Program-made: the position numbers and the translations under genes | Source of the DNA: an uncultured Verrucomicrobiota bacterium | GTDB lineage: Bacteria > Verrucomicrobiota > Kiritimatiellia > RFP12 > UBA3636 | Direction: 5' to 3' | Assembly (NCBI GenBank): GCA_949285835.1 | Contig: CASEAR010000044.1 | Location: forward strand, 3,248 to 67,247 | Length of the DNA stretch: 64,000 nt | Notes under the pieces: generated by a model | Told to the model about the DNA's origin: nothing | What the model saw: only the letters and a program-made list of their open reading frames with translations | The model's database searches: none | Shown here: piece after piece, positions 1-64,000 of the stretch | Layout: each line of letters starts with the position of its first letter | Numbering within the stretch: position 1 is the stretch's first letter

Positions 1-410
1 AATTAGTTTAAGGCGGCCATATTGCGCGGCAGTGCAGAGCAATAATACTTCGGTGGAGATTGGATATGGCCTGTTTGCTCTCTGCGGTTTCGTGCGTGCA
101 GAGATGTGTGTGGTATAGCTCATTAAAAATCAGAATGTTATATTTGCACAGCAATTTGTGATGGTTAAACGAGGTTTTCCCTTTGGGAAAGCTGAGGCGT
201 CTCGGAGTCCGTCCCGATCCGTTTTTTTAAATTGGAAACACATTTGTTTCTTTTCAGTCCTGCAGGCATCCCCCAAAGCGTTATGCGGAGAAATGCGGCA
301 TTGTGAATTGTATTGGAATCAGATTCCGGTGTGTTATAGAATCAGCGTTCGAATCCCAATGGGTGGTTTGCGGGCGATGTGCGGAGGGAGTGTGTGTTGT
401 GTGCGGCGAA

Positions 411-1199
411 ATGGGACAACCTGTTCGTTACAAAGCGGTGGTGGCTTACGATGGCACGGATTTTGCCGGCTGGCAGCGCCAGCCGGGGTTCAGAACGGTA
501 CAGGAAACATTTGAAACGGCGCTAAGCCGGCTTTCACGTTCCGGACAGAGCGTAACAGCACATGCGAGCGGTAGAACGGATGCCGGTGTGCACGCACGCG
601 GTCAGACCGTGCATTTTGATTTATTCAGGGGCATGACGGGGACGCAGCTGCGCAGGGCGTTGAACGGATGGCTTCCAGAGGACGTGCGTGTGGTGGATGC
701 GGCCGCGGTGTCTTCGGATTTCCATGCCAGACATTCTGCGGCCGGCAAGGAATACAGGTATTTTGTGTACAATGCCGCGGTAATGGATCCGCTTTTCCGG
801 CGCACCATGCTGCACATGCCGCGCGAGCTGAATATGGAAGCGATGCGGGAAGCGGCGTCTTTGCTGACTGGAAAGCACGATTTTGCGGCGTTCAGCGCGA
901 ATCCGTCGCGAGAGATAGAGTCGACCGTCCGGACTGTCTATTCCATAGAGATTGCAGGGGAAGCCCCTTTTCTGGAATTCAGAGTAACCGGAGACGGTTT
1001 CCTGTACAAAATGGTGCGCAGTATTTCCGGCATCCTTCTCTCTGTCGGCATCGGGAAAGAGCGTCCCGGCGCAGTGAGGGAGATAATGCTTTCAGGCGTC
1101 AGGACAGCCAGAGTGGAGACTGCTCCGGCGCGAGGGCTCGTGTTGTGGCGCGTATGGTATGAACGGGCTGACGTCAAAGACGCGGTTTCATGTGAATGA
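411..1199 (+). CDS. truA: tRNA pseudouridine(38-40) synthase TruA
   Basis: Translation from the internal ATG at 411 (MGQPVRYKAVVAYDGTDFAGWQRQPGF..RTDAGVHA..) matches the TruA family along its full length. The ORF track extends to an upstream GTG at 303, but the conserved TruA N-terminus begins at 411. Confidence 0.9.
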   Translation: MGQPVRYKAVVAYDGTDFAGWQRQPGFRTVQETFETALSRLSRSGQSVTAHASGRTDAGVHARGQTVHFDLFRGMTGTQLRRALNGWLPEDVRVVDAAAVSSDFHARHSAAGKEYRYFVYNAAVMDPLFRRTMLHMPRELNMEAMREAASLLTGKHDFAAFSANPSREIESTVRTVYSIEIAGEAPFLEFRVTGDGFLYKMVRSISGILLSVGIGKERPGAVREIMLSGVRTARVETAPARGLVLWRVWYERADVKDAVSCE

Positions 1200-2112
1200 A
1201 CGTGCATGCGGATGTACTCATCCGGCTGGTTTCGTAAGCTATACCGGCGGAGACGTTTCCCCAAGTGCAGATTGTGACTGCGTACGGTGCGGCATCGTAA
1301 AGGCGGCTGACGCAAAAACAGGCTTGTAAGATTGTGGCGGGGTATGCCTTTGAGGACGTGAAACAGTGCCGTTTTTCTGAAATGCCCCTTTGCAGTTTCT
1401 GTCCTGAGCGTCATAAAACGGAATAATACGGCCCATAATGACTCATCCGGCAAACATTGTCCGGTCTGCTCCGTGTCCGGTGATCTATGAAAGCCGCAAA
1501 ACGTCCATGTTCGCAAGAGCAGGAGGTCTTTTTTCTCGGTTAAGCCGCCACTTACAGCAATCCGCGCGGGGTCATGCGGCTATACGGGTACCTTCGAACA
1601 GTCGTGCAAAAACAGTTGCGTGTGCAAGTTACATGCCTGCAAGGGCCGGGACCGCAATGAAAAAGTTCTAAAATGGAAGCATTGCTCCGTTCGGGCAATT
1701 TGCCTGAACATAAAATGACGTTCAGTTCCCAATAGGCCGAAAGACGCATGCGCTGAACAGAAAAGAAACGTGAATGCCATCGACAACGCATCGATAAAAT
1801 CTCCAGTATACGAAATTAGTTTTTTATTTGCCGACTAAAGTAGGAAAAAGAATTTCCGTATGGTTTCTGGATCTCCCGCACCGGAATTTCGGCGGATTAT
1901 CTTTGATAATATCGCACGAATGAACCGTGATGCCGCGGATGCTCATGCGGGCCGTGCTTCCAGAGAATGCCATGAAGACTCCATTAGGTTCGGTGGCTCG
2001 TAACATGCCGGTTCTAAAACAACGGCATATGCATCGAAACCGTTTCCTGAAAAGGCCGAGTTTCCCGGCAACGGCTTACGGCTCCTCAGTACGTGCGGCT
2101 CACAGCAACGGC

Positions 2113-2790
2113 TTATTGTTTCTGCCTGGCAGTGGAGGCGGCGCGTTTCAGATATGGCAGGTACCCTGTCGTATAAACTATTGCGGAAACGACGGTGAGC
2201 GCCAGGAATACGAGTTCAGCGGCGGCAAGCACGCTGAACGGGAACAGTGTGAGACCCTCATATTTTTCGCACTGCATGGACAGCGTCTGAGCTCCAAGGT
2301 AGAGGTGTGCGGCGGCAATGACCGGGAAGCCGAAGGCTGTGCGTATTTTGCCAATCATGCCGGCTTTTATATCTGCTCCGTATTCAAGTGCGGCGGAGCG
2401 CATAAACGTTACCCACAGATCCCGGACTATGGAAACGACGTCCAGAAGGAGGAGGATTATCGCGTGAGGCAAATCCTCGTTGACGAGAGCCACAAAAGTA
2501 GCGGCCGGCAGGGTGATGCCGTAGAAGATTTTGTCCATGAGCGGATCTGCCAGAGCGCCGAGTCTGCTTGTTACATCCCATTTACGTGCGTATTTGCCGT
2601 CGAAGAGGTCCGTAAGCGCGGAGGCGCACATGAGCAGAATTGTCGTCGTGACGATAACCGGGGACGGATAAAATACGTTGATGATGGATGCCGCGCCAGC
2701 TGCGATAACAAGCGGGGCCCTTGCGAATGTGAGTGCAAATACGATGACGAGGTGCGTTTTGCGGAGGGTGTTCGGTTGTTGATTGTTCAT
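2113..2790 (-). CDS. pgsA: CDP-diacylglycerol--glycerol-3-phosphate 3-phosphatidyltransferase (CDP-alcohol phosphatidyltransferase family)
   Basis: 225 aa polytopic membrane protein carrying the CDP-OH phosphatidyltransferase motif DGKYARKW..SRLGALADPLMDKI. Confidence 0.85.
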   Translation of the reverse strand: MNNQQPNTLRKTHLVIVFALTFARAPLVIAAGAASIINVFYPSPVIVTTTILLMCASALTDLFDGKYARKWDVTSRLGALADPLMDKIFYGITLPAATFVALVNEDLPHAIILLLLDVVSIVRDLWVTFMRSAALEYGADIKAGMIGKIRTAFGFPVIAAAHLYLGAQTLSMQCEKYEGLTLFPFSVLAAAELVFLALTVVSAIVYTTGYLPYLKRAASTARQKQ

Positions 2791-2849
2791 TTGTGTGGAA
2801 TACTGTGTTTTAGAGCTGTACCTTATACTGAATCAGCGCCGGCGTCCGC

Positions 2850-3683
2850 TTAAATCCCGGCAGCAGGCGCGTTTGAGACGGAACCGTCAGGCGCCGTCAC
2901 TTCTATGTCTGCGGCGCCGGCCGTATCTACGGCTTCTTCCTGTTCTTCTGGAAGTGAGTTAGTCGGGGCTGCCGGGCCGCTTCCCGGCGCGGCGGCGCGA
3001 TCGGTGTCCGTATCGTCAGGCCCGTCGCCGGGCTGGCCGTTATTCTCCTCCCCGGAGGTTTCGATACCGTCGTCAGTTTCCGGAGGATTGCTGCTCGCGG
3101 ATTCCGTTCCGGCTGCAGCGGCGGAGTTGAACATATTTGTGATCATGGAGCTGTATTGTCTGGCATTCGCCCTGAGTTTTGGAATCCAGTTGGTTGCAAG
3201 GGTGTTCATGGTTTCTCCCAGTCCGGGTACGAGGGCAGGGGGAGAATACACCCACTTAGTAACCTTGTTCTCCGAGTTTATCTCTCCCGGGACGCGTCTG
3301 CATACGAAGAGGTCGTTGGCGCTGTCGTGCCGCCTGACGGACGATATTATCGTTTGCGTGTTGTTTGTGTAGGCGATCATGATAATGTATTCGTCAGCTT
3401 CGCACTCCGTACGCGGCAATTTTGCAGGTTGCGCAGACGCGAGCCCGTTGATGATCGCGTCTCCGGCATCTTTGGGGCAAAGCAGAGCGAACGGCTGGGC
3501 TTCGCCTTTTGTGTCGAGAAAAACGAAAACGCCTGAGACAGAATCTTTGTCCTCTGCGCAAGCTCTTATCATCTTTGCTCCCGCCTCTCTGACGGCGCTG
3601 CCTTTCATATCGCGCACGTAAAGCGCGGCTGCAGCAATTATCAGGACTATTCCGAGAATCAGATTCCAGTTGTTGCGTTTCAT
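2850..3683 (-). CDS. hypothetical membrane-anchored protein with a long acidic, Pro/Asp/Thr/Glu-rich C-terminal tail
   Basis: 277 aa ORF with an N-terminal hydrophobic anchor (LILGIVLIIAAAALYV) and a low-complexity acidic tail. An RBS-like GGAGAAG lies 4 nt upstream of the ATG. I recognise no family. Confidence 0.5.
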   Translation of the reverse strand: MKRNNWNLILGIVLIIAAAALYVRDMKGSAVREAGAKMIRACAEDKDSVSGVFVFLDTKGEAQPFALLCPKDAGDAIINGLASAQPAKLPRTECEADEYIIMIAYTNNTQTIISSVRRHDSANDLFVCRRVPGEINSENKVTKWVYSPPALVPGLGETMNTLATNWIPKLRANARQYSSMITNMFNSAAAAGTESASSNPPETDDGIETSGEENNGQPGDGPDDTDTDRAAAPGSGPAAPTNSLPEEQEEAVDTAGAADIEVTAPDGSVSNAPAAGI

Positions 3684-3708
3684 TTACTTCTCCTGCTGTA
3701 TTTGTCGC
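3672..3708. repeat. 37-bp perfect direct repeat, copy 1 (gttgcgtttcatttacttctcctgctgtatttgtcgc)
   Basis: Seen directly in the sequence. This copy covers the RBS plus ATG plus first codons of the 2850..3683 gene on the minus strand. Confidence 0.9.
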
Positions 3709-3741
3709 ATTTCGTCCGCCTTCGCGCCGTAACCGAGATAC

Positions 3742-3778
3742 GTTGCGTTTCATTTACTTCTCCTGCTGTATTTGTCGC
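3742..3778. repeat. 37-bp perfect direct repeat, copy 2 (identical to 3672..3708, offset 70 bp)
   Basis: Seen directly. This copy overlaps the stop codon and the last 8 codons (RQIQQEK) of rdgB on the minus strand. Confidence 0.9.
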
Positions 3779-4395
3779 TGGAATGTGAAAAGTTCGCTTA
3801 TTTTCCGTTTCAGGAGGACGGCGGCACGCGCCCGGTGCGATATTACGTCTTTCACGTCGCTGCCGAGTTGTCCGAACGTCATGGACTGTCCATCCGGAAC
3901 AAAAAGAGGGTCGTAGCCGAAACCGTTGTGTCCCGCGGGTTCACGGATGATGTGTCCCGGGCATTCGCCTCGAAAAGTGTACTCTTCTCCGCTTGGGGAT
4001 ACGAGGGCGATCACGCATGTAAAGTGCGCGGTGACCGGATCAGCGAACGCAGAGAGCTCTTGCAGCAGTCTGGCGTTGTTGGCGGCGTCATCGCCATGCC
4101 GTCCGGCGTAGCGTGCGGACAACACGCCCGGAGCCCCTACCAGCACGTCGACTTCAAGTCCGGAATCGTCCGCGATGGTCCATTGTCCCGTACCCGCCGC
4201 ATAGGCTCGCGCTTTTATCAGGGCGTTCCCCTCGAATGTCTGTGCATTTTCCTGCGGCTCAGGGATTGCCGGGAAATCTGCTGCGGATTTCAAAACCACG
4301 CCTGAAAAGCCGAGAATACGTCCGAACTCACGCAGTTTGTGGGGGTTGCCGCTGGCGACGACGAATACTTTCGGGAGTTTCTGTTTGGCGTTCAT
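3754..4395 (-). CDS. rdgB: non-canonical purine NTP (dITP/XTP) pyrophosphatase, RdgB/Ham1 family
   Basis: 213 aa with VVASGNPHKLREF at the N-terminus and FGYDPLF..motif typical of Ham1/RdgB. Confidence 0.85.
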   Translation of the reverse strand: MNAKQKLPKVFVVASGNPHKLREFGRILGFSGVVLKSAADFPAIPEPQENAQTFEGNALIKARAYAAGTGQWTIADDSGLEVDVLVGAPGVLSARYAGRHGDDAANNARLLQELSAFADPVTAHFTCVIALVSPSGEEYTFRGECPGHIIREPAGHNGFGYDPLFVPDGQSMTFGQLGSDVKDVISHRARAAVLLKRKISELFTFQRQIQQEK

Positions 4396-4400
4396 TGTTT

Positions 4401-5222
4401 TCAGTATAACTTCTTAACACTGCGGTTGCGGCCGAGATCTTTTCGGAGAGTTTCAATTACCGGGTAGAGTCTGGGCACGAAATCGTTGATTGCCGATTTC
4501 CAGTTGTCCGGATGATTAGGGTCGCGTTCCATGCATAGCGATACGTAAGCCCATCTCGGGCGGTAGTTGTGGACAGCGTTGTCGTACATCATGTACATGA
4601 AACGTGTGAGATGGCTGTCCGTGATATGTTCCGGGTTGAAGAACCAGTATACGTAGACGGAAAAAATGGTTTCCTGATTTCCGTTGGGTTCCTTGAATGT
4701 CTGGGAAATTTCCAGAACCTTGGCCGTGATGGTGCGTCCGCCGCCTATGTCTACGTCATACGAATACTCGTCGTTTATCTTGTTGCCGTGCGCCACGAGG
4801 CATACCTGCGGTCTGTGTATGCTCTTTCTCTCCATTCCGGAGAAAACGAATGTCGTTTGTATTGCCGGTCCGGTGTCCGCCTTATATACACGCCTGAAGA
4901 TCGGCGTATTGTCGGGGAGCAGTTTTCTCTCGCCTATCGAAATTTCGGAAAGATCCGCCTCCTGACATGACGGGCATTTCATTGAGCGGAGCTGTTCCTC
5001 TGTCAGTTTCTGCTCAAGAAAAGACCTTGCGCAGTTTTCGTTTGTACAGAAAAAGAGCCTCTGTCCGCGATAGAAATCCACGTTGTCCGGCATTACCAGC
5101 GGGATTTCCCCTTCGGGGTCTCCGTAAATATATCTTGGGCGCGAAAGCAGGAAGTAGGCTGCGGCGACAACGCCAAGAGTGAGCACTACCGTTGCTGCGG
5201 CGTATATTTTTCCGGCGTTCAT
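4401..5222 (-). CDS. exosortase-associated EpsI-family protein with an inserted Cys4 zinc-ribbon-like segment
   Basis: N-terminal TM anchor, the conserved EpsI HxPxxC motif (HRPQVCLVAHG), and a 4-bp overlap with the upstream exosortase gene. The extra CTNENC...CPSCQ segment is not typical of EpsI. Confidence 0.65.
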   Translation of the reverse strand: MNAGKIYAAATVVLTLGVVAAAYFLLSRPRYIYGDPEGEIPLVMPDNVDFYRGQRLFFCTNENCARSFLEQKLTEEQLRSMKCPSCQEADLSEISIGERKLLPDNTPIFRRVYKADTGPAIQTTFVFSGMERKSIHRPQVCLVAHGNKINDEYSYDVDIGGGRTITAKVLEISQTFKEPNGNQETIFSVYVYWFFNPEHITDSHLTRFMYMMYDNAVHNYRPRWAYVSLCMERDPNHPDNWKSAINDFVPRLYPVIETLRKDLGRNRSVKKLY

Positions 5223-6247
5223 CCGAATCTCCTTTCGATTTTCTCGATGATGGATCCGGTTAGCATGAGAAGGCCGAGGGAAATGAACAGGACGAGGAAT
5301 CCCGACAGGTCATGATAGAGCGTCATTGCAAGCTCCATGCCGATCCATTCGGCGATGAGGCCAAGCGTAAAAATTCTCAGAGCGTTCGCCAGCATCGCGA
5401 GGGGGATGGACATGGCGAAGAGTATCCATTTGCTCCAGAATCCGTGCATAGTCAGATATGCGTACGGGGCCGCGAGCGCCACCATCGCGGAGAGAGAGCG
5501 AAGCCCGCTGCACGCATCCGCGACGTTAAAAGAAAATCCACCGCCGGCGGAACTGTAAACGATAGTTCCCTGCCTTGCGGCTTCGATGCCGGCGCCGTGG
5601 AGCAGCGTCACAGATATTTGACTCGCCATCATGCGCAACGGCCATGTGATTTCGGTGAGAAGCGACGATGTGAAGCAAAGGAGCGCGTAGCCTGCCGGGA
5701 ATATCAGGCGGACGGCGACGCGTCTGCCCCAGGCGGCGTAGACTGCCCCCCAGTATGCAACGACGAGAGCGGCAAGGGATATTCGCGGCATCTGCGTCCT
5801 GTAGCCGAATATATGCGCGAGGATCGATACGAATACAATCCCGGCGCCGGCAAGCGAATATGAGGATTCGGTGCCGGACAGCTCTTCCCGGTCTTTCCAG
5901 ATAAGGTAGGCCGAAAAAATAAGCATAACCCAGTTATATTTGAAATTCTCATGACCCCATTGGAGCATTACCCACCCGAAAATTGAGCGGTCTTCTCCTA
6001 TTACTTCAGAATCTGTGCCGAAATCGCGGTACAGCATCGTAATAAGCAAAGCTGCCGCCAGGAAGAAAATCCATCTGGCCGCTTTTTGCCATGAAAAGCT
6101 GCATTGCATGCTGTTTGCGGTTTTCAAGCTGCCGGCAATGCCGCCGTCCAGCGGCTCGGTCTGGACGCTGCCACCCTCCGTTTGTGCTGCTCTTTCGTCG
6201 CTGTTCATGTGCGGGATTGTACAGCAAACCGGTTTCCTTATCAACAT
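5219..6247 (-). CDS. exosortase (XrtA/EpsH-like transpeptidase of the PEP-CTERM system)
   Basis: Polytopic membrane protein with the signature exosortase motifs NVADACSGLRSL (catalytic Cys) and LANALRI (Arg). EpsI follows immediately downstream. Confidence 0.85.
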   Translation of the reverse strand: MLIRKPVCCTIPHMNSDERAAQTEGGSVQTEPLDGGIAGSLKTANSMQCSFSWQKAARWIFFLAAALLITMLYRDFGTDSEVIGEDRSIFGWVMLQWGHENFKYNWVMLIFSAYLIWKDREELSGTESSYSLAGAGIVFVSILAHIFGYRTQMPRISLAALVVAYWGAVYAAWGRRVAVRLIFPAGYALLCFTSSLLTEITWPLRMMASQISVTLLHGAGIEAARQGTIVYSSAGGGFSFNVADACSGLRSLSAMVALAAPYAYLTMHGFWSKWILFAMSIPLAMLANALRIFTLGLIAEWIGMELAMTLYHDLSGFLVLFISLGLLMLTGSIIEKIERRFG

Positions 6248-6819
6248 GTATGACGGCAGTCAGCTGGAAAGTGAAAGGTCTACTGCACGCGTGCCTGCGC
6301 CCCTTATGAGAACGGCGGGGCCGAGAACTGCTCTCGCCTTTTAAAAAGACGGTTCCCTAAAAGGAACAAACTTCGTCCGCGTCAGCGGCGAAGAACGCAG
6401 ACGATCGGAAGATATAATCAACAGCATGCCGGGGATATCCCTCGGCGGAAAGTGCCCCACCGAGTATCGCTCACTTATTGCCTGAATACCAATATGCGTC
6501 CCTGTAAAAATTAGTTGACGCTCCTTCTGCAATTCACCTGCGGCAATATGTACGCGTTGCGCCATAAAAACAGGCCCCATACGGAAAAACGGCTTTATAA
6601 TCCTGTATGGTTCCGCGTTGGCCGGATGCTTGCCTGACGAATGCAGGCGCGAAAGTTCTGGATTTTTTTTGTTGAAAGGCGTTCTGTTGTGGGGTACCCT
6701 ATTGGGCAGAGGCTGTTGAGTTCGGCAGATTGCGCTGCGGCGGGCCGAGCTGGTGTCCGGCGGGCGAGACCCCGCGGTGCTGCCGGCCGCGCCGTTAACG
6801 AGTTGGCGGAGGTGATCAG

Positions 6820-8484
6820 ATGAATGTGTCATTAGCGTTGTTTTCTTTCCTGTTTTTTACCGCGTTGGTGGGCGTGCTGACATGGTTTTTTGCAAGAGGC
6901 AAGGAAATAAGCTCAAATGAAGGTTTTTTCCTCGCAGGACGGTCTTTGACGTTCCCGTTCATCGCTGCGTCGCTTCTTTTGACGAATTTGTCGACGGAGC
7001 AGCTTGTGGGGCTCAACGGCGACGGCTTCACGGCGGGTTTGTCTGTGATGGTGTGGGAGGTAGTCGCCGTGATTACGCTTGTGCTGATGGCGCTATTCTT
7101 CCTCCCGCGTTTTCTGAAATCGGGAATAACGACTGTTCCGGACTTTCTCGAAATAAGGTTCGGCAGAAGCGCCAGAATTGTGTGCAGTGTGATATTCCTT
7201 CTCGCATACATGCTGCAGCTGCTCCCCATAATTCTTTACACGGGAGCTGTCGGACTTACCGGGATACTTGACCTGACAAAGCTCACCGGGATAGAAGACG
7301 AGTCGACTTTGCTGTGGATGTCCGTATGGATTGTCGGTGTGATCGGAATGATTTACGCGCTGTTCGGGGGATTGAGGTCGATAGTTATTTCCGACCTGCT
7401 CAACGGCATCGGTCTTCTGACAGGCGGCCTGATGATTACATGGTTCGGGTTGAGGGCATGCGGTATGGCGAACGGTGGCGAGGGGATTCTGGCGGGGCTG
7501 ACGGCGCTGAAAGAGAATGTTCCGGAGCATCTCAATTCCATAGGCGGCCCGAGAGACCCGGTTCCGTTCTGGCAGATCTTTACAGGCGTTTTTCTGATAA
7601 ACGCGTTCTATTGGTGTACCAACCAGCAGATAATTCAGCGTACGCTCGGGGCCAGTTCTCTGAAGGAAGGGCAGAAGGGCGTTTTGCTGACGGGTTTCCT
7701 TAAGCTTATCGGGCCGCTCTACCTCGTTCTTCCGGGAATTATGGCATACTACCTCTACTCCACCGGAAATCTTGACGTCGGCGGAGACGGCACGCTGCGC
7801 TCCGTGGATGCCTATGGTACGCTGGTCAGAAATGTTCTCCCGGAGTGCCTTACAGGATTCTTTGCGGCCGTTATGGTGGGGGCGGTGCTGTCGAGTTTCA
7901 ATTCTGCGCTTAATTCCACATGTACGCTGTTCAGCCTCAACATATACAAAGGGCTGATAAAGCCGGATGCGTCAGACAATGAAACTGTGCGCGTCGGGAA
8001 GTATTTCGGGTTCCTGATTGCGGTTGGCGCGATGCTCGTGGCTCCGCAGCTGGCGGCGACCAAGAGCATTTTTACGTACCTGCAGGAGGTTAACGGGATT
8101 TATTTCATCCCGATATTTGCCGTGGTGCTCATCGGTCTGCTTCATAAGCGTGTGCCGCAGGCGGCGGCAAACGTCGGTCTGGTGGGAGGCGTCATTTTCA
8201 TTTCCGTGTTTTATTTGATCAAGGCGTTTGCAAAGGACGGGGCTCTCGATATTGTCAGCAGAATTGGCACTTATCACTTCCTGGGCGCGGCATTTGTAAT
8301 CATCGTGCTTGCAATGTTTGCGGTTACGGCGGTTTGGCCCCTGAAAGAAGCCTGGCAGCACAAATACAGCGGTGATGTGGATATTACTCCGTGGAAGGGG
8401 ACCGTCCCTGTGTCGCTGTTTCTGATAATCTTCGTAATAGTGATATACGGGATTTTCGCAGACTTCAGCGTGCTGTCCGAATAG
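6820..8484 (+). CDS. sodium:solute symporter (SSS family)
   Basis: 554 aa with about 13-14 predicted TM segments and SSF-like N-terminal and central motifs. RBS GGCGGAGGTG precedes the ATG at 6820. Confidence 0.8.
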   Translation: MNVSLALFSFLFFTALVGVLTWFFARGKEISSNEGFFLAGRSLTFPFIAASLLLTNLSTEQLVGLNGDGFTAGLSVMVWEVVAVITLVLMALFFLPRFLKSGITTVPDFLEIRFGRSARIVCSVIFLLAYMLQLLPIILYTGAVGLTGILDLTKLTGIEDESTLLWMSVWIVGVIGMIYALFGGLRSIVISDLLNGIGLLTGGLMITWFGLRACGMANGGEGILAGLTALKENVPEHLNSIGGPRDPVPFWQIFTGVFLINAFYWCTNQQIIQRTLGASSLKEGQKGVLLTGFLKLIGPLYLVLPGIMAYYLYSTGNLDVGGDGTLRSVDAYGTLVRNVLPECLTGFFAAVMVGAVLSSFNSALNSTCTLFSLNIYKGLIKPDASDNETVRVGKYFGFLIAVGAMLVAPQLAATKSIFTYLQEVNGIYFIPIFAVVLIGLLHKRVPQAAANVGLVGGVIFISVFYLIKAFAKDGALDIVSRIGTYHFLGAAFVIIVLAMFAVTAVWPLKEAWQHKYSGDVDITPWKGTVPVSLFLIIFVIVIYGIFADFSVLSE

Positions 8485-8721
8485 CTGCAGTTGCATGCAG
8501 ACGGCATCAAGCACATGGCGCGGCTGTGGTTTTGCGTCTGACGCGGGGCTCTACATATGCCGCCATGTGCCACTCCGTCCGCCCGTCCGTCCGGGCGGCT
8601 TCGCGTTCTGGTGCGTTTGCCGGTGCGTGTCTTTTGTCCTGCCGGGCACTGGCCTGCATCAGCCGGCGGCGGTGTTCTGACGAGGCGTTTTCTGCGGCTT
8701 ATTACTCTGCGGGAGTATATC

Positions 8722-9273
8722 GTGCTTATCGGGCTCGACTTTGAAACAGCGAATTTCAACAGCGGGAGCATCTGCTCTGTCGGCATTGCATGTCTTAACG
8801 CTGACGGTACGCTTGCCGCGGGAATGAACTGTCTGGTTCGACCGCATCGCAGCATGGATTGGGTGAGCTGGCGGTTTTTCCAGATACATGGCATAGGGGA
8901 TGCCGATTTGCGGGATGCGCCGGAATTTCCGGATATATGGGATGAGTTTTGTGCGCTGGTGGGATGCGGAGGGTGCGTTGTCATTCACAATGCGCCTTTC
9001 GATCTGGGGCAGCTGCGGTCAGTGATGAAGCTTTACGGCCTGAGTTCTCTGGAGTTTGAATATGTCTGCAGTTTGTCTGTTTCAAGGAAATGTTTTCCGG
9101 AGCTGACAAGTCATTCTCTATCTAATATGGCGGACTATTTCGGCATACGATTTAACCACCATGAAGCGTTTGACGATGCCAGAACATGCGCAGAGATCGT
9201 GCGCAGAACTGGGATTCCGCCGGGGGCGCTCAGGAGGTTTGCTTTTGACGCCGCCGATACGTGTCTGATCTGA
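8722..9273 (+). CDS. DnaQ-like 3'-5' exonuclease domain protein (DEDDh family)
   Basis: Exo I motif IGLDFETAN and a C-terminal H..AxxDA motif (HHEAFDDARTCAEI). I placed the start at the GTG at 8722 with GGGAG upstream. The ORF-track N-terminus (8557) is low-complexity and looks untranslated. Confidence 0.55.
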   Translation: MLIGLDFETANFNSGSICSVGIACLNADGTLAAGMNCLVRPHRSMDWVSWRFFQIHGIGDADLRDAPEFPDIWDEFCALVGCGGCVVIHNAPFDLGQLRSVMKLYGLSSLEFEYVCSLSVSRKCFPELTSHSLSNMADYFGIRFNHHEAFDDARTCAEIVRRTGIPPGALRRFAFDAADTCLI

Positions 9274-9438
9274 GCAAACATAGGCCGGGACCGCTGAAAA
9301 GTCCTGCAATGTGCTGTTGGCGGGCGTTTAGGAATGGCAAACCGCATTGTTTTGATGCAGGAAGACACGTCTGAAACAATTGTGAAACGGCACAGCGGCG
9401 TCCCCATCGTCTCATCCGATTCATGGCGCCGGGTTTGC

Positions 9439-9472
9439 GCCCGTAGCACGGGTCTACGCCCGTGGCACGGGT
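9439..9472. promoter_or_regulatory. two tandem near-identical palindromic hairpins (gCCCGTagcACGGGt and gCCCGTggcACGGGt) flanked by gggtttgc
   Basis: Seen in the sequence. They lie about 400 bp upstream of the NifX-like gene in a 550-bp intergenic region. Function is unknown. Confidence 0.35.
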
Positions 9473-9871
9473 TTGCTGGGGCAGCGCCGGTCTGCATGGC
9501 CTGAGCGCAGGAACATGATTCTCCATCCCGGAAAAATTTTTCTGTGTTTTTTTTGACTGATGCAACGGCGGCGTGAAAGAACTGGTTTACACGCATTGTG
9601 CCGCGCTTCCGGGTCGTGTGCTGTGATACATACGAATTGCGGGAACCCGATTGTTTTAACTTGTACGGCCGGGTTACCGATGGTAGCATTGGGGTGTTGC
9701 TTCTCCGCAGCGGCGTGATTGGCATGTCGATGCGGAGGACGGTGTGTCTGCGAGCGTCTGTACGACGGCCGGCGGCGCGCGTATGCGCACGGCGGCTGAT
9801 CCGTACGCAGCGCACGCCGATAACGAATGCGGATTATTGGTGCAAATCTACCGATGCGAGGTCGAAAGGTA

Positions 9872-10294
9872 ATGAAAATTGCGGTTGCGAGTGAGGGCGG
9901 TACTGTGTTTCAGCATTTTGGCAGGACGCCGGAGTTTCTGATGGTCTCGATTTCAGACGCCGGAGAGCCTGTGTTCGAGAATATTTCTTCCGGCGGCGCG
10001 GGACATGGGGCTCTGGTATCTTTCCTTTCGGAACACAAGGTTGACGTGCTTATTTGCGGAGGAATCGGCGGCGGCGCTATGTCTGCTCTTTCTTCTGCCG
10101 GCATAAAGGTGGTTCCCGGAGCGTCCGGAAGCGCAGAGGATGTTGTGAAAGCTTTTCTTAGCGGAGATCTTGAGACGAATCCGGACTACAGGTGCGGGCA
10201 TCATCATGGCGATGGGCATAGCTGCGGACATGATTCGGACGGTGGCGGCTGCGGCGGACATTCCGTCGGGTCCGGATGCGCGGGCGGCTGCTGA
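9872..10294 (+). CDS. NifB/NifX-like dinitrogenase FeMo-cofactor-binding family protein with a His/Cys-rich C-terminal tail
   Basis: MKIAVASEGGTVFQHFGRTPEF...VDVLICGGIGGGA..L...GIKV is the typical Nitro_FeMo-Co fold signature. The C-terminal CGHHHGDGHSCGHDSDGGGCGGHSVGSGCAGGC looks like a metal-binding tail. Confidence 0.6.
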   Translation: MKIAVASEGGTVFQHFGRTPEFLMVSISDAGEPVFENISSGGAGHGALVSFLSEHKVDVLICGGIGGGAMSALSSAGIKVVPGASGSAEDVVKAFLSGDLETNPDYRCGHHHGDGHSCGHDSDGGGCGGHSVGSGCAGGC

Positions 10295-10493
10295 CTCCGG
10301 CGGTGCGGTGCGTTCTTTTCGTAAATCACCGGAGGCGCGGGGCGAATTAAGCGCCGCATCAATCATGGTTCGGCCGGGTCTGTGAGCCCGGCGGATGCTG
10401 GACGGGGGGGAGTGCCGCTGTCCGCATGTGTCAGTATGTTATGTGATTTTTTGTTGTATGTTTATGTGTATTAACAACTTTTCAGGAGACTAG

Positions 10494-11672
10494 ATGAAGC
10501 CGATTCTTTGTGAACAAACGTGGCGTTGGTATGGGCCGTCGGATCCGGTGACGCTTGCAGATATCAGGCAGACCGGAGTGACGGGGATAGTAACCGCACT
10601 GCATCATATACCAAATGGGGAAGTTTGGTCTGTCGACGAAATACTCAAACGGAAGGCGCTCATAGAGGAAGCCGGACTGCGCTGGTCCGTTGTGGAGAGC
10701 GTTCCGGTTCATGAGCACATAAAAACGCGAGAAGGTGAGTTTAAGCGTTACATAGACAATTACAAGCAGTCTGTCCGAAATCTTGGAGCGTGCGGGATAA
10801 AAACTGTTACGTACAACTTCATGCCGGTACTGGACTGGACGAGAACCGATTTGGCTTATGAGATGCCCGACGGCTCGCGCGGATTGCGGTTTGAGAAGGC
10901 GGCTTTCGTTGCTTTTGAGCTGTTCATTTTGAAGCGTCCGGGGGCAGAAAAGCTTTATTCCGACGAAGAGATTTCAAAAGCGCGGGCAAGGTATGAATCG
11001 ATGTCCGAGGATGACCGCAACAGGCTTACCCGCAACATTATCGCCGGACTTCCGGGTTCTGAGGAAAGTTTTACTGTAGAACAGTTTCAAAAGGCTCTCG
11101 ACAGGTACAAGGACGTAGATGCGGATACGCTGCGCTCCAATCTCATTGAGTTCCTGAAAGAGATTTGCCCTGTTGCCGATGAGGCCGGAGTGCGCATGGT
11201 TATACACGCGGATGATCCGCCTTATCCTATTCTCGGACTTCCGCGTATAATGAGCACCGCCGGTGATTTTCAGGCGATCATCGACGCCGTCCCCAACAGA
11301 TCAAACGGGCTGTGCTTCTGCACGGGATCGTTCGGCGTAAGACCGGACAACGACTTGCCCGGCATGATGCGCAGATTCGGAAACAGGATTGATTTTGTGC
11401 ATCTGAGGAGCACTCAGGGAGACAGCGAAGGCAATTTCCACGAAGCCAATCATCTGGAAGGCGATGTGGATATGTACGGCGTTATGAGGGCGCTTCTTGA
11501 GGTGGAACAGGAACGCGGCGTATCCATTGCAGTGCGTCCCGACCATGGGCACCAGATGATAGACGATCTGCGCAAAAAGACAAACCCCGGGTATTCGTGC
11601 ATCGGGCGTATGCGCGGTATTGCGGAGCTGCGCGGTTTGGAAATGGGTATAGCCAAGTCGCTTTTTTCATGA
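10494..11672 (+). CDS. uxuA: mannonate dehydratase
   Basis: 392 aa with N-terminus [33 protein letters not shown] and colinear UxuA similarity. RBS CAGGAGAC precedes the start. Confidence 0.85.
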
Positions 11673-11697
11673 CACGGTCTCCTTCCGGAGGTGCGTA

Positions 11698-12429
11698 TTG
11701 AGATTTGATCTGCATATTCATTCATGTTTGTCTCCATGTGCGTCTTTGGACATGGCGCCTTCTGCCATTGCGCAGAGGGCTGTGGACATGGGGCTGGATG
11801 CGGTAGCCGTCACGGATCACAACAGCGCAAAGAACGCCCCGGCATTCAATGAATGCTGCGGGCGTCTGGGGCTCAAGGTCCTGTTTGGAATGGAGATATG
11901 CACTTCCGAGGAGTTCCACGTGCTTTCACTGTTCGATACGGTAGAACAGGCCCTGAATATGACGGACTGGGTGTACGATGCGCTGATAAAGCGCGTCAAC
12001 CAGCCGGAAGTATTCGGAGATCAGCCGGTCGTCAATGCGGATGATGAAATAGAGGAACTGGAATGGAGAATGCTCGGAACCCCGACAAAACGCGATGTTT
12101 ATCAGGTGGGCAGGCGAGTGAAGGAACTGGACGGGCTTTTTATTGCGTGCCATGTCGACAGATCCACTTCCAGCATCTTTTCACAGCTTGGCGCCCCGGC
12201 GGGAGATGAGGGGTTTGATGCCATGGAGCTGAGCCGCACCGCGGATGAAACGGTGTGGCGCGGCAAACTGTCAGGCGCGGCGTGTGTAAGATCTTCCGAT
12301 GCGCACAATATAGAGGATCTGGGAGTGGTCTGGACGGAGACAGACTCGGAAGATTTCTCCGTGGAAGGCTTGAGAAAAGTATTTAGAACGGGAAATTTAC
12401 GGCTGTCTCCCCCGTTGAGATTTTTTTGA
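11698..12429 (+). CDS. PHP-domain (polymerase/histidinol phosphatase-like) phosphoesterase
   Basis: N-terminal FDLHIHSCLS..DHN PHP metal-binding motifs. GTG start. Confidence 0.6.
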   Translation: MRFDLHIHSCLSPCASLDMAPSAIAQRAVDMGLDAVAVTDHNSAKNAPAFNECCGRLGLKVLFGMEICTSEEFHVLSLFDTVEQALNMTDWVYDALIKRVNQPEVFGDQPVVNADDEIEELEWRMLGTPTKRDVYQVGRRVKELDGLFIACHVDRSTSSIFSQLGAPAGDEGFDAMELSRTADETVWRGKLSGAACVRSSDAHNIEDLGVVWTETDSEDFSVEGLRKVFRTGNLRLSPPLRFF

Positions 12430-12829
12430 CGTCTGCGGGAGTATCAGCTGCTTGCGCAGCTCAAGCAATGAACATGGCGGCGAGGGAAGGGTCTTTCGTC
12501 CATTGTGATGGGGGCGCGCGGAGGACGCAGTTGTCCGTGCGGCGGCATCAGGATGCTTACTGCTGACGTGCGCGACAGGTTCCCGCGGTGCGGGGCCTGC
12601 GGGGGCGGATGGGTCTTCTCTTCAGGCCGTTTGTCTGACATGCTGCAAGGGTCGCTGAGCAATCAGAGACTTCTTTTGCTGCGGCGGGGTGCAGTGTGTG
12701 ATTTTATTCCGTTCAAAATGAGCCGGATTTGCGGCTCTTTCCTGCGGCCGGGCCGGGTCTCGGTGTTTTTGCTACACAATAGTGCTCCCCGGTGATATGA
12801 TTCCGGGATTCAATTTCAGGAGGAACAGG

Positions 12830-14038
12830 ATGCTATATCTTCTGCAGTATATGTCCAATGCGTACGGTCCGTTTCGCATGGCGGGGTCACATTTGATTTT
12901 GCTCTGCATGGGGACGTTGTTGTCTGCTTGTCTTGTTTTTTATTTTCTCCCGCGTTTATGGGACCGGCTGCCCAGGGATCGGGGGAAATCGCTCACTCCG
13001 GATGGAGATCGTTCCAAGGGGAAACCCACAGGCGCCGGCATAATTCTTTTTGTTCTGATATTGCCCGTTTTGTTTCTTGTCCTTCCAATTATTCCTTCCG
13101 GAGTTGAGACTGCCGGCGGAGCTGCAAGCCTTTCTGCAATTTTTTCAACGGTAAAGGACTATATTGTACACCATGAGAAGTGGTTTCTGCTGATAAACAG
13201 GCAGTGGATGATAGTGCTGTGCATGGTATTTGCGATGTATGTGGGTTTCCTGGATGACAAAGCAAGCACGGCCTGGAACAGGCGCAGGAAGCTTTTTTTT
13301 GATGTTTTAATATCGGTCGTTGCCGCAATGGTTCTGTGCAGGTTCCAGTCGATGGAATTATGGCTTCCGTTTTTCAAAGGCACATTTGTAGTTTCGTGGT
13401 GGCAGTATGTGGCCATAGGCACCATCGTGATGATAATCACCGTGAATTCCACAAATTGTTCCGATGGTGTGGACGGGCTGGCCGGGTCTCTGACTCTGGT
13501 GTCGCTTTCTGCCATGGGTGCGATCCTGTATGGGGTGGTTGGACATGAGGTGGTGGCAAATTATCTCTTGATTCCCCACACTCCGGACGGCGCCCGCTGG
13601 GCCATTTTATGCGGCGTGGTTTCAGGGGCTCTTGCCGGATACCTGTGGTATAATGCCGAGCCGAGTTCCGTGCTCATGGGGGACGCGGGATCTCGCCCTC
13701 TGGGTTTGCTTGTCGGAGTGATGGTTATGGCGTCTGGAAACCCTTTTCTGGTTTTTGTTGTTGCGCCGATTGTCGTAATAAACGGAGGAACTGGTATTCT
13801 CAAGCTTTTGATGCTTAAGCTGTTCGCAAAAATGGGGTTTGATATAAGCAAAGATAGTGCAGGCGCGGGCGGAAAGAAGAAGTCAGACATAGTGAGAATC
13901 GCCAACAAGATTCGTTTCCCGCTTCATGACCACTTCAGGCAGAAGGGATGGTCGAGGTCGCAGATTCTCGTCAGATTCATGCTCGTGCAGATGCTTGTTA
14001 TGCCCCTTTTGATACTGTTTGTTTTGAAAGTCCGCTGA
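12830..14038 (+). CDS. phospho-N-acetylmuramoyl-pentapeptide transferase-like glycosyltransferase family 4 protein (MraY/WecA family) with an internal insertion
   Basis: KGKPTGAGIILFV (MraY-like) and the NSTNCSDGVDGLAG active-site motif. AGGAGG RBS lies 6 nt upstream of the ATG at 12830. It is not embedded in a mur/fts cluster. Confidence 0.7.
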   Translation: MLYLLQYMSNAYGPFRMAGSHLILLCMGTLLSACLVFYFLPRLWDRLPRDRGKSLTPDGDRSKGKPTGAGIILFVLILPVLFLVLPIIPSGVETAGGAASLSAIFSTVKDYIVHHEKWFLLINRQWMIVLCMVFAMYVGFLDDKASTAWNRRRKLFFDVLISVVAAMVLCRFQSMELWLPFFKGTFVVSWWQYVAIGTIVMIITVNSTNCSDGVDGLAGSLTLVSLSAMGAILYGVVGHEVVANYLLIPHTPDGARWAILCGVVSGALAGYLWYNAEPSSVLMGDAGSRPLGLLVGVMVMASGNPFLVFVVAPIVVINGGTGILKLLMLKLFAKMGFDISKDSAGAGGKKKSDIVRIANKIRFPLHDHFRQKGWSRSQILVRFMLVQMLVMPLLILFVLKVR

Positions 14039-14219
14039 GCGGTGTCAGCCGGGGCTTGCAGGTTCCGCCGGGGGCATAACGTCTTCGTACTACACTCAAT
14101 TTATTGATGGACAATGCTGTTCGGAAAAGGTAGTATTACCGCGTTTGTGGGTGTTCCTGTATGAGGTTCTTTTCCCTGACTGGAGGTGTGCCGTAGAAAA
14201 CCAGCAAGACAGACTCAGA

Positions 14220-15230
14220 GTGGTGTTTATGGGCGCACATGATTTGTCGTGTGCCTTCCTGAAGGCTTTGGCGGGAGCTCCGGATATGGATGTCGTGTCG
14301 GTCGTGACGCGGCCGGATCGGAGAAAAGGCCGTAATATGCAGCTTTTGCCGGGGCCGGTGAAGAGCTTGGCAATGGATCTCCGCATACCTTTTTTTACAC
14401 CGGAGAAAGTAAACGCGGAAGACTCTGTCGGCTACATCTGCGGACTTCGGCCGGATGTGATTGTCGTCATGGCGTACGGTCAGTTTTTGAAAGAGCGGCT
14501 TTTGTTTTCTGCCGCTCCTCTCGGATGCGTTAATCTGCACATGTCGCTGCTCCCGAAGCGCAGGGGCGCGTGTCCGCTGGAACGCGGAATAATGGCGGGC
14601 GATTCGGAGACTGGCGTAACCGCAATGATGATGGACATGGGGATGGATACCGGTGATATTCTGGGTGCCGTCCGCACGCCGATTCTGCCGTCTGACACGC
14701 TGGGTACTCTGAGGCAGAAGCTCGCGCCGGAAGGCGCTGATCTGATGCTTAGGGTGCTGAGGAGCCTTCGAGACGGCACCGCGGTCCGGACTCCGCAGGA
14801 CGATTCACAAGCCACTTATGCGTACGAGGTTAAACGTCAGGAGTCTCTTATAGAATGGACGCGTTCTGCGGACGAGATAGAGCGGCAGATAAGAGCACTC
14901 AATCCTGCTCCGTGCTGTCAGACGTTTCTTCCGCCGATGCCGGGAGCGCCACCTTCGGCGCCTGGGATGCTGCTCAAGGTTTATGAGGCCGGCGTTGAAC
15001 AGAGACCTGCGGATTGTCCACCTGATATCTTGCCGGGCACAGTGATTTCCATGAAAAAAGGTCCGCTTGTGGCTACCGGAAACGGCGGTGCACTGCGGTT
15101 GCTTCTTGTTCGTCCCGAGGGCAGACAGAATATCATGAAGGGCTCTGATTTCTCCAACGGGTACAGCAAAAAAGTTCCTCCTGGCTCCAGACTGTACATC
15201 GGTATTTCGCCGCTGTTCCGGCAGCCGTGA
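14220..15230 (+). CDS. fmt: methionyl-tRNA formyltransferase
   Basis: RVVFMGAHD..NLHMSLLPKRRGACPLERGIMAGDSETGVT formyltransferase core plus the C-terminal domain. The start is either GTG 14220 or ATG 14229. The ORF-track TTG at 14145 is probably too far upstream. Confidence 0.85.
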   Translation: MVFMGAHDLSCAFLKALAGAPDMDVVSVVTRPDRRKGRNMQLLPGPVKSLAMDLRIPFFTPEKVNAEDSVGYICGLRPDVIVVMAYGQFLKERLLFSAAPLGCVNLHMSLLPKRRGACPLERGIMAGDSETGVTAMMMDMGMDTGDILGAVRTPILPSDTLGTLRQKLAPEGADLMLRVLRSLRDGTAVRTPQDDSQATYAYEVKRQESLIEWTRSADEIERQIRALNPAPCCQTFLPPMPGAPPSAPGMLLKVYEAGVEQRPADCPPDILPGTVISMKKGPLVATGNGGALRLLLVRPEGRQNIMKGSDFSNGYSKKVPPGSRLYIGISPLFRQP

Positions 15231-15386
15231 TGCCTCTGCGGCCGCGGCGGCCGGGTTTTGCCGCGTGGCAGTGCGGCTGGTGTGCGCCGCCGGGTATAAA
15301 TGCGCGGCGCATGGTGCGCGCCGGGCCCCGGCGTTCTTCATTATGTGCTTTTATTTGCAGGTGTACTTTGGTACCATAGCGAACTC

Positions 15387-16079
15387 ATGAGTGCTGACAG
15401 AAAATTTGATTTCCACTATGCGGTTGAGAACACCTTCATCATTCTTGCGCCTTCGGGACAGCTTGAGACGTTCGGCAACACGATTGTCAACTACAGCCTT
15501 GTTTCCGAGTCAATGGATGAGGTGGGGGTTTGCCGCATCAGAACCGGGCGCATGCAGCTTCTCAAGCCGCAGATTATTGCTCCGTCGGACTATTCCAAGA
15601 TGCTCCTTGAAGGGTTTGGCGAGGAGGCTCAGCGTTATGTTGAGTGGCTCGAGAAGCATAACGACGACATTCATATTCTGCGTTACGGCTATACGCTGAA
15701 GCAGGAGGCTTTCTCTGAGGAGACGGTGACCGGCGATTTCCGGGAAGTTCTGGAGCGTGTAAAGAAGGATGTTGAGGAGAAGAAAGATCCGTACAGGGCT
15801 GTCGTGGCAGGCGTGGATTCCCCGTGGGACGTGTGCCTTGTGAAATTGTTCTGGGTGATGGTGCGCCAGTCCGCCAAGAAGAATATCATGGACATGGCGA
15901 AGAAACACATGTTCGACAAGAGGGCTGCGATTTCTCCGGAGGTGCACGAGGAGATAGAGAGAGCTTTCGCTGCGGCTGGAAAAGATCCGTCTCTTGTGAA
16001 AGATCTCGGCGCTCTGCTTCAAAGACACAAGGTGTTTCCTATGTACGAGGATCGCTTTTTCTCTCTAATAGGCCACTGA
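15387..16079 (+). CDS. conserved hypothetical protein
   Basis: 230 aa with coding-like composition. ATG at 15387. I recognise no family. Confidence 0.45.
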   Translation: MSADRKFDFHYAVENTFIILAPSGQLETFGNTIVNYSLVSESMDEVGVCRIRTGRMQLLKPQIIAPSDYSKMLLEGFGEEAQRYVEWLEKHNDDIHILRYGYTLKQEAFSEETVTGDFREVLERVKKDVEEKKDPYRAVVAGVDSPWDVCLVKLFWVMVRQSAKKNIMDMAKKHMFDKRAAISPEVHEEIERAFAAAGKDPSLVKDLGALLQRHKVFPMYEDRFFSLIGH

Positions 16080-16118
16080 TTGCTGCTGTTTTGCGGATAC
16101 TTTACAGGATGACGTATC

Positions 16119-17414
16119 ATGAAAATGACTATTACAGAAAAAATACTTGCCCGCGCGGCTGGACTTGATTGTGTAAAACCCGGTGACAACATATGGGTCA
16201 ATGTGGATGTGCTGCTTACTCATGATGTATGCGGTCCGGGCACAATCGGCATTTTTCACAGAGAGTTCGGAAAAGACGCCAAGGTCTTCAGTAAGGAAGG
16301 CGTCGTAATAATTCCGGATCACTATATTTTTACGGCGGATGAAAAGGCGCACAGAAACGTTGATATTCTGCGCGAATTTGTAAAAGCGCAGGGATTGCCG
16401 TATTTTTACGAGCCGGGAACGCCTTCATACTGCGGAGTTTGTCATCTCGGACTGCCTCAGCATGGGCATGTAAGGCCCGGAGAAGTCATAATTGGCACGG
16501 ATTCGCACACCTGCAGTCACGGGGCGCTGGGTGCATTCTCCACGGGGGTGGGGAATACGGACGCGGGTTTCGTTATGGGAACCGGGAAGATGCTGGTCAA
16601 GGTACCTGAAACTATACGGTTTGTGCTTAACGGACGGAAGCCGGATTACATATCTGCAAAAGATATGATTCTTCGCATTATAGGTGATATCGGCGTCGAC
16701 GGGGCAATGTATTGCGCTATGGAGTTCACCGGAGATGCGGTCAGGGATTTGTCGATAGACGAACGCATTACCATTTGCAACATGGCGGTTGAGGCCGGGG
16801 CCAAAAACGGTATCATTCCTCCTGACGAAAAAACTTTCGAATATGTGCGGTCGCGTACGGACAAGGCGTTTGTCCCGGTTTACGGTGATGACGGCGCGCC
16901 TGTCATGAAGGAGTATGTGTACGACGTTTCGGAGTTTGTTCCCTGCGTCGCTAAACCGCATATACCGAGCAACTATGCGGCGGCGCGCGATTGTTCGGAC
17001 GTGGTCATTGATCGTGCGTACATAGGCTCGTGTACCGGCGGCAAACTTGACGATATGATCATGGCTGCCAGTGTTCTGGCCGGCCGCAAGGTCAAGGCGG
17101 AGACATTGATTGTCCCTGCGACTATGGAGATCGCTGATGCAATGAAAACAGTGAAAATCGGCGGGAAGAGCCTTGTGGATATATTTGAAGCCGCGGGATG
17201 CGCCCCGATTCCGCCTCCGTCATGTGCAGCCTGCCTCGGCGGTCCGGTTGATACATTCGGCCGTACGCATGGTTCAGAGGTTGTCATTTCTACGACGAAC
17301 CGCAACTTTATCGGACGTATGGGCTCCAAAAATGCACCCATATATCTCGCTTCTCCGCTGACAGCTGCGGCTTCGGCTGTAACCGGCCGCATAACCGATC
17401 CGAGAGACATCTGA
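16119..17414 (+). CDS. leuC: 3-isopropylmalate / (R)-citramalate / homoaconitate dehydratase large subunit (short archaeal-type LeuC)
   Basis: 431 aa aconitase-family large subunit with Cys ligands (CSHGALG, GSCTGGK). A small-subunit gene follows. Confidence 0.85.
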   Translation: MKMTITEKILARAAGLDCVKPGDNIWVNVDVLLTHDVCGPGTIGIFHREFGKDAKVFSKEGVVIIPDHYIFTADEKAHRNVDILREFVKAQGLPYFYEPGTPSYCGVCHLGLPQHGHVRPGEVIIGTDSHTCSHGALGAFSTGVGNTDAGFVMGTGKMLVKVPETIRFVLNGRKPDYISAKDMILRIIGDIGVDGAMYCAMEFTGDAVRDLSIDERITICNMAVEAGAKNGIIPPDEKTFEYVRSRTDKAFVPVYGDDGAPVMKEYVYDVSEFVPCVAKPHIPSNYAAARDCSDVVIDRAYIGSCTGGKLDDMIMAASVLAGRKVKAETLIVPATMEIADAMKTVKIGGKSLVDIFEAAGCAPIPPPSCAACLGGPVDTFGRTHGSEVVISTTNRNFIGRMGSKNAPIYLASPLTAAASAVTGRITDPRDI

Positions 17415-17439
17415 AAATCACAAAAATGGTTTTATCATT

Positions 17440-17976
17440 ATGAAAATAAAGGCAAAGGTATACGTACTGGGGGATAATATAGATACGGATCAAATAATTC
17501 CGGCTCAATATCTCAATCTTGTACCTACGATAAAGTCAGAGTATGACAAACTGGGGTCCTACGCTATGGCAGGGCTCCCGGAGACGGCGATCCCGTTTGT
17601 TGACAGCGCGACGGGGAAATCTCCGTACGGCATAATGATTGCTGGGCGCAATTTTGGCTGCGGATCGTCGCGTGAGCATGCCCCGGTGGCTCTTGGCGCT
17701 GCCGGGTGCAAGGCTGTGATCGCAGAGTCGTATGCGCGTATTTTCTTCAGAAATTCGGTTGCGACGGGAGAGGTGTATCCGTTTGAGACGCCGGTTTCGC
17801 TTGTTTCAGAATTTAAAACCGGGGATGAGGCCGAGCTGGATGTCGGTTCTGGCACTCTCATGCGTCTGTCTGATGGCAAGGTCTTCCCGTTGAAGAGTTT
17901 AGGCGCCGTTGCTCCTGTCGTGGAGGCGGGCGGGATGTTCGGGTATGCCAGAAAAGTTGGAATGATAAAATCCTGA
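17440..17976 (+). CDS. leuD: 3-isopropylmalate dehydratase small subunit (LeuD-like)
   Basis: 178 aa aconitase swivel-domain protein (YVLGDNIDTDQIIPA, GCGSSREHAP). Confidence 0.85.
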   Translation: MKIKAKVYVLGDNIDTDQIIPAQYLNLVPTIKSEYDKLGSYAMAGLPETAIPFVDSATGKSPYGIMIAGRNFGCGSSREHAPVALGAAGCKAVIAESYARIFFRNSVATGEVYPFETPVSLVSEFKTGDEAELDVGSGTLMRLSDGKVFPLKSLGAVAPVVEAGGMFGYARKVGMIKS

Positions 17977-17999
17977 TTTTACGGAACGTCTCTCATTAC

Positions 18000-18797
18000 A
18001 TGTCTACAAATATTGTTTCCATTGCAAATCAAAAGGGTGGAGTCGGCAAGACGACGACCGTTGTCAATTTGGCCGCCGTTCTGGCGGACATGGGGAGGAC
18101 GGTTCTTGTTGTCGATCTGGATCCGCAGGCGAATGCAACCTCGGGACTCGGGGTCGAGCCGCGCAGCGGTGTGAGCATATACTCCGCCGTATCCGGAAAT
18201 GAAGACATCGCTGATATTATTTCCGGAACGGCATTTGAGCGAGTCAACGTTGTGCCGTCGGAAGTGAATCTTGCGGGTGCGGAAGTGGAGCTCGCGCGGA
18301 TGGCGGATCATCTGCACTGGCTGGACGGTGTACTTGCCAAGGTTGTGGAATCTGAAGTCTTCGACTACATTTTGATAGACTGTCCGCCGTCGCTTGGTGT
18401 TTTGATGTCGAATGCATTGGCAGCATCAGATTCCGTGATCGTTCCGATGCAGTGCGAATATTATGCGATGGAAGGCCTGAGCATTATAACGAATCTTGTG
18501 AACCGGATCAAAAATTCAGGAGCTAATCCCAGGCTTGATATCGAGGGCATCGTGATGACAATGTTTACGAGAACGCGCCTATCGGAGGACGTTGTTGGAC
18601 AGGTGCGCGAACATTACCCTGATGTTGTTTACTCTACAATGATCCCGAGAAGTGTCAGGGCCGGAGAGGCTCCGAGCTACGGGATGCCGGTCGTCGAGTA
18701 TGCGCCTTCGTCGCCGGTTGCTGCGGCGTATCGTGATCTCGGGAAAGAGTTTTTGAAAAGACATAAAGCTTTTTTGAAGGAAAGACGGCGCAGATAG
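18000..18797 (+). CDS. parA: ParA/Soj-family P-loop ATPase
   Basis: Deviant Walker A KGGVGKTTT with DLDPQANAT. 265 aa. No parB gene follows. Confidence 0.85.
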   Translation: MSTNIVSIANQKGGVGKTTTVVNLAAVLADMGRTVLVVDLDPQANATSGLGVEPRSGVSIYSAVSGNEDIADIISGTAFERVNVVPSEVNLAGAEVELARMADHLHWLDGVLAKVVESEVFDYILIDCPPSLGVLMSNALAASDSVIVPMQCEYYAMEGLSIITNLVNRIKNSGANPRLDIEGIVMTMFTRTRLSEDVVGQVREHYPDVVYSTMIPRSVRAGEAPSYGMPVVEYAPSSPVAAAYRDLGKEFLKRHKAFLKERRRR

Positions 18798-18811
18798 TAT
18801 CGGAGATTGTG

Positions 18812-20188
18812 ATGTCGGGCACACAGAGTCGAAAACGTTCGCGATGGTCCAGTCAGATCGCTTTTATGCTTGCCGCTGCTGCGTCAGCTGTCGGCCTCGG
18901 CAACATATGGCGGTTCCCGTATCTTGCCGCCAAGCATGGCGGGGGAATTTTCCTGTTTGTATACTTGATTCTAGTTGTCACTTTCGGGTTTTCTCTTATG
19001 ATAGGCGAGGTCGCTCTGGGGCGGATGACAGGTCTCAGTCCGATAGAGGCGTTTCGCAAGCTCAAATCGCGATACGTATTCATAGGGTGGATACTCACTG
19101 CGATTCCGCTCATAATAACTCCATATTATTGCGTGATAGGGGGGTGGGTAACGAAGTACCTGCATCAGTATGTGCTGCTGATGTCGGGAAGCGAGGGCGT
19201 TGATACCGGGTTGTTTGTTTCCAATCCGGCTGCATATTTCGAAGGATTTATCGGAGGAGCGCCCGGTCCGATACTTCTGTATTCTGTCGTTTTTATCTTT
19301 TGCGTCTATGGTATCGTGCTCCTCGGCGTGCAGAAGGGTATAGAGATGAGCAACAAGATAATAATGCCTCTTTTGATTTTGATGTCTATTGCTCTGTGCA
19401 TTTATACTGTCACACTCCCCGGTGCAATGGATGGAATCAAATACTACCTTCTTCCTGACTTCTCGAAATTTTCATACAAGACGGTCGTTGGGGCGATGGG
19501 GCAGATGTTTTATTCTCTGTCTTTGTCCATGGGGATAATGATAACCTACGGCTCGTATATGCGCCCGGAGGACGATCTGGAGGGAAGTGTGCGGAGAATC
19601 GAGATCTTTGACACGGCGGTTTCGTTCCTCGCCGGGTTCATGATTATTCCCGCGGTTGTAATCTTTTTTGGAGCGGACAAGATTAACGCCGGTCCGGGGC
19701 TGATGTTTGAGACGCTTCCGAACATATTCAACAAGATGCCGTTTGCGGTCGGCGCTCTTTTTTTCCTGCTTGTGCTGTTTGCGGCTTTGACTTCGGCCAT
19801 ATCTCTTGCGGAAACATGCGTTGCATCACTGCATGATATTTTCAAACTTGAACGTCACGTTGCGTGTGCCATAATGTTTGTTTTTACGGTAATGATGGCG
19901 ATCCCGAGCGCGCTGGGGTACGGGGTGTGGAGCTCTGTGAAAGTCTGCGGCATGGCGTTTCTGGACTTTTTTGATTTTGTCTCCAATAACGTCATGATGC
20001 CGATAAGCGCGCTTCTTACATGCTTGTTCATCGGATGGGTCATAAAACCGGATGTCGTAGAAAAGGAAGTCACGCGCTGCGGCGGCCGGTTCAGCGGTAA
20101 ATGGCTTTTTGTCGTGATGACAAAATATGTAGCGCCGGCACTGATAGTTGTGATTTTCATAACTTTCGCATTTCGTTTCAAGATATGA
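18812..20188 (+). CDS. sodium-dependent transporter, neurotransmitter:sodium symporter (NSS/SNF) family
   Basis: N-terminal signature GLGNIWRFPY and 11-12 TM segments. The start lies 12-15 bp after the parA stop. Confidence 0.85.
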   Translation: MSGTQSRKRSRWSSQIAFMLAAAASAVGLGNIWRFPYLAAKHGGGIFLFVYLILVVTFGFSLMIGEVALGRMTGLSPIEAFRKLKSRYVFIGWILTAIPLIITPYYCVIGGWVTKYLHQYVLLMSGSEGVDTGLFVSNPAAYFEGFIGGAPGPILLYSVVFIFCVYGIVLLGVQKGIEMSNKIIMPLLILMSIALCIYTVTLPGAMDGIKYYLLPDFSKFSYKTVVGAMGQMFYSLSLSMGIMITYGSYMRPEDDLEGSVRRIEIFDTAVSFLAGFMIIPAVVIFFGADKINAGPGLMFETLPNIFNKMPFAVGALFFLLVLFAALTSAISLAETCVASLHDIFKLERHVACAIMFVFTVMMAIPSALGYGVWSSVKVCGMAFLDFFDFVSNNVMMPISALLTCLFIGWVIKPDVVEKEVTRCGGRFSGKWLFVVMTKYVAPALIVVIFITFAFRFKI

Positions 20189-21294
20189 CGGGAATGGATG
20201 ACTGGCGCCGGCAGTATGCTTCGCGTATTACTTCGCCGGGCGATCTGGCGGAATATCTCGGTATTCCATGTCCCTCGTCGGGTTGTTTTGCCGCATCCAG
20301 AATGTTTCCAATGGCAGTAACGCCATACTATGCCTCTCTTATACGCTTTCCGGTGGAGACGGATCCTGTTTTTCTTCAGTGTATGCCTTCAGGGTACGAA
20401 TTGCACAATCCGCCATGGCTTACGGAAGATCCGCTTGGAGAGGTACCATGCAGCATAGCCGGCAGACTGGTGCATCGTTACAGGGACAGGGCACTGATAA
20501 TTGCGACGTCGGAGTGTGCTTCATACTGCAGGCACTGCACTCGAAAACGCGTTTCATCACGAACGGCGCCACATATAACCGAACGGGAACTTGATGAATG
20601 TGCAAAATACCTGAAGCATCATCCCGAGATAGATGATGTTCTCGTGTCTGGAGGGGATCCGCTGCTGCTGGAAGACGGCGTCATCTGTATGATCCTTGAA
20701 CGCATCAGATCGGTGGCTTCTGTGAAAGCGATACGCATTGCTACACGCGCCCCAGTGACCATTCCCATGCGTATTACCGCAGAATTGGTGTCGGCATTGT
20801 CCGGGGTTAAGCCAATCTATGTGAATACACATTTTAATCATGTCAATGAGCTTACAGATTGCGCCATTGAAGCTTGTTCAAAACTTGTTGACGCCGGAAT
20901 TCCCGTGGCGAATCAGACGGTGCTCCTGCGCGGGGTAAACGATACGGCGGGGGCAATTGAGGCCTTGTGCAGAAAACTTTTTCATAACAGGATTCGTCCG
21001 TATTATCTCTTTCAATGTGACTTGGTGCGAGGGGTGGAGCATTTCAGGACTCCACTCGACACGGGGTTGGACATTATGAGAAATTTGCGAGGACGTCTCA
21101 GCGGTATGGCGATTCCGAATTTTGCTGTGGACTTCCCGGGGAAATCCGGCAAGATAGAGCTGCTGCCGCAGTATATTGTGGAGCGAACAGGAGATAGAAC
21201 CGTGTTTACCGGCAACAACGGTGAAACCGTAAGTTATCCTGAACCGGAGACCGGGTGGACGTCATGCAGTGGCATGTTTGAAGAACAGGGATGA
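20185..21294 (+). CDS. lysine 2,3-aminomutase-family radical SAM protein (KamA/EpmB-like)
   Basis: CxxxCxxC radical-SAM motif CASYCRHCTRKR and KamA-family colinearity. The ATG overlaps the transporter stop (ATGA). Confidence 0.8.
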   Translation: MTGMDDWRRQYASRITSPGDLAEYLGIPCPSSGCFAASRMFPMAVTPYYASLIRFPVETDPVFLQCMPSGYELHNPPWLTEDPLGEVPCSIAGRLVHRYRDRALIIATSECASYCRHCTRKRVSSRTAPHITERELDECAKYLKHHPEIDDVLVSGGDPLLLEDGVICMILERIRSVASVKAIRIATRAPVTIPMRITAELVSALSGVKPIYVNTHFNHVNELTDCAIEACSKLVDAGIPVANQTVLLRGVNDTAGAIEALCRKLFHNRIRPYYLFQCDLVRGVEHFRTPLDTGLDIMRNLRGRLSGMAIPNFAVDFPGKSGKIELLPQYIVERTGDRTVFTGNNGETVSYPEPETGWTSCSGMFEEQG

Positions 21295-22583
21295 ACAAGC
21301 TGTTTAAGGTGGACAAAAAGCTTTCGCCTTTGTGGCGTTATTCTTCGATCCTCTTTATTGTGCAGAGGCTTGGAGATGTCATAAACGCTTACATTGCGCT
21401 GTTTCTTGTGCCGCGGTATGTCCCGAAGGATGAGCTTGGCGCCGTGTTGCCGCTTCTTCAGGTGAGCGTCATTATCGGAATGCCGGTCTCTGTGCTGATT
21501 TATCCGTTTGGAAAGGTGCTGAATGCCTTCTCGGTCAGAAATGAACTTGGCAAAGTAAAGCGCCTCTTGAGGGATACCCTAGTTTTTTCTTTTGTTGTTT
21601 TCGTGGCGGCATCAATTCTGTCGGCTGTGTTCCTCCCGAAAATAATCAGCCGTATGCGTATTGAGAATGGGCGTCTTGCGTATTTTGTCGTCATAACAGG
21701 AATTGTCTGTGCCCTGTCTCCCGTCTTTACTACAGCGCTGCAGGCGTTGAGATCTTTCGGTACGATATATGCGGTGTCTTTTGGGCAATCAGTACTGCGT
21801 CTCTTAATTATGCTCGTTACGTTGCCAATTCGCGGTATTACCGGGTATTTTTCCGCGCAGTCGGCTACCGGGTTGTTTTCAATTGTGTCGTCAAGTGCCG
21901 CTCTTTACCGAAAGTACTTCCGGAATACGGAATATGCTCAGTACTCTCATGACGACAAAATGATGTTCATAAGATGGCTGATTCCGGTGGCAGTGTCTTC
22001 AGTTGTTTTTAATACGCAGACCATGGTTGAAATGTGGTCTATAAGGGGCCTGCCTGAAATACAGTCCGCCGCATATTATCACATAACGAGACTTTCTGAG
22101 ATTGTGACGTATATGGGAGGGTCCGTAATGTTCGTTCTCTTCCCGATAGCCTCTGCGAAATATGAAAACGGCGGTATTCCGAATTCAGAGATGCGCCAGT
22201 CGGTTTTTGTGACATTTCTGTCTGGCGCTGCGGTGGCCGTTTTTTTCTTTTTTGCAGGCCCTTTCTTGATGCGATTTGTTTCGATTTGGAAAAGCTACTC
22301 GTCATATGCGCACTGTCTGCCAATATTAACTCTCGTCGCGGCATTTCGTGTGGGTATGGGCTGTTTCACAACATGCCGTGTGGCATGCGGTAATTTTCGG
22401 CATTTATTTTTCACGATCCCGATTTCTTTGTGTGAATCTGCCGTGCTGATACTTATACCTCAGTTGTCCGATTCTCTTGCCCGGATATCGCTGACGATGC
22501 TGCTTTTTGCCGCGGCTTCTCCGATTGCCGCCGTTATTGTCTCGTATGGGCGGGGTCGCAAGCCTGAACGTTTGAGCTATTGA
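21291..22583 (+). CDS. MOP-superfamily (Wzx/MurJ-like) polysaccharide/lipid flippase-like membrane protein
   Basis: 430 aa with about 12 TM segments. A 4-bp overlap with the kamA-like gene implies co-transcription. The family call rests on topology only. Confidence 0.45.
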   Translation: MNKLFKVDKKLSPLWRYSSILFIVQRLGDVINAYIALFLVPRYVPKDELGAVLPLLQVSVIIGMPVSVLIYPFGKVLNAFSVRNELGKVKRLLRDTLVFSFVVFVAASILSAVFLPKIISRMRIENGRLAYFVVITGIVCALSPVFTTALQALRSFGTIYAVSFGQSVLRLLIMLVTLPIRGITGYFSAQSATGLFSIVSSSAALYRKYFRNTEYAQYSHDDKMMFIRWLIPVAVSSVVFNTQTMVEMWSIRGLPEIQSAAYYHITRLSEIVTYMGGSVMFVLFPIASAKYENGGIPNSEMRQSVFVTFLSGAAVAVFFFFAGPFLMRFVSIWKSYSSYAHCLPILTLVAAFRVGMGCFTTCRVACGNFRHLFFTIPISLCESAVLILIPQLSDSLARISLTMLLFAAASPIAAVIVSYGRGRKPERLSY

Positions 22584-23465
22584 TTCGGCATGCAAAGCAT
22601 GGGCGCTTTGCCGGGAACATTTTTTTGAAACTGCGCGGCTTTATTGCCCGGTATTCGGGCCGTGCAACTACCTCATATCCATTTGTCAAACAGGCAGCTG
22701 CACCACAATGATTTTGGGGCGCTCAGTTTGTTGTTGAGACGGCGGGACGTGCAGAGCTGCCGCGTAAAGTGCGCTCCGGCTCAGGGTCGCGGCCGTACAC
22801 CGCGGCGAACAGGTATGGTAACCGCGCAGAGCTGCCGTCATGCCTTTGTCCTTTGCGCTTGTATCCGGAATCCTGAGTCAAATTGTCCATCCGGGAATCC
22901 TGCATCTCATAAATGTTCTTTCTGCGCTTCTTCGCATCAATTCTTTTATCATTCCATTCAGTAGAACCTTTTCCTAAGACATGTTTTGATGCTTCCCCTG
23001 TCGATCTTTGTTCTGGCGGAAAACCTCGGGAGAAGTCCAGAGTTGAAAAACATCGTACCTTATCCATGGTGCGGCGGGATGCCTTGTATATGGTGGGCGC
23101 TCACATATGCAAGATCGAGCTGACGGCTGAACTTTGTCGTTTAATACTTGCCGTTGTTTCTGTCAGTGAGACGATTTATCGCAGCAATTTTTTTAGCGTT
23201 ATGCTTCAGCGCCGTTGTTTTGCCGGCGGGTTGCATCTTATGCATTGACTTGGGTGCGGTTTTTCAACGCTTCCCCTGTTGAGGCACGGAAAACAGTATG
23301 ATTTCCCAAGACCGAACTAAAAAAACTTAACAGGCGGCAACTTAACGTGCGGCCGCTGCAACATACTTGGCAAGCAGGGAAAGTCATCTCCGTATTACAG
23401 AATGTTTGACGCAGATTTTACCATATGTTTCACTGGCGCACGCATCCCGCTCGCAAGCGTCGTTT

Positions 23466-25856
23466 TTACATGAACCTGATCTTGTGGTGGTTCCCCATGA
23501 TTCGAAAACTCCAGAATACAGCCGCAAGCAGTATTACTGGGAATGCTGTCCACAGGAGACTGTGGTTTACCGTTATCTGATAAAACAGTGTGGCGACACT
23601 CCACCCGAGAATTGTCTGATAAGTCATCAGTACGAAACCATACAATTTCCCAAGTTCCCTGAATGCCGCTCCCATCGCGGCAAGACACGGCATATACAAG
23701 AGTATGAAAAGAAGATACGAAAACACTTGGAGATTTCCCCGCGGAAATTTGTCATGCATACTGCTGAACACCGATACATCGTCATCGGGAATGTCCTGAC
23801 TGCTGTTTGAAGCGGCAGAACTTACATTTGATTTCGCAGTAAAATGCGTAAAAATTCCCTTAATCCCTTCGGGAACGGAGCGCATCGCATCGCCGATCCC
23901 TTTAAGCAGACTGTATTCTGAATCTTTCGAGTCCGTCGTGGCCAATGGAGACAGAAAAGCGTCATTTTGCCCGTAAAGTCCTGTTAATGTGCCAATTACC
24001 GATTCCTTAGCGAACAGTCCGGAGAAAATCGCTACAGTAGCAGGCCAATTGTCCTTCTCCACACCCATGGGTTCGAAAACCGGGGTGATAAATTTTCCGG
24101 CGCAGGAGAGCAGTGAGTTTTCTGTGCCGGCATTTCCGATGGAGCCGTCCTTTCCGACGGTGTTCAGCACTCCCAATATCAATACCATTGGCACAATGAC
24201 TTTTCCGGCGCGGAATATAAAGACCTTCAGTCTGTCCCAGGAATGAAGAATTATATGTTTCATCCTTGGCATGTGGTATGGAGGCAGTTCCATTATAAAA
24301 TGTGACGGCTCGCCGAAGAACAGCGTTTTTTTAAGAATTAACCCGGTTATTACGCCTATGATTATTCCGCTTGCATACATCAAAAATATAAGTTTAGCGG
24401 GATTTTCAGGAAAGAAAGCAGCTGCGAAAACGACCCATACCGGCACTTTTGCGCTGCACGACATGAATGGAATCATGAATATAGTGAGGAACCGGTCGCG
24501 TTTGCTCTCGAGGGTACGCGTTGCCATTATTGCAGGGACGGAGCATCCGAAGCCGACGATTAACGGCACAAAAGATTTTCCCGGCAGGCCAAGCCATGTC
24601 ATGAACTTGTCCATGACGAAAGCCGCTCGTGCCATATATCCTGAGTCTTCCAGAATGGAAAGGCAGAAGAACATAAGGAATATAGTCGGAAGGAATGTTC
24701 CCATAGTCTGCAGTCCGGCTCCGAGACCGTCTGCGAGAAGGGCAACAACGTATCCGGGGGCATCAACTGAACGCAGGAGTTCCCTCGTGCCGTCCACAAA
24801 CAGAGTGCCGCCCAGAATGTCGAAAAAGTCAATGAACGCGCTGCCAACGACTTGTGTTATCCAGAACACAACGTACATTACCAGAAGGAAACACGGGATT
24901 CCAAGCCACCTGTTCAAGATAACTTTGTCCACTCTTTGTGAAAAGAACTCGTGTTTTCTGGCCTTGGATACCACATCGCGGCACAATCCGTTGATAACTC
25001 CGTATCTGGAATTTGCAAGGACTTCGTCTGGAAATTCTTTGAGGACATTTTCGATTCGGTGTCTCGCCGCCGACACGTCCTCAGCGGATACAGAGCCATC
25101 TTTCTCAATTTTTGAACATGCAATAGGATCGCCTTCAAGCAGCCGCAGTGCAAAGATGCGTTCCGGGAGGTGCATATCCCTTGCCGCTGCTGAGCATTTG
25201 GCTGCAAGCGTTTCTGCCTCAGATTCCACTTCGTTGGGATACTCGATTTTGAACTGCGGCAGCGTCGGCGCTTGCAGGGAGGATTCCAGGAACATTATCA
25301 TGTCGTTTACATTGCCGATGTTATTGGCCGGTGCTTCATGAACATTTGTTCCGCGCAGCTCGTTGAACCATTTTGTCAGTGCACTGGGTCCCTGCGAGTT
25401 CGCATTCACGCCTATAACCGGGAATCCTATGTGCTTGGACAAGTGTCCCAAATCTATAGCCAGACCCCGTTCCTCAACGATGTCCATCATTGTGACGACC
25501 ATCGCCATAGGTTTTCCCAGTTCAGCAAGCAGGGAAGACAGGTACAGATTGCGTTCTATGTTTGTGCCGTCCACAACATTCACAAACAAGTCTGCGTTGC
25601 CCGACAGAATGTACTCTACAGCAACCCTCTCGTCCTCACTTGATGGCATAAGTGAGTATATGCCTGGCAGATCGACAACGTTCACTTCCTCGTTGTCGTG
25701 CGTCGTAAAGGTGCCTTCTTTTTTTTCAACCGTTACGCCAGCCCAGTTGCCGACATATTGTTTAGCTCCGGTGAGTGCATTAAATACCGTTGTTTTTCCG
25801 CAGTTGGGGTTTCCGACAAGTGCTATCGTACGTTTATTCATGCCGTCCTTGCTCAT
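23466..25856 (-). CDS. feoB: ferrous iron transporter FeoB
   Basis: 796 aa. N-terminal G-domain IALVGNPNCGKTTVFNALTG followed by a polytopic membrane domain. Confidence 0.9.
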   Translation of the reverse strand: MSKDGMNKRTIALVGNPNCGKTTVFNALTGAKQYVGNWAGVTVEKKEGTFTTHDNEEVNVVDLPGIYSLMPSSEDERVAVEYILSGNADLFVNVVDGTNIERNLYLSSLLAELGKPMAMVVTMMDIVEERGLAIDLGHLSKHIGFPVIGVNANSQGPSALTKWFNELRGTNVHEAPANNIGNVNDMIMFLESSLQAPTLPQFKIEYPNEVESEAETLAAKCSAAARDMHLPERIFALRLLEGDPIACSKIEKDGSVSAEDVSAARHRIENVLKEFPDEVLANSRYGVINGLCRDVVSKARKHEFFSQRVDKVILNRWLGIPCFLLVMYVVFWITQVVGSAFIDFFDILGGTLFVDGTRELLRSVDAPGYVVALLADGLGAGLQTMGTFLPTIFLMFFCLSILEDSGYMARAAFVMDKFMTWLGLPGKSFVPLIVGFGCSVPAIMATRTLESKRDRFLTIFMIPFMSCSAKVPVWVVFAAAFFPENPAKLIFLMYASGIIIGVITGLILKKTLFFGEPSHFIMELPPYHMPRMKHIILHSWDRLKVFIFRAGKVIVPMVLILGVLNTVGKDGSIGNAGTENSLLSCAGKFITPVFEPMGVEKDNWPATVAIFSGLFAKESVIGTLTGLYGQNDAFLSPLATTDSKDSEYSLLKGIGDAMRSVPEGIKGIFTHFTAKSNVSSAASNSSQDIPDDDVSVFSSMHDKFPRGNLQVFSYLLFILLYMPCLAAMGAAFRELGKLYGFVLMTYQTILGWSVATLFYQITVNHSLLWTAFPVILLAAVFWSFRIMGNHHKIRFM

Positions 25857-26083
25857 ATAACGTTGACCTCTACAACAGACGCTTCCGTTTTTCGCAGAGA
25901 CAGGTGAAATCCTCTGAGTTCAATCTCAACCGGATCACCAAGCGGAGCTTGATTTATCACCTTTATGACAGTACCTCGTGTCATGCCCAGAGCAAGAAGT
26001 TTTGCCCGGTAAGAAGCGCTGCCTTGTCTATAACCAACAATTTTTGCCTGCATCCCAGGCGTCAGGTCATTGATCGTGTTCAC
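25853..26083 (-). CDS. feoA: FeoA family protein
   Basis: 76 aa SH3-like FeoA (MQAKIVGYRQGSASYRAKLLALGMTRGTVIKV). 4-bp overlap with feoB. Confidence 0.8.
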   Translation of the reverse strand: MNTINDLTPGMQAKIVGYRQGSASYRAKLLALGMTRGTVIKVINQAPLGDPVEIELRGFHLSLRKTEASVVEVNVI

Positions 26084-26099
26084 GTTTATTTCTCAAACT

Positions 26100-26119
26100 C
26101 ACATACCGTATGTGTACAC
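26100..26119 (-). promoter_or_regulatory. overlapping perfect palindromes (cacataccgtatgtg and gtgtacac) in the feoA 5' leader
   Basis: Seen in the sequence 17-36 nt upstream of the feoA GTG start. Could be an operator or an RNA hairpin. It does not resemble a canonical Fur box. Confidence 0.3.
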
Positions 26120-26620
26120 CGAACACACGAATTCACGCAAATCCGCACGACGATACACCTTTATGTGTCTTGATGTCAACGCAGAACGGTATGCATCGCG
26201 GGTAAACTAAAAAAATCACGCAGCGGTGTTCTCAGCCATCGGCATGCTTCTCTCCGGAGATGTGAAGTGCGGGAAATCAATCACCGCAGATAACGTGTGC
26301 GGGTTACTTTGTCGCAAGGAGATCTGCGAACTGCTCGCAAGAACCCACCCCGGGGATGAACTGTACTACACGCCTACGGCGCACGGGAATTTTGCTACGT
26401 TGAAAACGCCAACTGTATGTTGCGGCACTTCTGCCCGAAAGGCTCAGTCTTAAATGAACTCCCGCACGGCGCCATTCGAAATTTTGAGACTTAATCAACT
26501 CGACACGCAGGATCTTCCCGATGAACGAAATAACAGCTGTACAGTCATACCGCATGGTTTCATGAAAACAGTTCCTTTCAACTCGCATTTCACCGTTTAT
26601 GTTTGAAGAATACTTTATGA

Positions 26621-26683
26621 TTGACCGAGTGTGCGCATTTTTGCTAAATTGTCGTTCAAACGGCGTATTCGTAGTGAACGAAT
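26621..26683 (+). promoter_or_regulatory. putative sigma70-type promoter (TTGACC, 17-18 bp spacer, TGcTAAATT) followed by a 17-bp palindrome attcgtagtgaacgaat just upstream of the beta-barrel gene
   Basis: Sequence match to the -35/-10 consensus with an extended -10. The palindrome 26667-26683 sits between the promoter and the ATG at 26703. Confidence 0.35.
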
Positions 26684-26702
26684 CAGGTTTAAGGATCAGC
26701 CA

Positions 26703-28022
26703 ATGAAAAAAATCAATGTCTCGGTTTTTGCTGCTGCGGTTTTGGCTTTGGCAGTATCTTCGTCTTTGGCGATAGCTCTGGCGGAGTCTTCGAACAATCC
26801 ATTCGGTTTGTCCGTCAGTGTCGGTGTTTTAAGAACCGACAATCGCGATCAGATTGAAGACGGGATTATAGTAAATGACAAGCGCATAGAAAAGGACGAT
26901 GACACCGAAATTTCGGTGTCTGCCAAGATCTCGTACGATCACATGCTGCCCGGACGCTACATGATAAAGTTGTCGTATGAGCCATTCTACACATATTACG
27001 ATAATCCGCGTCCGAATTCCGAAGAGGAGGAGTGGTCGCACAATTTCAACGGCCGGTTTACTTATTTCTGGGGTGATCGTGCGAGCATAACACTGAAAGA
27101 CGACTACTGGTGGAGCGGCAACAGCGACTGGTACTACGGTGATGATTACGAGTATCTGAAAAATATGGACGATTCCTGGTCTGAGAGAAGCGATGACTAT
27201 TACGAGAATCGTTTTTCCGGTGACTTGGTTTATAACCTCTCCGAGGTGGACTACACGGTTTTGTCCTCCAAGTGGAGGGTCAAGCGTTACGACGACAGCG
27301 AGGTCGCGAGCAGTAATGATGAGGATGAGTTCAATGTTCGGCTGGCTTTGATGCGCAAGCTTTCCAGGTTTTTCCAGCTTGGCATATTTGCTGACTACAC
27401 GATGTTTGACAAGGACAGCGTAAATGACATTGATCTTGGCGTAGACTATGTCACTGTGGGTTTTCAGGGTGGCTATGATGTGTTCGGCGATCAGGCGCTG
27501 GTCATCAATGGCAGCATCGGCTACAACATGATGTCGTATGATGACAGCGACATGGATGACAAGGACATGCTCGGTGATTCTTCTCTTGAGCTTGTGTTTA
27601 CACCGCAGACAAGATTCAGAGGAAGCGTAGGATTGCGGTACGGAAATGTGTATTCCACAACTTATCCGTTTACGTCTGAGGACACGCTCGCGGTTTTCGG
27701 TACAGCAAGGTATATCCTTGGCAGCAACAATAGGTTTGCCGTCGGCGGACAGGTTGAATACCGCATGCGTGATTATGACCTTGAAGACTTGGATCCGGAT
27801 GTGGAAGAGGTTTCGGAGTATTATATGTCCCGGGAAGAACTTGCGTCGCGGTATGGAGATGCTAATCGTGACAGCATATGGCTTCGTCTTTACGTGGACT
27901 GTCACATAACATCATCAATGGATGCGACAGTGTTTTATACTCATGAGAGCGTGGACTCTAATTTTTGTTCAGAATATGACGAGAACATATTTGGTGTAAG
28001 GCTCTCGTACAAGTTTCTGTAA
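26703..28022 (+). CDS. exosortase/PEP-CTERM-system-associated outer-membrane beta-barrel protein
   Basis: Signal peptide MKKINVSVFAAAVLALAVSS. The sequence alternates amphipathic strands, is rich in D/Y/W, and ends with a C-terminal aromatic (..RLSYKFL). It heads a cluster with Wzz-BYK, Wza-like and amidotransferase genes. Confidence 0.6.
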   Translation: MKKINVSVFAAAVLALAVSSSLAIALAESSNNPFGLSVSVGVLRTDNRDQIEDGIIVNDKRIEKDDDTEISVSAKISYDHMLPGRYMIKLSYEPFYTYYDNPRPNSEEEEWSHNFNGRFTYFWGDRASITLKDDYWWSGNSDWYYGDDYEYLKNMDDSWSERSDDYYENRFSGDLVYNLSEVDYTVLSSKWRVKRYDDSEVASSNDEDEFNVRLALMRKLSRFFQLGIFADYTMFDKDSVNDIDLGVDYVTVGFQGGYDVFGDQALVINGSIGYNMMSYDDSDMDDKDMLGDSSLELVFTPQTRFRGSVGLRYGNVYSTTYPFTSEDTLAVFGTARYILGSNNRFAVGGQVEYRMRDYDLEDLDPDVEEVSEYYMSREELASRYGDANRDSIWLRLYVDCHITSSMDATVFYTHESVDSNFCSEYDENIFGVRLSYKFL

Positions 28023-28037
28023 AGTTGCTGCATATGG

Positions 28038-28060
28038 GACGCCGTGGTGTTTTCGGCGTC
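28038..28060 (+). terminator. GC-rich hairpin (gacgccg..cggcgtc) after the beta-barrel gene; no U-tract
   Basis: 7-bp perfect stem seen in the sequence. May act as an attenuator or terminator. Confidence 0.25.
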
Positions 28061-28167
28061 AGTTGGGTAAATATGATGCCGCGGTGACGTGTAATCTCAG
28101 GATTGCATCTGTCTGCGGCATCGTTTAATTAAACAGACGTTAGTTGTTCTAGATACGGTAAAGGCAT

Positions 28168-30324
28168 ATGGCGGAGAATATTGGTCAGAACGGCGGACTG
28201 AACGTACAGGCGGGCGTTCATGAGCAGGCGGAGAGCGTACATTTTCTTGACTATTGGCAGATGTTGTATGGACGAAAAGAAATAGTCATTGCCGTTTCTC
28301 TGATTATGTTTGTTTCCGGTATTTTTATAACGAGGAGCATGCCGAGGGTTTATGCGGCAAGCACGCTTGTTGAAATTCAGAGAGAAACAACGAATCTTGA
28401 TGTTTTCGGAACTACAATATCAAGGTACGATCCGTTTTTCCTCAAGACCCAGTTTGAGATAATAAAGTCTGATCCGATTATTGAGCAGGTGGTCCGGAAT
28501 TTGCGTTTCGATGAAATACTTGGTTCTGCGACGGGATGGAGCGCCAACAGCAGTCAAGCGGCTGTTTTCGACAGAACTGTCAAGTACGTGCAGGGGAACC
28601 TGCAGCTCGATATTTTGCGAGATACTCAGCTTGTTTCAATTACGATGAAATTAAGCGAGCCGAAAAATGAGGCTCCGCAATATGCTGTCAGACTGGTCAA
28701 TGAGGTTGCAAGGGTTTTCATGAACTGGACTCATGAGCGCGGGCTTGAGCAGAAGGAGCAAGGGCTGGAGACCTTGCGCGAAGAGATTGTGGAGGTGGAC
28801 AGGCAAATTTCTCAGAATGAGGACAAACTCGCGGAGATGCGTGCAAAGTACGGAATTACTGCGCTGTCAGATATTGACGCCGGTACTGCGTCCGTACGCT
28901 CGCAGATCTCGCAGCTTATGCCGGAGCGTATTCGCGCGGAAATGACGGCAAAAATCAAAGAGGCTAAGTATTCTCGTATCTTTGATTTGTCTACGGATGA
29001 AGCTGTGGCGGCGATTACCAGCATACTGAATGATTCATCCCTGTCTCCATTGGTTTCAGAGAAGCAGCGTCTGGAAATAATAGAACAGAAGAACGCAGAG
29101 GAATATGGGGAAAACCATCCGGAAGTTGTTCAGACGAAGGCGTTGCTGACGGCTGTGAACGGTAAGATAGAAGAGCGTGTCAACGAGATTAAGCAGGCGC
29201 TGCGGATGGATTATGAAATTGCTAAGCAGGAAGTGAACATAATAAACGGAAGACTCAAGGAAATGGAGGATGCAGAAAGGGAGCTTTCATCTGGTATATC
29301 TCTCGATTTTCAGAAGGCGATGACGGAATTACAGGCGCTCAAAGAACGCAAACTTATGCTCGAAGAGAGTCTTGTCCGGGAAAAGATGAAGATGAAGGCG
29401 GTGTCTACGAGTGTCCAGATCATACAACCGGCCAAAGATACGGAGAATCCGCTCCCTGTCAGTCCGAATTTCGCGTTGAATGTTATGCTGAGCCTCTTCA
29501 TCGGTTTGTTTTTTGGTGTTGTCATAGCGTTCTTTGTTGAATATCTTGACACGACGATCAAGTCGGTTACGGATCTTGAGAGATATCTTTCTGTTCCTGC
29601 CATAGGCATTGTCCCGCAAAAGATGCGATCACTGAATGATCCCGCGGCGCGTACGAAACATTCTGAGGTTTACCGCATAGTAAGAATGAACCTTAAATCT
29701 TCGAAGTCGCTTGGTGACGGCAAGGTCATTGTGATAACGAGTGCCGGTGCCGGTGAAGGAAAGAGCATGACGGCATTCAATTTGTCGTATGTGTGTGCAG
29801 AGATGGGTGAACGGGTTTTGCTTATTGACTGCGACTTCCATCGTCCGAGGCTGAACAAAATCTTGAATCTCCCGCGCGATCCTGGGTTGTGCAATGTAAT
29901 TGTCGGGGAGTCCGAGCTGGACGATACGATACACAAGGGCGTCGCGCAGAATTTGGATTTTATTTCATCTGGCCATTTGTCTACAGTTGGCGTATATGGT
30001 CTTGTTGATACGGATGAGATGCGTTCCGTTCTGGAATTTGCAAAGAGTAACTACGATCGAGTGATAATAGACGCTCCGCCTATAGTAGGCGTTTCTGATT
30101 CTTCTCAAATAGTTCGTATTTCCGACGGGGTAATAATGGTGGTTCAACATCGTAAATATCCGCGTTCCCTTTGCAAACGGGCCAAGGACACGATCGTCAG
30201 TATGGGAGGCAATCTCATTGGGTGTGTCCTCAACAACATCGATGTTTCCAAAGATTATTCGTCTTATTACTACAATAGCCAATACTACTACTATTATTCA
30301 TATCAAAACGATGCTGAGGCGTGA
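28168..30324 (+). CDS. polysaccharide chain-length determinant fused to a BY-family tyrosine autokinase (Wzc/EpsB-like, PEP-CTERM locus type)
   Basis: N-terminal Wzz-like region with a TM segment, a long coiled-coil and a second TM. C-terminal Walker A SAGAGEGKS and a terminal Tyr cluster YSSYYYNSQYYYYYSY. Confidence 0.8.
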   Translation: MAENIGQNGGLNVQAGVHEQAESVHFLDYWQMLYGRKEIVIAVSLIMFVSGIFITRSMPRVYAASTLVEIQRETTNLDVFGTTISRYDPFFLKTQFEIIKSDPIIEQVVRNLRFDEILGSATGWSANSSQAAVFDRTVKYVQGNLQLDILRDTQLVSITMKLSEPKNEAPQYAVRLVNEVARVFMNWTHERGLEQKEQGLETLREEIVEVDRQISQNEDKLAEMRAKYGITALSDIDAGTASVRSQISQLMPERIRAEMTAKIKEAKYSRIFDLSTDEAVAAITSILNDSSLSPLVSEKQRLEIIEQKNAEEYGENHPEVVQTKALLTAVNGKIEERVNEIKQALRMDYEIAKQEVNIINGRLKEMEDAERELSSGISLDFQKAMTELQALKERKLMLEESLVREKMKMKAVSTSVQIIQPAKDTENPLPVSPNFALNVMLSLFIGLFFGVVIAFFVEYLDTTIKSVTDLERYLSVPAIGIVPQKMRSLNDPAARTKHSEVYRIVRMNLKSSKSLGDGKVIVITSAGAGEGKSMTAFNLSYVCAEMGERVLLIDCDFHRPRLNKILNLPRDPGLCNVIVGESELDDTIHKGVAQNLDFISSGHLSTVGVYGLVDTDEMRSVLEFAKSNYDRVIIDAPPIVGVSDSSQIVRISDGVIMVVQHRKYPRSLCKRAKDTIVSMGGNLIGCVLNNIDVSKDYSSYYYNSQYYYYYSYQNDAEA

Positions 30325-30362
30325 GGACTGTTTCCTGTAATTATCATGGCGGTGGACATTAA

Positions 30363-31004
30363 ATGATGAACATCACAAAGAAGACACTTCCTGTTTTATT
30401 TTTTTCATATCTTATGTGCGGGTGCCTGTCGGTCTTTGACGGCTCTTTTCACGCCAATTCAAATTCATGGCGACCTCCGGTACCTGCACAGGTAAGCATT
30501 GAAAGCGCAGCAACCGGATCTCGTCCATTAAGGAGCGACGACGTGGTGGATATAATAGTAATGACCGGTTCTTCCGCTCCAATGCAGACAAGTGATGTCG
30601 TTGATACCGAGGGATGTGTTACGCTTCCGCTTTTAGGAGAATTTTCCGTCGGAGGATTGACGACGTCGGAAGCCGAAAAGGCAATATCGGAAGCGTATGT
30701 ATCCAAGCAGTATTTCAAGAAGGCTTCCGTTACTCTTGTCTGCAAAAACATGCTTCAGGAGTATGTAATCTACGTTACCGGCGCGGTAGTGCGTAAAGGT
30801 TCTCTCCCATATAAGGATGGCATAACGCTTTGGCAGGGAATTGTCGCCGCGGGAGACAGAACGCCGTTTGGGAGCGACAAAGTAAAGCTTGTGCGAAATG
30901 GGGTTACTACCACATACAGCATATCAAAGATTCAGAGCGGACGTGAGCCAGATCCGGTTCTGTTGCCGAACGATATGGTGGAAGTAGTGGAACGCTGGCT
31001 GTAG
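30363..31004 (+). CDS. polysaccharide export lipoprotein (Wza/EpsA-like Poly_export plus SLBB)
   Basis: Lipoprotein-like signal (LMCGC). The PLLGEFSVGGLTTSEAEKAI and AGDRTPFGS regions are typical of polysaccharide export proteins. Confidence 0.7.
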   Translation: MMNITKKTLPVLFFSYLMCGCLSVFDGSFHANSNSWRPPVPAQVSIESAATGSRPLRSDDVVDIIVMTGSSAPMQTSDVVDTEGCVTLPLLGEFSVGGLTTSEAEKAISEAYVSKQYFKKASVTLVCKNMLQEYVIYVTGAVVRKGSLPYKDGITLWQGIVAAGDRTPFGSDKVKLVRNGVTTTYSISKIQSGREPDPVLLPNDMVEVVERWL

Positions 31005-31023
31005 GAAGCCGGAGGCGGGGGAT

Positions 31024-31659
31024 ATGCCAGAGTTGTACGGAAAAGCCAGAAACGGCGTTGTTTTGTTTTTCTCTGGACTGCTTTTTCTAGCGGGTTTGTA
31101 CGGGGCCGTTTTTTCTTTAAGGGCGTCCGTATCGCAAACCGCATATCACGCGTGCAAATATGGTGTGTTTCGTGGAACGCAGTTCTGTACGCCTCCGGAG
31201 TCTGCTGGAGAGAATTTGTGGAACCAGTGCTATAAATCGTCCCTGCATTATCCCTACAACTACTATTTTTTCAGTTATGCGGCAAGATGCGCTTTTGATG
31301 CTGCATTGCGGTCTTCGGACTTGGAGCTTTTCGATGAACTGATGGACAAAGCGGATTTTTTTTCTGCTCGCGCGGTTTCTTTGAATCCGTACGATGAAGG
31401 TTCGAGGGATATCCGGGTTCGTGTGATTGCCGAAACAGACTCTGTGGATGGCGCGATATCTTATTGGCAAAGTGAAGTAGTTGATAAGGAACCATGGAGT
31501 TCAGTAAACAGGAATATGCTTGCTCAGCTGTATCTGCGGTCGCAGGCGGACGGGTCTTTTTCTAACGCGGTCATGCAGCTGCCCTTTGTCAGCGATGCAT
31601 CAATACGAAAGCGGTTGAATTCCGTTCGCGATAGACTTAATAAAAAGAAGAGCCAATAG
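31024..31659 (+). CDS. hypothetical membrane-anchored protein within the EPS locus
   Basis: 211 aa with an N-terminal TM helix. No recognisable domain. The call rests on position within the operon. Confidence 0.4.
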   Translation: MPELYGKARNGVVLFFSGLLFLAGLYGAVFSLRASVSQTAYHACKYGVFRGTQFCTPPESAGENLWNQCYKSSLHYPYNYYFFSYAARCAFDAALRSSDLELFDELMDKADFFSARAVSLNPYDEGSRDIRVRVIAETDSVDGAISYWQSEVVDKEPWSSVNRNMLAQLYLRSQADGSFSNAVMQLPFVSDASIRKRLNSVRDRLNKKKSQ

Positions 31660-31674
31660 ATTGAGATCGGTGAG

Positions 31675-33597
31675 ATGTGCGGCATAGCAGGTTTTTTTGG
31701 TGACGGCGCCAGGGAGAAGGCTGTCCGTATGGCGGAGGCGATGGTTTATCGCGGTCCGGATGACATGGGAATTTATGAAGAACCGGGGATTGCGTTTTCT
31801 CAGCGCAGGCTCAGTATTATTGACCTGTCAGGCGGACGTCAGCCTATAACCGATGAAAGCGGAGATTTGGTTCTTGTATGCAACGGGGAAATATACAATA
31901 GTCCGATTCTTAGAAAAGCGCTTCTAGATAAAGGGCACGTTTTCAAAACTAATACAGATGTTGAGGTCATTTTGCATTTGTATCAGGAAAAAGGGGATCG
32001 TCTGGTTTCTGATCTGAGAGGAATGTTTGCCTTTGCTCTGTGGGACAAATCACGCCGGCGTCTCCTTATGGCTCGCGATCACATGGGACAAAAGCCCTTG
32101 TTCTATGCAATTGGGAGCGGGGGAACTTTCGCATTTGCCTCTGAGGTTAAAAGCATACTTGCTTCAGATATCCTGGATCGTCGTCCTGATATTGACGCAA
32201 TTTGGCATTACATGTCGCTCAGATACGTGCCTGATAACAGGTCGATGTTCAAGGGAGTAATCAAACTGCCGGCTGCGCATTGTGCAGTATACGAGGACGG
32301 CAAAATCTCCGTATCGAGGTATTGGAGGCTTAACACTTTCAAGAATAAGATCTCCGGATCGGAACGGGAGCTTACAGACCGGCTTGAGAGTGTGCTTTTG
32401 GAGTCTGTAGGTACACATCTTTTAAGCGATGTTCCCGTGGGAACATTTTTAAGCGGCGGCATTGATTCGAGTCTTGTGACTGCGATGATGGCGAAAATAA
32501 CGGGCAGGTCCTTTCCTACATTTTCAATAGGGGTTAAAGAGCAAGACATAAATGAGCTCCCGTGGGCACGGATGATCTCCAGTAGGTATGGGCTGGATGC
32601 CCGTGAAGAAATCGTTGAGGCGGATGTTATTCATAAGATTCCAGAGATGGTTTACCATATGGATGAACCATCGGATCCGTTCGGCGTGGGCGTATATCTT
32701 GTTTCGCAGGTGGCCGCGCGGACAGTGAAAGTCGTGTTAACCGGCGATGGCGGGGATGAGAATTTTGCTGGATACGACAGGTTTGCCGGGCAAAAACTTG
32801 CAGGACTGTATTCAGTAGTCCCGTCGGCTTTGCGGAGGCATGTTTTCGGCAGAATCTTCAATCTTGTGCCGGAATCATTCGGGTACAAGAGCTTCGCCTC
32901 GAAGTTGAAGTGGCTCAATGACATGTCGTTTTTTTCTTCGGGCGAGCGGTACGCAAGGAGTATGTCGTTCCTTCGGTTTACCGACGAGGTTAAAGGATCT
33001 CTTTTTACCCAGTCTGCTCAATCCGCGCTTGAGAATTCTGATTCTGTGAGCAAAATCCTTGATTTCTTTAACGATGGCACTGCATCGGAGCTCCTTGATA
33101 AAATGCTTTATACGGATCTGATGACTCGCATGCCGGATCATCTTCTTGCGATTTCCGACAGAATGAGCATGGCTCATTCTATAGAGACCAGGCCTCCGCT
33201 TATAGACTACAAAGTCACGGAATTTGCAGCGTCGCTTCCTTGCAGTATGAAGTTGCACGGGAAGACGCTTAAGTATCTTTTGCGGAAGGTTTCCGAGAGG
33301 TATATGGACAAAAGGTTGATTGACAGACCGAAGCAGGGGTTCGGTTTCCCGATCGCAAGATGGATGCGCGGAGAGTGGGCTGCTTTCATGAAGCGCATTT
33401 TTCAGGAGTCCAGATTTGTGGAACTTGGCATATTCAAAAGAGATGAGATGTTAAAGCTTGCCGAGGAGCACATTTCCGGGCGTGCAGACCACAATTTCCG
33501 GCTTTGGATATTAATAAATCTTGAAGTTTGGCACAGGATCTGCGTTGAAGGTATGTCTTTGGATGATGTCAGGGAGTTTATAGACGCTGCATTATGA
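31675..33597 (+). CDS. asparagine synthase (glutamine-hydrolysing) family amidotransferase, exosortase-system-associated type
   Basis: MCGIAGFFG N-terminal nucleophile and a C-terminal synthetase domain with SGGIDSS. 640 aa. Located inside the PEP-CTERM EPS cluster. Confidence 0.85.
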   Translation: MCGIAGFFGDGAREKAVRMAEAMVYRGPDDMGIYEEPGIAFSQRRLSIIDLSGGRQPITDESGDLVLVCNGEIYNSPILRKALLDKGHVFKTNTDVEVILHLYQEKGDRLVSDLRGMFAFALWDKSRRRLLMARDHMGQKPLFYAIGSGGTFAFASEVKSILASDILDRRPDIDAIWHYMSLRYVPDNRSMFKGVIKLPAAHCAVYEDGKISVSRYWRLNTFKNKISGSERELTDRLESVLLESVGTHLLSDVPVGTFLSGGIDSSLVTAMMAKITGRSFPTFSIGVKEQDINELPWARMISSRYGLDAREEIVEADVIHKIPEMVYHMDEPSDPFGVGVYLVSQVAARTVKVVLTGDGGDENFAGYDRFAGQKLAGLYSVVPSALRRHVFGRIFNLVPESFGYKSFASKLKWLNDMSFFSSGERYARSMSFLRFTDEVKGSLFTQSAQSALENSDSVSKILDFFNDGTASELLDKMLYTDLMTRMPDHLLAISDRMSMAHSIETRPPLIDYKVTEFAASLPCSMKLHGKTLKYLLRKVSERYMDKRLIDRPKQGFGFPIARWMRGEWAAFMKRIFQESRFVELGIFKRDEMLKLAEEHISGRADHNFRLWILINLEVWHRICVEGMSLDDVREFIDAAL

Positions 33598-33608
33598 CAG
33601 CATGTGTG

Positions 33609-34325
33609 TCATGATGCCGGGTTTGCCGGACGCATTCCCTTATCTTTCTCTTTCTGACGGCTCTGAGTCATTTCATACTGAGATTTGAACGTCTGGCAGA
33701 ATTTTGACACGCGGCACAGATTGCATTTTGGATTGCGCGGCGTGCATGTTCTTTGTCCGAAAGACACAAAACACGCGTTCCATGTCCTCCATAGGCGCTG
33801 CGGCAATATTTTGCGAAGCGCCTCCTCCGTTTCGTAAGGGGTTGATGTGGAGACGATGCCGAGACGGTTGCAGATGCGGTTTACGTGGACATCGACACAG
33901 ATCGCAGGTTTTTGAAAAGCGAGCGCTACTACCAGATTGGCGGTTTTCCTACCAACTCCCGGGAGCTCGCACAATTCTTCCACTGTTTGAGGAAGTTTCC
34001 CCCCGAATTTCTCATGCAGAACTGCCGGAAGTTTCTTCAGCGACGCCGCCTTTTGTCGATAGAATCCCACGGGAAAAATAAGTTGCTCAATTTGTTCGAC
34101 AGTCATAGAATCCAAGTCTTCAAGACGGTTCAGCGCGGGGAAAAGCTTATTTCGGACAACATCTGAAGTGGTTGAGTCCTTTGTTCTTGCGCTGAGTATC
34201 GTGGCAATGAGTATTTTATAGGGTTCCGCACCCTGAGCCGCCATAAGGTCAATTACGGGTGCAGGGTTGTCCTTAAACTCCTGCAGAAGTATGTTGTAAA
34301 CAGCGTCTATTTCGTCTTGAGTCAT
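33609..34325 (-). CDS. nth: endonuclease III (DNA glycosylase/AP lyase)
   Basis: HhH-GPD motif LPGVGRKTANLV and a C-terminal 4Fe-4S cluster C..C..C..C. Confidence 0.85.
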   Translation of the reverse strand: MTQDEIDAVYNILLQEFKDNPAPVIDLMAAQGAEPYKILIATILSARTKDSTTSDVVRNKLFPALNRLEDLDSMTVEQIEQLIFPVGFYRQKAASLKKLPAVLHEKFGGKLPQTVEELCELPGVGRKTANLVVALAFQKPAICVDVHVNRICNRLGIVSTSTPYETEEALRKILPQRLWRTWNACFVSFGQRTCTPRNPKCNLCRVSKFCQTFKSQYEMTQSRQKEKDKGMRPANPAS

Positions 34326-34354
34326 TTAAATGCGTCTCTGCACTGGTCTATGTA

Positions 34355-34906
34355 TTAATTTCTTTGCTTGTATATGCTCTCAAAGTTCGAAAGTGCGTCT
34401 TCAGTGAGTTCTACAAGATACTTGTTGTCGGTTACGCGTTTGAACTTTTCAAAGCCAATACTTCCGAGGACCTTGATATAAGGAGTGGTCAATTCTGCCG
34501 ATTTTGTGAAGCGGGCCATGTCTGATGGGATCAGTCCATTGTCGATAAATGTTTGGAAGACATCGGTCATTTCGGATTTAGACAGATGCATTCTGTCTAC
34601 CGTAATGTCATTCCAATCCGGATGGTCGAAATTTGTTGCAAAATCCGACCAGATCTGCGGACTTCTTCCTATACGGAACTCGACCTGGCCGGTTCCGAAA
34701 AATGACAGGCGGCATGGATCCTGTATATCCGAAGTTTCCGTATCGGGGAAATAAGCTATTTCGATCCAGTCGAGATCGGACAGGCTTACGGTTATGTCCT
34801 TATGCTTCAGATATCCATCCTGATCGACGGGAGAAATGCATCCGGCGGATAACAATGTGATTGAAACAAAAAATAAAATCATTACGGGATTCATTGAGAA
34901 CCTCAC
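34355..34906 (-). CDS. hypothetical lipoprotein
   Basis: Signal peptide with a lipobox-like LLSAGC. 4-bp overlap with the upstream gspF. Confidence 0.45.
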   Translation of the reverse strand: MRFSMNPVMILFFVSITLLSAGCISPVDQDGYLKHKDITVSLSDLDWIEIAYFPDTETSDIQDPCRLSFFGTGQVEFRIGRSPQIWSDFATNFDHPDWNDITVDRMHLSKSEMTDVFQTFIDNGLIPSDMARFTKSAELTTPYIKVLGSIGFEKFKRVTDNKYLVELTEDALSNFESIYKQRN

Positions 34907-36147
34907 GTGAGATGCGCTGCGCTGGTCACAGCCATGACGGCTTGCATTACGGAAATGGCGATAAATGCGATGATCAGCGCAACTACAAATATCATTATCG
35001 GTTCGAGCGCTGTTGTGAATATTCCGACGTTGCGTTCCAATTCGCTTTCGTACCGTTTTGCGACGTGGCCAAGGGCGGACGGCATGTCTCCGGTTCTTTC
35101 TCCTATGGCTATCATGTCTATAACCATTTGCGGAAAGATTCCTCCGGCAGCCAACGGCCCGGATATTGAGGTGCCGTCTGTTACCCGGTCCCGGGCTTTG
35201 AGGAGTTCTTCTCCGATAACTGTGTTCCCCACAGTTTGTGCTGTTATTTTCAATGCGCCCAGAACAGGGACTCCGTTTGCGAGCAGCGACTGGAGCGTTC
35301 TCGCGAAATTTGCGTATATGCTGCTCGCCACAATGCCTTTTATGAGCGGCATTTTAAGCTTCCATTTATCCCAAATCGGACGGCCTGAAGAAGACTGTGT
35401 CCATTTCCAGAAGCCAATCCCTCCTCCGACCATAAAGATGACAAGCAGAAAACCGTATTGCTTCAGCCAATTGCTTGATCCTACGAGGATTTTTGTCATG
35501 GGCGGCAGGCCATCCGGCCCGATTTGATCGAAGATAACCTGAAATTTCGGCAATATTACGGTGACTGCGACGATTGCCACTATAAATGCCATAACAAGGA
35601 CTATAACCGGATACACCATCGCCGAAATGACTTTGGCTCGCATTGCCTGTATTCGCTCATAGTGTTCTATAAGCCTGTGCAGGACTTCAGTCATGGCGCC
35701 GCTGGCTTCTCCCGCACGAATCATGTTTATGTATATGGCTGAAAATATCTTAGGATGCTTTTCGAGTGCATCTGAGAAGTTGGCGCCCTCGATTATAGAG
35801 TCTCGGAGGGAGGCAATGATTGCGGAAGCCCCTGAGTTTGCATCGTTACGGCTTGCAAGGCAGTTCAGCGCATTCCCCAGAGTCATGCCGCCTTCAAGCA
35901 GGTCGCACAGTTCGTTTGTGAAAAGCAGAACTTCGCGCCCGCTCATGTGATTCGGTCTGGACAGTCTGAATTTTCGCGCAGTGTTGTGCGTAACGGAGGC
36001 TGACGAAGTGTTTTTCTGCGAGACTTTCAACGGCAGAACACCGAGCTTCTCTATAGCGGACAACGCTCCTCGCCTGTCCGGAGCTTCCACCCGTCCGGAA
36101 ACCTTGTTTCCGCTTTTGTTTTTTGCTGTATATTCAAAGATTGGCAT
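34903..36147 (-). CDS. gspF: type II secretion / type IV pilus platform protein GspF/PilC family
   Basis: 414 aa with two T2SSF repeats and three TM segments. N-terminus MPIFEYTAKNKSGNKVSG. Confidence 0.85.
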   Translation of the reverse strand: MPIFEYTAKNKSGNKVSGRVEAPDRRGALSAIEKLGVLPLKVSQKNTSSASVTHNTARKFRLSRPNHMSGREVLLFTNELCDLLEGGMTLGNALNCLASRNDANSGASAIIASLRDSIIEGANFSDALEKHPKIFSAIYINMIRAGEASGAMTEVLHRLIEHYERIQAMRAKVISAMVYPVIVLVMAFIVAIVAVTVILPKFQVIFDQIGPDGLPPMTKILVGSSNWLKQYGFLLVIFMVGGGIGFWKWTQSSSGRPIWDKWKLKMPLIKGIVASSIYANFARTLQSLLANGVPVLGALKITAQTVGNTVIGEELLKARDRVTDGTSISGPLAAGGIFPQMVIDMIAIGERTGDMPSALGHVAKRYESELERNVGIFTTALEPIMIFVVALIIAFIAISVMQAVMAVTSAAHLT

Positions 36148-36741
36148 TCAGAGCCCCTATATTTTCACACACATGTCCGGAGTTTACCTTTTTTCGCTTT
36201 GCCTTTCAAGTATGCCGGAATACGTTGGAATTTCGGGGAAGTTGCAAAACACAGCGTCCATGCCTGTGCTAAAAACGGGTGTCATGAGAAGAGTTCTGCA
36301 TATGCAATCAAAAGCATTCATATTAAATTTGGGCGGCCGCTAGCTTAACCCGAGTACGGCTTGAATTCATTTTGTGTTCAGATTTGATATGGCTTGCTGC
36401 ATCTTTATCTGGCGGCGCCAAGTTTCGAATTTGTCTGCGGGTTGCGCGGAACAGGCAATTCCCCGCCGAGAATAACGTTTCGAAATGTCATTCGTCGTCA
36501 ATGACATGGGAAGACAAGCCTGATGAACGTGGTCTCGCTGTGTGTCGCATTGGTTTTGTAGGGTTTCGTTTGATTTTGGTGCTGCAGACGTCAATGCTGT
36601 ATCCATAATTGACAGCGGCCATAAATACGGATGCAAATTGTTTTCTGCGGCGATTTTAAAAGCCGTCAGCCTGATTTGAATGCGGTTTTTGTACGGTGGG
36701 AATTTTATCAAATTTACGCGGATTGCGGCTGGATTTGGTCA

Positions 36742-36770
36742 TGACAAACAGGTCTTGGATATGGTACAAT
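36742..36770 (+). promoter_or_regulatory. putative sigma70 promoter (TGACAA, 17 bp, TGgTACAAT extended -10) for the DRTGG/CBS-HATPase operon
   Basis: Consensus match seen in the sequence about 50 bp upstream of the ATG at 36820. Confidence 0.3.
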
Positions 36771-36819
36771 GTTCTACAGACACTGCGAAGACAGTGATGG
36801 CCGTCTAATGGGGGGTGAA

Positions 36820-37176
36820 ATGACAGTAGACAAGGTTGCAGAAATACTTGACGGTAAAGTCTTATACAAGGACAAAGAGGATGAGCGCCATGTCGGCAAG
36901 GTGGTGGCGTCCGATTTGATGAGCGATGTGCTTCTGGTGGACGCAGATGACATACTTCTTCTGACGTCGCTTGCCAGCGATCAGTCAATTCGTACAGCGC
37001 AGATAGTTGGAGCCATGGGTGTTGTCGTGCACAACAACAAGCCGCTTCCGGCAAGTATGCTGAGCGTTGCTCAAACGCTTGGCATACCGCTCGTTACGTG
37101 TCCGTATGCAAAATATGAGAGTTGCGTCCGTCTTTATAAAGCGCTTTGCGCTGAAAGCGGTTCCGAAGAGCAGTAG
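36820..37176 (+). CDS. DRTGG-like small domain protein
   Basis: About 118 aa. Call rests on architecture and context: an identical-sized paralog flanks the CBS-HATPase gene on the other side. RBS GGGGGTGAAATG. Confidence 0.5.
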   Translation: MTVDKVAEILDGKVLYKDKEDERHVGKVVASDLMSDVLLVDADDILLLTSLASDQSIRTAQIVGAMGVVVHNNKPLPASMLSVAQTLGIPLVTCPYAKYESCVRLYKALCAESGSEEQ

Positions 37177-37179
37177 AGT

Positions 37180-38145
37180 ATGGACTCGCAGTCGGTAAAT
37201 GCGGTTGGCTCCACGGTTCGCAAGACGGAAGCTGAGGGCGATGCACTGGTCGTCATGGAGCTTATACAGAGGCTCAAGGTGCGTGACGTGATGACGCGGA
37301 ATCTTGTGACGTTGTCACGATCTGCGACATTGCGTGAGGCGCAGCTGCTGATGCGTGAAAACCACATAAGCGGCATTCCGATCGCCGAAAACGGACGTCT
37401 TTACGGGATCGTAAGCATAGACGACATTATACAGGCGCTTGACGGCGGGTATATTTCCGAGAAGTGTGTGAGCAGGATGTCGACACACCTGATCGTGCTG
37501 GAAGAAGATATGCCTGTATCGTTTGCTCTCGGTTTTTTTGAGAATTACAAATATGGGCGCTTCCCGGTCCTGAGCAAGGACAGGGCGCTTGTCGGCATTG
37601 TGAGTCAGCGTGACATCAGCCGCGTGATGCTCTACGAGCTTACACAGGAAATAAACAGGCTGGAACGGCAGCACACTAGGGCGCCGGAAGACAGGGTGGG
37701 AGAAGGGGCTCAGCTCTACATGCTGCGGGAGTTTCCCGTGGTAAAGTATGATTTCGAAAACGCAGGAAAGGCGGCGAACGAGATCAAAAGACTTTTGAGA
37801 GAGCAGGGGGTGGCAGCCAGACTGACCCGGCGTATAGCTGTGGCGGCATACGAGCTTGAGATAAATATATGCGTTCACTCCAACGGAGGAACACTTTCGT
37901 TTGTGATATCGAACGGAGTGGCGGAAGTCGTTGCCAGGGATACCGGGCCCGGAATAGAAAATGTCGAGTGGGCGTGCCGAGACGGAACATCTACTGCCAA
38001 TGAATGGATAAGGTCGCTTGGTTTCGGCGCAGGTATGGGGCTTGCCAACACCAAGCGCGTAGCGGACAAGTTCGATATATCTTCCACACTTGGTAAGGGA
38101 ACTACCGTGTATGCAGCGTTCAGGCTTGACGGAGCAGAGAAATGA
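37180..38145 (+). CDS. CBS-pair domain protein fused to an anti-sigma-factor-type HATPase_c serine kinase domain
   Basis: Two CBS motifs (VRDVMTRNLVTL.., GRFPVLSKDRALVGIVSQRDI) and a C-terminal RsbW/SpoIIAB-like ATPase (DTGPGI, GFGAGMGL). Confidence 0.7.
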   Translation: MDSQSVNAVGSTVRKTEAEGDALVVMELIQRLKVRDVMTRNLVTLSRSATLREAQLLMRENHISGIPIAENGRLYGIVSIDDIIQALDGGYISEKCVSRMSTHLIVLEEDMPVSFALGFFENYKYGRFPVLSKDRALVGIVSQRDISRVMLYELTQEINRLERQHTRAPEDRVGEGAQLYMLREFPVVKYDFENAGKAANEIKRLLREQGVAARLTRRIAVAAYELEINICVHSNGGTLSFVISNGVAEVVARDTGPGIENVEWACRDGTSTANEWIRSLGFGAGMGLANTKRVADKFDISSTLGKGTTVYAAFRLDGAEK

Positions 38146-38483
38146 CGTTTGAAGAAGTGCGAAAATCTCTAGATGGCGTGTGGGTAACGGACGGTCTGGA
38201 TGATTCCCAGTCCGTTTCCAATGCATACACATCGGATTTGCTTAGCGATGTGATGGGTAATGCACCGGACGATTCGGTGCTCGTAACCATACAGAATCAC
38301 CTGAATACGATTGCTGTATGTACACTGGCGGGAATAAAGATCGTGGCAGTGTGCCACGATCGGGATGTGCCCCAGGACATGAAGGATGCTGCAGAGAGGG
38401 AGGGCGTTGCGATTCTTCGCACTCCGTACGATCAGTTTTCTGCTTCGTGCAGACTGTCGGAACTCTGCGGCGGGGCGAGATAG
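38142..38483 (+). CDS. DRTGG-like small domain protein (second copy)
   Basis: 113 aa. 4-bp overlap with the CBS-HATPase gene. Similar size and pattern to the 36820 gene. Confidence 0.5.
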   Translation: MTFEEVRKSLDGVWVTDGLDDSQSVSNAYTSDLLSDVMGNAPDDSVLVTIQNHLNTIAVCTLAGIKIVAVCHDRDVPQDMKDAAEREGVAILRTPYDQFSASCRLSELCGGAR

Positions 38484-38583
38484 GGCGTCGCCGGGGGGCG
38501 TTTGCTGCTGCCGGCGGGCCGTCGGTATAGGGGCTGGACAGCGGCATGCTGTGGTGTCTACTGGTTATTTACGGAGCGGGAAG

Positions 38584-39747
38584 ATGAAAAAAACTTTGAT
38601 AGATAATGCCTGGATAGTTTCTCCGGGATATGAAGAGAAGTGCGGAGCCGTGCTGATATGCGGAGGTAGGATAGAGTCTGTAATCCGTAACGGGGAGCCC
38701 AGGCCGTCGGCCGATGAAGTGAAGGATGCCGCCGGTTCTCTGGTGGTACCGGGGTTTATTGACATCCATACGCATGGTGCGATGGGGGAGGAAGTCACAG
38801 GCGATAATCCGTCGGCTGTTGAGATTGTCGCTGGCGCCAAGCTTTCAGAAGGCTGTACACTGTTTGCTCCAACGACGCTTACGTTGCCTGAAGATATACT
38901 CAAACGTACGGCGGAGCGCGTGGCTTCGTACGCATCATCGGCGAAGTATGCCAATGTGATCGGTCTCCATCTTGAGGGCCCGTATATAAACCCTGAATGT
39001 TTGGGCGCCCAGAACCCGGATTTCGTCCGTCCACCGGATATCAATGAGGTGAAACGAATTTCCGAAGTTGTGCGTGTGACGGAGGTTTCGTTCGCTGTAG
39101 AAAAGGATCCGGATTCAGAATTTACCCGGATGTGTCTAGAGGCTGGGATTGTGCCGTCATGCGGTCATTCGAAGGCGCATTATTCCGATTTTTCCCGTGC
39201 ATATCACACCGGGCTGCGGCATTTGACGCACTTTTGCAACCAGATGACGCCGCTGCATCACAGGGATATTGGACTTGTCGGCGCCGGACTGCTGCACGAC
39301 GATGTGGTCCTCGAACTCATATGCGACAGAGTGCATCTGTGCGACGATATGATAAGGCTTGTGTTCGCGCGCCACCCGCTGAGTAAAATATGCGTGATTA
39401 CGGATTCCATGATGGCCAGTCATCTCCCGGATGGACCGTCGTCGCTTGGCGGACTTGATGTTATTGTCAAGGATGGACAGGCAAGGCTTACTTCGAACGG
39501 CGCGCTTGCCGGATCTGTGCTTCGCATGAATAAGGCTTTAAAAAATATTCGCGACGTTACAGGTCTGCCGCTGCAGGATATTGTGAGAACTACGTCGCTT
39601 AATCAGGCGGTTGAATTAGGATTGGATGGAGAACTTGGCCGGGTTGCACCCGGATTTGATGCTGATTTGGCGATGCTTGATCCTGAAAGTTTCGATGTGC
39701 TCGGAGTTTTTGTGAAGGGAGAAGATAGATCGGACAGGCTGATGTGA
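38584..39747 (+). CDS. nagA: N-acetylglucosamine-6-phosphate deacetylase
   Basis: Amidohydrolase HxH motif VPGFIDIHTHGAMG and colinear NagA similarity. The ATG at 38584 follows a GGAGCGGG RBS. Confidence 0.8.
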   Translation: MKKTLIDNAWIVSPGYEEKCGAVLICGGRIESVIRNGEPRPSADEVKDAAGSLVVPGFIDIHTHGAMGEEVTGDNPSAVEIVAGAKLSEGCTLFAPTTLTLPEDILKRTAERVASYASSAKYANVIGLHLEGPYINPECLGAQNPDFVRPPDINEVKRISEVVRVTEVSFAVEKDPDSEFTRMCLEAGIVPSCGHSKAHYSDFSRAYHTGLRHLTHFCNQMTPLHHRDIGLVGAGLLHDDVVLELICDRVHLCDDMIRLVFARHPLSKICVITDSMMASHLPDGPSSLGGLDVIVKDGQARLTSNGALAGSVLRMNKALKNIRDVTGLPLQDIVRTTSLNQAVELGLDGELGRVAPGFDADLAMLDPESFDVLGVFVKGEDRSDRLM

Positions 39748-41864
39748 GCGGCGCGTCTTTCATCCCTGCATTTCGTCCGGACGGCAGCCGGGCGGCGGGA
39801 TTCAATCTTGTTTCCGAGTACGCTCCAGCTGGAGATCAGCCGGAAGCAATACGCGGCATTATTTCCGGATTTATGTCCGGCGCAAAGGTCGAGGTGCTGG
39901 AGGGCGTGACCGGTTCCGGCAAGACGTTCACCATGGCCAATGTTATACGGGAAATGGGACTGCCCACCCTTGTGATTTCTCACAACAAGACGCTTGCCGC
40001 CCAGCTTTTCGGCGAACTTCGAGCCTTTTTCCCCGACAACGCAGTCGAATACTTCGTCTCGTACTACGACTATTATCAGCCTGAGGCGTATATCCCGCAA
40101 ACAGATACATACATAGCCAAGGATGCCTCAACCAATGACGAAATCGAACGCTTCCGTCTGTCGGCAACAAATTCATTGCTTACTCGCAGCGATGTGATTG
40201 TCGTCGCATCAGTGTCATGCATATACGGCCTCGGTTCTCCTGACGATTACATGTGCATGATTCTTGACATCAGCGTAGGACAGAATCTGGACAGGGATGA
40301 TATGCTGTCGCGCCTCGTCGAAATGCAGTATGCCCGGGATGATTATGAGCCGAAACCGGGTGTTTTCAGGGTGCGAGGTGACACCGTCGACATATTTCTT
40401 TCGTATGAGTCCGGCACGGGTGTGCGTGTGGAATTTTTCGGCGATGAGATCGACGGGATAAGCGAGTTCGATTCCGTGAGTGGAAAGACGCGGAAGCGTA
40501 TGCGCAGGGCAATAATTTCACCGGCGAAGCACTTCGTCATGCCCAAGGACAGGATGGATGGCGCTCTTGCTGCCATAGAGGCCGAGCTCAAGCAGTGTGT
40601 CTCGGATTTCGAACGTTCCGGGAAACTTATTGAGGCTCAGCGCCTTGCCCAGCGAACCCGGTATGACAGTGAAATGATAAGAGAGATTGGATACTGCAGC
40701 GGAATAGAAAATTACTCCAGGCATTTATCCGGACGTGCGCCTGGGACTCCAGGAGAGTGCCTCATCGACTATTTCCGCGGAGAATTTCTTACGATCATAG
40801 ACGAGTCGCATGTTACGGTACCGCAGCTCAGGGCACTGTACAACGGTGATCAGGCGCGTAAAGATACGCTTGTTCGTCATGGCTTCAGGCTTCCGTCCGC
40901 TAAAGACAATCGTCCGCTTAACTTTGATGAGTTTAATTCCAAGCTCGGGCGGGTTCTGTATGTTTCTGCCACTCCGTCGCCGTATGAGTGTTCGATAGCC
41001 AACAAGATTGTGACGCAGGAACTCAGACCAACGGGACTGCTTGACCCTCCCGTTGAAGTGCGTCCTCTTGCTACGCAGATAGACGATCTCATAGAAGAGG
41101 CGCGCAGATGCGCGGAGGAATCGGGCCGTGTTCTTGTAACGACGCTTACCAAACGAACGGCCGAGGATTTGTCGCATTATTTGTCGGAGGCGGGTCTCCG
41201 CGTCGAGTATCTACACTCTGACATAGACGCATTTGAACGTGTCGATATACTTACGCGGCTGCGTAAGGGCGATTTTGACGTTCTTGTGGGCATTAATTTG
41301 CTCAGAGAGGGGTTGGATCTGCCGGAGGTCGCTCTTGTGGCGGTGCTGGATGCAGACAAGGAGGGTTTTCTGCGGAGCAGCACATCTCTGATTCAGACGG
41401 CCGGCAGAACTGCAAGGCACGCTTCCGGACGCGTCATACTTTACGCCGACCGCATAACTGATTCTATGAGGGTCATGATGGACGTTACCGCCGGCAGGCG
41501 GCGCAGGCAGATGGAATACAACGCGGCGCATGGAATTATCCCCAAAAGCGTGTCAAGGCCGCTTAACGAGGACGCCGCTGCCAGAATTTTCTCGGACACC
41601 TCGGACGACGGACACCGTATGGTATCGGAATCCGCCTCCGGCTACGATCTTGCAGACATTGTCAAAGAGATAGAGCGGGAGATGATCAAGGCGGCAGAAG
41701 ATTTGGAGTTTGAGCGGGCGGCAGCCCTCCGCGATGAAATGGCGGAGATAAGAAAGAGAATGGAGTCCGGGGAAAATCCAATTCCTGAAGAATTTCATTT
41801 GCCGGAGCCGGCGGATAAGCGTGGGAAAAAGGCGGGCGCTAAGAGATCCGGAAGCCGGATATGA
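39744..41864 (+). CDS. uvrB: excinuclease ABC subunit B
   Basis: 706 aa. Helicase motifs GVTGSGKT and DESH, plus a C-terminal UVR domain (LEFERAAALRDEM). Confidence 0.95.
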   Translation: MSGASFIPAFRPDGSRAAGFNLVSEYAPAGDQPEAIRGIISGFMSGAKVEVLEGVTGSGKTFTMANVIREMGLPTLVISHNKTLAAQLFGELRAFFPDNAVEYFVSYYDYYQPEAYIPQTDTYIAKDASTNDEIERFRLSATNSLLTRSDVIVVASVSCIYGLGSPDDYMCMILDISVGQNLDRDDMLSRLVEMQYARDDYEPKPGVFRVRGDTVDIFLSYESGTGVRVEFFGDEIDGISEFDSVSGKTRKRMRRAIISPAKHFVMPKDRMDGALAAIEAELKQCVSDFERSGKLIEAQRLAQRTRYDSEMIREIGYCSGIENYSRHLSGRAPGTPGECLIDYFRGEFLTIIDESHVTVPQLRALYNGDQARKDTLVRHGFRLPSAKDNRPLNFDEFNSKLGRVLYVSATPSPYECSIANKIVTQELRPTGLLDPPVEVRPLATQIDDLIEEARRCAEESGRVLVTTLTKRTAEDLSHYLSEAGLRVEYLHSDIDAFERVDILTRLRKGDFDVLVGINLLREGLDLPEVALVAVLDADKEGFLRSSTSLIQTAGRTARHASGRVILYADRITDSMRVMMDVTAGRRRRQMEYNAAHGIIPKSVSRPLNEDAAARIFSDTSDDGHRMVSESASGYDLADIVKEIEREMIKAAEDLEFERAAALRDEMAEIRKRMESGENPIPEEFHLPEPADKRGKKAGAKRSGSRI

Positions 41865-43040
41865 GATGGCTTGCTTCAAAAATTACGCCGATGAACCCAT
41901 GTGAAGTATTGTCTGTAAAAACAATCGCGATAATGCTGCGCAGCATATTCCCGCTTGATACCGAAAGTACTCCAATAAAGAAGTATGCTCCGGCATAAAG
42001 AGAAATATAATGCACTGGGCATAAAAGCGGCGTTTCTCGCATTCTGAATAGTCAGGCATTTGTTGATGTCATAGAAATCTCTCCTGTGTGACGTCCATAA
42101 TTTTGTATCGGGCGTCCAGCGTCCGTATCGGTGATTCCGTAAAACTAAATAAATATACGAAACATGTCTTGGCGGGTTCGCTCATGGGTGCGATGTGGTT
42201 TTCCCTTTGTCGGATTCAATATCCGCACGCCGCTCGCGCTTGTCATGTTTTTCCATGATCAGGCGTCATTCATATGTGCAGTGTGCGGCTGATTGCCGAT
42301 TGCGTAAACCCGGCAGACGGGAAGGGTGGGCTTTTGCCGCTTCCCTTGGTTTCCGGATAGTTATCCGTCCTCCAGTTTTTACTGCTGGTATTTCAATCGT
42401 TAATTTTCTCCGAAGCGTAAAATATTCTCGGGGCAGCCTAATATGAAAACAAGTTTTTCTAGGGAAAATGGCATTCCAGATTCCATTCCGTACGCAGCTG
42501 TGCCGTACGGCGGCATATGCAAGGCTTGATCCACCGCGCCGGTAACCCGACGTTATTTCTCGCTGTGGCGGCCCGATGTTGTGCATTTTCTTAAGCAGAT
42601 GTTTTCAATGCATGCCCGCAGCTCTGATTTTCGTGTTCTTTTTATGCAGCTTTTCTAATTCAGATATTTGTAACTCATTACGGCACTAGACGTTATGATG
42701 TTTGCACTAAATGATGCGGTGTGGTCTTATACAGCCGCATGCCGCACGAAAATGTGTGCAGATGTGTGGGGACGCGGAATGGAGGAAAAGTTCTCGATGA
42801 AGGCTTATGGAACTTGCAGAGCGTATTTTCGGCGGTCATCCGGACGATTCAGGCGTTGAGTTGCGTTAAAATACGAACGGATTGCAACCCGGTAAAAGTT
42901 TTGCCGGAGCATTTTATGGGTGGCGTCGTGTAATGTATTGGAATCAATTGTGTTGCGTGTTTTTACGAGTGGAAAAAAGTCTTTTTAAAAATGGCTTGCA
43001 ATCACTAGTATCAATGTGATAAACTGCGTTCATTCCTTCG

Positions 43041-43117
<77 letters not shown>

Positions 43118-43120
43118 ATT

Positions 43121-43150
43121 TGGCCGTCTTTTTCGAGACGGCTTTTTTTA
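43121..43150 (+). terminator. rho-independent terminator after tRNA-Asp
   Basis: Stem gccgtct/agacggc with a 6-nt loop followed by TTTTTTT. Confidence 0.6.
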
Positions 43151-43189
43151 TTTTTAACAATTTGACAAAGAGAAAGTGTACAGCCGACG

Positions 43190-43972
43190 ATGTCAGATTT
43201 TCTGAAAGTTATTATACTTGCCGTACTGCAGGGGGTGGCAGAGTTTCTACCCGTGAGCAGTTCCGGACATTTGGTTTTGGCGAAATCGTACCTTGGACTG
43301 AATTCTGGAGGGATAACCCTTGAGCTTGTTCTCCACGGTGGGACGCTTGGGGCTGTTCTGATTTACTACCGGAAGCGCATTGCGGGGCTTGTGCGGGGAA
43401 TTTTTTGCGGGGATAGGCATTCACTGCGGTATGCGGGCTGCATCCTTTTGTCGATGATTCCGGCCGGCGCGGCTTATGCAATGTTTTCAGATATTTTTGA
43501 AAGGGCGTACGAAAGCACGTTCTGCGTGTCGGTTTGTTTGATTTTTACGGGGTGTTTTCTGTTCTCTTTTCGTTTTTGGGATGCGGGCAAGCGTTCTGAC
43601 GCGCATATTGGTTGGATAACTTCTTTTATCATAGGGCTTGCGCAGTGTGTAGCGATGCTTCCGGGGGTAAGCCGGTCTGGGTCTACGATTTTTGTTTCAC
43701 GTCTGCTTGGAATCTCCAGGGAAGAAGCTGCAGAATTTTCGCTTTTGATGTCTGTCCCGGTGATAGCGGGCGCTCTGATTGTTGATGTCGCCAGGCGCGG
43801 CGTGGACGGATCAATCGTGAATATACCGGTTTGGGAGTATGCAGTCGCGGCGGGTGTTTCATGTGTTGTCGGATGTCTGTCTATTTCGCTTCTTGTGAAA
43901 TCGCTTAAACATGGAAGTTTCTGGTATTTTGGCGCATATTGCATTGGGATTGGCTTGTTGACGCTTATTTAG
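43190..43972 (+). CDS. uppP: undecaprenyl-diphosphate phosphatase
   Basis: N-terminal EFLPVSSSGH signature and 260 aa with 8 TM segments. Confidence 0.9.
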   Translation: MSDFLKVIILAVLQGVAEFLPVSSSGHLVLAKSYLGLNSGGITLELVLHGGTLGAVLIYYRKRIAGLVRGIFCGDRHSLRYAGCILLSMIPAGAAYAMFSDIFERAYESTFCVSVCLIFTGCFLFSFRFWDAGKRSDAHIGWITSFIIGLAQCVAMLPGVSRSGSTIFVSRLLGISREEAAEFSLLMSVPVIAGALIVDVARRGVDGSIVNIPVWEYAVAAGVSCVVGCLSISLLVKSLKHGSFWYFGAYCIGIGLLTLI

Positions 43973-44062
43973 GATTGGCGGCATACTTGCCCAAAGTGAT
44001 TGTATTTTGTTAGTATTACACGCTGTTCGGATATTTAGTTTGCTTGCAGCGGTAAGGAGGGT

Positions 44063-47000
44063 GTGATGTACGAACCGGTATCCGGGAAAACGGATTTCAA
44101 CGCAATGGATGAAGGTGTCCTTGAATTCTGGAGGGAGGCGGACATTTTCAGGAAAAGTCTTGAACAGACAAAAAACCGCGATGAGTTTGTTTTTTACGAC
44201 GGCCCTCCGTTTGCTACTGGACTGCCGCACTACGGACATCTTCTGGCTGGTACCATCAAGGATATTATTCCGAGGTATCAGACGATGCGCGGGCACCATA
44301 TACAGCGCAGGTTCGGGTGGGACTGCCACGGACTTCCGATTGAGGCGTTGGCGCAGGATGCGCTTGGTGTTTCCGGAGCGCACGCGATTAGTGAACTCGG
44401 CGTGGACAAATTCAATGAGCAATGCCGTTCGATGGTGAGCAAATATGTGGCGGAGTGGCGCCGCACGGTTACCAGGATGGGACGCTGGGTGGATTTTGAC
44501 AATGACTACAAGACGCTGGACAAGAACTTCATGGAGAGCGTTTGGTGGGTCTTCAAGGAACTTTGGAGAAAGGGTCGTGTATACAAGTCGTACCGTATTA
44601 TGCCTTATTCATGGAAGCTGAATACGCCGCTGTCGAATTTTGAGGCCGGCAGCAATTACAAAGACGTGCAGGATCCCACGGTGACAGTCCGTGTGAAGCT
44701 TACCGAAGGAGCTCCCGCGGAATGGGGTGAGGCGTATGCTCTGATTTGGACGACCACTCCGTGGACACTGCCGGAAAATCAAGCGATTTGCGCTGGCCCC
44801 GACATATGCTACGTCGCTGTGCGCGATTCAGAGGACGGGTGTGTTTATGTGATGGCAGAGGCCCGTCTTGAGAGCGTTTACAAGAACGGCGGGTATACAG
44901 TCGTCGGCAAGTGCAAAGGTTCGGAACTGCTCGGATGGAGATATGAGCCCATTTTTCCGTATTTCAGTGGACTGTCCAACTGCTTCCGTATTCTCAACGG
45001 TGATTTTGTAACTGTGACAGATGGTACCGGCCTTGTGCACATGGCGCCGGCGTATGGTGAAGACGACTTTAATGCATGCCGTGCGGCTGGTATTACAGAG
45101 CTTGCCGATGGGCTGGATTGGGACTGCAGATTCACAGATTCGGTGCCTGATTTCAAGGGCCAGTTCTGCAAGGATGCGGACAAAGCTATCATTCGCAGGC
45201 TGAAGGAAGAGGGAAAACTTGTACATCAGGGAACGATCGTACATTCGTACCCTTTCTGCGACCGCACAGACACACCGCTTATCTACCGCGCGATAGACGC
45301 CTGGTACGTGAAGGTGGAGGATCTGCGTGACAAGCTGTCCGCGAACAATGCCACGGTTTCGTGGATGCCGGAGTATGTTGGAGAGAAGCGTTTTGCCAAC
45401 TGGCTGCGAGAGGCGAAGGACTGGAACATATCCCGCAACCGTTTCTGGGGATCGTGCATTCCGTTGTGGATAAACGAAAAGGATCCCTCGGACATTATTT
45501 GCGTGGGTTCTGTTGCAGAGCTTGAAGAGCTTTCCGGAGAAAAGGTGGAAGATCTCCACAAGCACTATGTTGACAAGATATTGATAAGGCGTGACGGAAA
45601 AACTTACCGCCGTACTCCGGAGGTGCTGGACTGTTGGTTTGAATCTGGTTCGATGCCGTATGCGCAGCAGCACTATCCGTTTGAAAACGCCGAAAAATTC
45701 CGTAAAGGATTTCCTGCAAATTTCATTGCAGAGGGACTTGATCAGACGCGCGGCTGGTTTTATACGCTGCTTGTGCTCAGCACAATTCTTTTCGACAAGG
45801 CTCCGTACCGCAATGTCGTGGTGAACGGGCTTGTTCTTGCTGAAGACGGCAAGAAGATGTCCAAACGGCTTAAGAACTATCCGGATCCCATGCACGTGAT
45901 AACCACATATGGTGCGGATGCGCTCAGGCTGTATATGATAAATTCGGCCGTAGTTCGTGCGGAAAATTTGCGTTTCTCAGAGACCGGGGTTCGGCAGATT
46001 CTGCGCGATCTGCTGATTCCGTGGTGGAATGCGTATTCATTTTTTGTCACATATGCCAATGTGGACAAGTGGCATGAGGACGCCCTTGTGGCGCCTGATT
46101 CGTCAAATGAATTGGATAGATGGATTGTCTCGTCCCTTGAAACGCTGATCAGTGATGTGACCTCAAGCATGGATCGTTACGATCTGCAGCGTTCGGTCCG
46201 TCCTTTTGTCGACTTCGTGGACAACCTGACCAACTGGTACATCAGGAGGAGCCGCCGCAGGTTCTGGAAATCACAGAACGATGGGGACAAGGCGGATGCA
46301 TACAGAACGCTGAGGTATGTTCTCGTGCAGCTGTGCAAGGTCGCCGCGCCTTTTACGCCGTTCATTTCCGAATCAATCTATAGGAATCTTCGTGGGAGCG
46401 ACATGCCGGAGTCTGTTCATCTGTGCGAGTTCCCCCAACCGAATTCGGCTGCCCGCGACAGCCTTTTGGAACGCCAGATGCAGCTTGCTCAGACGGCCGT
46501 TAATCTGGGGCACTCACTTCGCAAGCAAAAGGATTTGAAGGTGCGCCAGCCGCTGAACCGTGCGGTCATCGCTTCTTCGTCTGAAGACACATTGTCGGCG
46601 GTCAGACTTATGGGAAGCGTTATAGCGGAAGAACTTAACGTAAAGAATGTCGAGTTTGCGTCGGATGAGTCAAGATTTGTCTCACTTTCTGCCAAAGCCA
46701 ACTTCAAGTCGTTGGGTTCCAGACTGGGAAAGCGCATGAAGCTGGCCTCCAATGCAATAGCCGCGCTGCCGGCGGAGAGCCTTGTCGCGCTTCAATCAGG
46801 AAAGAGCATAGACATCGACATTGGGGACGGTGAGGGGGCCGTGCAAATTTCTCTGGAGGACGTGCAGATTATTCGTATGGAGAAGGAGGGTATGCCTGTC
46901 GCCAACGAGGGCGATGTTACGGTGGCTCTTGAGACTGCATTGACACAGGACCTGATTCTGGAAGGAATTGCGCGTGAATTCGTTTCGAAAGTGCAGGTTA

Positions 47001-47218
47001 TGCGCAAGGATGCGGAGTTCGACGTCGCACGGCGTATTAAACTGTGTGTCGCCGGAGACCCTGAGTGTGTCGAAGCTATAGAGAAGCACAGGGATTACGT
47101 GTGTGCAGAGACGCTCTGCGTCTGTCTGAATATTGTTCCGGAATCAGATCTTCCGTCCGGGACTCCCGAAATGGATCTCAACGGGCATCGCGGTTTCGCT
47201 GTTGTGGCGGGGGTGTAG
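44063..47218 (+). CDS. ileS: isoleucine--tRNA ligase, type 2 (eukaryote-like long form)
   Basis: 1051 aa with HYGH and KMSKR class I motifs, a CP1 editing domain and the type-2 C-terminal extension. Confidence 0.95.
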   Translation: MMYEPVSGKTDFNAMDEGVLEFWREADIFRKSLEQTKNRDEFVFYDGPPFATGLPHYGHLLAGTIKDIIPRYQTMRGHHIQRRFGWDCHGLPIEALAQDALGVSGAHAISELGVDKFNEQCRSMVSKYVAEWRRTVTRMGRWVDFDNDYKTLDKNFMESVWWVFKELWRKGRVYKSYRIMPYSWKLNTPLSNFEAGSNYKDVQDPTVTVRVKLTEGAPAEWGEAYALIWTTTPWTLPENQAICAGPDICYVAVRDSEDGCVYVMAEARLESVYKNGGYTVVGKCKGSELLGWRYEPIFPYFSGLSNCFRILNGDFVTVTDGTGLVHMAPAYGEDDFNACRAAGITELADGLDWDCRFTDSVPDFKGQFCKDADKAIIRRLKEEGKLVHQGTIVHSYPFCDRTDTPLIYRAIDAWYVKVEDLRDKLSANNATVSWMPEYVGEKRFANWLREAKDWNISRNRFWGSCIPLWINEKDPSDIICVGSVAELEELSGEKVEDLHKHYVDKILIRRDGKTYRRTPEVLDCWFESGSMPYAQQHYPFENAEKFRKGFPANFIAEGLDQTRGWFYTLLVLSTILFDKAPYRNVVVNGLVLAEDGKKMSKRLKNYPDPMHVITTYGADALRLYMINSAVVRAENLRFSETGVRQILRDLLIPWWNAYSFFVTYANVDKWHEDALVAPDSSNELDRWIVSSLETLISDVTSSMDRYDLQRSVRPFVDFVDNLTNWYIRRSRRRFWKSQNDGDKADAYRTLRYVLVQLCKVAAPFTPFISESIYRNLRGSDMPESVHLCEFPQPNSAARDSLLERQMQLAQTAVNLGHSLRKQKDLKVRQPLNRAVIASSSEDTLSAVRLMGSVIAEELNVKNVEFASDESRFVSLSAKANFKSLGSRLGKRMKLASNAIAALPAESLVALQSGKSIDIDIGDGEGAVQISLEDVQIIRMEKEGMPVANEGDVTVALETALTQDLILEGIAREFVSKVQVMRKDAEFDVARRIKLCVAGDPECVEAIEKHRDYVCAETLCVCLNIVPESDLPSGTPEMDLNGHRGFAVVAGV

Positions 47219-47340
47219 ACGAATCTGCTGCCGGCGCCGACCGCTTCGAAGATGCGGCGGCCGCCAGATCCATATGCTCTCTACTGCCAGATTTCCGCCG
47301 GGCCGTTCATGTGGTTCGGCAGATGCTGGATTGCGGTGTC

Positions 47341-47973
47341 TTATTGCGCAGCGCTTTTTCCCGGCGCCTGCAGCATGATTCTCTGTGCCAGTTCGGCAGC
47401 CTCTTCCCAACAGGATATGCGCTTGACCTGCGCTCCCTCAGGCGGCGTGTATCTCTTGTTCCATGGTTTATTGAAGAGTGCAGTCGGGCACAGCCGCATT
47501 TCCGAAATCATATCTGCGGCGTTGGGTGCGTCGTCGATGGCAAAGCGTACGTTCATCTGGGCAAGACGCCTGAAAGGCATGATTAAGGGATCCTGATTTT
47601 CATAGAACAATGTGCCGTATTTGTCGACATTTATCACATGAAGGAATCCGATTCCGTGATCGTCCAGCCACTGCTGGGTTTCTTTACGGCAGTACGTGGG
47701 ACGTCCAGTGACAATTACCGGGTCCCAGCCTGAGTTACTCCAGCTTATTATTGTTTCTGCGGCCCCCTGCACTATACCAATCTCTCCGAGTTTGTGTGTA
47801 TGAAACTCGCGCATAAAGTCCCGGTATGAATCTTCATCAAGGGAAAACGATTTCCTCAGATCGTATTCGAACATGTCCTCAATTGTAAAACTGCGTCCAA
47901 GGTACTCGGATGCAAATGCGGAGAGGGAGAGTCCGGTTTCAGCGACAACATCATCCAGATCTATGTAGATCAT
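47341..47973 (-). CDS. HAD-superfamily 5'(3')-deoxyribonucleotidase-like protein (NT5C family)
   Basis: N-terminal DxDxV motif (IYIDLDDVV) and about 210 aa, similar to bacterial/mitochondrial deoxyribonucleotidases. Confidence 0.6.
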   Translation of the reverse strand: MIYIDLDDVVAETGLSLSAFASEYLGRSFTIEDMFEYDLRKSFSLDEDSYRDFMREFHTHKLGEIGIVQGAAETIISWSNSGWDPVIVTGRPTYCRKETQQWLDDHGIGFLHVINVDKYGTLFYENQDPLIMPFRRLAQMNVRFAIDDAPNAADMISEMRLCPTALFNKPWNKRYTPPEGAQVKRISCWEEAAELAQRIMLQAPGKSAAQ

Positions 47974-48024
47974 GCGGCTCCTTTGTGCGGTGCGGAGGTC
48001 TTAAGCGCTTGCGATCCGCCGCGG

Positions 48025-48894
48025 TTAATCCATGCGGCCGGCTGTTCCGTAAGGCTGTTCGCCGGCTTCAGCCGGCTTTCGCGAATACGTGTGTTCCGGC
48101 CCCGGATATGTTCTGGCCTCAACCTCAGCCATGTACATGCGTACAGCGTCAACAGCTATCTGTTTGCATTCTGCGAAACGTTTTACAAATTTTGGAGTCT
48201 TCCCCTGTGTAAGGCCAAGCATGTCTGCAATAACAAGTATCTGACCGTCGCATCCGGCTCCGGCGCCAATGCCGATGGTTGGAATCGGCAGTTCTGACGT
48301 TATGGAGGATGCCACGTCCGGATCGACGCATTCCAGCACGACGCAGAATGCTCCTGCCTCGGCAACTGCCCGAGCGTCATCATGAAGGAGCTGAGCCTCT
48401 TTTTCGGTTTTCCCTTTTGAGGAATACCCCTGAGCCTTGACGGACTGCGGGAGCAGACCTATGTGCGCCATGACAGGGATGCCGTTGTCTGTAAGCTTGC
48501 GTATGAGTCCGGCGCGTATTACTCCGCCTTCGAGTTTGACGGCGTCGGCGCCTCCTTCTCTTATGAAGCGGCCGGCATTATGTATGGCTTCTTCGTCTGA
48601 AATCTGGTACGAAAGAAACGGCATATCGGCAACGACCATCGAGTTTACGGCGGCTCTTGAAACTGCAGATGTATGGTGAAGCATTATTTCCATGGTCGCC
48701 GGTATTGTGGAGGAGAATCCAAGTGCGGTTGTGCACAGGGAATCGCCAACGAGGATTAAGGGAATTCCGGCTTCATCGGCTATCTTGCCGGTTAGAAAAT
48801 CATATGCGGTGACGGCGGGAAGAATTCTTTCTCCCTTCAGTGATGATATTTTTGCAGGTGTCCACTTAGACATATTTTTCCTCCCTTGTTGCAT
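48025..48894 (-). CDS. panB: 3-methyl-2-oxobutanoate hydroxymethyltransferase
   Basis: ILPAVTAYDF..ILVGDSL..ADMPFLSY core. The start is either M1 or M8 of the ORF. Confidence 0.85.
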   Translation of the reverse strand: MQQGRKNMSKWTPAKISSLKGERILPAVTAYDFLTGKIADEAGIPLILVGDSLCTTALGFSSTIPATMEIMLHHTSAVSRAAVNSMVVADMPFLSYQISDEEAIHNAGRFIREGGADAVKLEGGVIRAGLIRKLTDNGIPVMAHIGLLPQSVKAQGYSSKGKTEKEAQLLHDDARAVAEAGAFCVVLECVDPDVASSITSELPIPTIGIGAGAGCDGQILVIADMLGLTQGKTPKFVKRFAECKQIAVDAVRMYMAEVEARTYPGPEHTYSRKPAEAGEQPYGTAGRMD

Positions 48895-48909
48895 TGTTCG
48901 GCTGCAACG

Positions 48910-50028
48910 TTACCTGACGGAGTCTATATGTATTCCGCGTCTTATATATGTTGGGATATCGAGCTGTTCCCCGCCAGCTACGGCGGAGCGTGTGCCGTTA
49001 AACCTGCCGGGAATCATGTGTTGTGCAGCATGTGCCGAGCGGGCGGCCGCGTCTATGGTTGTGCCTCCGCCCTCCTGGCACTCCGCAATGCCGCCAAGTG
49101 AATCCTTCCAAGATCTGAACAGCATGGCAGAAACCGTGATTTGCGTGTTCTCTTTGCCGGAAACAACGGTCCCCATTTTTATCTCAGTTCCGTGACTGAC
49201 GGCGGAAGTTATTCCGGCCATTACGGTTGCAATTTCCGAAAGCCGCAAATCGTCTCCGCCGCATATTCCGATAAGGGCAGCTCCCGTCTGCGGAAGAGCG
49301 GCGGAGAGTCCTTTTTTCAAGTTCTGGGCGGCCTCATTTGCACGGTCCGCTCCGTATGCGGAGGCGGTTCCGAAAAAGAACTGGCCAGACGATTTTTTTA
49401 CTGTGCTCACTATAGCGGCCGGATCAATCCGTATGTAACCGGGGTGCATGGCTATATTCCTGAGCATAGAAATTCCCTCGGCCATTTTCCTCCCGGCGAT
49501 GTTCATGGCTTCGGAAAACTTTATCGTCGGATTGGATTCAGTGCCGCAAAGCTCATCATTGGGGCAGATTGCGTAGACCGCGCCTGTCTTTTGCACCGCA
49601 TAAATTGCCTTGGAAGCTCTTCTATCGCGTTCCACGCCTTCAAAGGAGAATGGAGACAGTCCAAAAATTACTGTTGGTATGGACGCTTTGTGTGCGGCAT
49701 TTGCGAGTGATACGGCGATCCCGCTTCCGGCTCCGCCGCCGAGTCCGAAAACTATGAACAGAAGGGATGCGTCTGAAATTATGCGGGCCAGTGCTTCTGT
49801 GTCCTCGTCTGCGGCCATTTGAGCGCTTGCCATGTCGCCATTGGTCCCGATGCCGGAAAATCTGTTGCTGCCGATACAGATGGTTTCTGAGCACTTCAAA
49901 GAAGAAAGAGCATGGAGATCCGTATCGATTGCGTACGGTATGAAGTCGGAGTTTTCCGCTGCAGCATCCACTATTCTGCTTCCCGCGCCGCCGGTTCCCA
50001 CGATTTTGAAAGAATCATACTTCATCAT
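48910..50028 (-). CDS. ftsZ: divergent FtsZ-like tubulin-family GTPase
   Basis: GTGGAGS and GLGGGAGSG tubulin signature motifs, a C-terminal DIPTYIRRG peptide, and position directly downstream of ftsA. I placed the start at the internal Met (MMKYDSFKIVG) so the overlap with ftsA is only 14 bp. Confidence 0.65.
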   Translation of the reverse strand: MMKYDSFKIVGTGGAGSRIVDAAAENSDFIPYAIDTDLHALSSLKCSETICIGSNRFSGIGTNGDMASAQMAADEDTEALARIISDASLLFIVFGLGGGAGSGIAVSLANAAHKASIPTVIFGLSPFSFEGVERDRRASKAIYAVQKTGAVYAICPNDELCGTESNPTIKFSEAMNIAGRKMAEGISMLRNIAMHPGYIRIDPAAIVSTVKKSSGQFFFGTASAYGADRANEAAQNLKKGLSAALPQTGAALIGICGGDDLRLSEIATVMAGITSAVSHGTEIKMGTVVSGKENTQITVSAMLFRSWKDSLGGIAECQEGGGTTIDAAARSAHAAQHMIPGRFNGTRSAVAGGEQLDIPTYIRRGIHIDSVR

Positions 50029-51235
50029 GTGTCCTTCTGCGAATGAGCTTGGAAAAGAATCCGGCGTCCGTCTCCCTTTTCTCATTTTCGATTTCGCGCT
50101 GTGCGGCCTTGACAAGAGCTCCATATGCTGAAGCGAAAGCAACGATGTCATTTCTGTGATCAAGTTCGCTGTGTATACTGGGGATTTCGGCTATTGTGCA
50201 CGGCGTCTTGAATATCTTTCTGGCCACGATGCATATGTCATTCTGGCAGGCTCCTCCGCCGCACAGTACCACGCCGGAATTCATGAAGTCGGCATATCCG
50301 TCGTCAGAAAGTTTTTCGTATACGATGCGCAGCGTTTCGTCTATTCTTGCGTTCACTACAGTGTTTGCGGAAAGCATGTCAATGGAACATTGTGAAAGTG
50401 TCTCGTTTACTGTAACGGTTCTAGGATTGCATTTCCCAGCGTCCACTATGGCCGAAGAATTCCTCTTCTTTATCTTTTCGGCATTTTCCCTGCTTATTTT
50501 GAATGCTGTGCACAGGTCTGCGGTGATATGGTCTCCGCCGACTGCCAACGCACCCATGGAGCACGGACTGCCGCCATAGTATGCACACCATTTAGTGACG
50601 CCGCCGCCCAGATCTATGACAAGAACACCGTTTTTGCGTTGCTCCAGATCTGTGCAAGCGGTCACTGCGCAGATCCCAGAGAAGGTCTGCGACACTACGT
50701 CCACGCCCGCTTGTTCAACAGTGTCTTTCAGTGTTTCAAAGCAGTTTTTGTCTATGTGCATCCTGAGTTTTTCGACGGTGAGGCTGGATGCTGTAAATTC
50801 AAGAGGATTCGAGATGCCGGATCTGCCATCGACGCTGAAGTGGCGCCTTGCCGAACAAAGGCTCATTCGCGAAGAGTCCAGACGCGTACTTTCCGCACTT
50901 TCTTCCGCGTCCGCGATTGTATCCGGGTCAATTTTGCCGTGACGCGTCGCGACGTTGACGGTACCCGTAAGTTTCTGGCATTGAGGCTCTCCGCATGAAC
51001 ATACCAGCACTACGCTTTTTATATCGGTATCTGAAGACCGCGATGCCGCTTCGAGCGCCTTGTCCAGTGCCTGTTTGACGATTTTCTGATCCGTTACCTC
51101 ACCTTTGCGCATTCCTGCGGTGAAACTTTCTCCCCAGCCAAGAATGTTTACTATGTTTTCCTCGTCAGGCTGCCCCACTAGCACCTTGACGGATGTCGTA
51201 CCGACCTCAACGACCGTTACGGGGTAATAACTCAT
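50015..51235 (-). CDS. ftsA: cell division protein FtsA (actin-like ATPase)
   Basis: 406 aa actin/Hsp70-fold protein in an ftsQ-ftsA-ftsZ arrangement. N-terminus VVEVGTTSVKVLVG. Confidence 0.85.
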   Translation of the reverse strand: MSYYPVTVVEVGTTSVKVLVGQPDEENIVNILGWGESFTAGMRKGEVTDQKIVKQALDKALEAASRSSDTDIKSVVLVCSCGEPQCQKLTGTVNVATRHGKIDPDTIADAEESAESTRLDSSRMSLCSARRHFSVDGRSGISNPLEFTASSLTVEKLRMHIDKNCFETLKDTVEQAGVDVVSQTFSGICAVTACTDLEQRKNGVLVIDLGGGVTKWCAYYGGSPCSMGALAVGGDHITADLCTAFKISRENAEKIKKRNSSAIVDAGKCNPRTVTVNETLSQCSIDMLSANTVVNARIDETLRIVYEKLSDDGYADFMNSGVVLCGGGACQNDICIVARKIFKTPCTIAEIPSIHSELDHRNDIVAFASAYGALVKAAQREIENEKRETDAGFFSKLIRRRTHDEV

Positions 51236-51257
51236 AACCTGTTCCCGCTTTCCTCAT

Positions 51258-52025
51258 TTAACCGGCAATCACGCGTTTTTCGTTGATTAATACGGTGAAC
51301 CGGCGTTTTGTTCTGTTGTTGGCCACGGGTCTTGCCGCAAGTTTCAGCGCCATAACTATATCTCCCGTTCCTTTCATGTCTTCCCATGGGATGCATATTT
51401 CTTTGCCGGTGTCAGTGTAGAGCGTCAGATATATTCCGTTAGCGGTATCCGCCATAACAATTTTGAATCCCGGGTTCCCAAACTTTGAAAAGCAGTCCAG
51501 TGCGGATACTGCAGTAATTGATTTTTCCGTTTTAAGCTCATCTCCAGGTAGTTTGTCTGCGATATCTGCATCGTTTATCACAGGCAGAGAATGAAGCAGG
51601 TCATTTCTTGTCCGGGGCAGTGTCATTACAACGCCGTCCGGGTCCACGACGAACCTGCTGTTGTTGATTCTTGCTACCGGTATGCGATCCACGGGGCTTA
51701 TCCGTATTGTATTCGGGAAAATTTTCTCTATGCTGATGTCCCGCAGCTGAGGAAGGTCCCTGAGGATCTGGCTGCGGCTCTTGCCGCAGTCGAAGTCCAT
51801 TATTTTATCGCCTTCATCACCTACTTTAATTTTGTCGCCTTTTTTTGTCGTCAGCAGATCCATTATCTGCTCTCTGGTCAGTTCGGTCAGTCCGGTACGC
51901 ACATCGACATGCCTGATCCGGTAGTCAGGATTGGCACGGTAGGCAAAGTAATTAGTCAATGTCAGGAGTACTGTGGCAGAGAAAATTGTCGCCGCTGTCG
52001 CGACGTCTTTATTGGTTATCCGCAT
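51258..52025 (-). CDS. ftsQ: cell division protein FtsQ/DivIB-like (POTRA)
   Basis: N-terminal TM anchor and a POTRA-like region. Position between ddl and ftsA. Confidence 0.6.
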   Translation of the reverse strand: MRITNKDVATAATIFSATVLLTLTNYFAYRANPDYRIRHVDVRTGLTELTREQIMDLLTTKKGDKIKVGDEGDKIMDFDCGKSRSQILRDLPQLRDISIEKIFPNTIRISPVDRIPVARINNSRFVVDPDGVVMTLPRTRNDLLHSLPVINDADIADKLPGDELKTEKSITAVSALDCFSKFGNPGFKIVMADTANGIYLTLYTDTGKEICIPWEDMKGTGDIVMALKLAARPVANNRTKRRFTVLINEKRVIAG

Positions 52026-52942
52026 TCAGCATCCTCCATTATCGCAGCGCACAGCCGGGAAAACGGTATGCCGCGCTTTGCTGCAGATTTGGGCAAAATG
52101 CTTGTCTTTGTGCATCCGGGTATCGTATTTATCTCCAGCACATATGGCGTACCAGATGGATCGATCCTGAAATCCACCCTTGCCACACTTCTTGCGCCGA
52201 TAGCATTGAATGCGCGCATGGCTGTTTCGGAGACTTCTGAAATAATCCTCAAATCCGCCTGATGATTGTCCTCCGGAAAAGTGTAAGAAGTGGTTCCGCC
52301 CGAGAAATATTTTGCTTTCCAGTCGTAAAGGCCTGTTTTCGGCGTTATCTCGACTGGCGGCAGCACTTCTTTCAGAAGGATCGGCACACTCCATTCCCGG
52401 CCGGGTATGTACTGTTCTACGACGACGTCGGGGCAGAACTCCCGGGCGTTGGAAAGCGCCTTAGCGAATTCGGATTCATCATGTACAACGGATATTCCCA
52501 CACTTGATCCCTGTCTGGCAGGTTTGACTACCACGGGCGGTCTCATTTTCATGGGAGAATCTGCCACGGCCTGATCGATATGCATTCCCTTCGGTATGCG
52601 GATCCCCGCCCGTGCAAATTCTCTCCGGGAAAGGACTTTGTCGAATCCAATTTGCGAGGCTTTTTCTCCGGAACCCGTATACGGCAGTCCCATTTCGCGC
52701 AGTTTTTTCTGGACTTGTCCATCTTCTCCGAACGCGCCGTGCAGCGCCACGAATACGGCTTGAACTCCGTCTGGGATGCTGAACGAATTACCGTTGCCGA
52801 GCACAACCCTTGAAACGGTATATCCAGCCTCTTCAAGTCCGTCCGATACTGCCTTGCCAGACATCATGGAGATTTCACATTCGCTGGAATCTCCGCCCAT
52901 TAAAACCGCTACGTGGTCGAATTTTCTTTTATTGCCGTTCAT
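52016..52942 (-). CDS. ddl: D-alanine--D-alanine ligase
   Basis: ATP-grasp fold. N-terminus HVAVLMGGDSSECEISMMSG, with central and C-terminal Ddl motifs. Confidence 0.9.
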   Translation of the reverse strand: MNGNKRKFDHVAVLMGGDSSECEISMMSGKAVSDGLEEAGYTVSRVVLGNGNSFSIPDGVQAVFVALHGAFGEDGQVQKKLREMGLPYTGSGEKASQIGFDKVLSRREFARAGIRIPKGMHIDQAVADSPMKMRPPVVVKPARQGSSVGISVVHDESEFAKALSNAREFCPDVVVEQYIPGREWSVPILLKEVLPPVEITPKTGLYDWKAKYFSGGTTSYTFPEDNHQADLRIISEVSETAMRAFNAIGARSVARVDFRIDPSGTPYVLEINTIPGCTKTSILPKSAAKRGIPFSRLCAAIMEDAECG

Positions 52943-54213
52943 TTTATTTCCAATTCACATCTTATTCCGGTGTTCGCATCGGATGAAATTTGTCTGAAGG
53001 TTTCGGCGGCGCACGAACCAATGAACGAGGGGGATGTTATGATGTCGAACAGGTGTACATTCTGCGTATAGTTCACGATGGTGAAATCGCTTGTGCCGAC
53101 GTGTTCTTCAACCTTTTTCAATGCGTTGTCATAGTATCCGATTTCGTCTATAAGACCGGCCGAAAGGGCCTGTCCTGCCGTCATTATTCGTCCGTCTGCA
53201 ATGGCTCTTACCTTTGCTTCAGGCAGTCCGCGTCCTTGCGCAACGATATTTACGAATCTGTTGTGCATGTCATCCACAACGCTGCTGATCAGACGTTCCT
53301 GTTCCGGGGTCATTTCTAACATCGGATTCAGGAGGTCTTTATTGTCGCCGGACTTTATGGACGCGTCTTTTATGCCTATGTTGTCGGTCAGGTTTTTCAG
53401 ATTTACCGACCGTATAATAACGCCTATTGATCCGGTTATAGTTGTTGGTGCGGCTATTATATAATCGGCAGCAGAAGCTATGTAGTAGGCGCCGGATGCC
53501 CCTGTGCTTCCCATGACGACAATCACAAAACGATTTTTCCCGGATTCTCTGAACCTGCACAGCTCATGCCAAACCGCGTCCGCCGCTGTAACTTCTCCGC
53601 CAGGAGAGTCTATCTCAAGTATTATTCCGGCGATATCCTCATCTTTGCGGGCCTTGGCCAACTGCCTTACGAATAAGGCCGCGCTCTTTTCTTCGGAGCG
53701 CAGGGAGAAACCTGATTCGAAAGATATGGTGCCGTTTATCTTCATGTGCAGTACCTGCACGCTGTCGCATCCAGGTTTTTCAATTTTTTTCGAGATGTCT
53801 GAAAACTCGTAGTCGCCTTCACCTGTAGACGCGGACATGCTCGTGTTGAATTCATGCATTCCAGCTCGGATAATGGACGCCGTAGCTAGAATCGTGGCAA
53901 CTACGACAGCGGCCGCAATGATGCAAAGCCCAAACAGCAATCTTCCGAGGCATCCCCATGGCCCGATTTTTTCCCGACCGGACGTGTTTGGGCCCGGGGG
54001 CGGGGGAGGTATATCTGGCGGGCGGGTTTCATACCTCTGGCCATCAGCCGCATATGAATTCGCTGCAGTCTCTGTATTACGGAATTCTGCTGAGTCGCTG
54101 TAATTGTGGATTTGCATGGCTGTTTGAAACCTCCTGATCCTGTGGCGCATGTTGCTGTCAGGCGCCGGCTTTGCCGATTTTTTCCATGACGGCTTTGAGA
54201 TCTCCCCAGGCAC
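52939..54213 (-). CDS. sppA: signal peptide peptidase SppA (36K type) with an N-terminal Pro-rich extension
   Basis: ClpP/crotonase-fold S49 motifs (SPGGEVTAAD, GSTGASGAYYIASAAD). N-terminal cytoplasmic extension with PPPPPGP followed by a TM segment. Confidence 0.8.
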   Translation of the reverse strand: MPGEISKPSWKKSAKPAPDSNMRHRIRRFQTAMQIHNYSDSAEFRNTETAANSYAADGQRYETRPPDIPPPPPGPNTSGREKIGPWGCLGRLLFGLCIIAAAVVVATILATASIIRAGMHEFNTSMSASTGEGDYEFSDISKKIEKPGCDSVQVLHMKINGTISFESGFSLRSEEKSAALFVRQLAKARKDEDIAGIILEIDSPGGEVTAADAVWHELCRFRESGKNRFVIVVMGSTGASGAYYIASAADYIIAAPTTITGSIGVIIRSVNLKNLTDNIGIKDASIKSGDNKDLLNPMLEMTPEQERLISSVVDDMHNRFVNIVAQGRGLPEAKVRAIADGRIMTAGQALSAGLIDEIGYYDNALKKVEEHVGTSDFTIVNYTQNVHLFDIITSPSFIGSCAAETFRQISSDANTGIRCELEIK

Positions 54214-55015
54214 TGCGTTTCGCTTCGGGGTACCGGTTCAGGTATGTCGGATCGAATGTCGGCACGCCGGGGATGCCGGATCTCATATGCCACATGCCGT
54301 GTACGGAAGAAACCGACGTCTTTACGCCGAACACATGCCGCGCGGCAACATCTCCGAATGTGATTATGACCGAAGGCGCGGCCGAACTTATCAGCGAATC
54401 CAGCCAGCCCATACATGCTTCATAGTCCGGTTTTACGTTGGATCCACTGTGTTTTCCCGACATATAGGCCAGAAGCACCTCGTTTTCAGAAAGATTCATG
54501 GCGGAAATCATTTTGCTCAAAAGGACGCGATCCTTTCCGCTGTATGGCACTGCTCCGTCTGGCTCATCCATGCGGGGACAGTCGGAAATAAACATCACAA
54601 GCGGCTTGTCCCTGCTCCCTCTGAAAGTGCCGCATCCGTGTTTGGCGGGAGCTGGAGCGTGCAGGCCTGCAGAAGCTGCACGTACACCTGCAGCCTCAGT
54701 TTTTTTTCTGTCCTTCGGCTTACGGTCCCCATGCACAGGACTCGGGCGCAGAAAAGCAGACGCCGCCTGTTCGGAGACGGCATAAATCCCGCGTCCGGAG
54801 TCTATTTCGTTCCGGATGTAAAGAACAAGAGAGTTGACGATGTTTTGAAATTCAGCGGCAATGGATGGCATTCCTTTTCCCCAAAATCGGCGCACATGGT
54901 ACCAAATTCTTGTTTTTTTCGCAACATTGCCGCATGCGCGGGGCATACGCGGCAGCATTCGTATATCTGTCACGGATGGCACGACCCGTAGCGTGGCGGG
55001 CTCTGCCCGCCGCAC
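54158..55015 (-). CDS. uracil-DNA glycosylase superfamily protein (family 4/5-like) with an N-terminal extension
   Basis: C-terminal TFDPTYLNRYPEAKR resembles the family-4 UDG HPA(A)LLRNP motif, with a central ..ISDCPRMDEPDG.. region. The annotated start overlaps sppA by 56 bp, so the real start may be internal. Confidence 0.5.
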   Translation of the reverse strand: MRRAEPATLRVVPSVTDIRMLPRMPRACGNVAKKTRIWYHVRRFWGKGMPSIAAEFQNIVNSLVLYIRNEIDSGRGIYAVSEQAASAFLRPSPVHGDRKPKDRKKTEAAGVRAASAGLHAPAPAKHGCGTFRGSRDKPLVMFISDCPRMDEPDGAVPYSGKDRVLLSKMISAMNLSENEVLLAYMSGKHSGSNVKPDYEACMGWLDSLISSAAPSVIITFGDVAARHVFGVKTSVSSVHGMWHMRSGIPGVPTFDPTYLNRYPEAKRSAWGDLKAVMEKIGKAGA

Positions 55016-55186
55016 GGGAATTTTCAGGACGTAAAAGTTTTGTGTTTTCGGACGCGGTGCTGCGAATCAACTTGACTCGCAATACAACTCTGATATATTA
55101 TTGCGCCACGGATTGCGAAGTGGAGTCATTTGCGTGATTCCGCTTCTTTTGTTTTTGATAAGAACGGTCATTGACGGAGGTAAAGA

Positions 55187-56446
55187 ATGAACAGCGACTT
55201 GATATCCAGCTTCAGCACGCTTGAGCATCAGAGGGGGTTTGACCGTTCCGTTCTTCTTAAAGCAGTTGAGACGGCATTGATTTCGGCGGCAAAGAAGACT
55301 CTCGGAAATTCCTGCGACGTAAGGGTGGAAATTGATCCTAAGACGTGTAAGCCCACGGTGTATCAACGCTTTATCGTAAATGATGCCGTTCGTGGCGATG
55401 ATATGATAACACTTGAAGAAGCACGGAAAATAAAGCCGGATGCGGAGCTTGGGGACACGGTTGAAAAGCCGGTCAGCAATTCTCTGTTCGGGCGTATCGC
55501 TACTCAGTCTGCGAAACAGGCTCTTAATCAGCAGCTGCGTCAGGCCGAGAAGGACATTGTGGTGAATCGTTACAAAAACAGGGTGGGGGAGTTGGTAACG
55601 GCTGTTGTGAGGCAGAACCTCCGCGGCGACTACATATGTGACTTTGAGGGGTCTGAGGCAATCCTTGCGTCCGGAGATCACGCCCCCAATGATGATTTCT
55701 TCCCGGGAGATTCCTTCCGCGCACTCCTTGTTGAAATCTCATCCGATCAGGCATCTCCCAGCATAAGGCTCTCAAGAACCACTCCAAAGTTTATTCACGC
55801 GCTGTTTGCTGAGGAAGTCTCTGAGATTTCAGAAGGTATCGTTGAGATTTTGAATATTTCCAGAGATCCCGGCTTCAGGACGAAAATTGCCGTGCGTTCC
55901 ACAGACCCGAAGGTCGATCCGGTTGGCGCCTGCGTGGGGATTCGGGGAAACAGGATCAACAACATAAGGGATTCCCTCAACGGCGAAAAGATCGACATAG
56001 TTGAGTGGAGCGACGATATATTGACTTTTGCCAAGAATGCACTTTTGCCGGCAAAAGTGCTCTCGATCTCTGTTTCAGAAGACAATCCGCATGTCATTGT
56101 GGGCACAGTGGATTCTTCTCACTATACTCAGGCCATCGGGAAGCGCGGTCAGAACGTCAGACTGGCAGGAAAGCTTCTGGGTGACCGCTGGGTTATAAAT
56201 ATTTCCAAAGATGACCGCGGCTCTGATATTCCGTTCGAGGAAAAGCTGCGGCAGGCTGTCAGCCATCTGGCCTCGCTCGGGGGAGTGTTTTCAGAAACGG
56301 CGGAAATCCTTGTGAGGAATGGGTTCCTTACGCCTGAAGGCATAACGGCGCTTACGCAGGAGGACTTTGTCAAAGAGTGTGAACTTGATGCGGAAGTCGC
56401 CGGCATGGTTTGGAACAAAGCGAAAGAAATTGTTTCCGGGAAATAG
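55187..56446 (+). CDS. nusA: transcription termination/antitermination factor NusA
   Basis: N-terminal domain, S1 and two KH domains, all colinear with NusA. Sits in a nusA-infB-rbfA operon. Confidence 0.9.
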   Translation: MNSDLISSFSTLEHQRGFDRSVLLKAVETALISAAKKTLGNSCDVRVEIDPKTCKPTVYQRFIVNDAVRGDDMITLEEARKIKPDAELGDTVEKPVSNSLFGRIATQSAKQALNQQLRQAEKDIVVNRYKNRVGELVTAVVRQNLRGDYICDFEGSEAILASGDHAPNDDFFPGDSFRALLVEISSDQASPSIRLSRTTPKFIHALFAEEVSEISEGIVEILNISRDPGFRTKIAVRSTDPKVDPVGACVGIRGNRINNIRDSLNGEKIDIVEWSDDILTFAKNALLPAKVLSISVSEDNPHVIVGTVDSSHYTQAIGKRGQNVRLAGKLLGDRWVINISKDDRGSDIPFEEKLRQAVSHLASLGGVFSETAEILVRNGFLTPEGITALTQEDFVKECELDAEVAGMVWNKAKEIVSGK

Positions 56447-56449
56447 TGA

Positions 56450-59299
56450 ATGCATAGAATGAGATTGTTTCAATTGGCGGATGAACTCGGTACTACACCG
56501 GGAGATCTCGTAAAACAGGCATCGGATTTGGATGTCGATGCGCCTTCTTTCATATGTCTTCTTTCCGAAGAGGACGAGAGGGTCATTCGCGCAGGATTCA
56601 AAAAACGCTCTTCTGTCGAACTGGCGGATATGCAGCATGCTGCCGCAGACAGAATTGCAGCCAAAGCCGAGCGTGCCAAAGCCCGGGCCAAGGAGAGAAT
56701 TGCGTCCGAGACGGAAGCTTTGCGTGCAGCGATTAACGAAGCGCGCCGTCTGAAGGAGGAAAAGGAGGCTGCTTCCGCCGCTGGTATGTCGGCTGTTCTG
56801 GAATCTGCTTCTGCGTCTGGTGTGACGCCTGAAGAGAATGCCGGGGACACGCCGGCGCCGCTCACGGAAACTGCAGAAGGTATCCGCGCAGAGGATGCAA
56901 ATGAGAAAGAGCCGGAAGAACAGCCGGCAGCCTTTTCCGAAGAAAAGGGTCCCGAGCCTGCCGCGCAGCCCGCAAGCGTTTCGGTTCAGCCGTTGAAATC
57001 GCAGAGTACGTTCCTGAAGGACCTGCCCGTGCGGCAGATGCAGGCTCCGCGCCCGGAATTCAGCCCGAAGAAGGTGCAGCAGCCGACAAAGTCTGCTGTT
57101 CAGCCTTCGAAGGCGCCGCAGAAGGCCGCCGCTCCGCAATCGGATGCTCCAGGCAGACACATGCCTGTGCAGAATGATTTGTCTCCTGTTGAGAAAAATA
57201 CGGAAAAAACGGACAAAAAAGGCTCCTCCGCGGCGAAGGCCGATGAGTCCAGACTTCTGCGTCCGGATAAGAATCTAGCGAAAGCCCAGAAACACCAGAA
57301 AAAGTCACTGCGTGCGTTTGTGCCGGACGACGATGATTTTGATGACGACATCAATCACAGCTTCCCGCGGAACTATACTGGACCGGTTCGCAGCGGCGGT
57401 GCTCGCCCCATGAAACAGCCCTCTGTACAAGCCGTACCGCAGGCAAAACCTGTTTTGCCGCAGGTACCGTCGTCCGTACAGAACGACATAGACGCGAAGA
57501 TTTTCAAAGTTCATGGTCCAATGGTTGTCAAAGACCTTGCCGCCAAACTCGGGAGCAAGCCCAACCTTATCATAACGGAGCTGATGAAGCAGGGCGTGCT
57601 CGCTTCGATAAATCAGACTGTTGCAATGGATGTCGCCATAAAGGTGGCGGAGGCGCACGGGTTTGCTGTGGAACAGGACAAGTCGCGTCGTTCCATCGCA
57701 AACCGGCCCGTTTTCAAAGATCCGGCCGCCGACGACGATATTCCAGAGGATACTCCTAGTCAGCTCAAACCGCGCCCGCCCGTAGTAACGTTTCTGGGAC
57801 ATGTAGATCATGGAAAAACATCTTTGATGGATCGCATCCGGAAGTCAAATGTTGCGGCAGGTGAGGCCGGGGGCATTACCCAGCATATCGGCGCATACAC
57901 CGTGGATGTGAAGGGGCAGCCGATAACATTCCTAGATACTCCGGGACACGCGGCGTTTTCTGCAATGAGGGCGCGCGGTGCGAACCTTACGGACATTGCG
58001 GTCATAATCATTGCGGCAGACGATGGCATAATGCCACAGACCAAGGAGGCAATACAGCATGCCAAGAATGCCCATGTCACGATAATGGTCGCCATAAACA
58101 AATGCGATCTGCCTCAGGCGAATCCGGACAGGGTCATGCGTCAGCTTCAGGCTGAGAGCCTGACTCCGGAAGAATGGGGCGGTGATACGATCGTGTGCAG
58201 CGTAAGCGCTCAGACAGGTGAGGGTGTTGATCATCTTCTGGAGATGATTTTGCTTCAGGCTGAAGTTCTCGAGCTCAGGGCAAACCCTGACCGCCGCGCA
58301 AATGGAACCGTTATCGAGGCGAAGATGGAACCCGGAAGCGGGCCTATTGCAAGCGTACTTGTAACGGGCGGCACTCTTAAGGTCGGAGACGTTGTGCTGT
58401 GCGGTGAATTTTATGGGAAACTGCGCGCAATTGTTGATGTTTCCGGCAAGAGGGTATCCAAAATAGGGCCGTCGATGGCTGCTCGGATCATGGGACTTTC
58501 CGGAGTTCCGGATGCGGGCGCGGAGTTCCGTGTGATACCAAACGAGAAGAGAGCCAGAGAGTTGGCTGAGGAGTTTGCGGAGAACAAGAAACTTGAGATG
58601 CTCGGGACCTCCACTCAGGCGCATTCCATTGATGACATTTTCAAAAAGATGGATGACGCGGAAAAGCTCCAGCTTGACATCATTCTGCGTGCAGATGTTC
58701 AGGGCTCCGTTGAGGCGATTCAGACGTCCATAGAGCAGATAAAGAGCACTAAGGTTTCGTGCGAGATCATACAGGCGGGAACAGGCTCTATTACTTCTAA
58801 CGATGTCCAGAGGGCAAGCGGAGGCGCACAGAAGGCAGGAGGAGGCAAAGCCGTAATCATCGGGTTCAACGTATCCCCGGAGCCTGGTGTGCTCTCGGAG
58901 GCCCGGCACAACGGCGTGAACGTACGAACCTTCAAGATTATATACGAATTGCTGGATTTCGTGCAGCAGGAGATGCTGAATATTATACCTGTAGAGCATC
59001 GTGAGGTCATAAAAGGACACGCTCAGGTTAAGCAGATATTTGTGCTTAACCGTGTTGGTGTCGCCGCCGGCAGCATTGTACTGGATGGAGTTGTTTCCTC
59101 TTCTGCGAAGGTTCGTGTCTTGCGAAACAAGAAGGTGGTGCATACAGGCGGAATTGCATCGATACGTCACTACAAGGATGAAGTCAAGGAAGTAAGTCAG
59201 GCGCAGGAATGCGGTATAATCCTGTCGGATTTTGAAGACTTCCACGAGAACGACATAATAGAGTGCTTTGTATTTGAGGAACTTCCAAAAACGCTTTGA
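56450..59299 (+). CDS. infB: translation initiation factor IF-2
   Basis: 949 aa. G-domain motifs [13 protein letters not shown] and NKCD. Low-complexity Ala/Pro/Glu-rich N-terminal region. Confidence 0.95.
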
Positions 59300-59320
59300 T
59301 GCTTTTGAAGGGGTTTTCGT

Positions 59321-59719
59321 GTGGCGGTAGACAGGATAAAGAGGATAAACGAGATGATTCGCCGGGAGTTGGCGATGTCCGTCTTCAGGATTGGAGGCGG
59401 CGAGTCGGTTGATCCCGGATCAATCTCGTTCGTGGAGGTGGATACTTCCAGGGATCTGCACTTTGCCGCGGTGTTCGTGTCGTTAATGGACGAGGATGGG
59501 ATAGATGCTGAGCTGAAAATGAAGTGGCTGCGTCGTCATCGTGTCGAATTCCAGCAGATAATTGCAGACCGGCTCGCGTTGAAATATACGCCGAAGCTGC
59601 ATTTTAAGCGTACGACAGCTATTGCCAATGGAGATAGGACACTTAAAATTCTGGAGAATCTGGAAGACGGGTCTTCCGGATGCGTGATGCACGATGATGG
59701 AGTTTTTCCGGGAAATTAG
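59321..59719 (+). CDS. rbfA: ribosome-binding factor A
   Basis: 132 aa KH-like RbfA (RIKRINEMIRRELA..). GTG start. Follows infB. Confidence 0.85.
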   Translation: MAVDRIKRINEMIRRELAMSVFRIGGGESVDPGSISFVEVDTSRDLHFAAVFVSLMDEDGIDAELKMKWLRRHRVEFQQIIADRLALKYTPKLHFKRTTAIANGDRTLKILENLEDGSSGCVMHDDGVFPGN

Positions 59720-59774
59720 TTCTCGGGATGCATATGTTTTGTAAATTGCCGGCGGCTTTTTTTCAGGAGTGTTT

Positions 59775-60503
59775 ATGAAAAGTGCCTTGATTGTCTTTGT
59801 AATGGTCTTTATGAGTTCCTGTTGTCACGGTCTTTGTGCAGAAGTCTCTGAGAATGCTCCCATGTCAAAACGTGTAGTGCGGCTGCCCCCGGAGGCTTTT
59901 ACAAATCCGAAGGAGCATATTGTCATTGTGAATCACAACGGTGCGCTAGATTCACAATGGCTTAAATCTGAGTGTGATTACATGAAGGGGCAGCTTTTCG
60001 TAAACGTAAAAAGCATGAATTATGACGGGGATCTGGGAACAGACTACCGCGCGGCGGCAAGGATGCTCCAAACCAAGGCGGGCCCTGATGCGAAGATACT
60101 GATTCTTGTGACTGACAACAAGGATGCCCCTGCGATTATGACAGCTCCGTATGAAAATTGGGCGGTTGTGAATTCAGGATGGATAAAGGCCAGCGGCGGT
60201 GGCAGCGATATAGTTAATCTTCGAATGGGGAAGCGGATGTTTCAGGCGTTGGGACACTGCATCGGTGCTGGTTACCGTATGGAGCGCGAGTCCAATCTGC
60301 GGTATTCGCCAACGCCGGAATCGATGGACGACTGTCTTTCTCACGGATTCCACCCGCTTAATCTAAATATCTTCTCTGTCGTTTCAAAGGCGATAGGTTT
60401 GGAAAATATCAGGCTTCGTCCTCGTTCCGAACTCATCAGGGACGGCATTTTCCCTGCTCCTGCTTCTACAAACGAGCCTTCTGCACGCAAGGCAGATAAG
60501 TAA
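59775..60503 (+). CDS. hypothetical secreted protein (signal peptide, Cys-containing)
   Basis: N-terminal hydrophobic signal MKSALIVFVMVFMSSCC. RBS CAGGAG lies 6 nt upstream. I recognise no family. Confidence 0.5.
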   Translation: MKSALIVFVMVFMSSCCHGLCAEVSENAPMSKRVVRLPPEAFTNPKEHIVIVNHNGALDSQWLKSECDYMKGQLFVNVKSMNYDGDLGTDYRAAARMLQTKAGPDAKILILVTDNKDAPAIMTAPYENWAVVNSGWIKASGGGSDIVNLRMGKRMFQALGHCIGAGYRMERESNLRYSPTPESMDDCLSHGFHPLNLNIFSVVSKAIGLENIRLRPRSELIRDGIFPAPASTNEPSARKADK

Positions 60504-60846
60504 CCGAACGGCATATGCTACTGCGGGAAACGGCTCTGTCTTCAGCGTTGCGGGTCCGGTTGTCTCCTCTGTATCACGGTTTTGGACTGATCATTATCTG
60601 TCCGGTGCGTTGTGCGGGATCTCTGATCAGAGAATGTTTTTTCGGCAGTCTCATGAGCGATCCGGGAGAAGATTGCGGAATCGGTGAACACTCATAATGC
60701 GATAAGGCCGCTGGACTGCTGTTGTTCATGCTCCATTCTGGCGCAGGTCGTCGTGTACGAGCGGCGCTGGCCGCCCTATGGTCAATTATGCAGGCAGTGA
60801 AGGTGCGCCGACACCGCTCCGAGTCGATTCTTTGCATGAAACACTT

Positions 60847-61974
60847 TTACCGCAGATGCGGCGGCAAATCATTGCACATCCTTTGCAAATCTGCTTTTTT
60901 CTGACATTCCAGCGCGAGTTTTCCAGCGTTAAATACGCGTTCCTGAGTCATTGCTGTTTCCGTACGATCCAGACAGTCACGTATCAAGTTGGCGAAAAAT
61001 GGTTTACCCACCGTATTTTCAACGCATACATTTACCTCCCGGCATCCGTTGAAATAGTACATACGGTTCGATCCTAGATCTGTGCCGATGTCGATATTCT
61101 TTCTGAGTTCTATAGTACCATCGGTTCCCATGATCATGGTTCTGCCATCACCCCAGCTCCTGAGACCATCCGGTGAGAACCAGTCTACGCGGAAGTAAAA
61201 TGATGCGCCATTGTCCCCAATGAGGGATGCTTCACCAAAATCTTCAAGTTCGGGAACTTCCGGGTGCGCGAAATTGCATACGCGCGCAAAATTTACGCTG
61301 GCAATTTCGGAACCGGTAAATTCCAGAAATTGTTCGCATTGATGGCTTCCTATATCACAAAGAATTCCGCCGCTGTCCTCCTTGCGGAAAAACCAATCCG
61401 GTCTTGAAGAAAGCGGCCCCAGATGATGAGGTCCCAAGCCTATTATGTTCAGTACGCGTCCCACTGCGCCCTGCTTGATCATCTCGCAGGCAAGCATTGC
61501 GCATTCCACGCCAATGCGTTCGGCGAAATATACCATATACTTGCGGGATGTCGATTTTACGGTTTCCCTTACTTCTTTTATCTGTTCAAATGTGGTGAAC
61601 GGTGTTTTATCCGTGAAATAGTCCTTCCCGGACTGCATAACTCTTATTCCGAGTTGAGCGCGCCGGCATGGCACGTCTGCTGCGGCGACGAGTCTTATTT
61701 CCTGATCGTCTAAAATTTCATCAATGGATCTGGCGACGGATGCTTCTGGATATTTCTGTTTGAGTTTTGAAATGTTATCTGGGGACTTGTCGTATACCCA
61801 TTTTATTTGAGCTCCGGCTTCCTTGAGGGAATTTACCATGCCGAAAAGGTGCCCGTGTTCTGCCGATACAGCTGCAATCTTAAACTCACCCGGCAGGCAA
61901 GCCGTTTGTTTTGCGGTAGTTATAGTGAATCCCAATTGTTCCGGCCTGACGGAATGTATACTCTGTATGGACAT
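60847..61974 (-). CDS. Gfo/Idh/MocA-family NAD(P)-dependent oxidoreductase
   Basis: N-terminal Rossmann-like segment (KIAAVSAEHGHLFGMV..) and a C-terminal alpha/beta domain typical of the family. 375 aa. Confidence 0.6.
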   Translation of the reverse strand: MSIQSIHSVRPEQLGFTITTAKQTACLPGEFKIAAVSAEHGHLFGMVNSLKEAGAQIKWVYDKSPDNISKLKQKYPEASVARSIDEILDDQEIRLVAAADVPCRRAQLGIRVMQSGKDYFTDKTPFTTFEQIKEVRETVKSTSRKYMVYFAERIGVECAMLACEMIKQGAVGRVLNIIGLGPHHLGPLSSRPDWFFRKEDSGGILCDIGSHQCEQFLEFTGSEIASVNFARVCNFAHPEVPELEDFGEASLIGDNGASFYFRVDWFSPDGLRSWGDGRTMIMGTDGTIELRKNIDIGTDLGSNRMYYFNGCREVNVCVENTVGKPFFANLIRDCLDRTETAMTQERVFNAGKLALECQKKADLQRMCNDLPPHLR

Positions 61975-61986
61975 GAGCGGATCCTT

Positions 61987-62970
61987 TCAAGTATGTAAAA
62001 AAATATTATTGAAGCGAAAACGAGAGTTCAACAACGGCGGCAGCAATTTTTCACGCGCATTGATCAGGCTGTTTTCCCGTGTTGACTCCCAGAAGAGTTC
62101 GGCGGCGGCTTTCCCTGCAGCGACGCATGGAAAAGCTGCAAATACAGCGTCTCCTATCCCTGATGCCGTCGCCAAGGCGTCCTCGCATATGATTAAATGC
62201 GGGATTTTGTTCGCGGTGAGTTCAATACACGGGCGAACAGACAGCGTTATCCAAATATCCCTGCCGTCAGAATGATCTGAACGGAATGCCTCTATGGCCT
62301 CTGCTGCGGTTGCCGCCGTCAGTGGCGGCGCAACATTACATTTGCGGGCTGTTTCGTATACGGTGCTCTTCAGGAACCTGCCGGAAAACTCAGATGCAAA
62401 ATGTTCAGAAAGCACGCCCTGCGCCCGGAAGCCGTTTGACAGGACAGTTTCTAGAGCGGATTCCATAGCCGGCATGATGTCAAAATTAACACGTGGGATC
62501 TGGCTGGTTCCATAGTAAGACACGGCTGTAATCATATTTTCTGAAAGGCCTGATCCGGCGCATATTTCGTCGGCATTTTTTCCGCATAGGCACACAATTC
62601 CGGGGTTTGATGTAAGATGTGAGACACGGCGGTACAACCTGCACGCGGATACGACATCGAAAGCGTCCAGAGGATATACGGAGGCGCATTTTTCAGCGCA
62701 CGCGCTCAAAATTCCGCCCAATATTGCGCTTTCGGCCGGATTGTTGTGATCGAAGGCTGCGAAAAACGAAAACGACTTTCGGCTCCTTTGTGCATTAAGA
62801 GCGTCCTCAGGTATGTAGCCCAGTGTCCTGGCCGCATGTATGATGGAACGGCGCATTTCCGGGTGACATGAAATATTCCCGCGGGATCTGTTCAGTACAT
62901 GCGATACAAGCGCCGTGGAACATCCAACATGCGCCGCCACTTCTCGAAGCGTTATCTCTTTTGTTCTCAC
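61987..62970 (-). CDS. LacI-family transcriptional regulator
   Basis: N-terminal HTH ITLREVAAHVGCSTALVSHVLN plus a periplasmic-binding-protein-like effector domain. Confidence 0.8.
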   Translation of the reverse strand: MRTKEITLREVAAHVGCSTALVSHVLNRSRGNISCHPEMRRSIIHAARTLGYIPEDALNAQRSRKSFSFFAAFDHNNPAESAILGGILSACAEKCASVYPLDAFDVVSACRLYRRVSHLTSNPGIVCLCGKNADEICAGSGLSENMITAVSYYGTSQIPRVNFDIMPAMESALETVLSNGFRAQGVLSEHFASEFSGRFLKSTVYETARKCNVAPPLTAATAAEAIEAFRSDHSDGRDIWITLSVRPCIELTANKIPHLIICEDALATASGIGDAVFAAFPCVAAGKAAAELFWESTRENSLINAREKLLPPLLNSRFRFNNIFLHT

Positions 62971-62996
62971 AGCGATCTACGGAACGTATTCGCATT

Positions 62997-64000
62997 CTAC
63001 ATATTCTGATCAAGAATATCGTTTATGGTCTTTTCCAATTCGCCTGCTGTTCCCTGTGGGGCGGCGGGGGAGCTGTTGCTGTCCTGCTTCGGCGTCTGTC
63101 CAGACGCCGTACGAACGGCGGCAGCTCCCTGCTCCTGTGAATTCCGGGATTCCGGTACTGTTTCGGGCGCTACATCAGTGTCAGAGTCTATGTTCTCCGG
63201 AAGCACGACACCGCGCGGCAACGGTTTGAAGTTGTGCAGATACTTGTCGTCTGTAAAGTGCGTATATGGATATTCGGACTGCTGATTATCATGGTCTCCG
63301 TAGCGCGTATATGGGAACATCGGTTCTTCTTTGGGTTCTTTTGTGTCCGAACTGCTCCCGGCTTCCGGCAGACTGTTTGTCGTGAAGAATTCATCATTAA
63401 GGTTTGAGAGATATCCGGAAAGCGGCGCCGATGGCGGCGAAACCGTCTTTCTGCCGAGTTCTATAATGTGTTTACGGAAGTCTTCCGGAACAGGATCCGC
63501 AAGTCTGCTGTTGGACCATGAGCTGTCCCACACACCGAGAGTGTCTACTGTGGATTTTATTTTTCTGGCGTCGTCTTCTATTGCGGCCGGCGTATCGATA
63601 ACCCTCGGTGTTAGAAAAACGATTATCTCCTGACGCGTATGCTCCTCCTTTGTGCTCCTGAAAAGCCATCCCAGTACGGGAATGCTCCCAAGAATAGGTA
63701 CCTTTGTCTGGGAGGTGGAAATTGAATTTTGTGCAAGACCGCCGAGAACAACGGTTTCTCCACTCTGTACAGCCACATCCGCACCCATTTTGCGGGTGTT
63801 GAGATTGGGATAATCCGAACCGTTTAAAGTGGTGAATCCGTCGTTGGTCTGGATTTCCTGCTCTATAGTAAGTGTGATATATCCATTTTTATTGATGCGC
63901 GGTGTTACAGTAAGCTTTATACCGATATCTTCGTTCTTTATATTTTCTGACGTATAGTCGGAATTTGAATAGTACGTGGTGCCTTCTTTCCAGTATATTC
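62997..64000 (-). CDS. secretin (GspD/PilQ family), C-terminal part; the 5' end runs past the window edge
   Basis: Conserved secretin C-domain (VVLGGL..VPILGSIPVLGWLFRS..EIIVFLTPRVI). The reading frame stays open upstream of the ORF-track Met, through to position 64000. Confidence 0.75.
   Translation of the reverse strand, partial: IYWKEGTTYYSNSDYTSENIKNEDIGIKLTVTPRINKNGYITLTIEQEIQTNDGFTTLNGSDYPNLNTRKMGADVAVQSGETVVLGGLAQNSISTSQTKVPILGSIPVLGWLFRSTKEEHTRQEIIVFLTPRVIDTPAAIEDDARKIKSTVDTLGVWDSSWSNSRLADPVPEDFRKHIIELGRKTVSPPSAPLSGYLSNLNDEFFTTNSLPEAGSSSDTKEPKEEPMFPYTRYGDHDNQQSEYPYTHFTDDKYLHNFKPLPRGVVLPENIDSDTDVAPETVPESRNSQEQGAAAVRTASGQTPKQDSNSSPAAPQGTAGELEKTINDILDQNM

Follow-up and report, generated by a model that had tools for sequence, protein, structure and literature searches.

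Our study examined a window (the whole stretch of 64 000 nucleotides presented above) of the chromosome of an uncultured Kiritimatiellia bacterium, in which an initial annotation had described four tightly packed genes on the + strand between positions 18000 and 22583. This arrangement was confirmed by the open reading frames, by the junctions and by a 99% identical contig (L176), for which an independent gene caller returned four products of identical length (265, 458, 369 and 430 aa), overlapping in the same way. The four genes belong to a longer co-directional run, fmt-orf259-leuC-leuD-parA-NSS-kamA-P4, the start of which lies upstream of position 18000. The features considered here are the following.

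15300 to 16079, + strand: orf259, a conserved hypothetical gene and the first gene of a conserved block, without a Pfam or NCBIfam match
16119 to 17414, + strand: leuC-type large subunit of the aconitase/isopropylmalate dehydratase family (NF001614, 472 bits, cutoff 385)
17440 to 17976, + strand: leuD-type small subunit (TIGR02087, 122 bits, cutoff 109)
18000 to 18797, + strand: ParA-like protein, 265 aa
18812 to 20188, + strand: NSS symporter, 458 aa when read from the ATG (a GTG at 18809 is an alternative start)
20185 to 21294, + strand: KamA-family radical SAM protein, 369 aa
21291 to 22583, + strand: P4, a membrane protein with a MOP fold, 430 aa
22584 to 23465, no strand: non-coding spacer of 882 nt, which ends the co-directional run and is approached by a converging feoB from the other side

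Read directly from the sequence, the stop codon of parA (TAG) has its last base at 18797 and the NSS ATG lies at 18812, which leaves a spacer of 14 nt rather than the 12 bp given originally; a GGAG lies within this spacer, 6 nt upstream of the ATG. The two 4-bp overlaps given for the other junctions stand, both being ATGA (NSS/kamA at 20185-20188 and kamA/P4 at 21291-21294), and leuD is separated from parA by 23 nt. This packing had been taken as the sign of a single operon module in which ParA, NSS, KamA and the MOP protein would serve uptake, beta-amino-acid conversion and export or lipid-linked transfer, and the succession of a 14-nt gap and two 4-nt overlaps speaks in favour of such a module. 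However, equally tight junctions between unrelated genes are found across the window. According to the window gene list, gaps of ≤25 nt separate 19 of the 38 co-directional adjacent pairs, and eight of the 38 overlap (six by 4 nt). Amidohydrolase/uvrB, ddl/S49 peptidase and panB/ftsZ are examples of unrelated genes that are tightly joined, the first two pairs also through ATGA overlaps. Such tightness is the norm for the window and the packing at 18000-22583 does not exceed this baseline; the short junctions probably reflect how compact this genome is in general, and are not evidence for a four-part pathway.

A search for terminators or promoters that might partition the run found fewer terminator-like sites than in shuffled sequences and none that was convincing. 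That no internal terminator-like site stands out is a further point in favour of one operon. We infer that genes in the run are co-transcribed, and a single long transcript over all four genes is possible. In the 882-nt spacer that follows P4 there was no ORF of ≥150 aa, and an Rfam scan of this spacer gave nothing at the gathering score, only NiCo at chance level (E 0.87). The spacer contains two short two-copy direct repeats, and short hairpins followed by a T-run lie just past the P4 stop codon. Recent horizontal acquisition was also considered and rejected, as the GC content at 18-22 kb (0.50) shows no anomaly compared to the rest of the window (0.47-0.55).

The first of the four genes was correctly recognized as encoding a Soj-type ParA ATPase without a ParB partner. 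Pfam placed the protein in AAA_31 (3.2e-58, 197 bits) and also matched CbiA (86.6 bits), a deviant Walker A motif (KGGVGKT) occupies residues 12-18, and the best PDB matches were a ParA family protein (8RAY, 3e-64) and Thermus Soj (1WCV, 3e-58). Its score of 100 against the NCBIfam ParA_partition model was below the cutoff of 180. It agrees with Thermus Soj (1WCV) and Helicobacter pylori Soj (6IUB) in length and in the deviant Walker A motif, and is strongly similar to both over its full length. No ParB domain was found with Pfam among the scanned window ORFs of ≥150 aa, or downstream of parA at four related loci (L012, L014, L182 and L039). Unlike the Soj/ParA partition ATPases, therefore, the window ParA has no adjacent parB, and instead occupies a conserved place after leuCD.

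This place was traced by comparison with the same relatives. The order orf259-leuC-leuD-parA is kept in L012/13, L014, L182 and the more distant L039, such that parA follows leuD in the window, in L012-14, in L182 and in L039. Homologues of orf259 (49-58% identical by tblastn) lie directly upstream of leuC in L012, L014, L182 and L039, and LeuC itself is 83-86% identical in L012/L014 and 68% identical in L039. In L039 the NSS gene is absent, and a long-form kamA is located 6.6 kb beyond the block, behind genes for Ham1, GFO/IDH, Dtd, GrpB and TetR proteins. parA is tied to leuCD and not to kamA, which argues against a four-gene module that would include it; the protein would act as a Soj-like nucleoid-partition ATPase with orf259-leuCD as conserved neighbours.

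The second gene had been described as a Na+-dependent amino-acid-type importer, and its product does belong to the NSS/SNF family (PF00209, 1.1e-62, 212.9 bits versus 27; NF037979, 130.2 bits versus a cutoff of 50). The closest solved relative was MhsT of Bacillus halodurans (4US3, 1.2e-75), matched over its full length at residues 5-454, and LeuT also gave a full-length match (4e-42). The TM1 GLGN and the TM6/TM8 motifs are conserved, with FYSLSLSMG in the TM6 segment compared to FFTLSLGMG in MhsT. This suggests that the protein would function as an MhsT-like Na+/amino-acid symporter. A search of the pocket for a lysine-specific change recovered 17 clade-specific substitutions, of which none was acidic, a negative hint only.

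The third gene encodes a radical SAM protein with the motif CASYCRHC, and its attribution to the KamA/EpmB family was supported by TIGR00238 (290.2 bits, above the cutoff of 199.2). By curated cutoffs it is neither AblA nor EpmB. The AblA equivalog TIGR03820 was the best-scoring equivalog model (373.3 bits, cutoff 525.4), and lower scores were obtained with the glutamate aminomutase model TIGR04368 (340.9 bits, cutoff 650) and EpmB TIGR03821 (247.4 bits, cutoff 369.3). Arginine aminomutase was ruled out, as that equivalog cutoff was also missed. The protein is 41% identical to lysine 2,3-aminomutase (LAM) of Clostridium subterminale (2A5H) over 357 aligned residues. Its C111, C115 and C118 align to LAM C125, C129 and C132, K323 to the PLP lysine K337, D279 and D316 to the epsilon-amino-binding D293 and D330, and R120 to the carboxylate-binding R134. 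The CxxxCxxC motif, R134, D293, D330 and K337, which the window protein shares with both clostridial LAM and methanogen AblA, were invariant in all 85 of the 85 aligned family members. In glutamate 2,3-aminomutase D293 and D330 are replaced by Lys and Asn; both Asp residues are retained here and the glutamate cutoff was missed, and this candidate was rejected. In contrast to LAM/AblA, the window protein scores below the equivalog cutoff and lacks the Zn-Cys cluster. The inter-subunit Zn site is missing, with LAM C268 replaced by Thr and no C-terminal CxCxxC, and the chain ends at about LAM residue 375, a few residues past the site that aligns to C375 of the C-terminal ligands C375/C377/C380. 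In a Pfam scan of window ORFs of ≥150 aa, neither an ablB acetyltransferase nor genes of lysine fermentation were seen near kamA. The protein is a short-form radical SAM/PLP 2,3-aminomutase, predicted to be a lysine 2,3-aminomutase that would most likely convert L-lysine to beta-lysine.

The length of this protein raises the question of EpmB (YjeK), which belongs to the same KamA family, is comparably short and also has no C-terminal domain. If the window KamA were a functional EpmB for EF-P beta-lysylation, it would be a housekeeping gene in an arbitrary position and all of its neighbours would be coincidental. The 369-aa short form, which has neither the Zn site nor the C-terminal domain known from clostridial LAM, fits this reading, since the 342-aa EpmB of Escherichia coli likewise has neither. 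Furthermore, kamA is a single, solitary gene in varying contexts across Kiritimatiellia and Verrucomicrobiota relatives, as expected of a housekeeping gene. The native EF-P of the PVC group, reported to be of the lysine type with an unknown modification (PMC11388002), was also counted in its favour. However, the TIGR03821 score of 247 bits is not only below the cutoff of 369 but well under the AblA score of 373, and the identity to E. coli EpmB is 33%, compared to 41% for LAM. As had been pointed out, the window lacks the canonical partners, and Pfam (ORFs of ≥150 aa) found no AblB-like gene in it. Using E. coli queries in tblastn against the window and the flanks of approximately 100 KamA loci, EF-P gave no match and EpmA matched only full-length class II aminoacyl-tRNA synthetases in L006/L015, so neither efp nor epmA accompanies kamA in the window or at the related loci. 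In Planctomycetes with an EpmAB system, efp is usually flanked by epmB (PMC11388002), which also counts against this assignment. Lastly, in 59/80 genomes the partners of the wider KamA subfamily are ATP-grasp ligases and a GNAT protein, not translation genes. We consider an EpmB function highly improbable and retain the prediction of a lysine 2,3-aminomutase.

The link just mentioned consists of two Ddl-like ATP-grasp ligases and a GNAT acetyltransferase beside the KamA relatives, with ATP-grasp genes ≤2.5 kb from kamA in 59 of the 80 GTDB loci. The cluster, with which the subfamily is associated in the majority of other phyla, is hosted by PVC bacteria, Ignavibacteria, Deltaproteobacteria and some archaea, and its KamA proteins are 43-55% identical to that of the window with identical active-site residues. 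Such ATP-grasp and GNAT genes are missing from the window and throughout the short-form Kiritimatiellia KamA clade; the window has a single Ddl-like gene, the ddl of the cell-division cluster (52016-52942). Our literature search found no description of a cluster of KamA, ATP-grasp and acetyltransferase genes, and nothing relevant on an aminomutase or beta-lysine in Kiritimatiellae/Kiritimatiellota. By analogy with NAGGN synthesis, one may speculate that the product is an N-acetylated beta-lysine peptide or osmolyte.

Of the proposed gene order, only the NSS-kamA pair recurs, and in one other lineage only (L012/L014), where KamA is 62% identical and NSS approximately 50-56% identical. Sampling of close relatives amounts effectively to two lineages, as L012/13/14/182 form one genus-level group with NSS proteins 90-96% identical. 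The order ParA-NSS-kamA is retained between the two lineages, as is the overlap of the NSS stop codon with the kamA start (4 nt in the window, 1 nt in L012/L014). Retention of this order and overlap at such identities is an observation that counts against a reading without any module. The window KamA clades with that of L012/L014 and so does the NSS (neighbour-joining bootstrap 182/200), from which it follows that NSS and kamA have stayed together since the ancestor that the two lineages share; the overlap in both pair-bearing lineages indicates that NSS and kamA are probably co-translated. No other part of the run has comparable evolutionary support as a sub-unit of the four genes; the pair is possibly meaningful, and may couple amino-acid uptake to the formation of beta-lysine.

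This would be the case if NSS imported lysine or a related amino acid from which the coupled KamA made a beta-amino acid, with ParA and P4 as bystanders and the downstream use (for example an osmolyte, or a peptide or protein modification) encoded elsewhere. The overlap conserved in both lineages, the agreement of the two trees and the intact catalytic and lysine-binding residues of KamA all fit such a two-gene unit. However, the pair is limited to one small clade and is missing from six Kiritimatiellia lineages with orthologous short KamA, in which kamA is solitary. It was found neither at the GTDB KamA loci (NSS neighbour in 0/80) nor beside the NSS relatives (KamA neighbour in 0/80). The nearest relative of the NSS, MhsT, is a transporter of hydrophobic amino acids, and the clade-specific substitutions add no acidic residue for a cationic substrate. 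In L182, a strain 97% identical to L012, an indel of ~22 nt disrupts the NSS reading frame and leaves kamA intact, although this may be an assembly error, and adjacency at such divergence can be simple inheritance. A dedicated two-gene unit is thus a possible reading that we are inclined to doubt.

P4, encoded by the last gene, was revealed by fold searches to have the two-lobed, 12-helix fold of the MOP superfamily, a result in favour of the module as proposed. Sequence models gave little further resolution. P4 matched neither Pfam nor NCBIfam, its family profile returned no match in the PDB and phmmer against the PDB only a chance one, and when the family alignment was compared by hhalign with E. 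coli WzxE, RfbX, WzxC, MurJ and MdtK, the probabilities were <10%. Among 42 family members one matched PF01943 and three weakly matched MatE. Assignment to a MOP subfamily by sequence therefore failed, Wzx and MATE being inseparable with sequence profiles, and P4 shares the MOP fold with Wzx/PST proteins (WzxE, PDB 9G9x; PF01943/PF13440) and MATE but itself matches no sequence model. MurJ was rejected, as a lipid II flippase of this type requires 14 TM helices, ~510 aa and an MVIN/MurJ match, whereas P4 has 12 helices and 430 aa and no such match. The family has so far been found only in Kiritimatiellia. Homologues (~40% identical) reside mostly in glycosyltransferase/polysaccharide clusters, among glycosyltransferases and epimerases in L001/2 and L005 and after a Mur-ligase gene in L003/4, and P4 lies 4-8 kb from, but not contiguous with, Wzc-like, Wza-like and AsnB-like genes in the window. 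The fold, together with the context of the homologues, suggests that P4 is probably a Wzx-type polysaccharide-unit flippase, so that of the earlier description as a Wzx/MurJ-like exporter the MOP fold and the probable Wzx type are upheld and MurJ is not. P4 would most likely serve the polysaccharide system nearby (Wzc/Wza/exosortase) by flipping a sugar unit linked to undecaprenyl pyrophosphate.

The polysaccharide context of its homologues speaks against a place for P4 in the proposed module, as does its position. P4 is next to kamA only in the window species and adjacent to it in no relative; the fourth gene of the sister lineage (L012/L014) encodes a soluble protein of 374 aa unrelated to P4, six lineages carry kamA alone, and none of the 80 NSS relatives has a KamA neighbour. 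In favour of the module, at one Lentisphaerae locus (L036) a KamA homologue is followed, two genes further on, by a MatE gene. As the four-gene set is not adjacent in independent lineages, the module of uptake, conversion and export does not withstand comparison of gene neighbourhoods, the check put forward with the initial annotation itself, and we regard it as very unlikely. Taken together, the evidence suggests that the interval is probably the tail of a long co-directional run in which four different functions follow one another, rather than a functional module.

In summary, where a genome is compact, short gaps and ATGA overlaps are not sufficient to define a pathway, and caution is warranted when they are interpreted. 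Two of the proteins may deserve follow-up: P4, as a member of a divergent MOP transporter family that is missed entirely by current sequence models, and KamA, whose subfamily reaches no curated equivalog yet keeps every determinant of a lysine aminomutase. It is conceivable, if improbable, that within this small Kiritimatiellia clade NSS was recruited as a dedicated, translationally coupled feeder of lysine 2,3-aminomutase, and that in the window species beta-lysine could decorate a lipid-linked glycan flipped by P4. We know of no characterized NSS that is coupled to an aminomutase. If true, this would represent the first such couple and a new physiological role for beta-lysine.

Our analysis confirmed four packed ORFs on the + strand at 18000-22583, and each of the four genes had been recognized correctly in the initial annotation. 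That annotation read them as one module for uptake, beta-amino-acid conversion, and export or lipid-linked transfer. However, the four genes together are not one module: the five P4-homologue loci examined lack KamA, kamA is solitary in six lineages and ParA is kept with leuCD.

18000-18797, + strand, ParA-like gene
18812-20188, + strand, NSS symporter gene
20185-21294, + strand, KamA-family radical SAM gene
21291-22583, + strand, P4, gene for a 430-aa membrane protein

The ParA stop codon (TAG) ends at 18797 and the NSS gene begins with ATG at 18812; the spacer, which contains GGAG, is therefore 14 nt rather than the 12 bp first proposed, while the ATGA overlaps at 20185-20188 (NSS/kamA) and 21291-21294 (kamA/P4) were upheld. 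An independent gene caller returned the same four products and overlaps on L176, a conspecific metagenomic contig 99 % identical to the window. The co-directional run starts upstream of 18000, with fmt, the hypothetical gene orf259, leuC and leuD preceding parA on the same strand, and 23 nt lie between the end of leuD and the start of parA. Among the genes identified across the window, gaps of ≤25 nt occur in 19 of 38 co-directional neighbour pairs and eight pairs overlap, six of them by 4 nt, including the functionally unrelated joins amidohydrolase/uvrB and ddl/S49 peptidase. The packing of the four genes is not special; short junctions are the general build of this genome. Elsewhere the window carries the genes of an ordinary chromosome (truA, ileS, uvrB, nusA-infB, ddl-ftsQAZ, panB and one tRNA-Asp). 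The source names of P4 and KamA homologues indicate the class Kiritimatiellia, within the PVC group. On the 3′ side of P4, a spacer of 882 nt (22584-23465) leads to convergent feoB; it had no Rfam match and holds a 21-nt imperfect direct repeat (22984-23004 and 23262-23282, 81 %), and in L176 the gene caller places a 55-aa ORF in the matching spacer.

The context of kamA was sampled in approximately nine Kiritimatiellia lineages. The closest KamA outside this species (62 % identity) was found in loci L012/L013, L014 and L182, which are effectively one sister lineage because their NSS sequences are 90-96 % identical. These loci retain the order orf259-leuC-leuD-parA-NSS-kamA, with identities to the window of 83-86 % (LeuC), 83 % (LeuD), 66-67 % (ParA) and ~50-56 % (NSS), and their NSS/kamA overlap is 1 nt. 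Conservation of the four-gene order was not borne out, as the sister lineage keeps only ParA-NSS-kamA and the gene after kamA encodes a soluble protein of 374 aa that does not resemble P4. This protein (L012:6404-7528, L182:6656-7780) lies 12 nt 3′ of kamA, in the position of P4 in the window, and had no family match in L012 or L182. Six more Kiritimatiellia lineages carry an orthologous short KamA (57-61 % identity), with no ParA, NSS or MOP superfamily transporter genes near kamA. In all six, kamA converges on a conserved ORF of 129-152 aa, followed by a giant ORF of 900-1970 aa.

Regions holding kamA, the 129-152-aa ORF and the giant ORF in the six solitary-kamA lineages (L006/15, L008/9, L010/11, L016, L184, L185)
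L006:9096-15113
L008:8612-11810
L010:9031-14947
L016
L184:2662-8613
L185:4584-10621

The smaller ORF is 65-81 % identical among the six lineages, carries the motif NPQYDGLFR.TA.F.AGYGS and had no Pfam or NCBIfam match; homologues of it and of the giant ORF were not found in the window. In a neighbour-joining (NJ) tree of KamA, the window groups with L012/L014, and together they are sister to the solitary-kamA group. The only other MOP-superfamily gene seen near a KamA was in a Lentisphaerae MAG (L036:9693-13907), where the gene order is long-form KamA, OppD/F-like ABC ATPase, MatE transporter.

P4 had no Pfam, NCBIfam or PDB sequence match, and just 70 homologues were recovered among 5.8 billion proteins searched, the nearest outside this species being 41 % identical; all taxon-bearing source names were Kiritimatiellia. 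An AlphaFold model based on 42 homologues was confident (pLDDT 91.8, pTM 0.89). P4 has ~12 long helices, so it is not MurJ-like, and that part of its initial description as a Wzx/MurJ-like exporter is set aside; sequence profiles did not separate Wzx from MATE. Five loci with P4 homologues, representing three distinct contexts, were examined, and KamA was absent from all five. The homologues in L001/L002 and L005 lie among GT1/GT2/GT4/GT8 glycosyltransferases and NAD-epimerases (with a methyltransferase too in L001/L002), and those in L003/L004 follow a Mur-ligase gene. An RgpF domain is fused to two homologues, and eight are annotated by JGI as O-antigen/teichoic acid exporters. In the window, an exosortase/EpsI pair is located to one side of P4 and a set of Wzc-like, Wza-like and AsnB-like genes (28168-33597) to the other.

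4401-6247, - strand, exosortase EpsH and DUF3485 (EpsI-like) gene, with a 4-nt overlap
26631-33597, + strand, 463-aa protein without family match, GNVR/AAA_31 Wzc-like protein, Poly_export Wza-like protein, 211-aa protein and AsnB-like amidotransferase

Both gene sets belong to a polysaccharide system of the exosortase/PEP-CTERM type. A Wzx-type role in this exosortase/Wzc/Wza system is the most economical reading of P4. The window also encodes a MraY/WecA-family GT4 phosphotransferase (12782-14038, + strand, 418 aa), which scored 125 bits against an mraY cutoff of 192 and adjoins fmt, far from the ddl-ftsQ-ftsA-ftsZ cluster at 48910-52942.

The ParA protein matched AAA_31 (3e-58), carries the deviant Walker A motif KGGVGKT and was closest among solved structures to a ParA family protein (8RAY, 3e-64) and Soj (1WCV, 3e-58). 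No scanned window ORF contained a ParB domain, in agreement with its initial description as a Soj-type ATPase without a ParB partner. The more distant relative L039 (LeuC 68 %) has a complete orf259-leuCD-parA block and no ParB; NSS is missing there and a long-form kamA lies 6.6 kb off, beyond unrelated housekeeping genes. The conserved association of ParA is therefore with leuCD. The gene orf259 (15300-16079, + strand) had no Pfam or NCBIfam match; four further loci, L039 among them, keep it immediately 5′ of leuC-leuD-parA at 49-58 % identity.

The radical SAM protein had been assigned to KamA/EpmB, and the first of these stood: it passed the KamA subfamily model (290 bits, cutoff 199) and missed the cutoff of every equivalog, namely AblA (373 bits, cutoff 525), glutamate aminomutase (341, cutoff 650), arginine aminomutase (301, cutoff 600) and EpmB (247, cutoff 369; only 33 % identity to the Escherichia coli protein). 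It is 41 % identical to lysine 2,3-aminomutase (LAM) of Clostridium subterminale (2A5H) and retains the three cluster cysteines, R134, D293, D330 and the PLP lysine K337 of that enzyme, whereas the Zn ligands are missing (C268 is Thr and the chain ends near LAM residue 375). The catalytic and substrate-binding residues were invariant in 85/85 aligned relatives, among which C268 is mostly not conserved, and on this residue evidence the predicted substrate is lysine. The window and the flanking regions of all KamA loci examined contain neither efp nor epmA; Planctomycetes that possess EpmAB are reported to carry epmB next to efp in most cases (PMC11388002).

Ddl-like ATP-grasp genes were located ≤2.5 kb from kamA in 59/80 GTDB species-representative loci (L015-L094); the genomes are those of PVC bacteria, Ignavibacteria, Deltaproteobacteria and some archaea. 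There are typically two, with a GNAT acetyltransferase fused to one or directly following.

Examples of the kamA-ATP-grasp-GNAT cluster
L050:9809-13736
L019:9815-13816
L058:76-3893

All kamA-linked ATP-grasp proteins missed the D-Ala-D-Ala ligase cutoff, no protein of the cluster reached a curated equivalog cutoff, and no description of it was found in the literature searched. Near kamA, ATP-grasp and GNAT genes are missing throughout the short-form Kiritimatiellia clade, to which the window KamA belongs; ddl of the division cluster is the sole Ddl-like gene in the window.

The NSS protein matched PF00209 (1e-62), and its closest solved structure was MhsT (4US3, 1.2e-75), followed by LeuT. MhsT is a hydrophobic-amino-acid transporter, and the window protein resembles carriers of neutral amino acids, with no clade-specific acidic substitution found. 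Among 80 metagenomic NSS relatives (50-56 % identity, GC 0.34-0.59), none had a KamA neighbour. The NSS sequences of the window and L012/L014 form one clade (NJ bootstrap 182/200), which places a single origin of the NSS-kamA junction in their common ancestor. L182 represents a strain with 97 % identity to L012; its NSS is broken by a ~22-nt indel into ORFs of 398 and 67 aa (L182:4135-5567, compared to L012:3840-5315), while kamA and the downstream 374-aa gene are intact. The break reflects either a true pseudogene or a fault in the assembly.

In summary, the best-supported account is that a housekeeping block, orf259-leuCD-parA, would have been joined by NSS-kamA in one Kiritimatiellia sub-lineage, and that a Wzx-like MOP gene, P4, would have been added after kamA in this species only, functionally belonging with the polysaccharide export genes nearby. 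Co-translation of NSS and kamA is probable, and the pair may link the uptake of an amino acid to the synthesis of beta-lysine. This adjacency is confined to two sampled lineages, and its retention at such evolutionary distance is weak evidence of a functional link. That NSS and KamA, alone or together with P4, reflect a new use of beta-lysine seems very improbable. Each of the four proteins falls into a known superfamily and the finding is ordinary, its minor interest lying in a KamA subfamily outside the curated equivalogs and known physiological roles, and in a divergent MOP family, so far only from Kiritimatiellia, that has been overlooked by sequence models.

What the first reader, a model, noticed from the sequence alone, without database searches (positions are those of the whole stretch)
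36742..38483. DRTGG-like / CBS-pair plus HATPase_c kinase / DRTGG-like signalling triad
Two paralogous small proteins of about 115 aa flank a protein with tandem CBS motifs fused to an RsbW/SpoIIAB-type serine-kinase ATPase. The junctions are 3-bp and 4-bp, and a good extended -10 promoter sits upstream. To my knowledge such DRTGG / CBS / HATPase clusters have been described next to sensory [FeFe]-hydrogenase regulators in some anaerobic Firmicutes and Thermotogae, but their mechanism is uncharacterised. Here the module stands alone upstream of nagA and uvrB, which suggests an adenylate- or metabolite-sensing partner-switch of unknown output.
Basis: partly seen in the sequence, partly recalled or inferred. 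Interest (0 to 1): 0.5.

Follow-up and report, generated by a model that had tools for sequence, protein, structure and literature searches.

The report
CBS-gated kinase module linked to hydrogenases
Three tightly packed genes (small DRTGG-fold protein, CBS-pair plus SpoIIAB-like kinase ATPase, second small DRTGG-fold protein) are real, and they belong to a widespread, uncharacterised signalling module that in other anaerobes usually sits beside or inside operons for electron-bifurcating [FeFe] hydrogenases, so it offers a way to study how these bacteria regulate hydrogen metabolism.

Summary
A (36820-37176, 118 aa) and C (38142-38483, 113 aa) are paralogous DRTGG-fold proteins. They flank B (37180-38145, 321 aa), a CBS pair plus a SpoIIAB/RsbW-type GHKL ATPase with invariant N, G1 and G2 boxes. 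The junctions are a 3-bp spacer and a 4-bp overlap.

The triad does not truly stand alone. In 80 related loci from more than 10 phyla the usual order is A-type DRTGG, kinase, C-type DRTGG, PHP phosphoesterase, a 180-aa HATPase, then HydC/ferredoxin/HydB/HydA. Some loci have the module between hydB and hydA. Of 43 loci with 6 kb or more on both sides, 27 carry Hyd subunits and 33 carry the PHP gene.

The window holds the PHP orthologue 25 kb away (11698-12429), 63% identical to the cluster-linked PHP of the closest relative. No hydrogenase gene lies in the 64 kb.

In other lineages the same syntenic slot holds the same kinase fused to an H-cluster-like hydrogenase domain, or to the A-type DRTGG domain. 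The CBS pair is therefore one of several interchangeable input domains.

The mechanism is inferred: a non-canonical phospho or partner switch, with no STAS, PP2C or sigma factor, probably tuning HydABC. Interest is moderate; this is a new variant of a known kind.

The parts
36741..36770 (+). Sigma-70-like promoter candidate: ATGACA, 18-nt spacer, TG-extended TACAAT
   Evidence: 10 of 12 matches, with TG before the -10. This is a consensus match only. The region has 5 such sites against 2.4 +/- 1.5 in shuffles. The -10 overlaps the ATG at 36769, which argues for the A start at 36820.
36820..37176 (+). Gene A: A-type DRTGG-fold protein, 118 aa. Signature D32-L-M-S35-D-V, T49-S-L-x-S-x-Q55-x-x-R58-T59-A, K74.
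   Evidence: Pfam DRTGG 23.2 bits, E 6e-5, below GA 25.2. NCBIfam CBS-PPase DRTGG insert, E 1e-6. 395 homologues; those listed are mostly 110-118 aa. Scores 143 bits on my A-type HMM against 58 on the C-type HMM. 34% identical to the N-domain of the natural fusion P0317, E 3e-15. The P0317 model matches DRTGG structures 2ioj (TMt 0.77) and 3l31/3l2b.
37180..38145 (+). Gene B: CBS pair plus SpoIIAB/RsbW-type GHKL ATPase (putative Ser/Thr kinase), 321 aa
   Evidence: Pfam CBS x2, E 7e-29; HATPase_c_2 29.3 bits, above GA 27.4. AF2 model pLDDT 89.3 with a disordered linker at residues 167-177. Foldseek: CBS pairs TMt 0.85-0.88, SpoIIAB TMt 0.79-0.82, E about 1e-11. 70 clusters at 50% identity with E < 1e-30.
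37279..37650 (+). CBS pair (Bateman module) of B, residues about 34-157. Both motifs carry G-h-h-S-x-x-D (G76-IVSIDD, G139-IVSQRD).
   Evidence: G76 and G139 are nearly invariant across 41 family members. The ribose-binding reading of the motif comes from general knowledge of CBS domains and was not tested here.
37720..38127 (+). HATPase_c_2 domain of B, residues about 181-316, with N box E225/E227/N229, G1 box D254-T-G-P-G-I and G2 box G281-F-G-A-G-M-G-L-A-N290
   Evidence: These columns are invariant in alignment A2 of 41 members at 27-57% identity. PDB sequence hits to SpoIIAB, E 5e-4. 41% identical to the HATPase domain of the HATPase plus H-cluster-like fusion P0336, E 6e-34.
38142..38483 (+). 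Gene C: C-type DRTGG-fold protein, 113 aa. Signature Y29-x-S-D-L-L-S35-D-V-M, T49-I-Q51-x-H53-x-N55-x-I-A-V.
   Evidence: Pfam DRTGG 22.9 bits, E 8e-5. NCBIfam DRTGG insert, E 6e-8. 923 homologues; about a sixth of the 120 listed carry a precomputed PF07085 hit. 136 bits on the C-type HMM against 69 on the A-type HMM. H53, N55, T49 and S35 are 100% conserved among 29 downstream-type sequences.
11698..12429 (+). Displaced fourth member: PHP plus PHP_C phosphoesterase, 243 aa, with N-terminal DLHIHSCLSPC motif, 26 bp downstream of uxuA
   Evidence: tblastn with 8 cluster-linked PHP proteins gave one strong hit each, E 1e-31 to 4e-45. Pfam PHP 48.4 bits and PHP_C 27.2 bits. 248.6 bits on the HMM of cluster-linked PHPs, the same as independent cluster-linked members (246 and 212 bits). 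63% identical over the full length, without gaps, to the PHP that directly follows A-B-C in the closest relative L091.

Best explanation
Shown:
- The triad is the CBS-input version of a conserved signalling module found in anaerobes. The module order is A-type DRTGG protein, SpoIIAB-like GHKL kinase, C-type DRTGG protein, PHP phosphoesterase, then often a 180-aa HATPase.
- In most lineages this module lies beside or inside the operon for the HydABC electron-bifurcating [FeFe] hydrogenase.
- In this Kiritimatiellia genome the module is dispersed. A-B-C lie at 36.8-38.5 kb and PHP at 11.7 kb. There is no hyd gene and no 180-aa HATPase in the 64 kb.

Inferred mechanism:
- B binds ATP at its intact Bergerat site and acts as a Ser/Thr kinase or an ATP-dependent partner-binding switch.
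- An adenosyl ligand (AMP, ADP, ATP or a related nucleotide) bound to the CBS pair sets B's activity. This input takes the place of the H-cluster-like domain that the same kinase carries in other lineages.
- A is B's constitutive partner. The two are fused into one polypeptide in some organisms.
- C is the switch protein or substrate. The candidate acceptor is the invariant Ser35, at the N-terminus of helix 2 in the D-L-[ML]-S-D-V motif.
- The PHP enzyme, which stays next to C even when the cluster is rearranged, resets C by dephosphorylation.
- The output is post-translational or expression control of HydABC-type hydrogen metabolism according to energy charge.
For: Module membership and synteny:
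- 80 loci from Kiritimatiellia, Lentisphaerae, Spirochaetota, Anaerolineae, Atribacterota, Cloacimonadota, Nitrospirota, delta-proteobacteria, Planctomycetes, Fidelibacterota and others were examined.
- Among 43 loci with 6 kb or more on both sides, A-type occurs in 33, C-type in 37, PHP in 33, Hyd subunits in 27 and the 180-aa HATPase in 25.
- The order HydC-Fd-HydB-A-B-C-PHP-HATPase-HydA occurs in L067, L072, L073, L077, L081 and L082. A divergent hydCBA sits next to the module in Kiritimatiellia and Spirochaetota loci L003, L012, L013, L015, L019, L029, L032, L036 and L046.

Interchangeable input domains:
- L087 has A-type, then [HATPase + Fer4 + Fe_hyd_lg_C + FeS, 533 aa], C-type, PHP, HATPase, HydC, Fd, HydB, in the same frame. 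Its HATPase domain is 41% identical to B's.

A-kinase link:
- Natural A-type DRTGG plus HATPase fusions exist (P0317, P0315, P0338, P0377, P0356).
- L089 has the fusion followed by C-type, PHP, HATPase and a receiver domain, with no separate A gene in the tandem gene run that starts with the fusion.

C-PHP link:
- The pair stays adjacent when it is separated from A-B, as in L007 and L008 (divergent) and L083 (2.7 kb away).

Kinase competence:
- The N, G1 and G2 boxes are invariant and the fold matches SpoIIAB/RsbW.

A and C as old, distinct orthologous groups:
- They share an invariant D32/S35 and differ in type-specific residues at strand ends and helix N-termini.
- The D-L-M-S-D-V segment lies outside the part that aligns with the CBS-PPase DRTGG domain.

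PHP orthology.
Against: - No hydrogenase gene lies in the 64-kb window or within 10 kb in the two closest relatives examined. 16 of the 43 well-flanked loci lack Hyd genes within 7 kb. The link to HydABC in this genome is therefore extrapolated.
- Nothing here shows kinase activity, phosphorylation of A or C, PHP action on a protein, or what the CBS pair binds.
- Ser35 is invariant in both A and C, so it does not say which of them, if either, is the substrate. It could equally be a ligand-binding or structural residue.
- PHP enzymes also hydrolyse nucleotides. The weak NCBIfam similarities are to RNase RNM and to 3',5'-bisphosphate phosphatase.
- The 180-aa HATPase found in most modules is absent from the window, and its role is unexplained.
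- Many Spirochaetota loci lack A, and some Kiritimatiellia loci lack C and PHP nearby.
Confidence: 0.45

Rival explanations
1. This is an autonomous adenylate- or metabolite-sensing partner switch whose output has nothing to do with hydrogenase, for example sequestering a sigma factor or another regulator encoded elsewhere. B would act as an anti-sigma-like kinase and A and C as its antagonists.
For: - B's C-terminal domain is structurally closest to the anti-sigma kinases SpoIIAB and RsbW.
- The window has no hyd genes.
- In this clade the module sits among unrelated genes.
- 16 of 43 well-flanked loci lack Hyd genes nearby.
Against: - No sigma factor, STAS or PP2C gene is seen in the window.
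- None is adjacent to the module in any Pfam-annotated related locus.
- Across phyla the dominant neighbour is HydABC, and in six loci the module lies between hydB and hydA.
- The same kinase is fused to an H-cluster-like domain in the same syntenic slot.
Confidence: 0.2
2. The module is a ligand-gated binding switch with no protein phosphorylation. A and C would be small-molecule-binding domains, in the way the Pta and CBS-PPase DRTGG domains are regulatory. B would use ATP binding and hydrolysis only to change conformation, and PHP would hydrolyse a nucleotide signal rather than a phosphoprotein.
For: - The conserved residues of A and C cluster at strand C-termini and helix N-termini, which is the usual ligand crevice of alpha/beta folds (secondary structure, conservation).
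- The PHP protein's weak NCBIfam similarities are to nucleotide-acting enzymes (RNase RNM, 3',5'-bisphosphate phosphatase).
- The DRTGG domain is part of a nucleotide-regulated insert in CBS-PPase (titles and abstracts listed).
Against: - The nearest structural relatives of B's ATPase domain are genuine protein Ser kinases.
- The PHP gene is kept in variants that lack a CBS pair, so it is not simply managing a CBS ligand.
Confidence: 0.17
3. The module is an ATP-dependent assembly or maturation factor for HydABC-type complexes rather than a regulator. GHKL ATPases include chaperones, and PHP would act as an accessory hydrolase, for example in cofactor processing.
For: - Six loci have the module inside the structural operon, between hydB and hydA.
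- A second HATPase (180 aa) lies within hydC-hydB operons.
- The module contains no DNA-binding domain.
Against: - A sensor-type input (CBS pair or H-cluster-like domain) on the kinase points to signalling.
- The module persists far from hyd genes in many genomes.
- HydABC has been purified and its structure solved as a three-subunit enzyme (eLife 2022, PMC9499530, listed). That these factors are absent from that enzyme is my reading from general knowledge.
Confidence: 0.12
4. The arrangement is a chance juxtaposition or an anti-phage defence island.
For: The CBS region gives a weak NCBIfam hit to a CBS anti-phage protein (NF053863, 33 bits against a cut-off of 260).
Against: - PADLOC gives no hit for A, B or C.
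- The gene order is conserved in dozens of loci across more than 10 phyla.
- The neighbours are housekeeping or metabolic genes.
Confidence: 0.02

Closest known systems
SpoIIAB-SpoIIAA-SpoIIE and RsbW-RsbV-RsbU/P partner-switching modules
   Same: - The ATPase domain of B has the same fold and the same nucleotide-binding boxes as SpoIIAB and RsbW (TMt 0.79-0.87).
- It meets the Pfam HATPase_c_2 gathering score.
- It is encoded with small single-domain partner proteins and a metal-dependent phosphoesterase, which matches the kinase, substrate/antagonist and phosphatase logic.
   Different: - The partners are DRTGG-fold proteins, not STAS domains.
- The hydrolase is a PHP enzyme, not PP2C.
- No sigma factor is linked.
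- The kinase carries an N-terminal CBS pair. In relatives it carries an H-cluster-like domain or a fused DRTGG domain.
- The genomic association is with HydABC hydrogenase operons and not with sigma-factor operons.
Regulatory gene clusters of putative sensory [FeFe] hydrogenases (HydS, groups C and D / M2f and M2e) upstream of bifurcating HydABC
   Same: - The literature notes a 'histidine/serine kinase' or 'histidine kinase-like ATPase' between sensory and bifurcating hydrogenases (PMC3561251; PMC8163306).
- B's kinase domain is 40-46% identical to HATPase domains fused to Fer4 + Fe_hyd_lg_C + FeS proteins.
- These fusion proteins occupy the same A-kinase-C-PHP slot.
   Different: - Here the sensor is a CBS pair, a presumed adenosyl-ligand sensor, and not an H-cluster domain.
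- This copy is not linked to any hydrogenase gene.
- Group C HydS systems use PAS domains with PP2C phosphatases and Ser/Thr kinases (PMC5707799), which is a different set of parts.
Regulatory insert of CBS-pyrophosphatase (CBS-DRTGG-CBS; PDB 3l2b/3l31)
   Same: - It combines a CBS pair with a DRTGG-fold domain.
- A and C match the DRTGG segment of these models, and the fold matches.
- In CBS-PPase the insert mediates adenine-nucleotide regulation (abstracts listed).
   Different: - Here DRTGG and CBS are on separate polypeptides, and the effector is a GHKL ATPase and not a pyrophosphatase.
- The name-giving D-R and T-G-G residues are replaced: G-DR aligns with GLTN, and TGG aligns with CRG.
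- A subfamily-specific D-L-M-S-D-V motif is present.

Membership tests
SpoIIAB/RsbW-type anti-sigma Ser kinases (HATPase_c_2) | GHKL (Bergerat) fold with N, G1 and G2 nucleotide-binding boxes | tested here: met
   Pfam HATPase_c_2 29.3 bits against GA 27.4. E225/E227/N229, D254-x-G-P-G-I and G281-F-G-A-G-x-G-L-x-N are invariant in 41 members. Foldseek to SpoIIAB TMt about 0.8, E about 1e-11.
SpoIIAB/RsbW-type anti-sigma Ser kinases (HATPase_c_2) | Cognate STAS-domain antagonist encoded alongside | tested here: not met
   No STAS family appears in the Pfam tables of the window region or of the related loci, nor in my scans of window ORFs. The flanking small proteins have a DRTGG fold.
SpoIIAB/RsbW-type anti-sigma Ser kinases (HATPase_c_2) | PP2C phosphatase and target sigma factor in the module | tested here: not met
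   Neither is adjacent in any annotated locus (same calls). The conserved hydrolase is a PHP enzyme. The rest of the genome could not be searched.
SpoIIAB/RsbW-type anti-sigma Ser kinases (HATPase_c_2) | Phosphorylates a Ser/Thr of its partner | not testable with these tools
   This needs a kinase assay. Only a candidate acceptor, the invariant Ser35 of A and C, was identified.
DRTGG domain (PF07085) | Sequence score at or above the Pfam gathering score | tested here: inconclusive
   A scores 23.2 and C 22.9 bits against GA 25.2. Homologues pass: the P0317 N-domain scores 37.3 bits, and about a sixth of the 120 listed C-type homologues carry a precomputed PF07085 hit.
DRTGG domain (PF07085) | DRTGG three-layer alpha/beta fold as in PDB 2ioj and 3l2b | tested here: met
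   The model of homologue P0317 (pLDDT 84) matches 2ioj with TMt 0.77 and rmsd 2.4, and 3l31/3l2b with E 5e-6. A is 34% identical to that domain. A and C themselves were not modelled.
DRTGG domain (PF07085) | Name-giving conserved residues D-R and T-G-G | tested here: not met
   The alignment to 3l2b places 'IAG-DRAE' opposite 'ITGLTNAQ' and 'VTGGHTP' opposite 'VCRGKMP'. Window A has SLASDQ / HNNK and C has IQNHLN / CHDR at these positions. This is a divergent subfamily.
CBS pair (Bateman module) | Two tandem CBS motifs forming one module | tested here: met
   Pfam CBS, two stretches, E 7e-29. The model matches CBS-pair structures with TMt 0.85-0.88.
CBS pair (Bateman module) | Binds an adenosyl ligand | not testable with these tools
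   G-h-h-S-x-x-D motifs are present in both CBS domains (sequence). The ligand is unknown.
Two-component sensor histidine kinase | DHp/HisKA domain with a phospho-accepting His N-terminal to the CA domain | tested here: not met
   There is no HisKA hit and no invariant or nearly invariant His in the family alignment. Residues 143-165 form a helix followed by a disordered linker.
Hydrogenase-associated module: A, kinase, C, PHP, HATPase (defined here from synteny) | Gene order A-type DRTGG, HATPase_c_2 kinase, C-type DRTGG | tested here: met
   Window A and C score best on the A-type and C-type HMMs respectively. The order matches most loci.
Hydrogenase-associated module: A, kinase, C, PHP, HATPase (defined here from synteny) | PHP phosphoesterase immediately downstream of C | tested here: not met
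   nagA follows C. The PHP orthologue is present but 25 kb upstream, at 11698-12429.
Hydrogenase-associated module: A, kinase, C, PHP, HATPase (defined here from synteny) | 180-aa HATPase and HydABC genes adjacent | tested here: not met
   tblastn with HydA, HydB, HydC, the ferredoxin and the 180-aa HATPase finds nothing in the window. The rest of the genome could not be tested.

The most novel reading that the evidence does not exclude
A previously undescribed type of partner or phospho switch. DRTGG-fold proteins take the place of STAS antagonists and a PHP phosphoesterase takes the place of PP2C. The SpoIIAB-like kinase accepts interchangeable input modules: a CBS pair for energy charge, an H-cluster-like domain for H2 or redox state, or none. 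The switch acts directly, post-translationally, on electron-bifurcating HydABC-type enzymes and so sets the direction or rate of hydrogen metabolism in many anaerobic phyla.
Probability: 0.3. Interest if true: 0.75.

Novelty: new variant of a known kind. Interest (0 to 1): 0.5.

Why it matters
How putative sensory [FeFe] hydrogenases pass on their signal, and how bifurcating hydrogenases are regulated, are both open questions. Published work mentions only a nearby 'histidine kinase-like ATPase'. This analysis does three things:

- It defines the full conserved parts list: two distinct DRTGG-fold proteins, the kinase, a PHP enzyme and a second HATPase.
- It shows that the sensor domain on the kinase is interchangeable (CBS pair, H-cluster-like domain or DRTGG).
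- It names candidate functional residues.

The CBS version should be easier to study, because it does not require maturation of an H-cluster. That makes the signalling chemistry (kinase, substrate, phosphatase, ligand) directly testable in vitro. If the output is HydABC, the module would couple energy charge to H2 production in gut, sediment and digester anaerobes.

Tried and rejected
- Sequence searches of A, C and the A-family profile against PDB gave nothing significant. A structure model was needed to confirm the fold.
- Hydrogenase genes in the window: tblastn with HydA, HydB, HydC, the ferredoxin and the 180-aa HATPase was negative.
- RNA elements: Rfam found only a tRNA in the window and nothing in the 670-bp region upstream of A.
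- Terminator between C and nagA: none found. The fold z-score is 0.07 and the scan found no + strand site. Whether nagA and uvrB are co-transcribed with the triad is undecided.
- Defence system: PADLOC was negative for A, B and C.
- nagA as a disguised replacement for PHP: rejected, because it is a genuine NagA equivalog.
- Sigma, STAS or PP2C partners in the window: none.
- Literature searches for DRTGG with hydrogenase, PHP or kinase found no paper describing the module. One search was too broad to be useful. Subscription-only papers such as Calusinska 2010, Poudel 2016 and Zheng 2014 could not be searched.
- I tried to learn whether Breznakiella homolactica, which has the module without nearby hyd genes (L014), has a hydrogenase. 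The paper read says only that the related species it analysed carry a group A3 hydrogenase, so this is undecided.
- Organism name: exact cluster look-up returned no names. The Kiritimatiellia assignment rests on the names of homologues.
- Two encoding-contig look-ups for window proteins found no record.


Full report
**1. What is in the sequence**

Three + strand genes lie at 36.8-38.5 kb.

- Gene A. The mechanical ORF starts at 36769 (135 aa, the length also called in the public record). The ATG at 36820 is the better start, giving 118 aa. It follows GGGGGGTGAA, and the homologues listed are mostly 110-118 aa. The only good promoter-like site, ATGACA-18 nt-TG-TACAAT at 36741-36770 (10 of 12 matches), has its -10 over the upstream ATG.
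- Junctions. A ends at 37176, and B (37180-38145, 321 aa) starts 3 bp later. C (38142-38483, 113 aa) overlaps B by ATGA.
- Promoter. It is a consensus match in a phylum whose promoters are not characterised, so I treat it as suggestive only.

**2. Domains**

- B has two CBS motifs (100.3 bits, E 7e-29) and a HATPase_c_2 domain at 29.3 bits, above the gathering score of 27.4. Its C-terminal part matches SpoIIAB in PDB by sequence, E 5e-4.
- An AF2 model of B built on a 41-sequence alignment has pLDDT 89.3. It shows two well-folded halves joined by a disordered linker at residues 167-177, with pTM 0.56.
- Foldseek gives CBS pairs (MJ0922, MJ0100) at TMt 0.85-0.88 and SpoIIAB at TMt 0.79-0.82, E about 1e-11. 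No solved structure contains both halves.
- Across 41 family members at 27-57% identity, three sets of columns are invariant: the N box (E225, E227, N229), the G1 box (D254-x-G-P-G-I) and the G2 box (G281-F-G-A-G-x-G-L-x-N290). The nucleotide site is therefore intact.
- There is no HisKA domain and no conserved His, so B is not a two-component histidine kinase.
- Both CBS motifs carry G-h-h-S-x-x-D (GIVSIDD, GIVSQRD). In characterised CBS domains this motif contacts the ribose of adenosyl ligands. That reading is general knowledge and was not tested here.
- A and C hit Pfam DRTGG just below threshold: 23.2 and 22.9 bits against 25.2, E 6e-5 and 8e-5. They also hit the DRTGG insert of CBS-pyrophosphatase models, E 1e-6 and 6e-8.
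- A and C are paralogues: 29% identity, E 1e-13.
- PDB sequence searches found nothing, so I modelled a natural homologue. P0317 is an A-type domain fused to the same kinase domain. The model has pLDDT 84 and pTM 0.79.
- The N-domain of that model matches AF1212 ('Pfam DRTGG', 2ioj, TMt 0.77, rmsd 2.4) and the DRTGG domain of C. perfringens CBS-PPase (3l31/3l2b, E 5e-6). Its C-domain matches SpoIIAB and RsbW, TMt 0.83-0.87.
- Window A is 34% identical to the P0317 N-domain, E 3e-15.
- The residues that give the family its name are replaced in this subfamily. G-DR aligns with GLTN, and TGG aligns with CRG.

**3. Organism and family size**

- The listed B homologues are 61-77% identical, and those that carry a name are from Kiritimatiellia MAGs.
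- An exhaustive search of cluster representatives finds 70 clusters (at 50% identity) with E < 1e-30.
- The same search shows that B's kinase domain, at 40-46% identity, also occurs in three other forms:
  - as a stand-alone protein of about 140 aa;
  - N-terminally fused to Fer4 + Fe_hyd_lg_C + PF04060 FeS, giving H-cluster-like 'sensory hydrogenase' proteins of 480-607 aa;
  - C-terminally fused to an A-type DRTGG domain (261-286 aa).

**4. Genomic context elsewhere**

I scanned one genome per species with the B-family alignment. This returned 80 loci from Kiritimatiellia, Lentisphaerae, Verrucomicrobiota, Spirochaetota (including Breznakiella homolactica and Sphaerochaeta), Anaerolineae, Atribacterota, Cloacimonadota, Nitrospirota, delta-proteobacteria, Planctomycetes, Bipolaricaulota and Fidelibacterota.

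I scored stop-to-stop ORFs with HMMs built here. The recurrent order is:

A-type DRTGG, B, C-type DRTGG, a PHP + PHP_C protein of about 245 aa (Pfam), a HATPase_c protein of about 180 aa, then HydC (NuoE-like), a small 2Fe-2S ferredoxin-like protein, HydB (NuoF-like) and HydA.

Counts among the 43 loci with 6 kb or more on both sides:

| Component within the locus | Loci |
|---|---|
| A-type | 33 |
| C-type | 37 |
| PHP | 33 |
| Hyd subunit | 27 |
| 180-aa HATPase | 25 |
| A, C, PHP and Hyd all present | 22 |
| Window-like (A and C, no PHP, no Hyd) | 1 |

- In L067, L072, L073, L077, L081 and L082 the module sits inside the operon: HydC-Fd-HydB-A-B-C-PHP-HATPase-HydA.
- In Kiritimatiellia and Spirochaetota loci L003, L012, L013, L015, L019, L029, L032, L036 and L046 it is divergent from hydCBA.

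Two look-ups confirm the frame.

- L087 has A-type (113 aa), then [HATPase + H-cluster-like, 533 aa], C-type (115 aa), PHP, HATPase, HydC, Fd and HydB. B therefore occupies the slot of a kinase/sensory-hydrogenase fusion, with a CBS pair in place of the hydrogenase-like domain.
- L089 has [A-type + kinase fusion], C-type, PHP, HATPase and a receiver domain, with no separate A gene in the tandem gene run that starts with the fusion.

A-type and C-type are separate orthologous groups conserved across phyla.

- Both keep D32 and S35 of a D-L-[ML]-S-D-V motif. In the fusion model this motif lies at the start of helix 2.
- A-type adds T49-[GS]-L-x-[NS]-x-Q55-x-x-R58-T59-A and K74.
- C-type adds Y29 and T49-[IL]-Q51-x-H53-x-N55-x-V-A-V-A.
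- These residues lie at strand ends and helix N-termini, which is the usual functional crevice of alpha/beta folds.
- C and PHP stay together when the cluster is rearranged (L007, L008, L083). A and the kinase stay together or fuse.

**5. The window's own arrangement**

- No Hyd subunit and no 180-aa HATPase is encoded in the 64 kb.
- The PHP partner is present, at 11698-12429, 26 bp after uxuA. It scores 248.6 bits on the HMM of cluster-linked PHPs, like independent cluster-linked members.
- It is 63% identical, full length and without gaps, to the PHP that directly follows A-B-C in the closest relative L091, whose B is 75% identical.
- In another relative (L092, B 67% identical) the PHP gene lies 4.4 kb upstream.
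- In this clade the module has therefore lost physical linkage to hyd, and PHP has drifted away from it.
- The downstream gene is a genuine nagA, followed by uvrB.
- The rest of the window is housekeeping and polysaccharide-export genes, with no sigma, STAS or PP2C genes.
- Rfam finds nothing upstream of A. There is no terminator-like structure after C. PADLOC gives no hit for A, B or C.

**6. How it most likely works**

Shown:
- B has an intact SpoIIAB-like nucleotide site and a sensor-type N-terminal module.
- B belongs to a module that is strongly associated with HydABC.
- The input domain of the kinase is interchangeable.
- The pairings A-kinase and C-PHP are conserved.

Inferred:
- B is a Ser/Thr kinase or an ATP-dependent partner-binding switch gated by an adenosyl ligand on the CBS pair.
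- A is its constitutive partner.
- C is the switch protein, with Ser35 as the candidate acceptor.
- PHP resets C.
- The output is control of HydABC-type hydrogen metabolism. This control is probably post-translational, because the module has no DNA-binding domain and can sit between structural genes.

I give the composite explanation 0.45. The membership part alone is about 0.9. The hydrogenase output in this genome is about 0.55. The Ser-phosphorylation details are about 0.3.

Rivals are an autonomous partner switch with an unrelated output (0.2), a ligand-gated switch without protein phosphorylation (0.17), an assembly factor (0.12), and chance or defence (0.02).

**7. Comparison with what is known**

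- The system works like a SpoIIAB/RsbW partner switch but fails the membership features for STAS, PP2C and sigma.
- It is related to the poorly described kinase genes noted between sensory and bifurcating [FeFe] hydrogenases (PMC3561251; PMC8163306).
- It differs from the PAS/PP2C group C HydS systems (PMC5707799).
- No paper in the searchable library describes the DRTGG/PHP parts or the CBS version. Subscription-only literature could not be checked.

**8. Verdict**

This is a dispersed CBS-input member of a widespread, uncharacterised, hydrogenase-associated signalling module: a new variant of a known kind, of moderate interest.

Noticed in passing
window 36769-36819: The public gene call for A is 135 aa, starting at 36769. 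The homologues listed are mostly 110-118 aa, and the promoter-like -10 overlaps that ATG. The annotated start is probably 17 codons too early.
   Followed up: partly
window 36148-36819: The intergenic region between the divergent T2SS-F-like gene (34903-36147, - strand) and gene A is 670 bp long. It has no Rfam match and no convincing ORF. In relatives the stretch between the divergent hydC and gene A is only about 140-230 bp. Its content is unexplained.
   Followed up: partly
L003:6394-6936 (-), L087:5977-6522 (+), L089:8872-9423 (+): A second conserved HATPase_c protein of about 180 aa, with no HisKA domain, is part of most modules and of hydC-hydB operons. In L089 a stand-alone receiver domain follows it. 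It is absent from the window and its role is unknown.
   Followed up: partly
L067, L072, L073, L077, L081, L082 (about 3.4-12.7 kb in each locus): In Cloacimonadota, Planctomycetes, Bipolaricaulota and other loci the whole A-B-C-PHP-HATPase module lies between hydB and hydA of the structural operon. Several of these loci have unusually long HydA (about 1080-1100 aa) or HydB (about 1020-1036 aa) ORFs.
   Followed up: no
window 9827-10294 (+): A small Nitro_FeMo-Co (NifX/NifB-like) domain protein of 155 aa, 78.8 bits, lies between an RNase T-like exonuclease gene and uxuA.
   Followed up: no
window 4401-6247 (-) and 28168-33597 (+): An exosortase EpsH gene with a DUF3485 (EpsI-like) neighbour, plus a polysaccharide-export set: a ParA/AAA_31-type 718-aa protein, Poly_export and asparagine synthase. 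Together these suggest a PEP-CTERM/exopolysaccharide system.
   Followed up: no
window 37315-38232 (-): A 305-aa ORF runs antisense through almost the whole of gene B. B is strongly conserved on the + strand, so I took this as a shadow ORF and not a gene.
   Followed up: no
window 43042-43115 (+): The only Rfam hit in the window at gathering score is a single tRNA gene (69.8 bits).
   Followed up: no
window 48025-52942 (-): A division-cluster segment, ddl-ftsQ(POTRA)-ftsA-ftsZ followed by panB, lies on the - strand. Nearby are IleRS (+), NusA-IF2-RbfA (+) and BacA (+). This confirms an ordinary chromosomal context.
   Followed up: no
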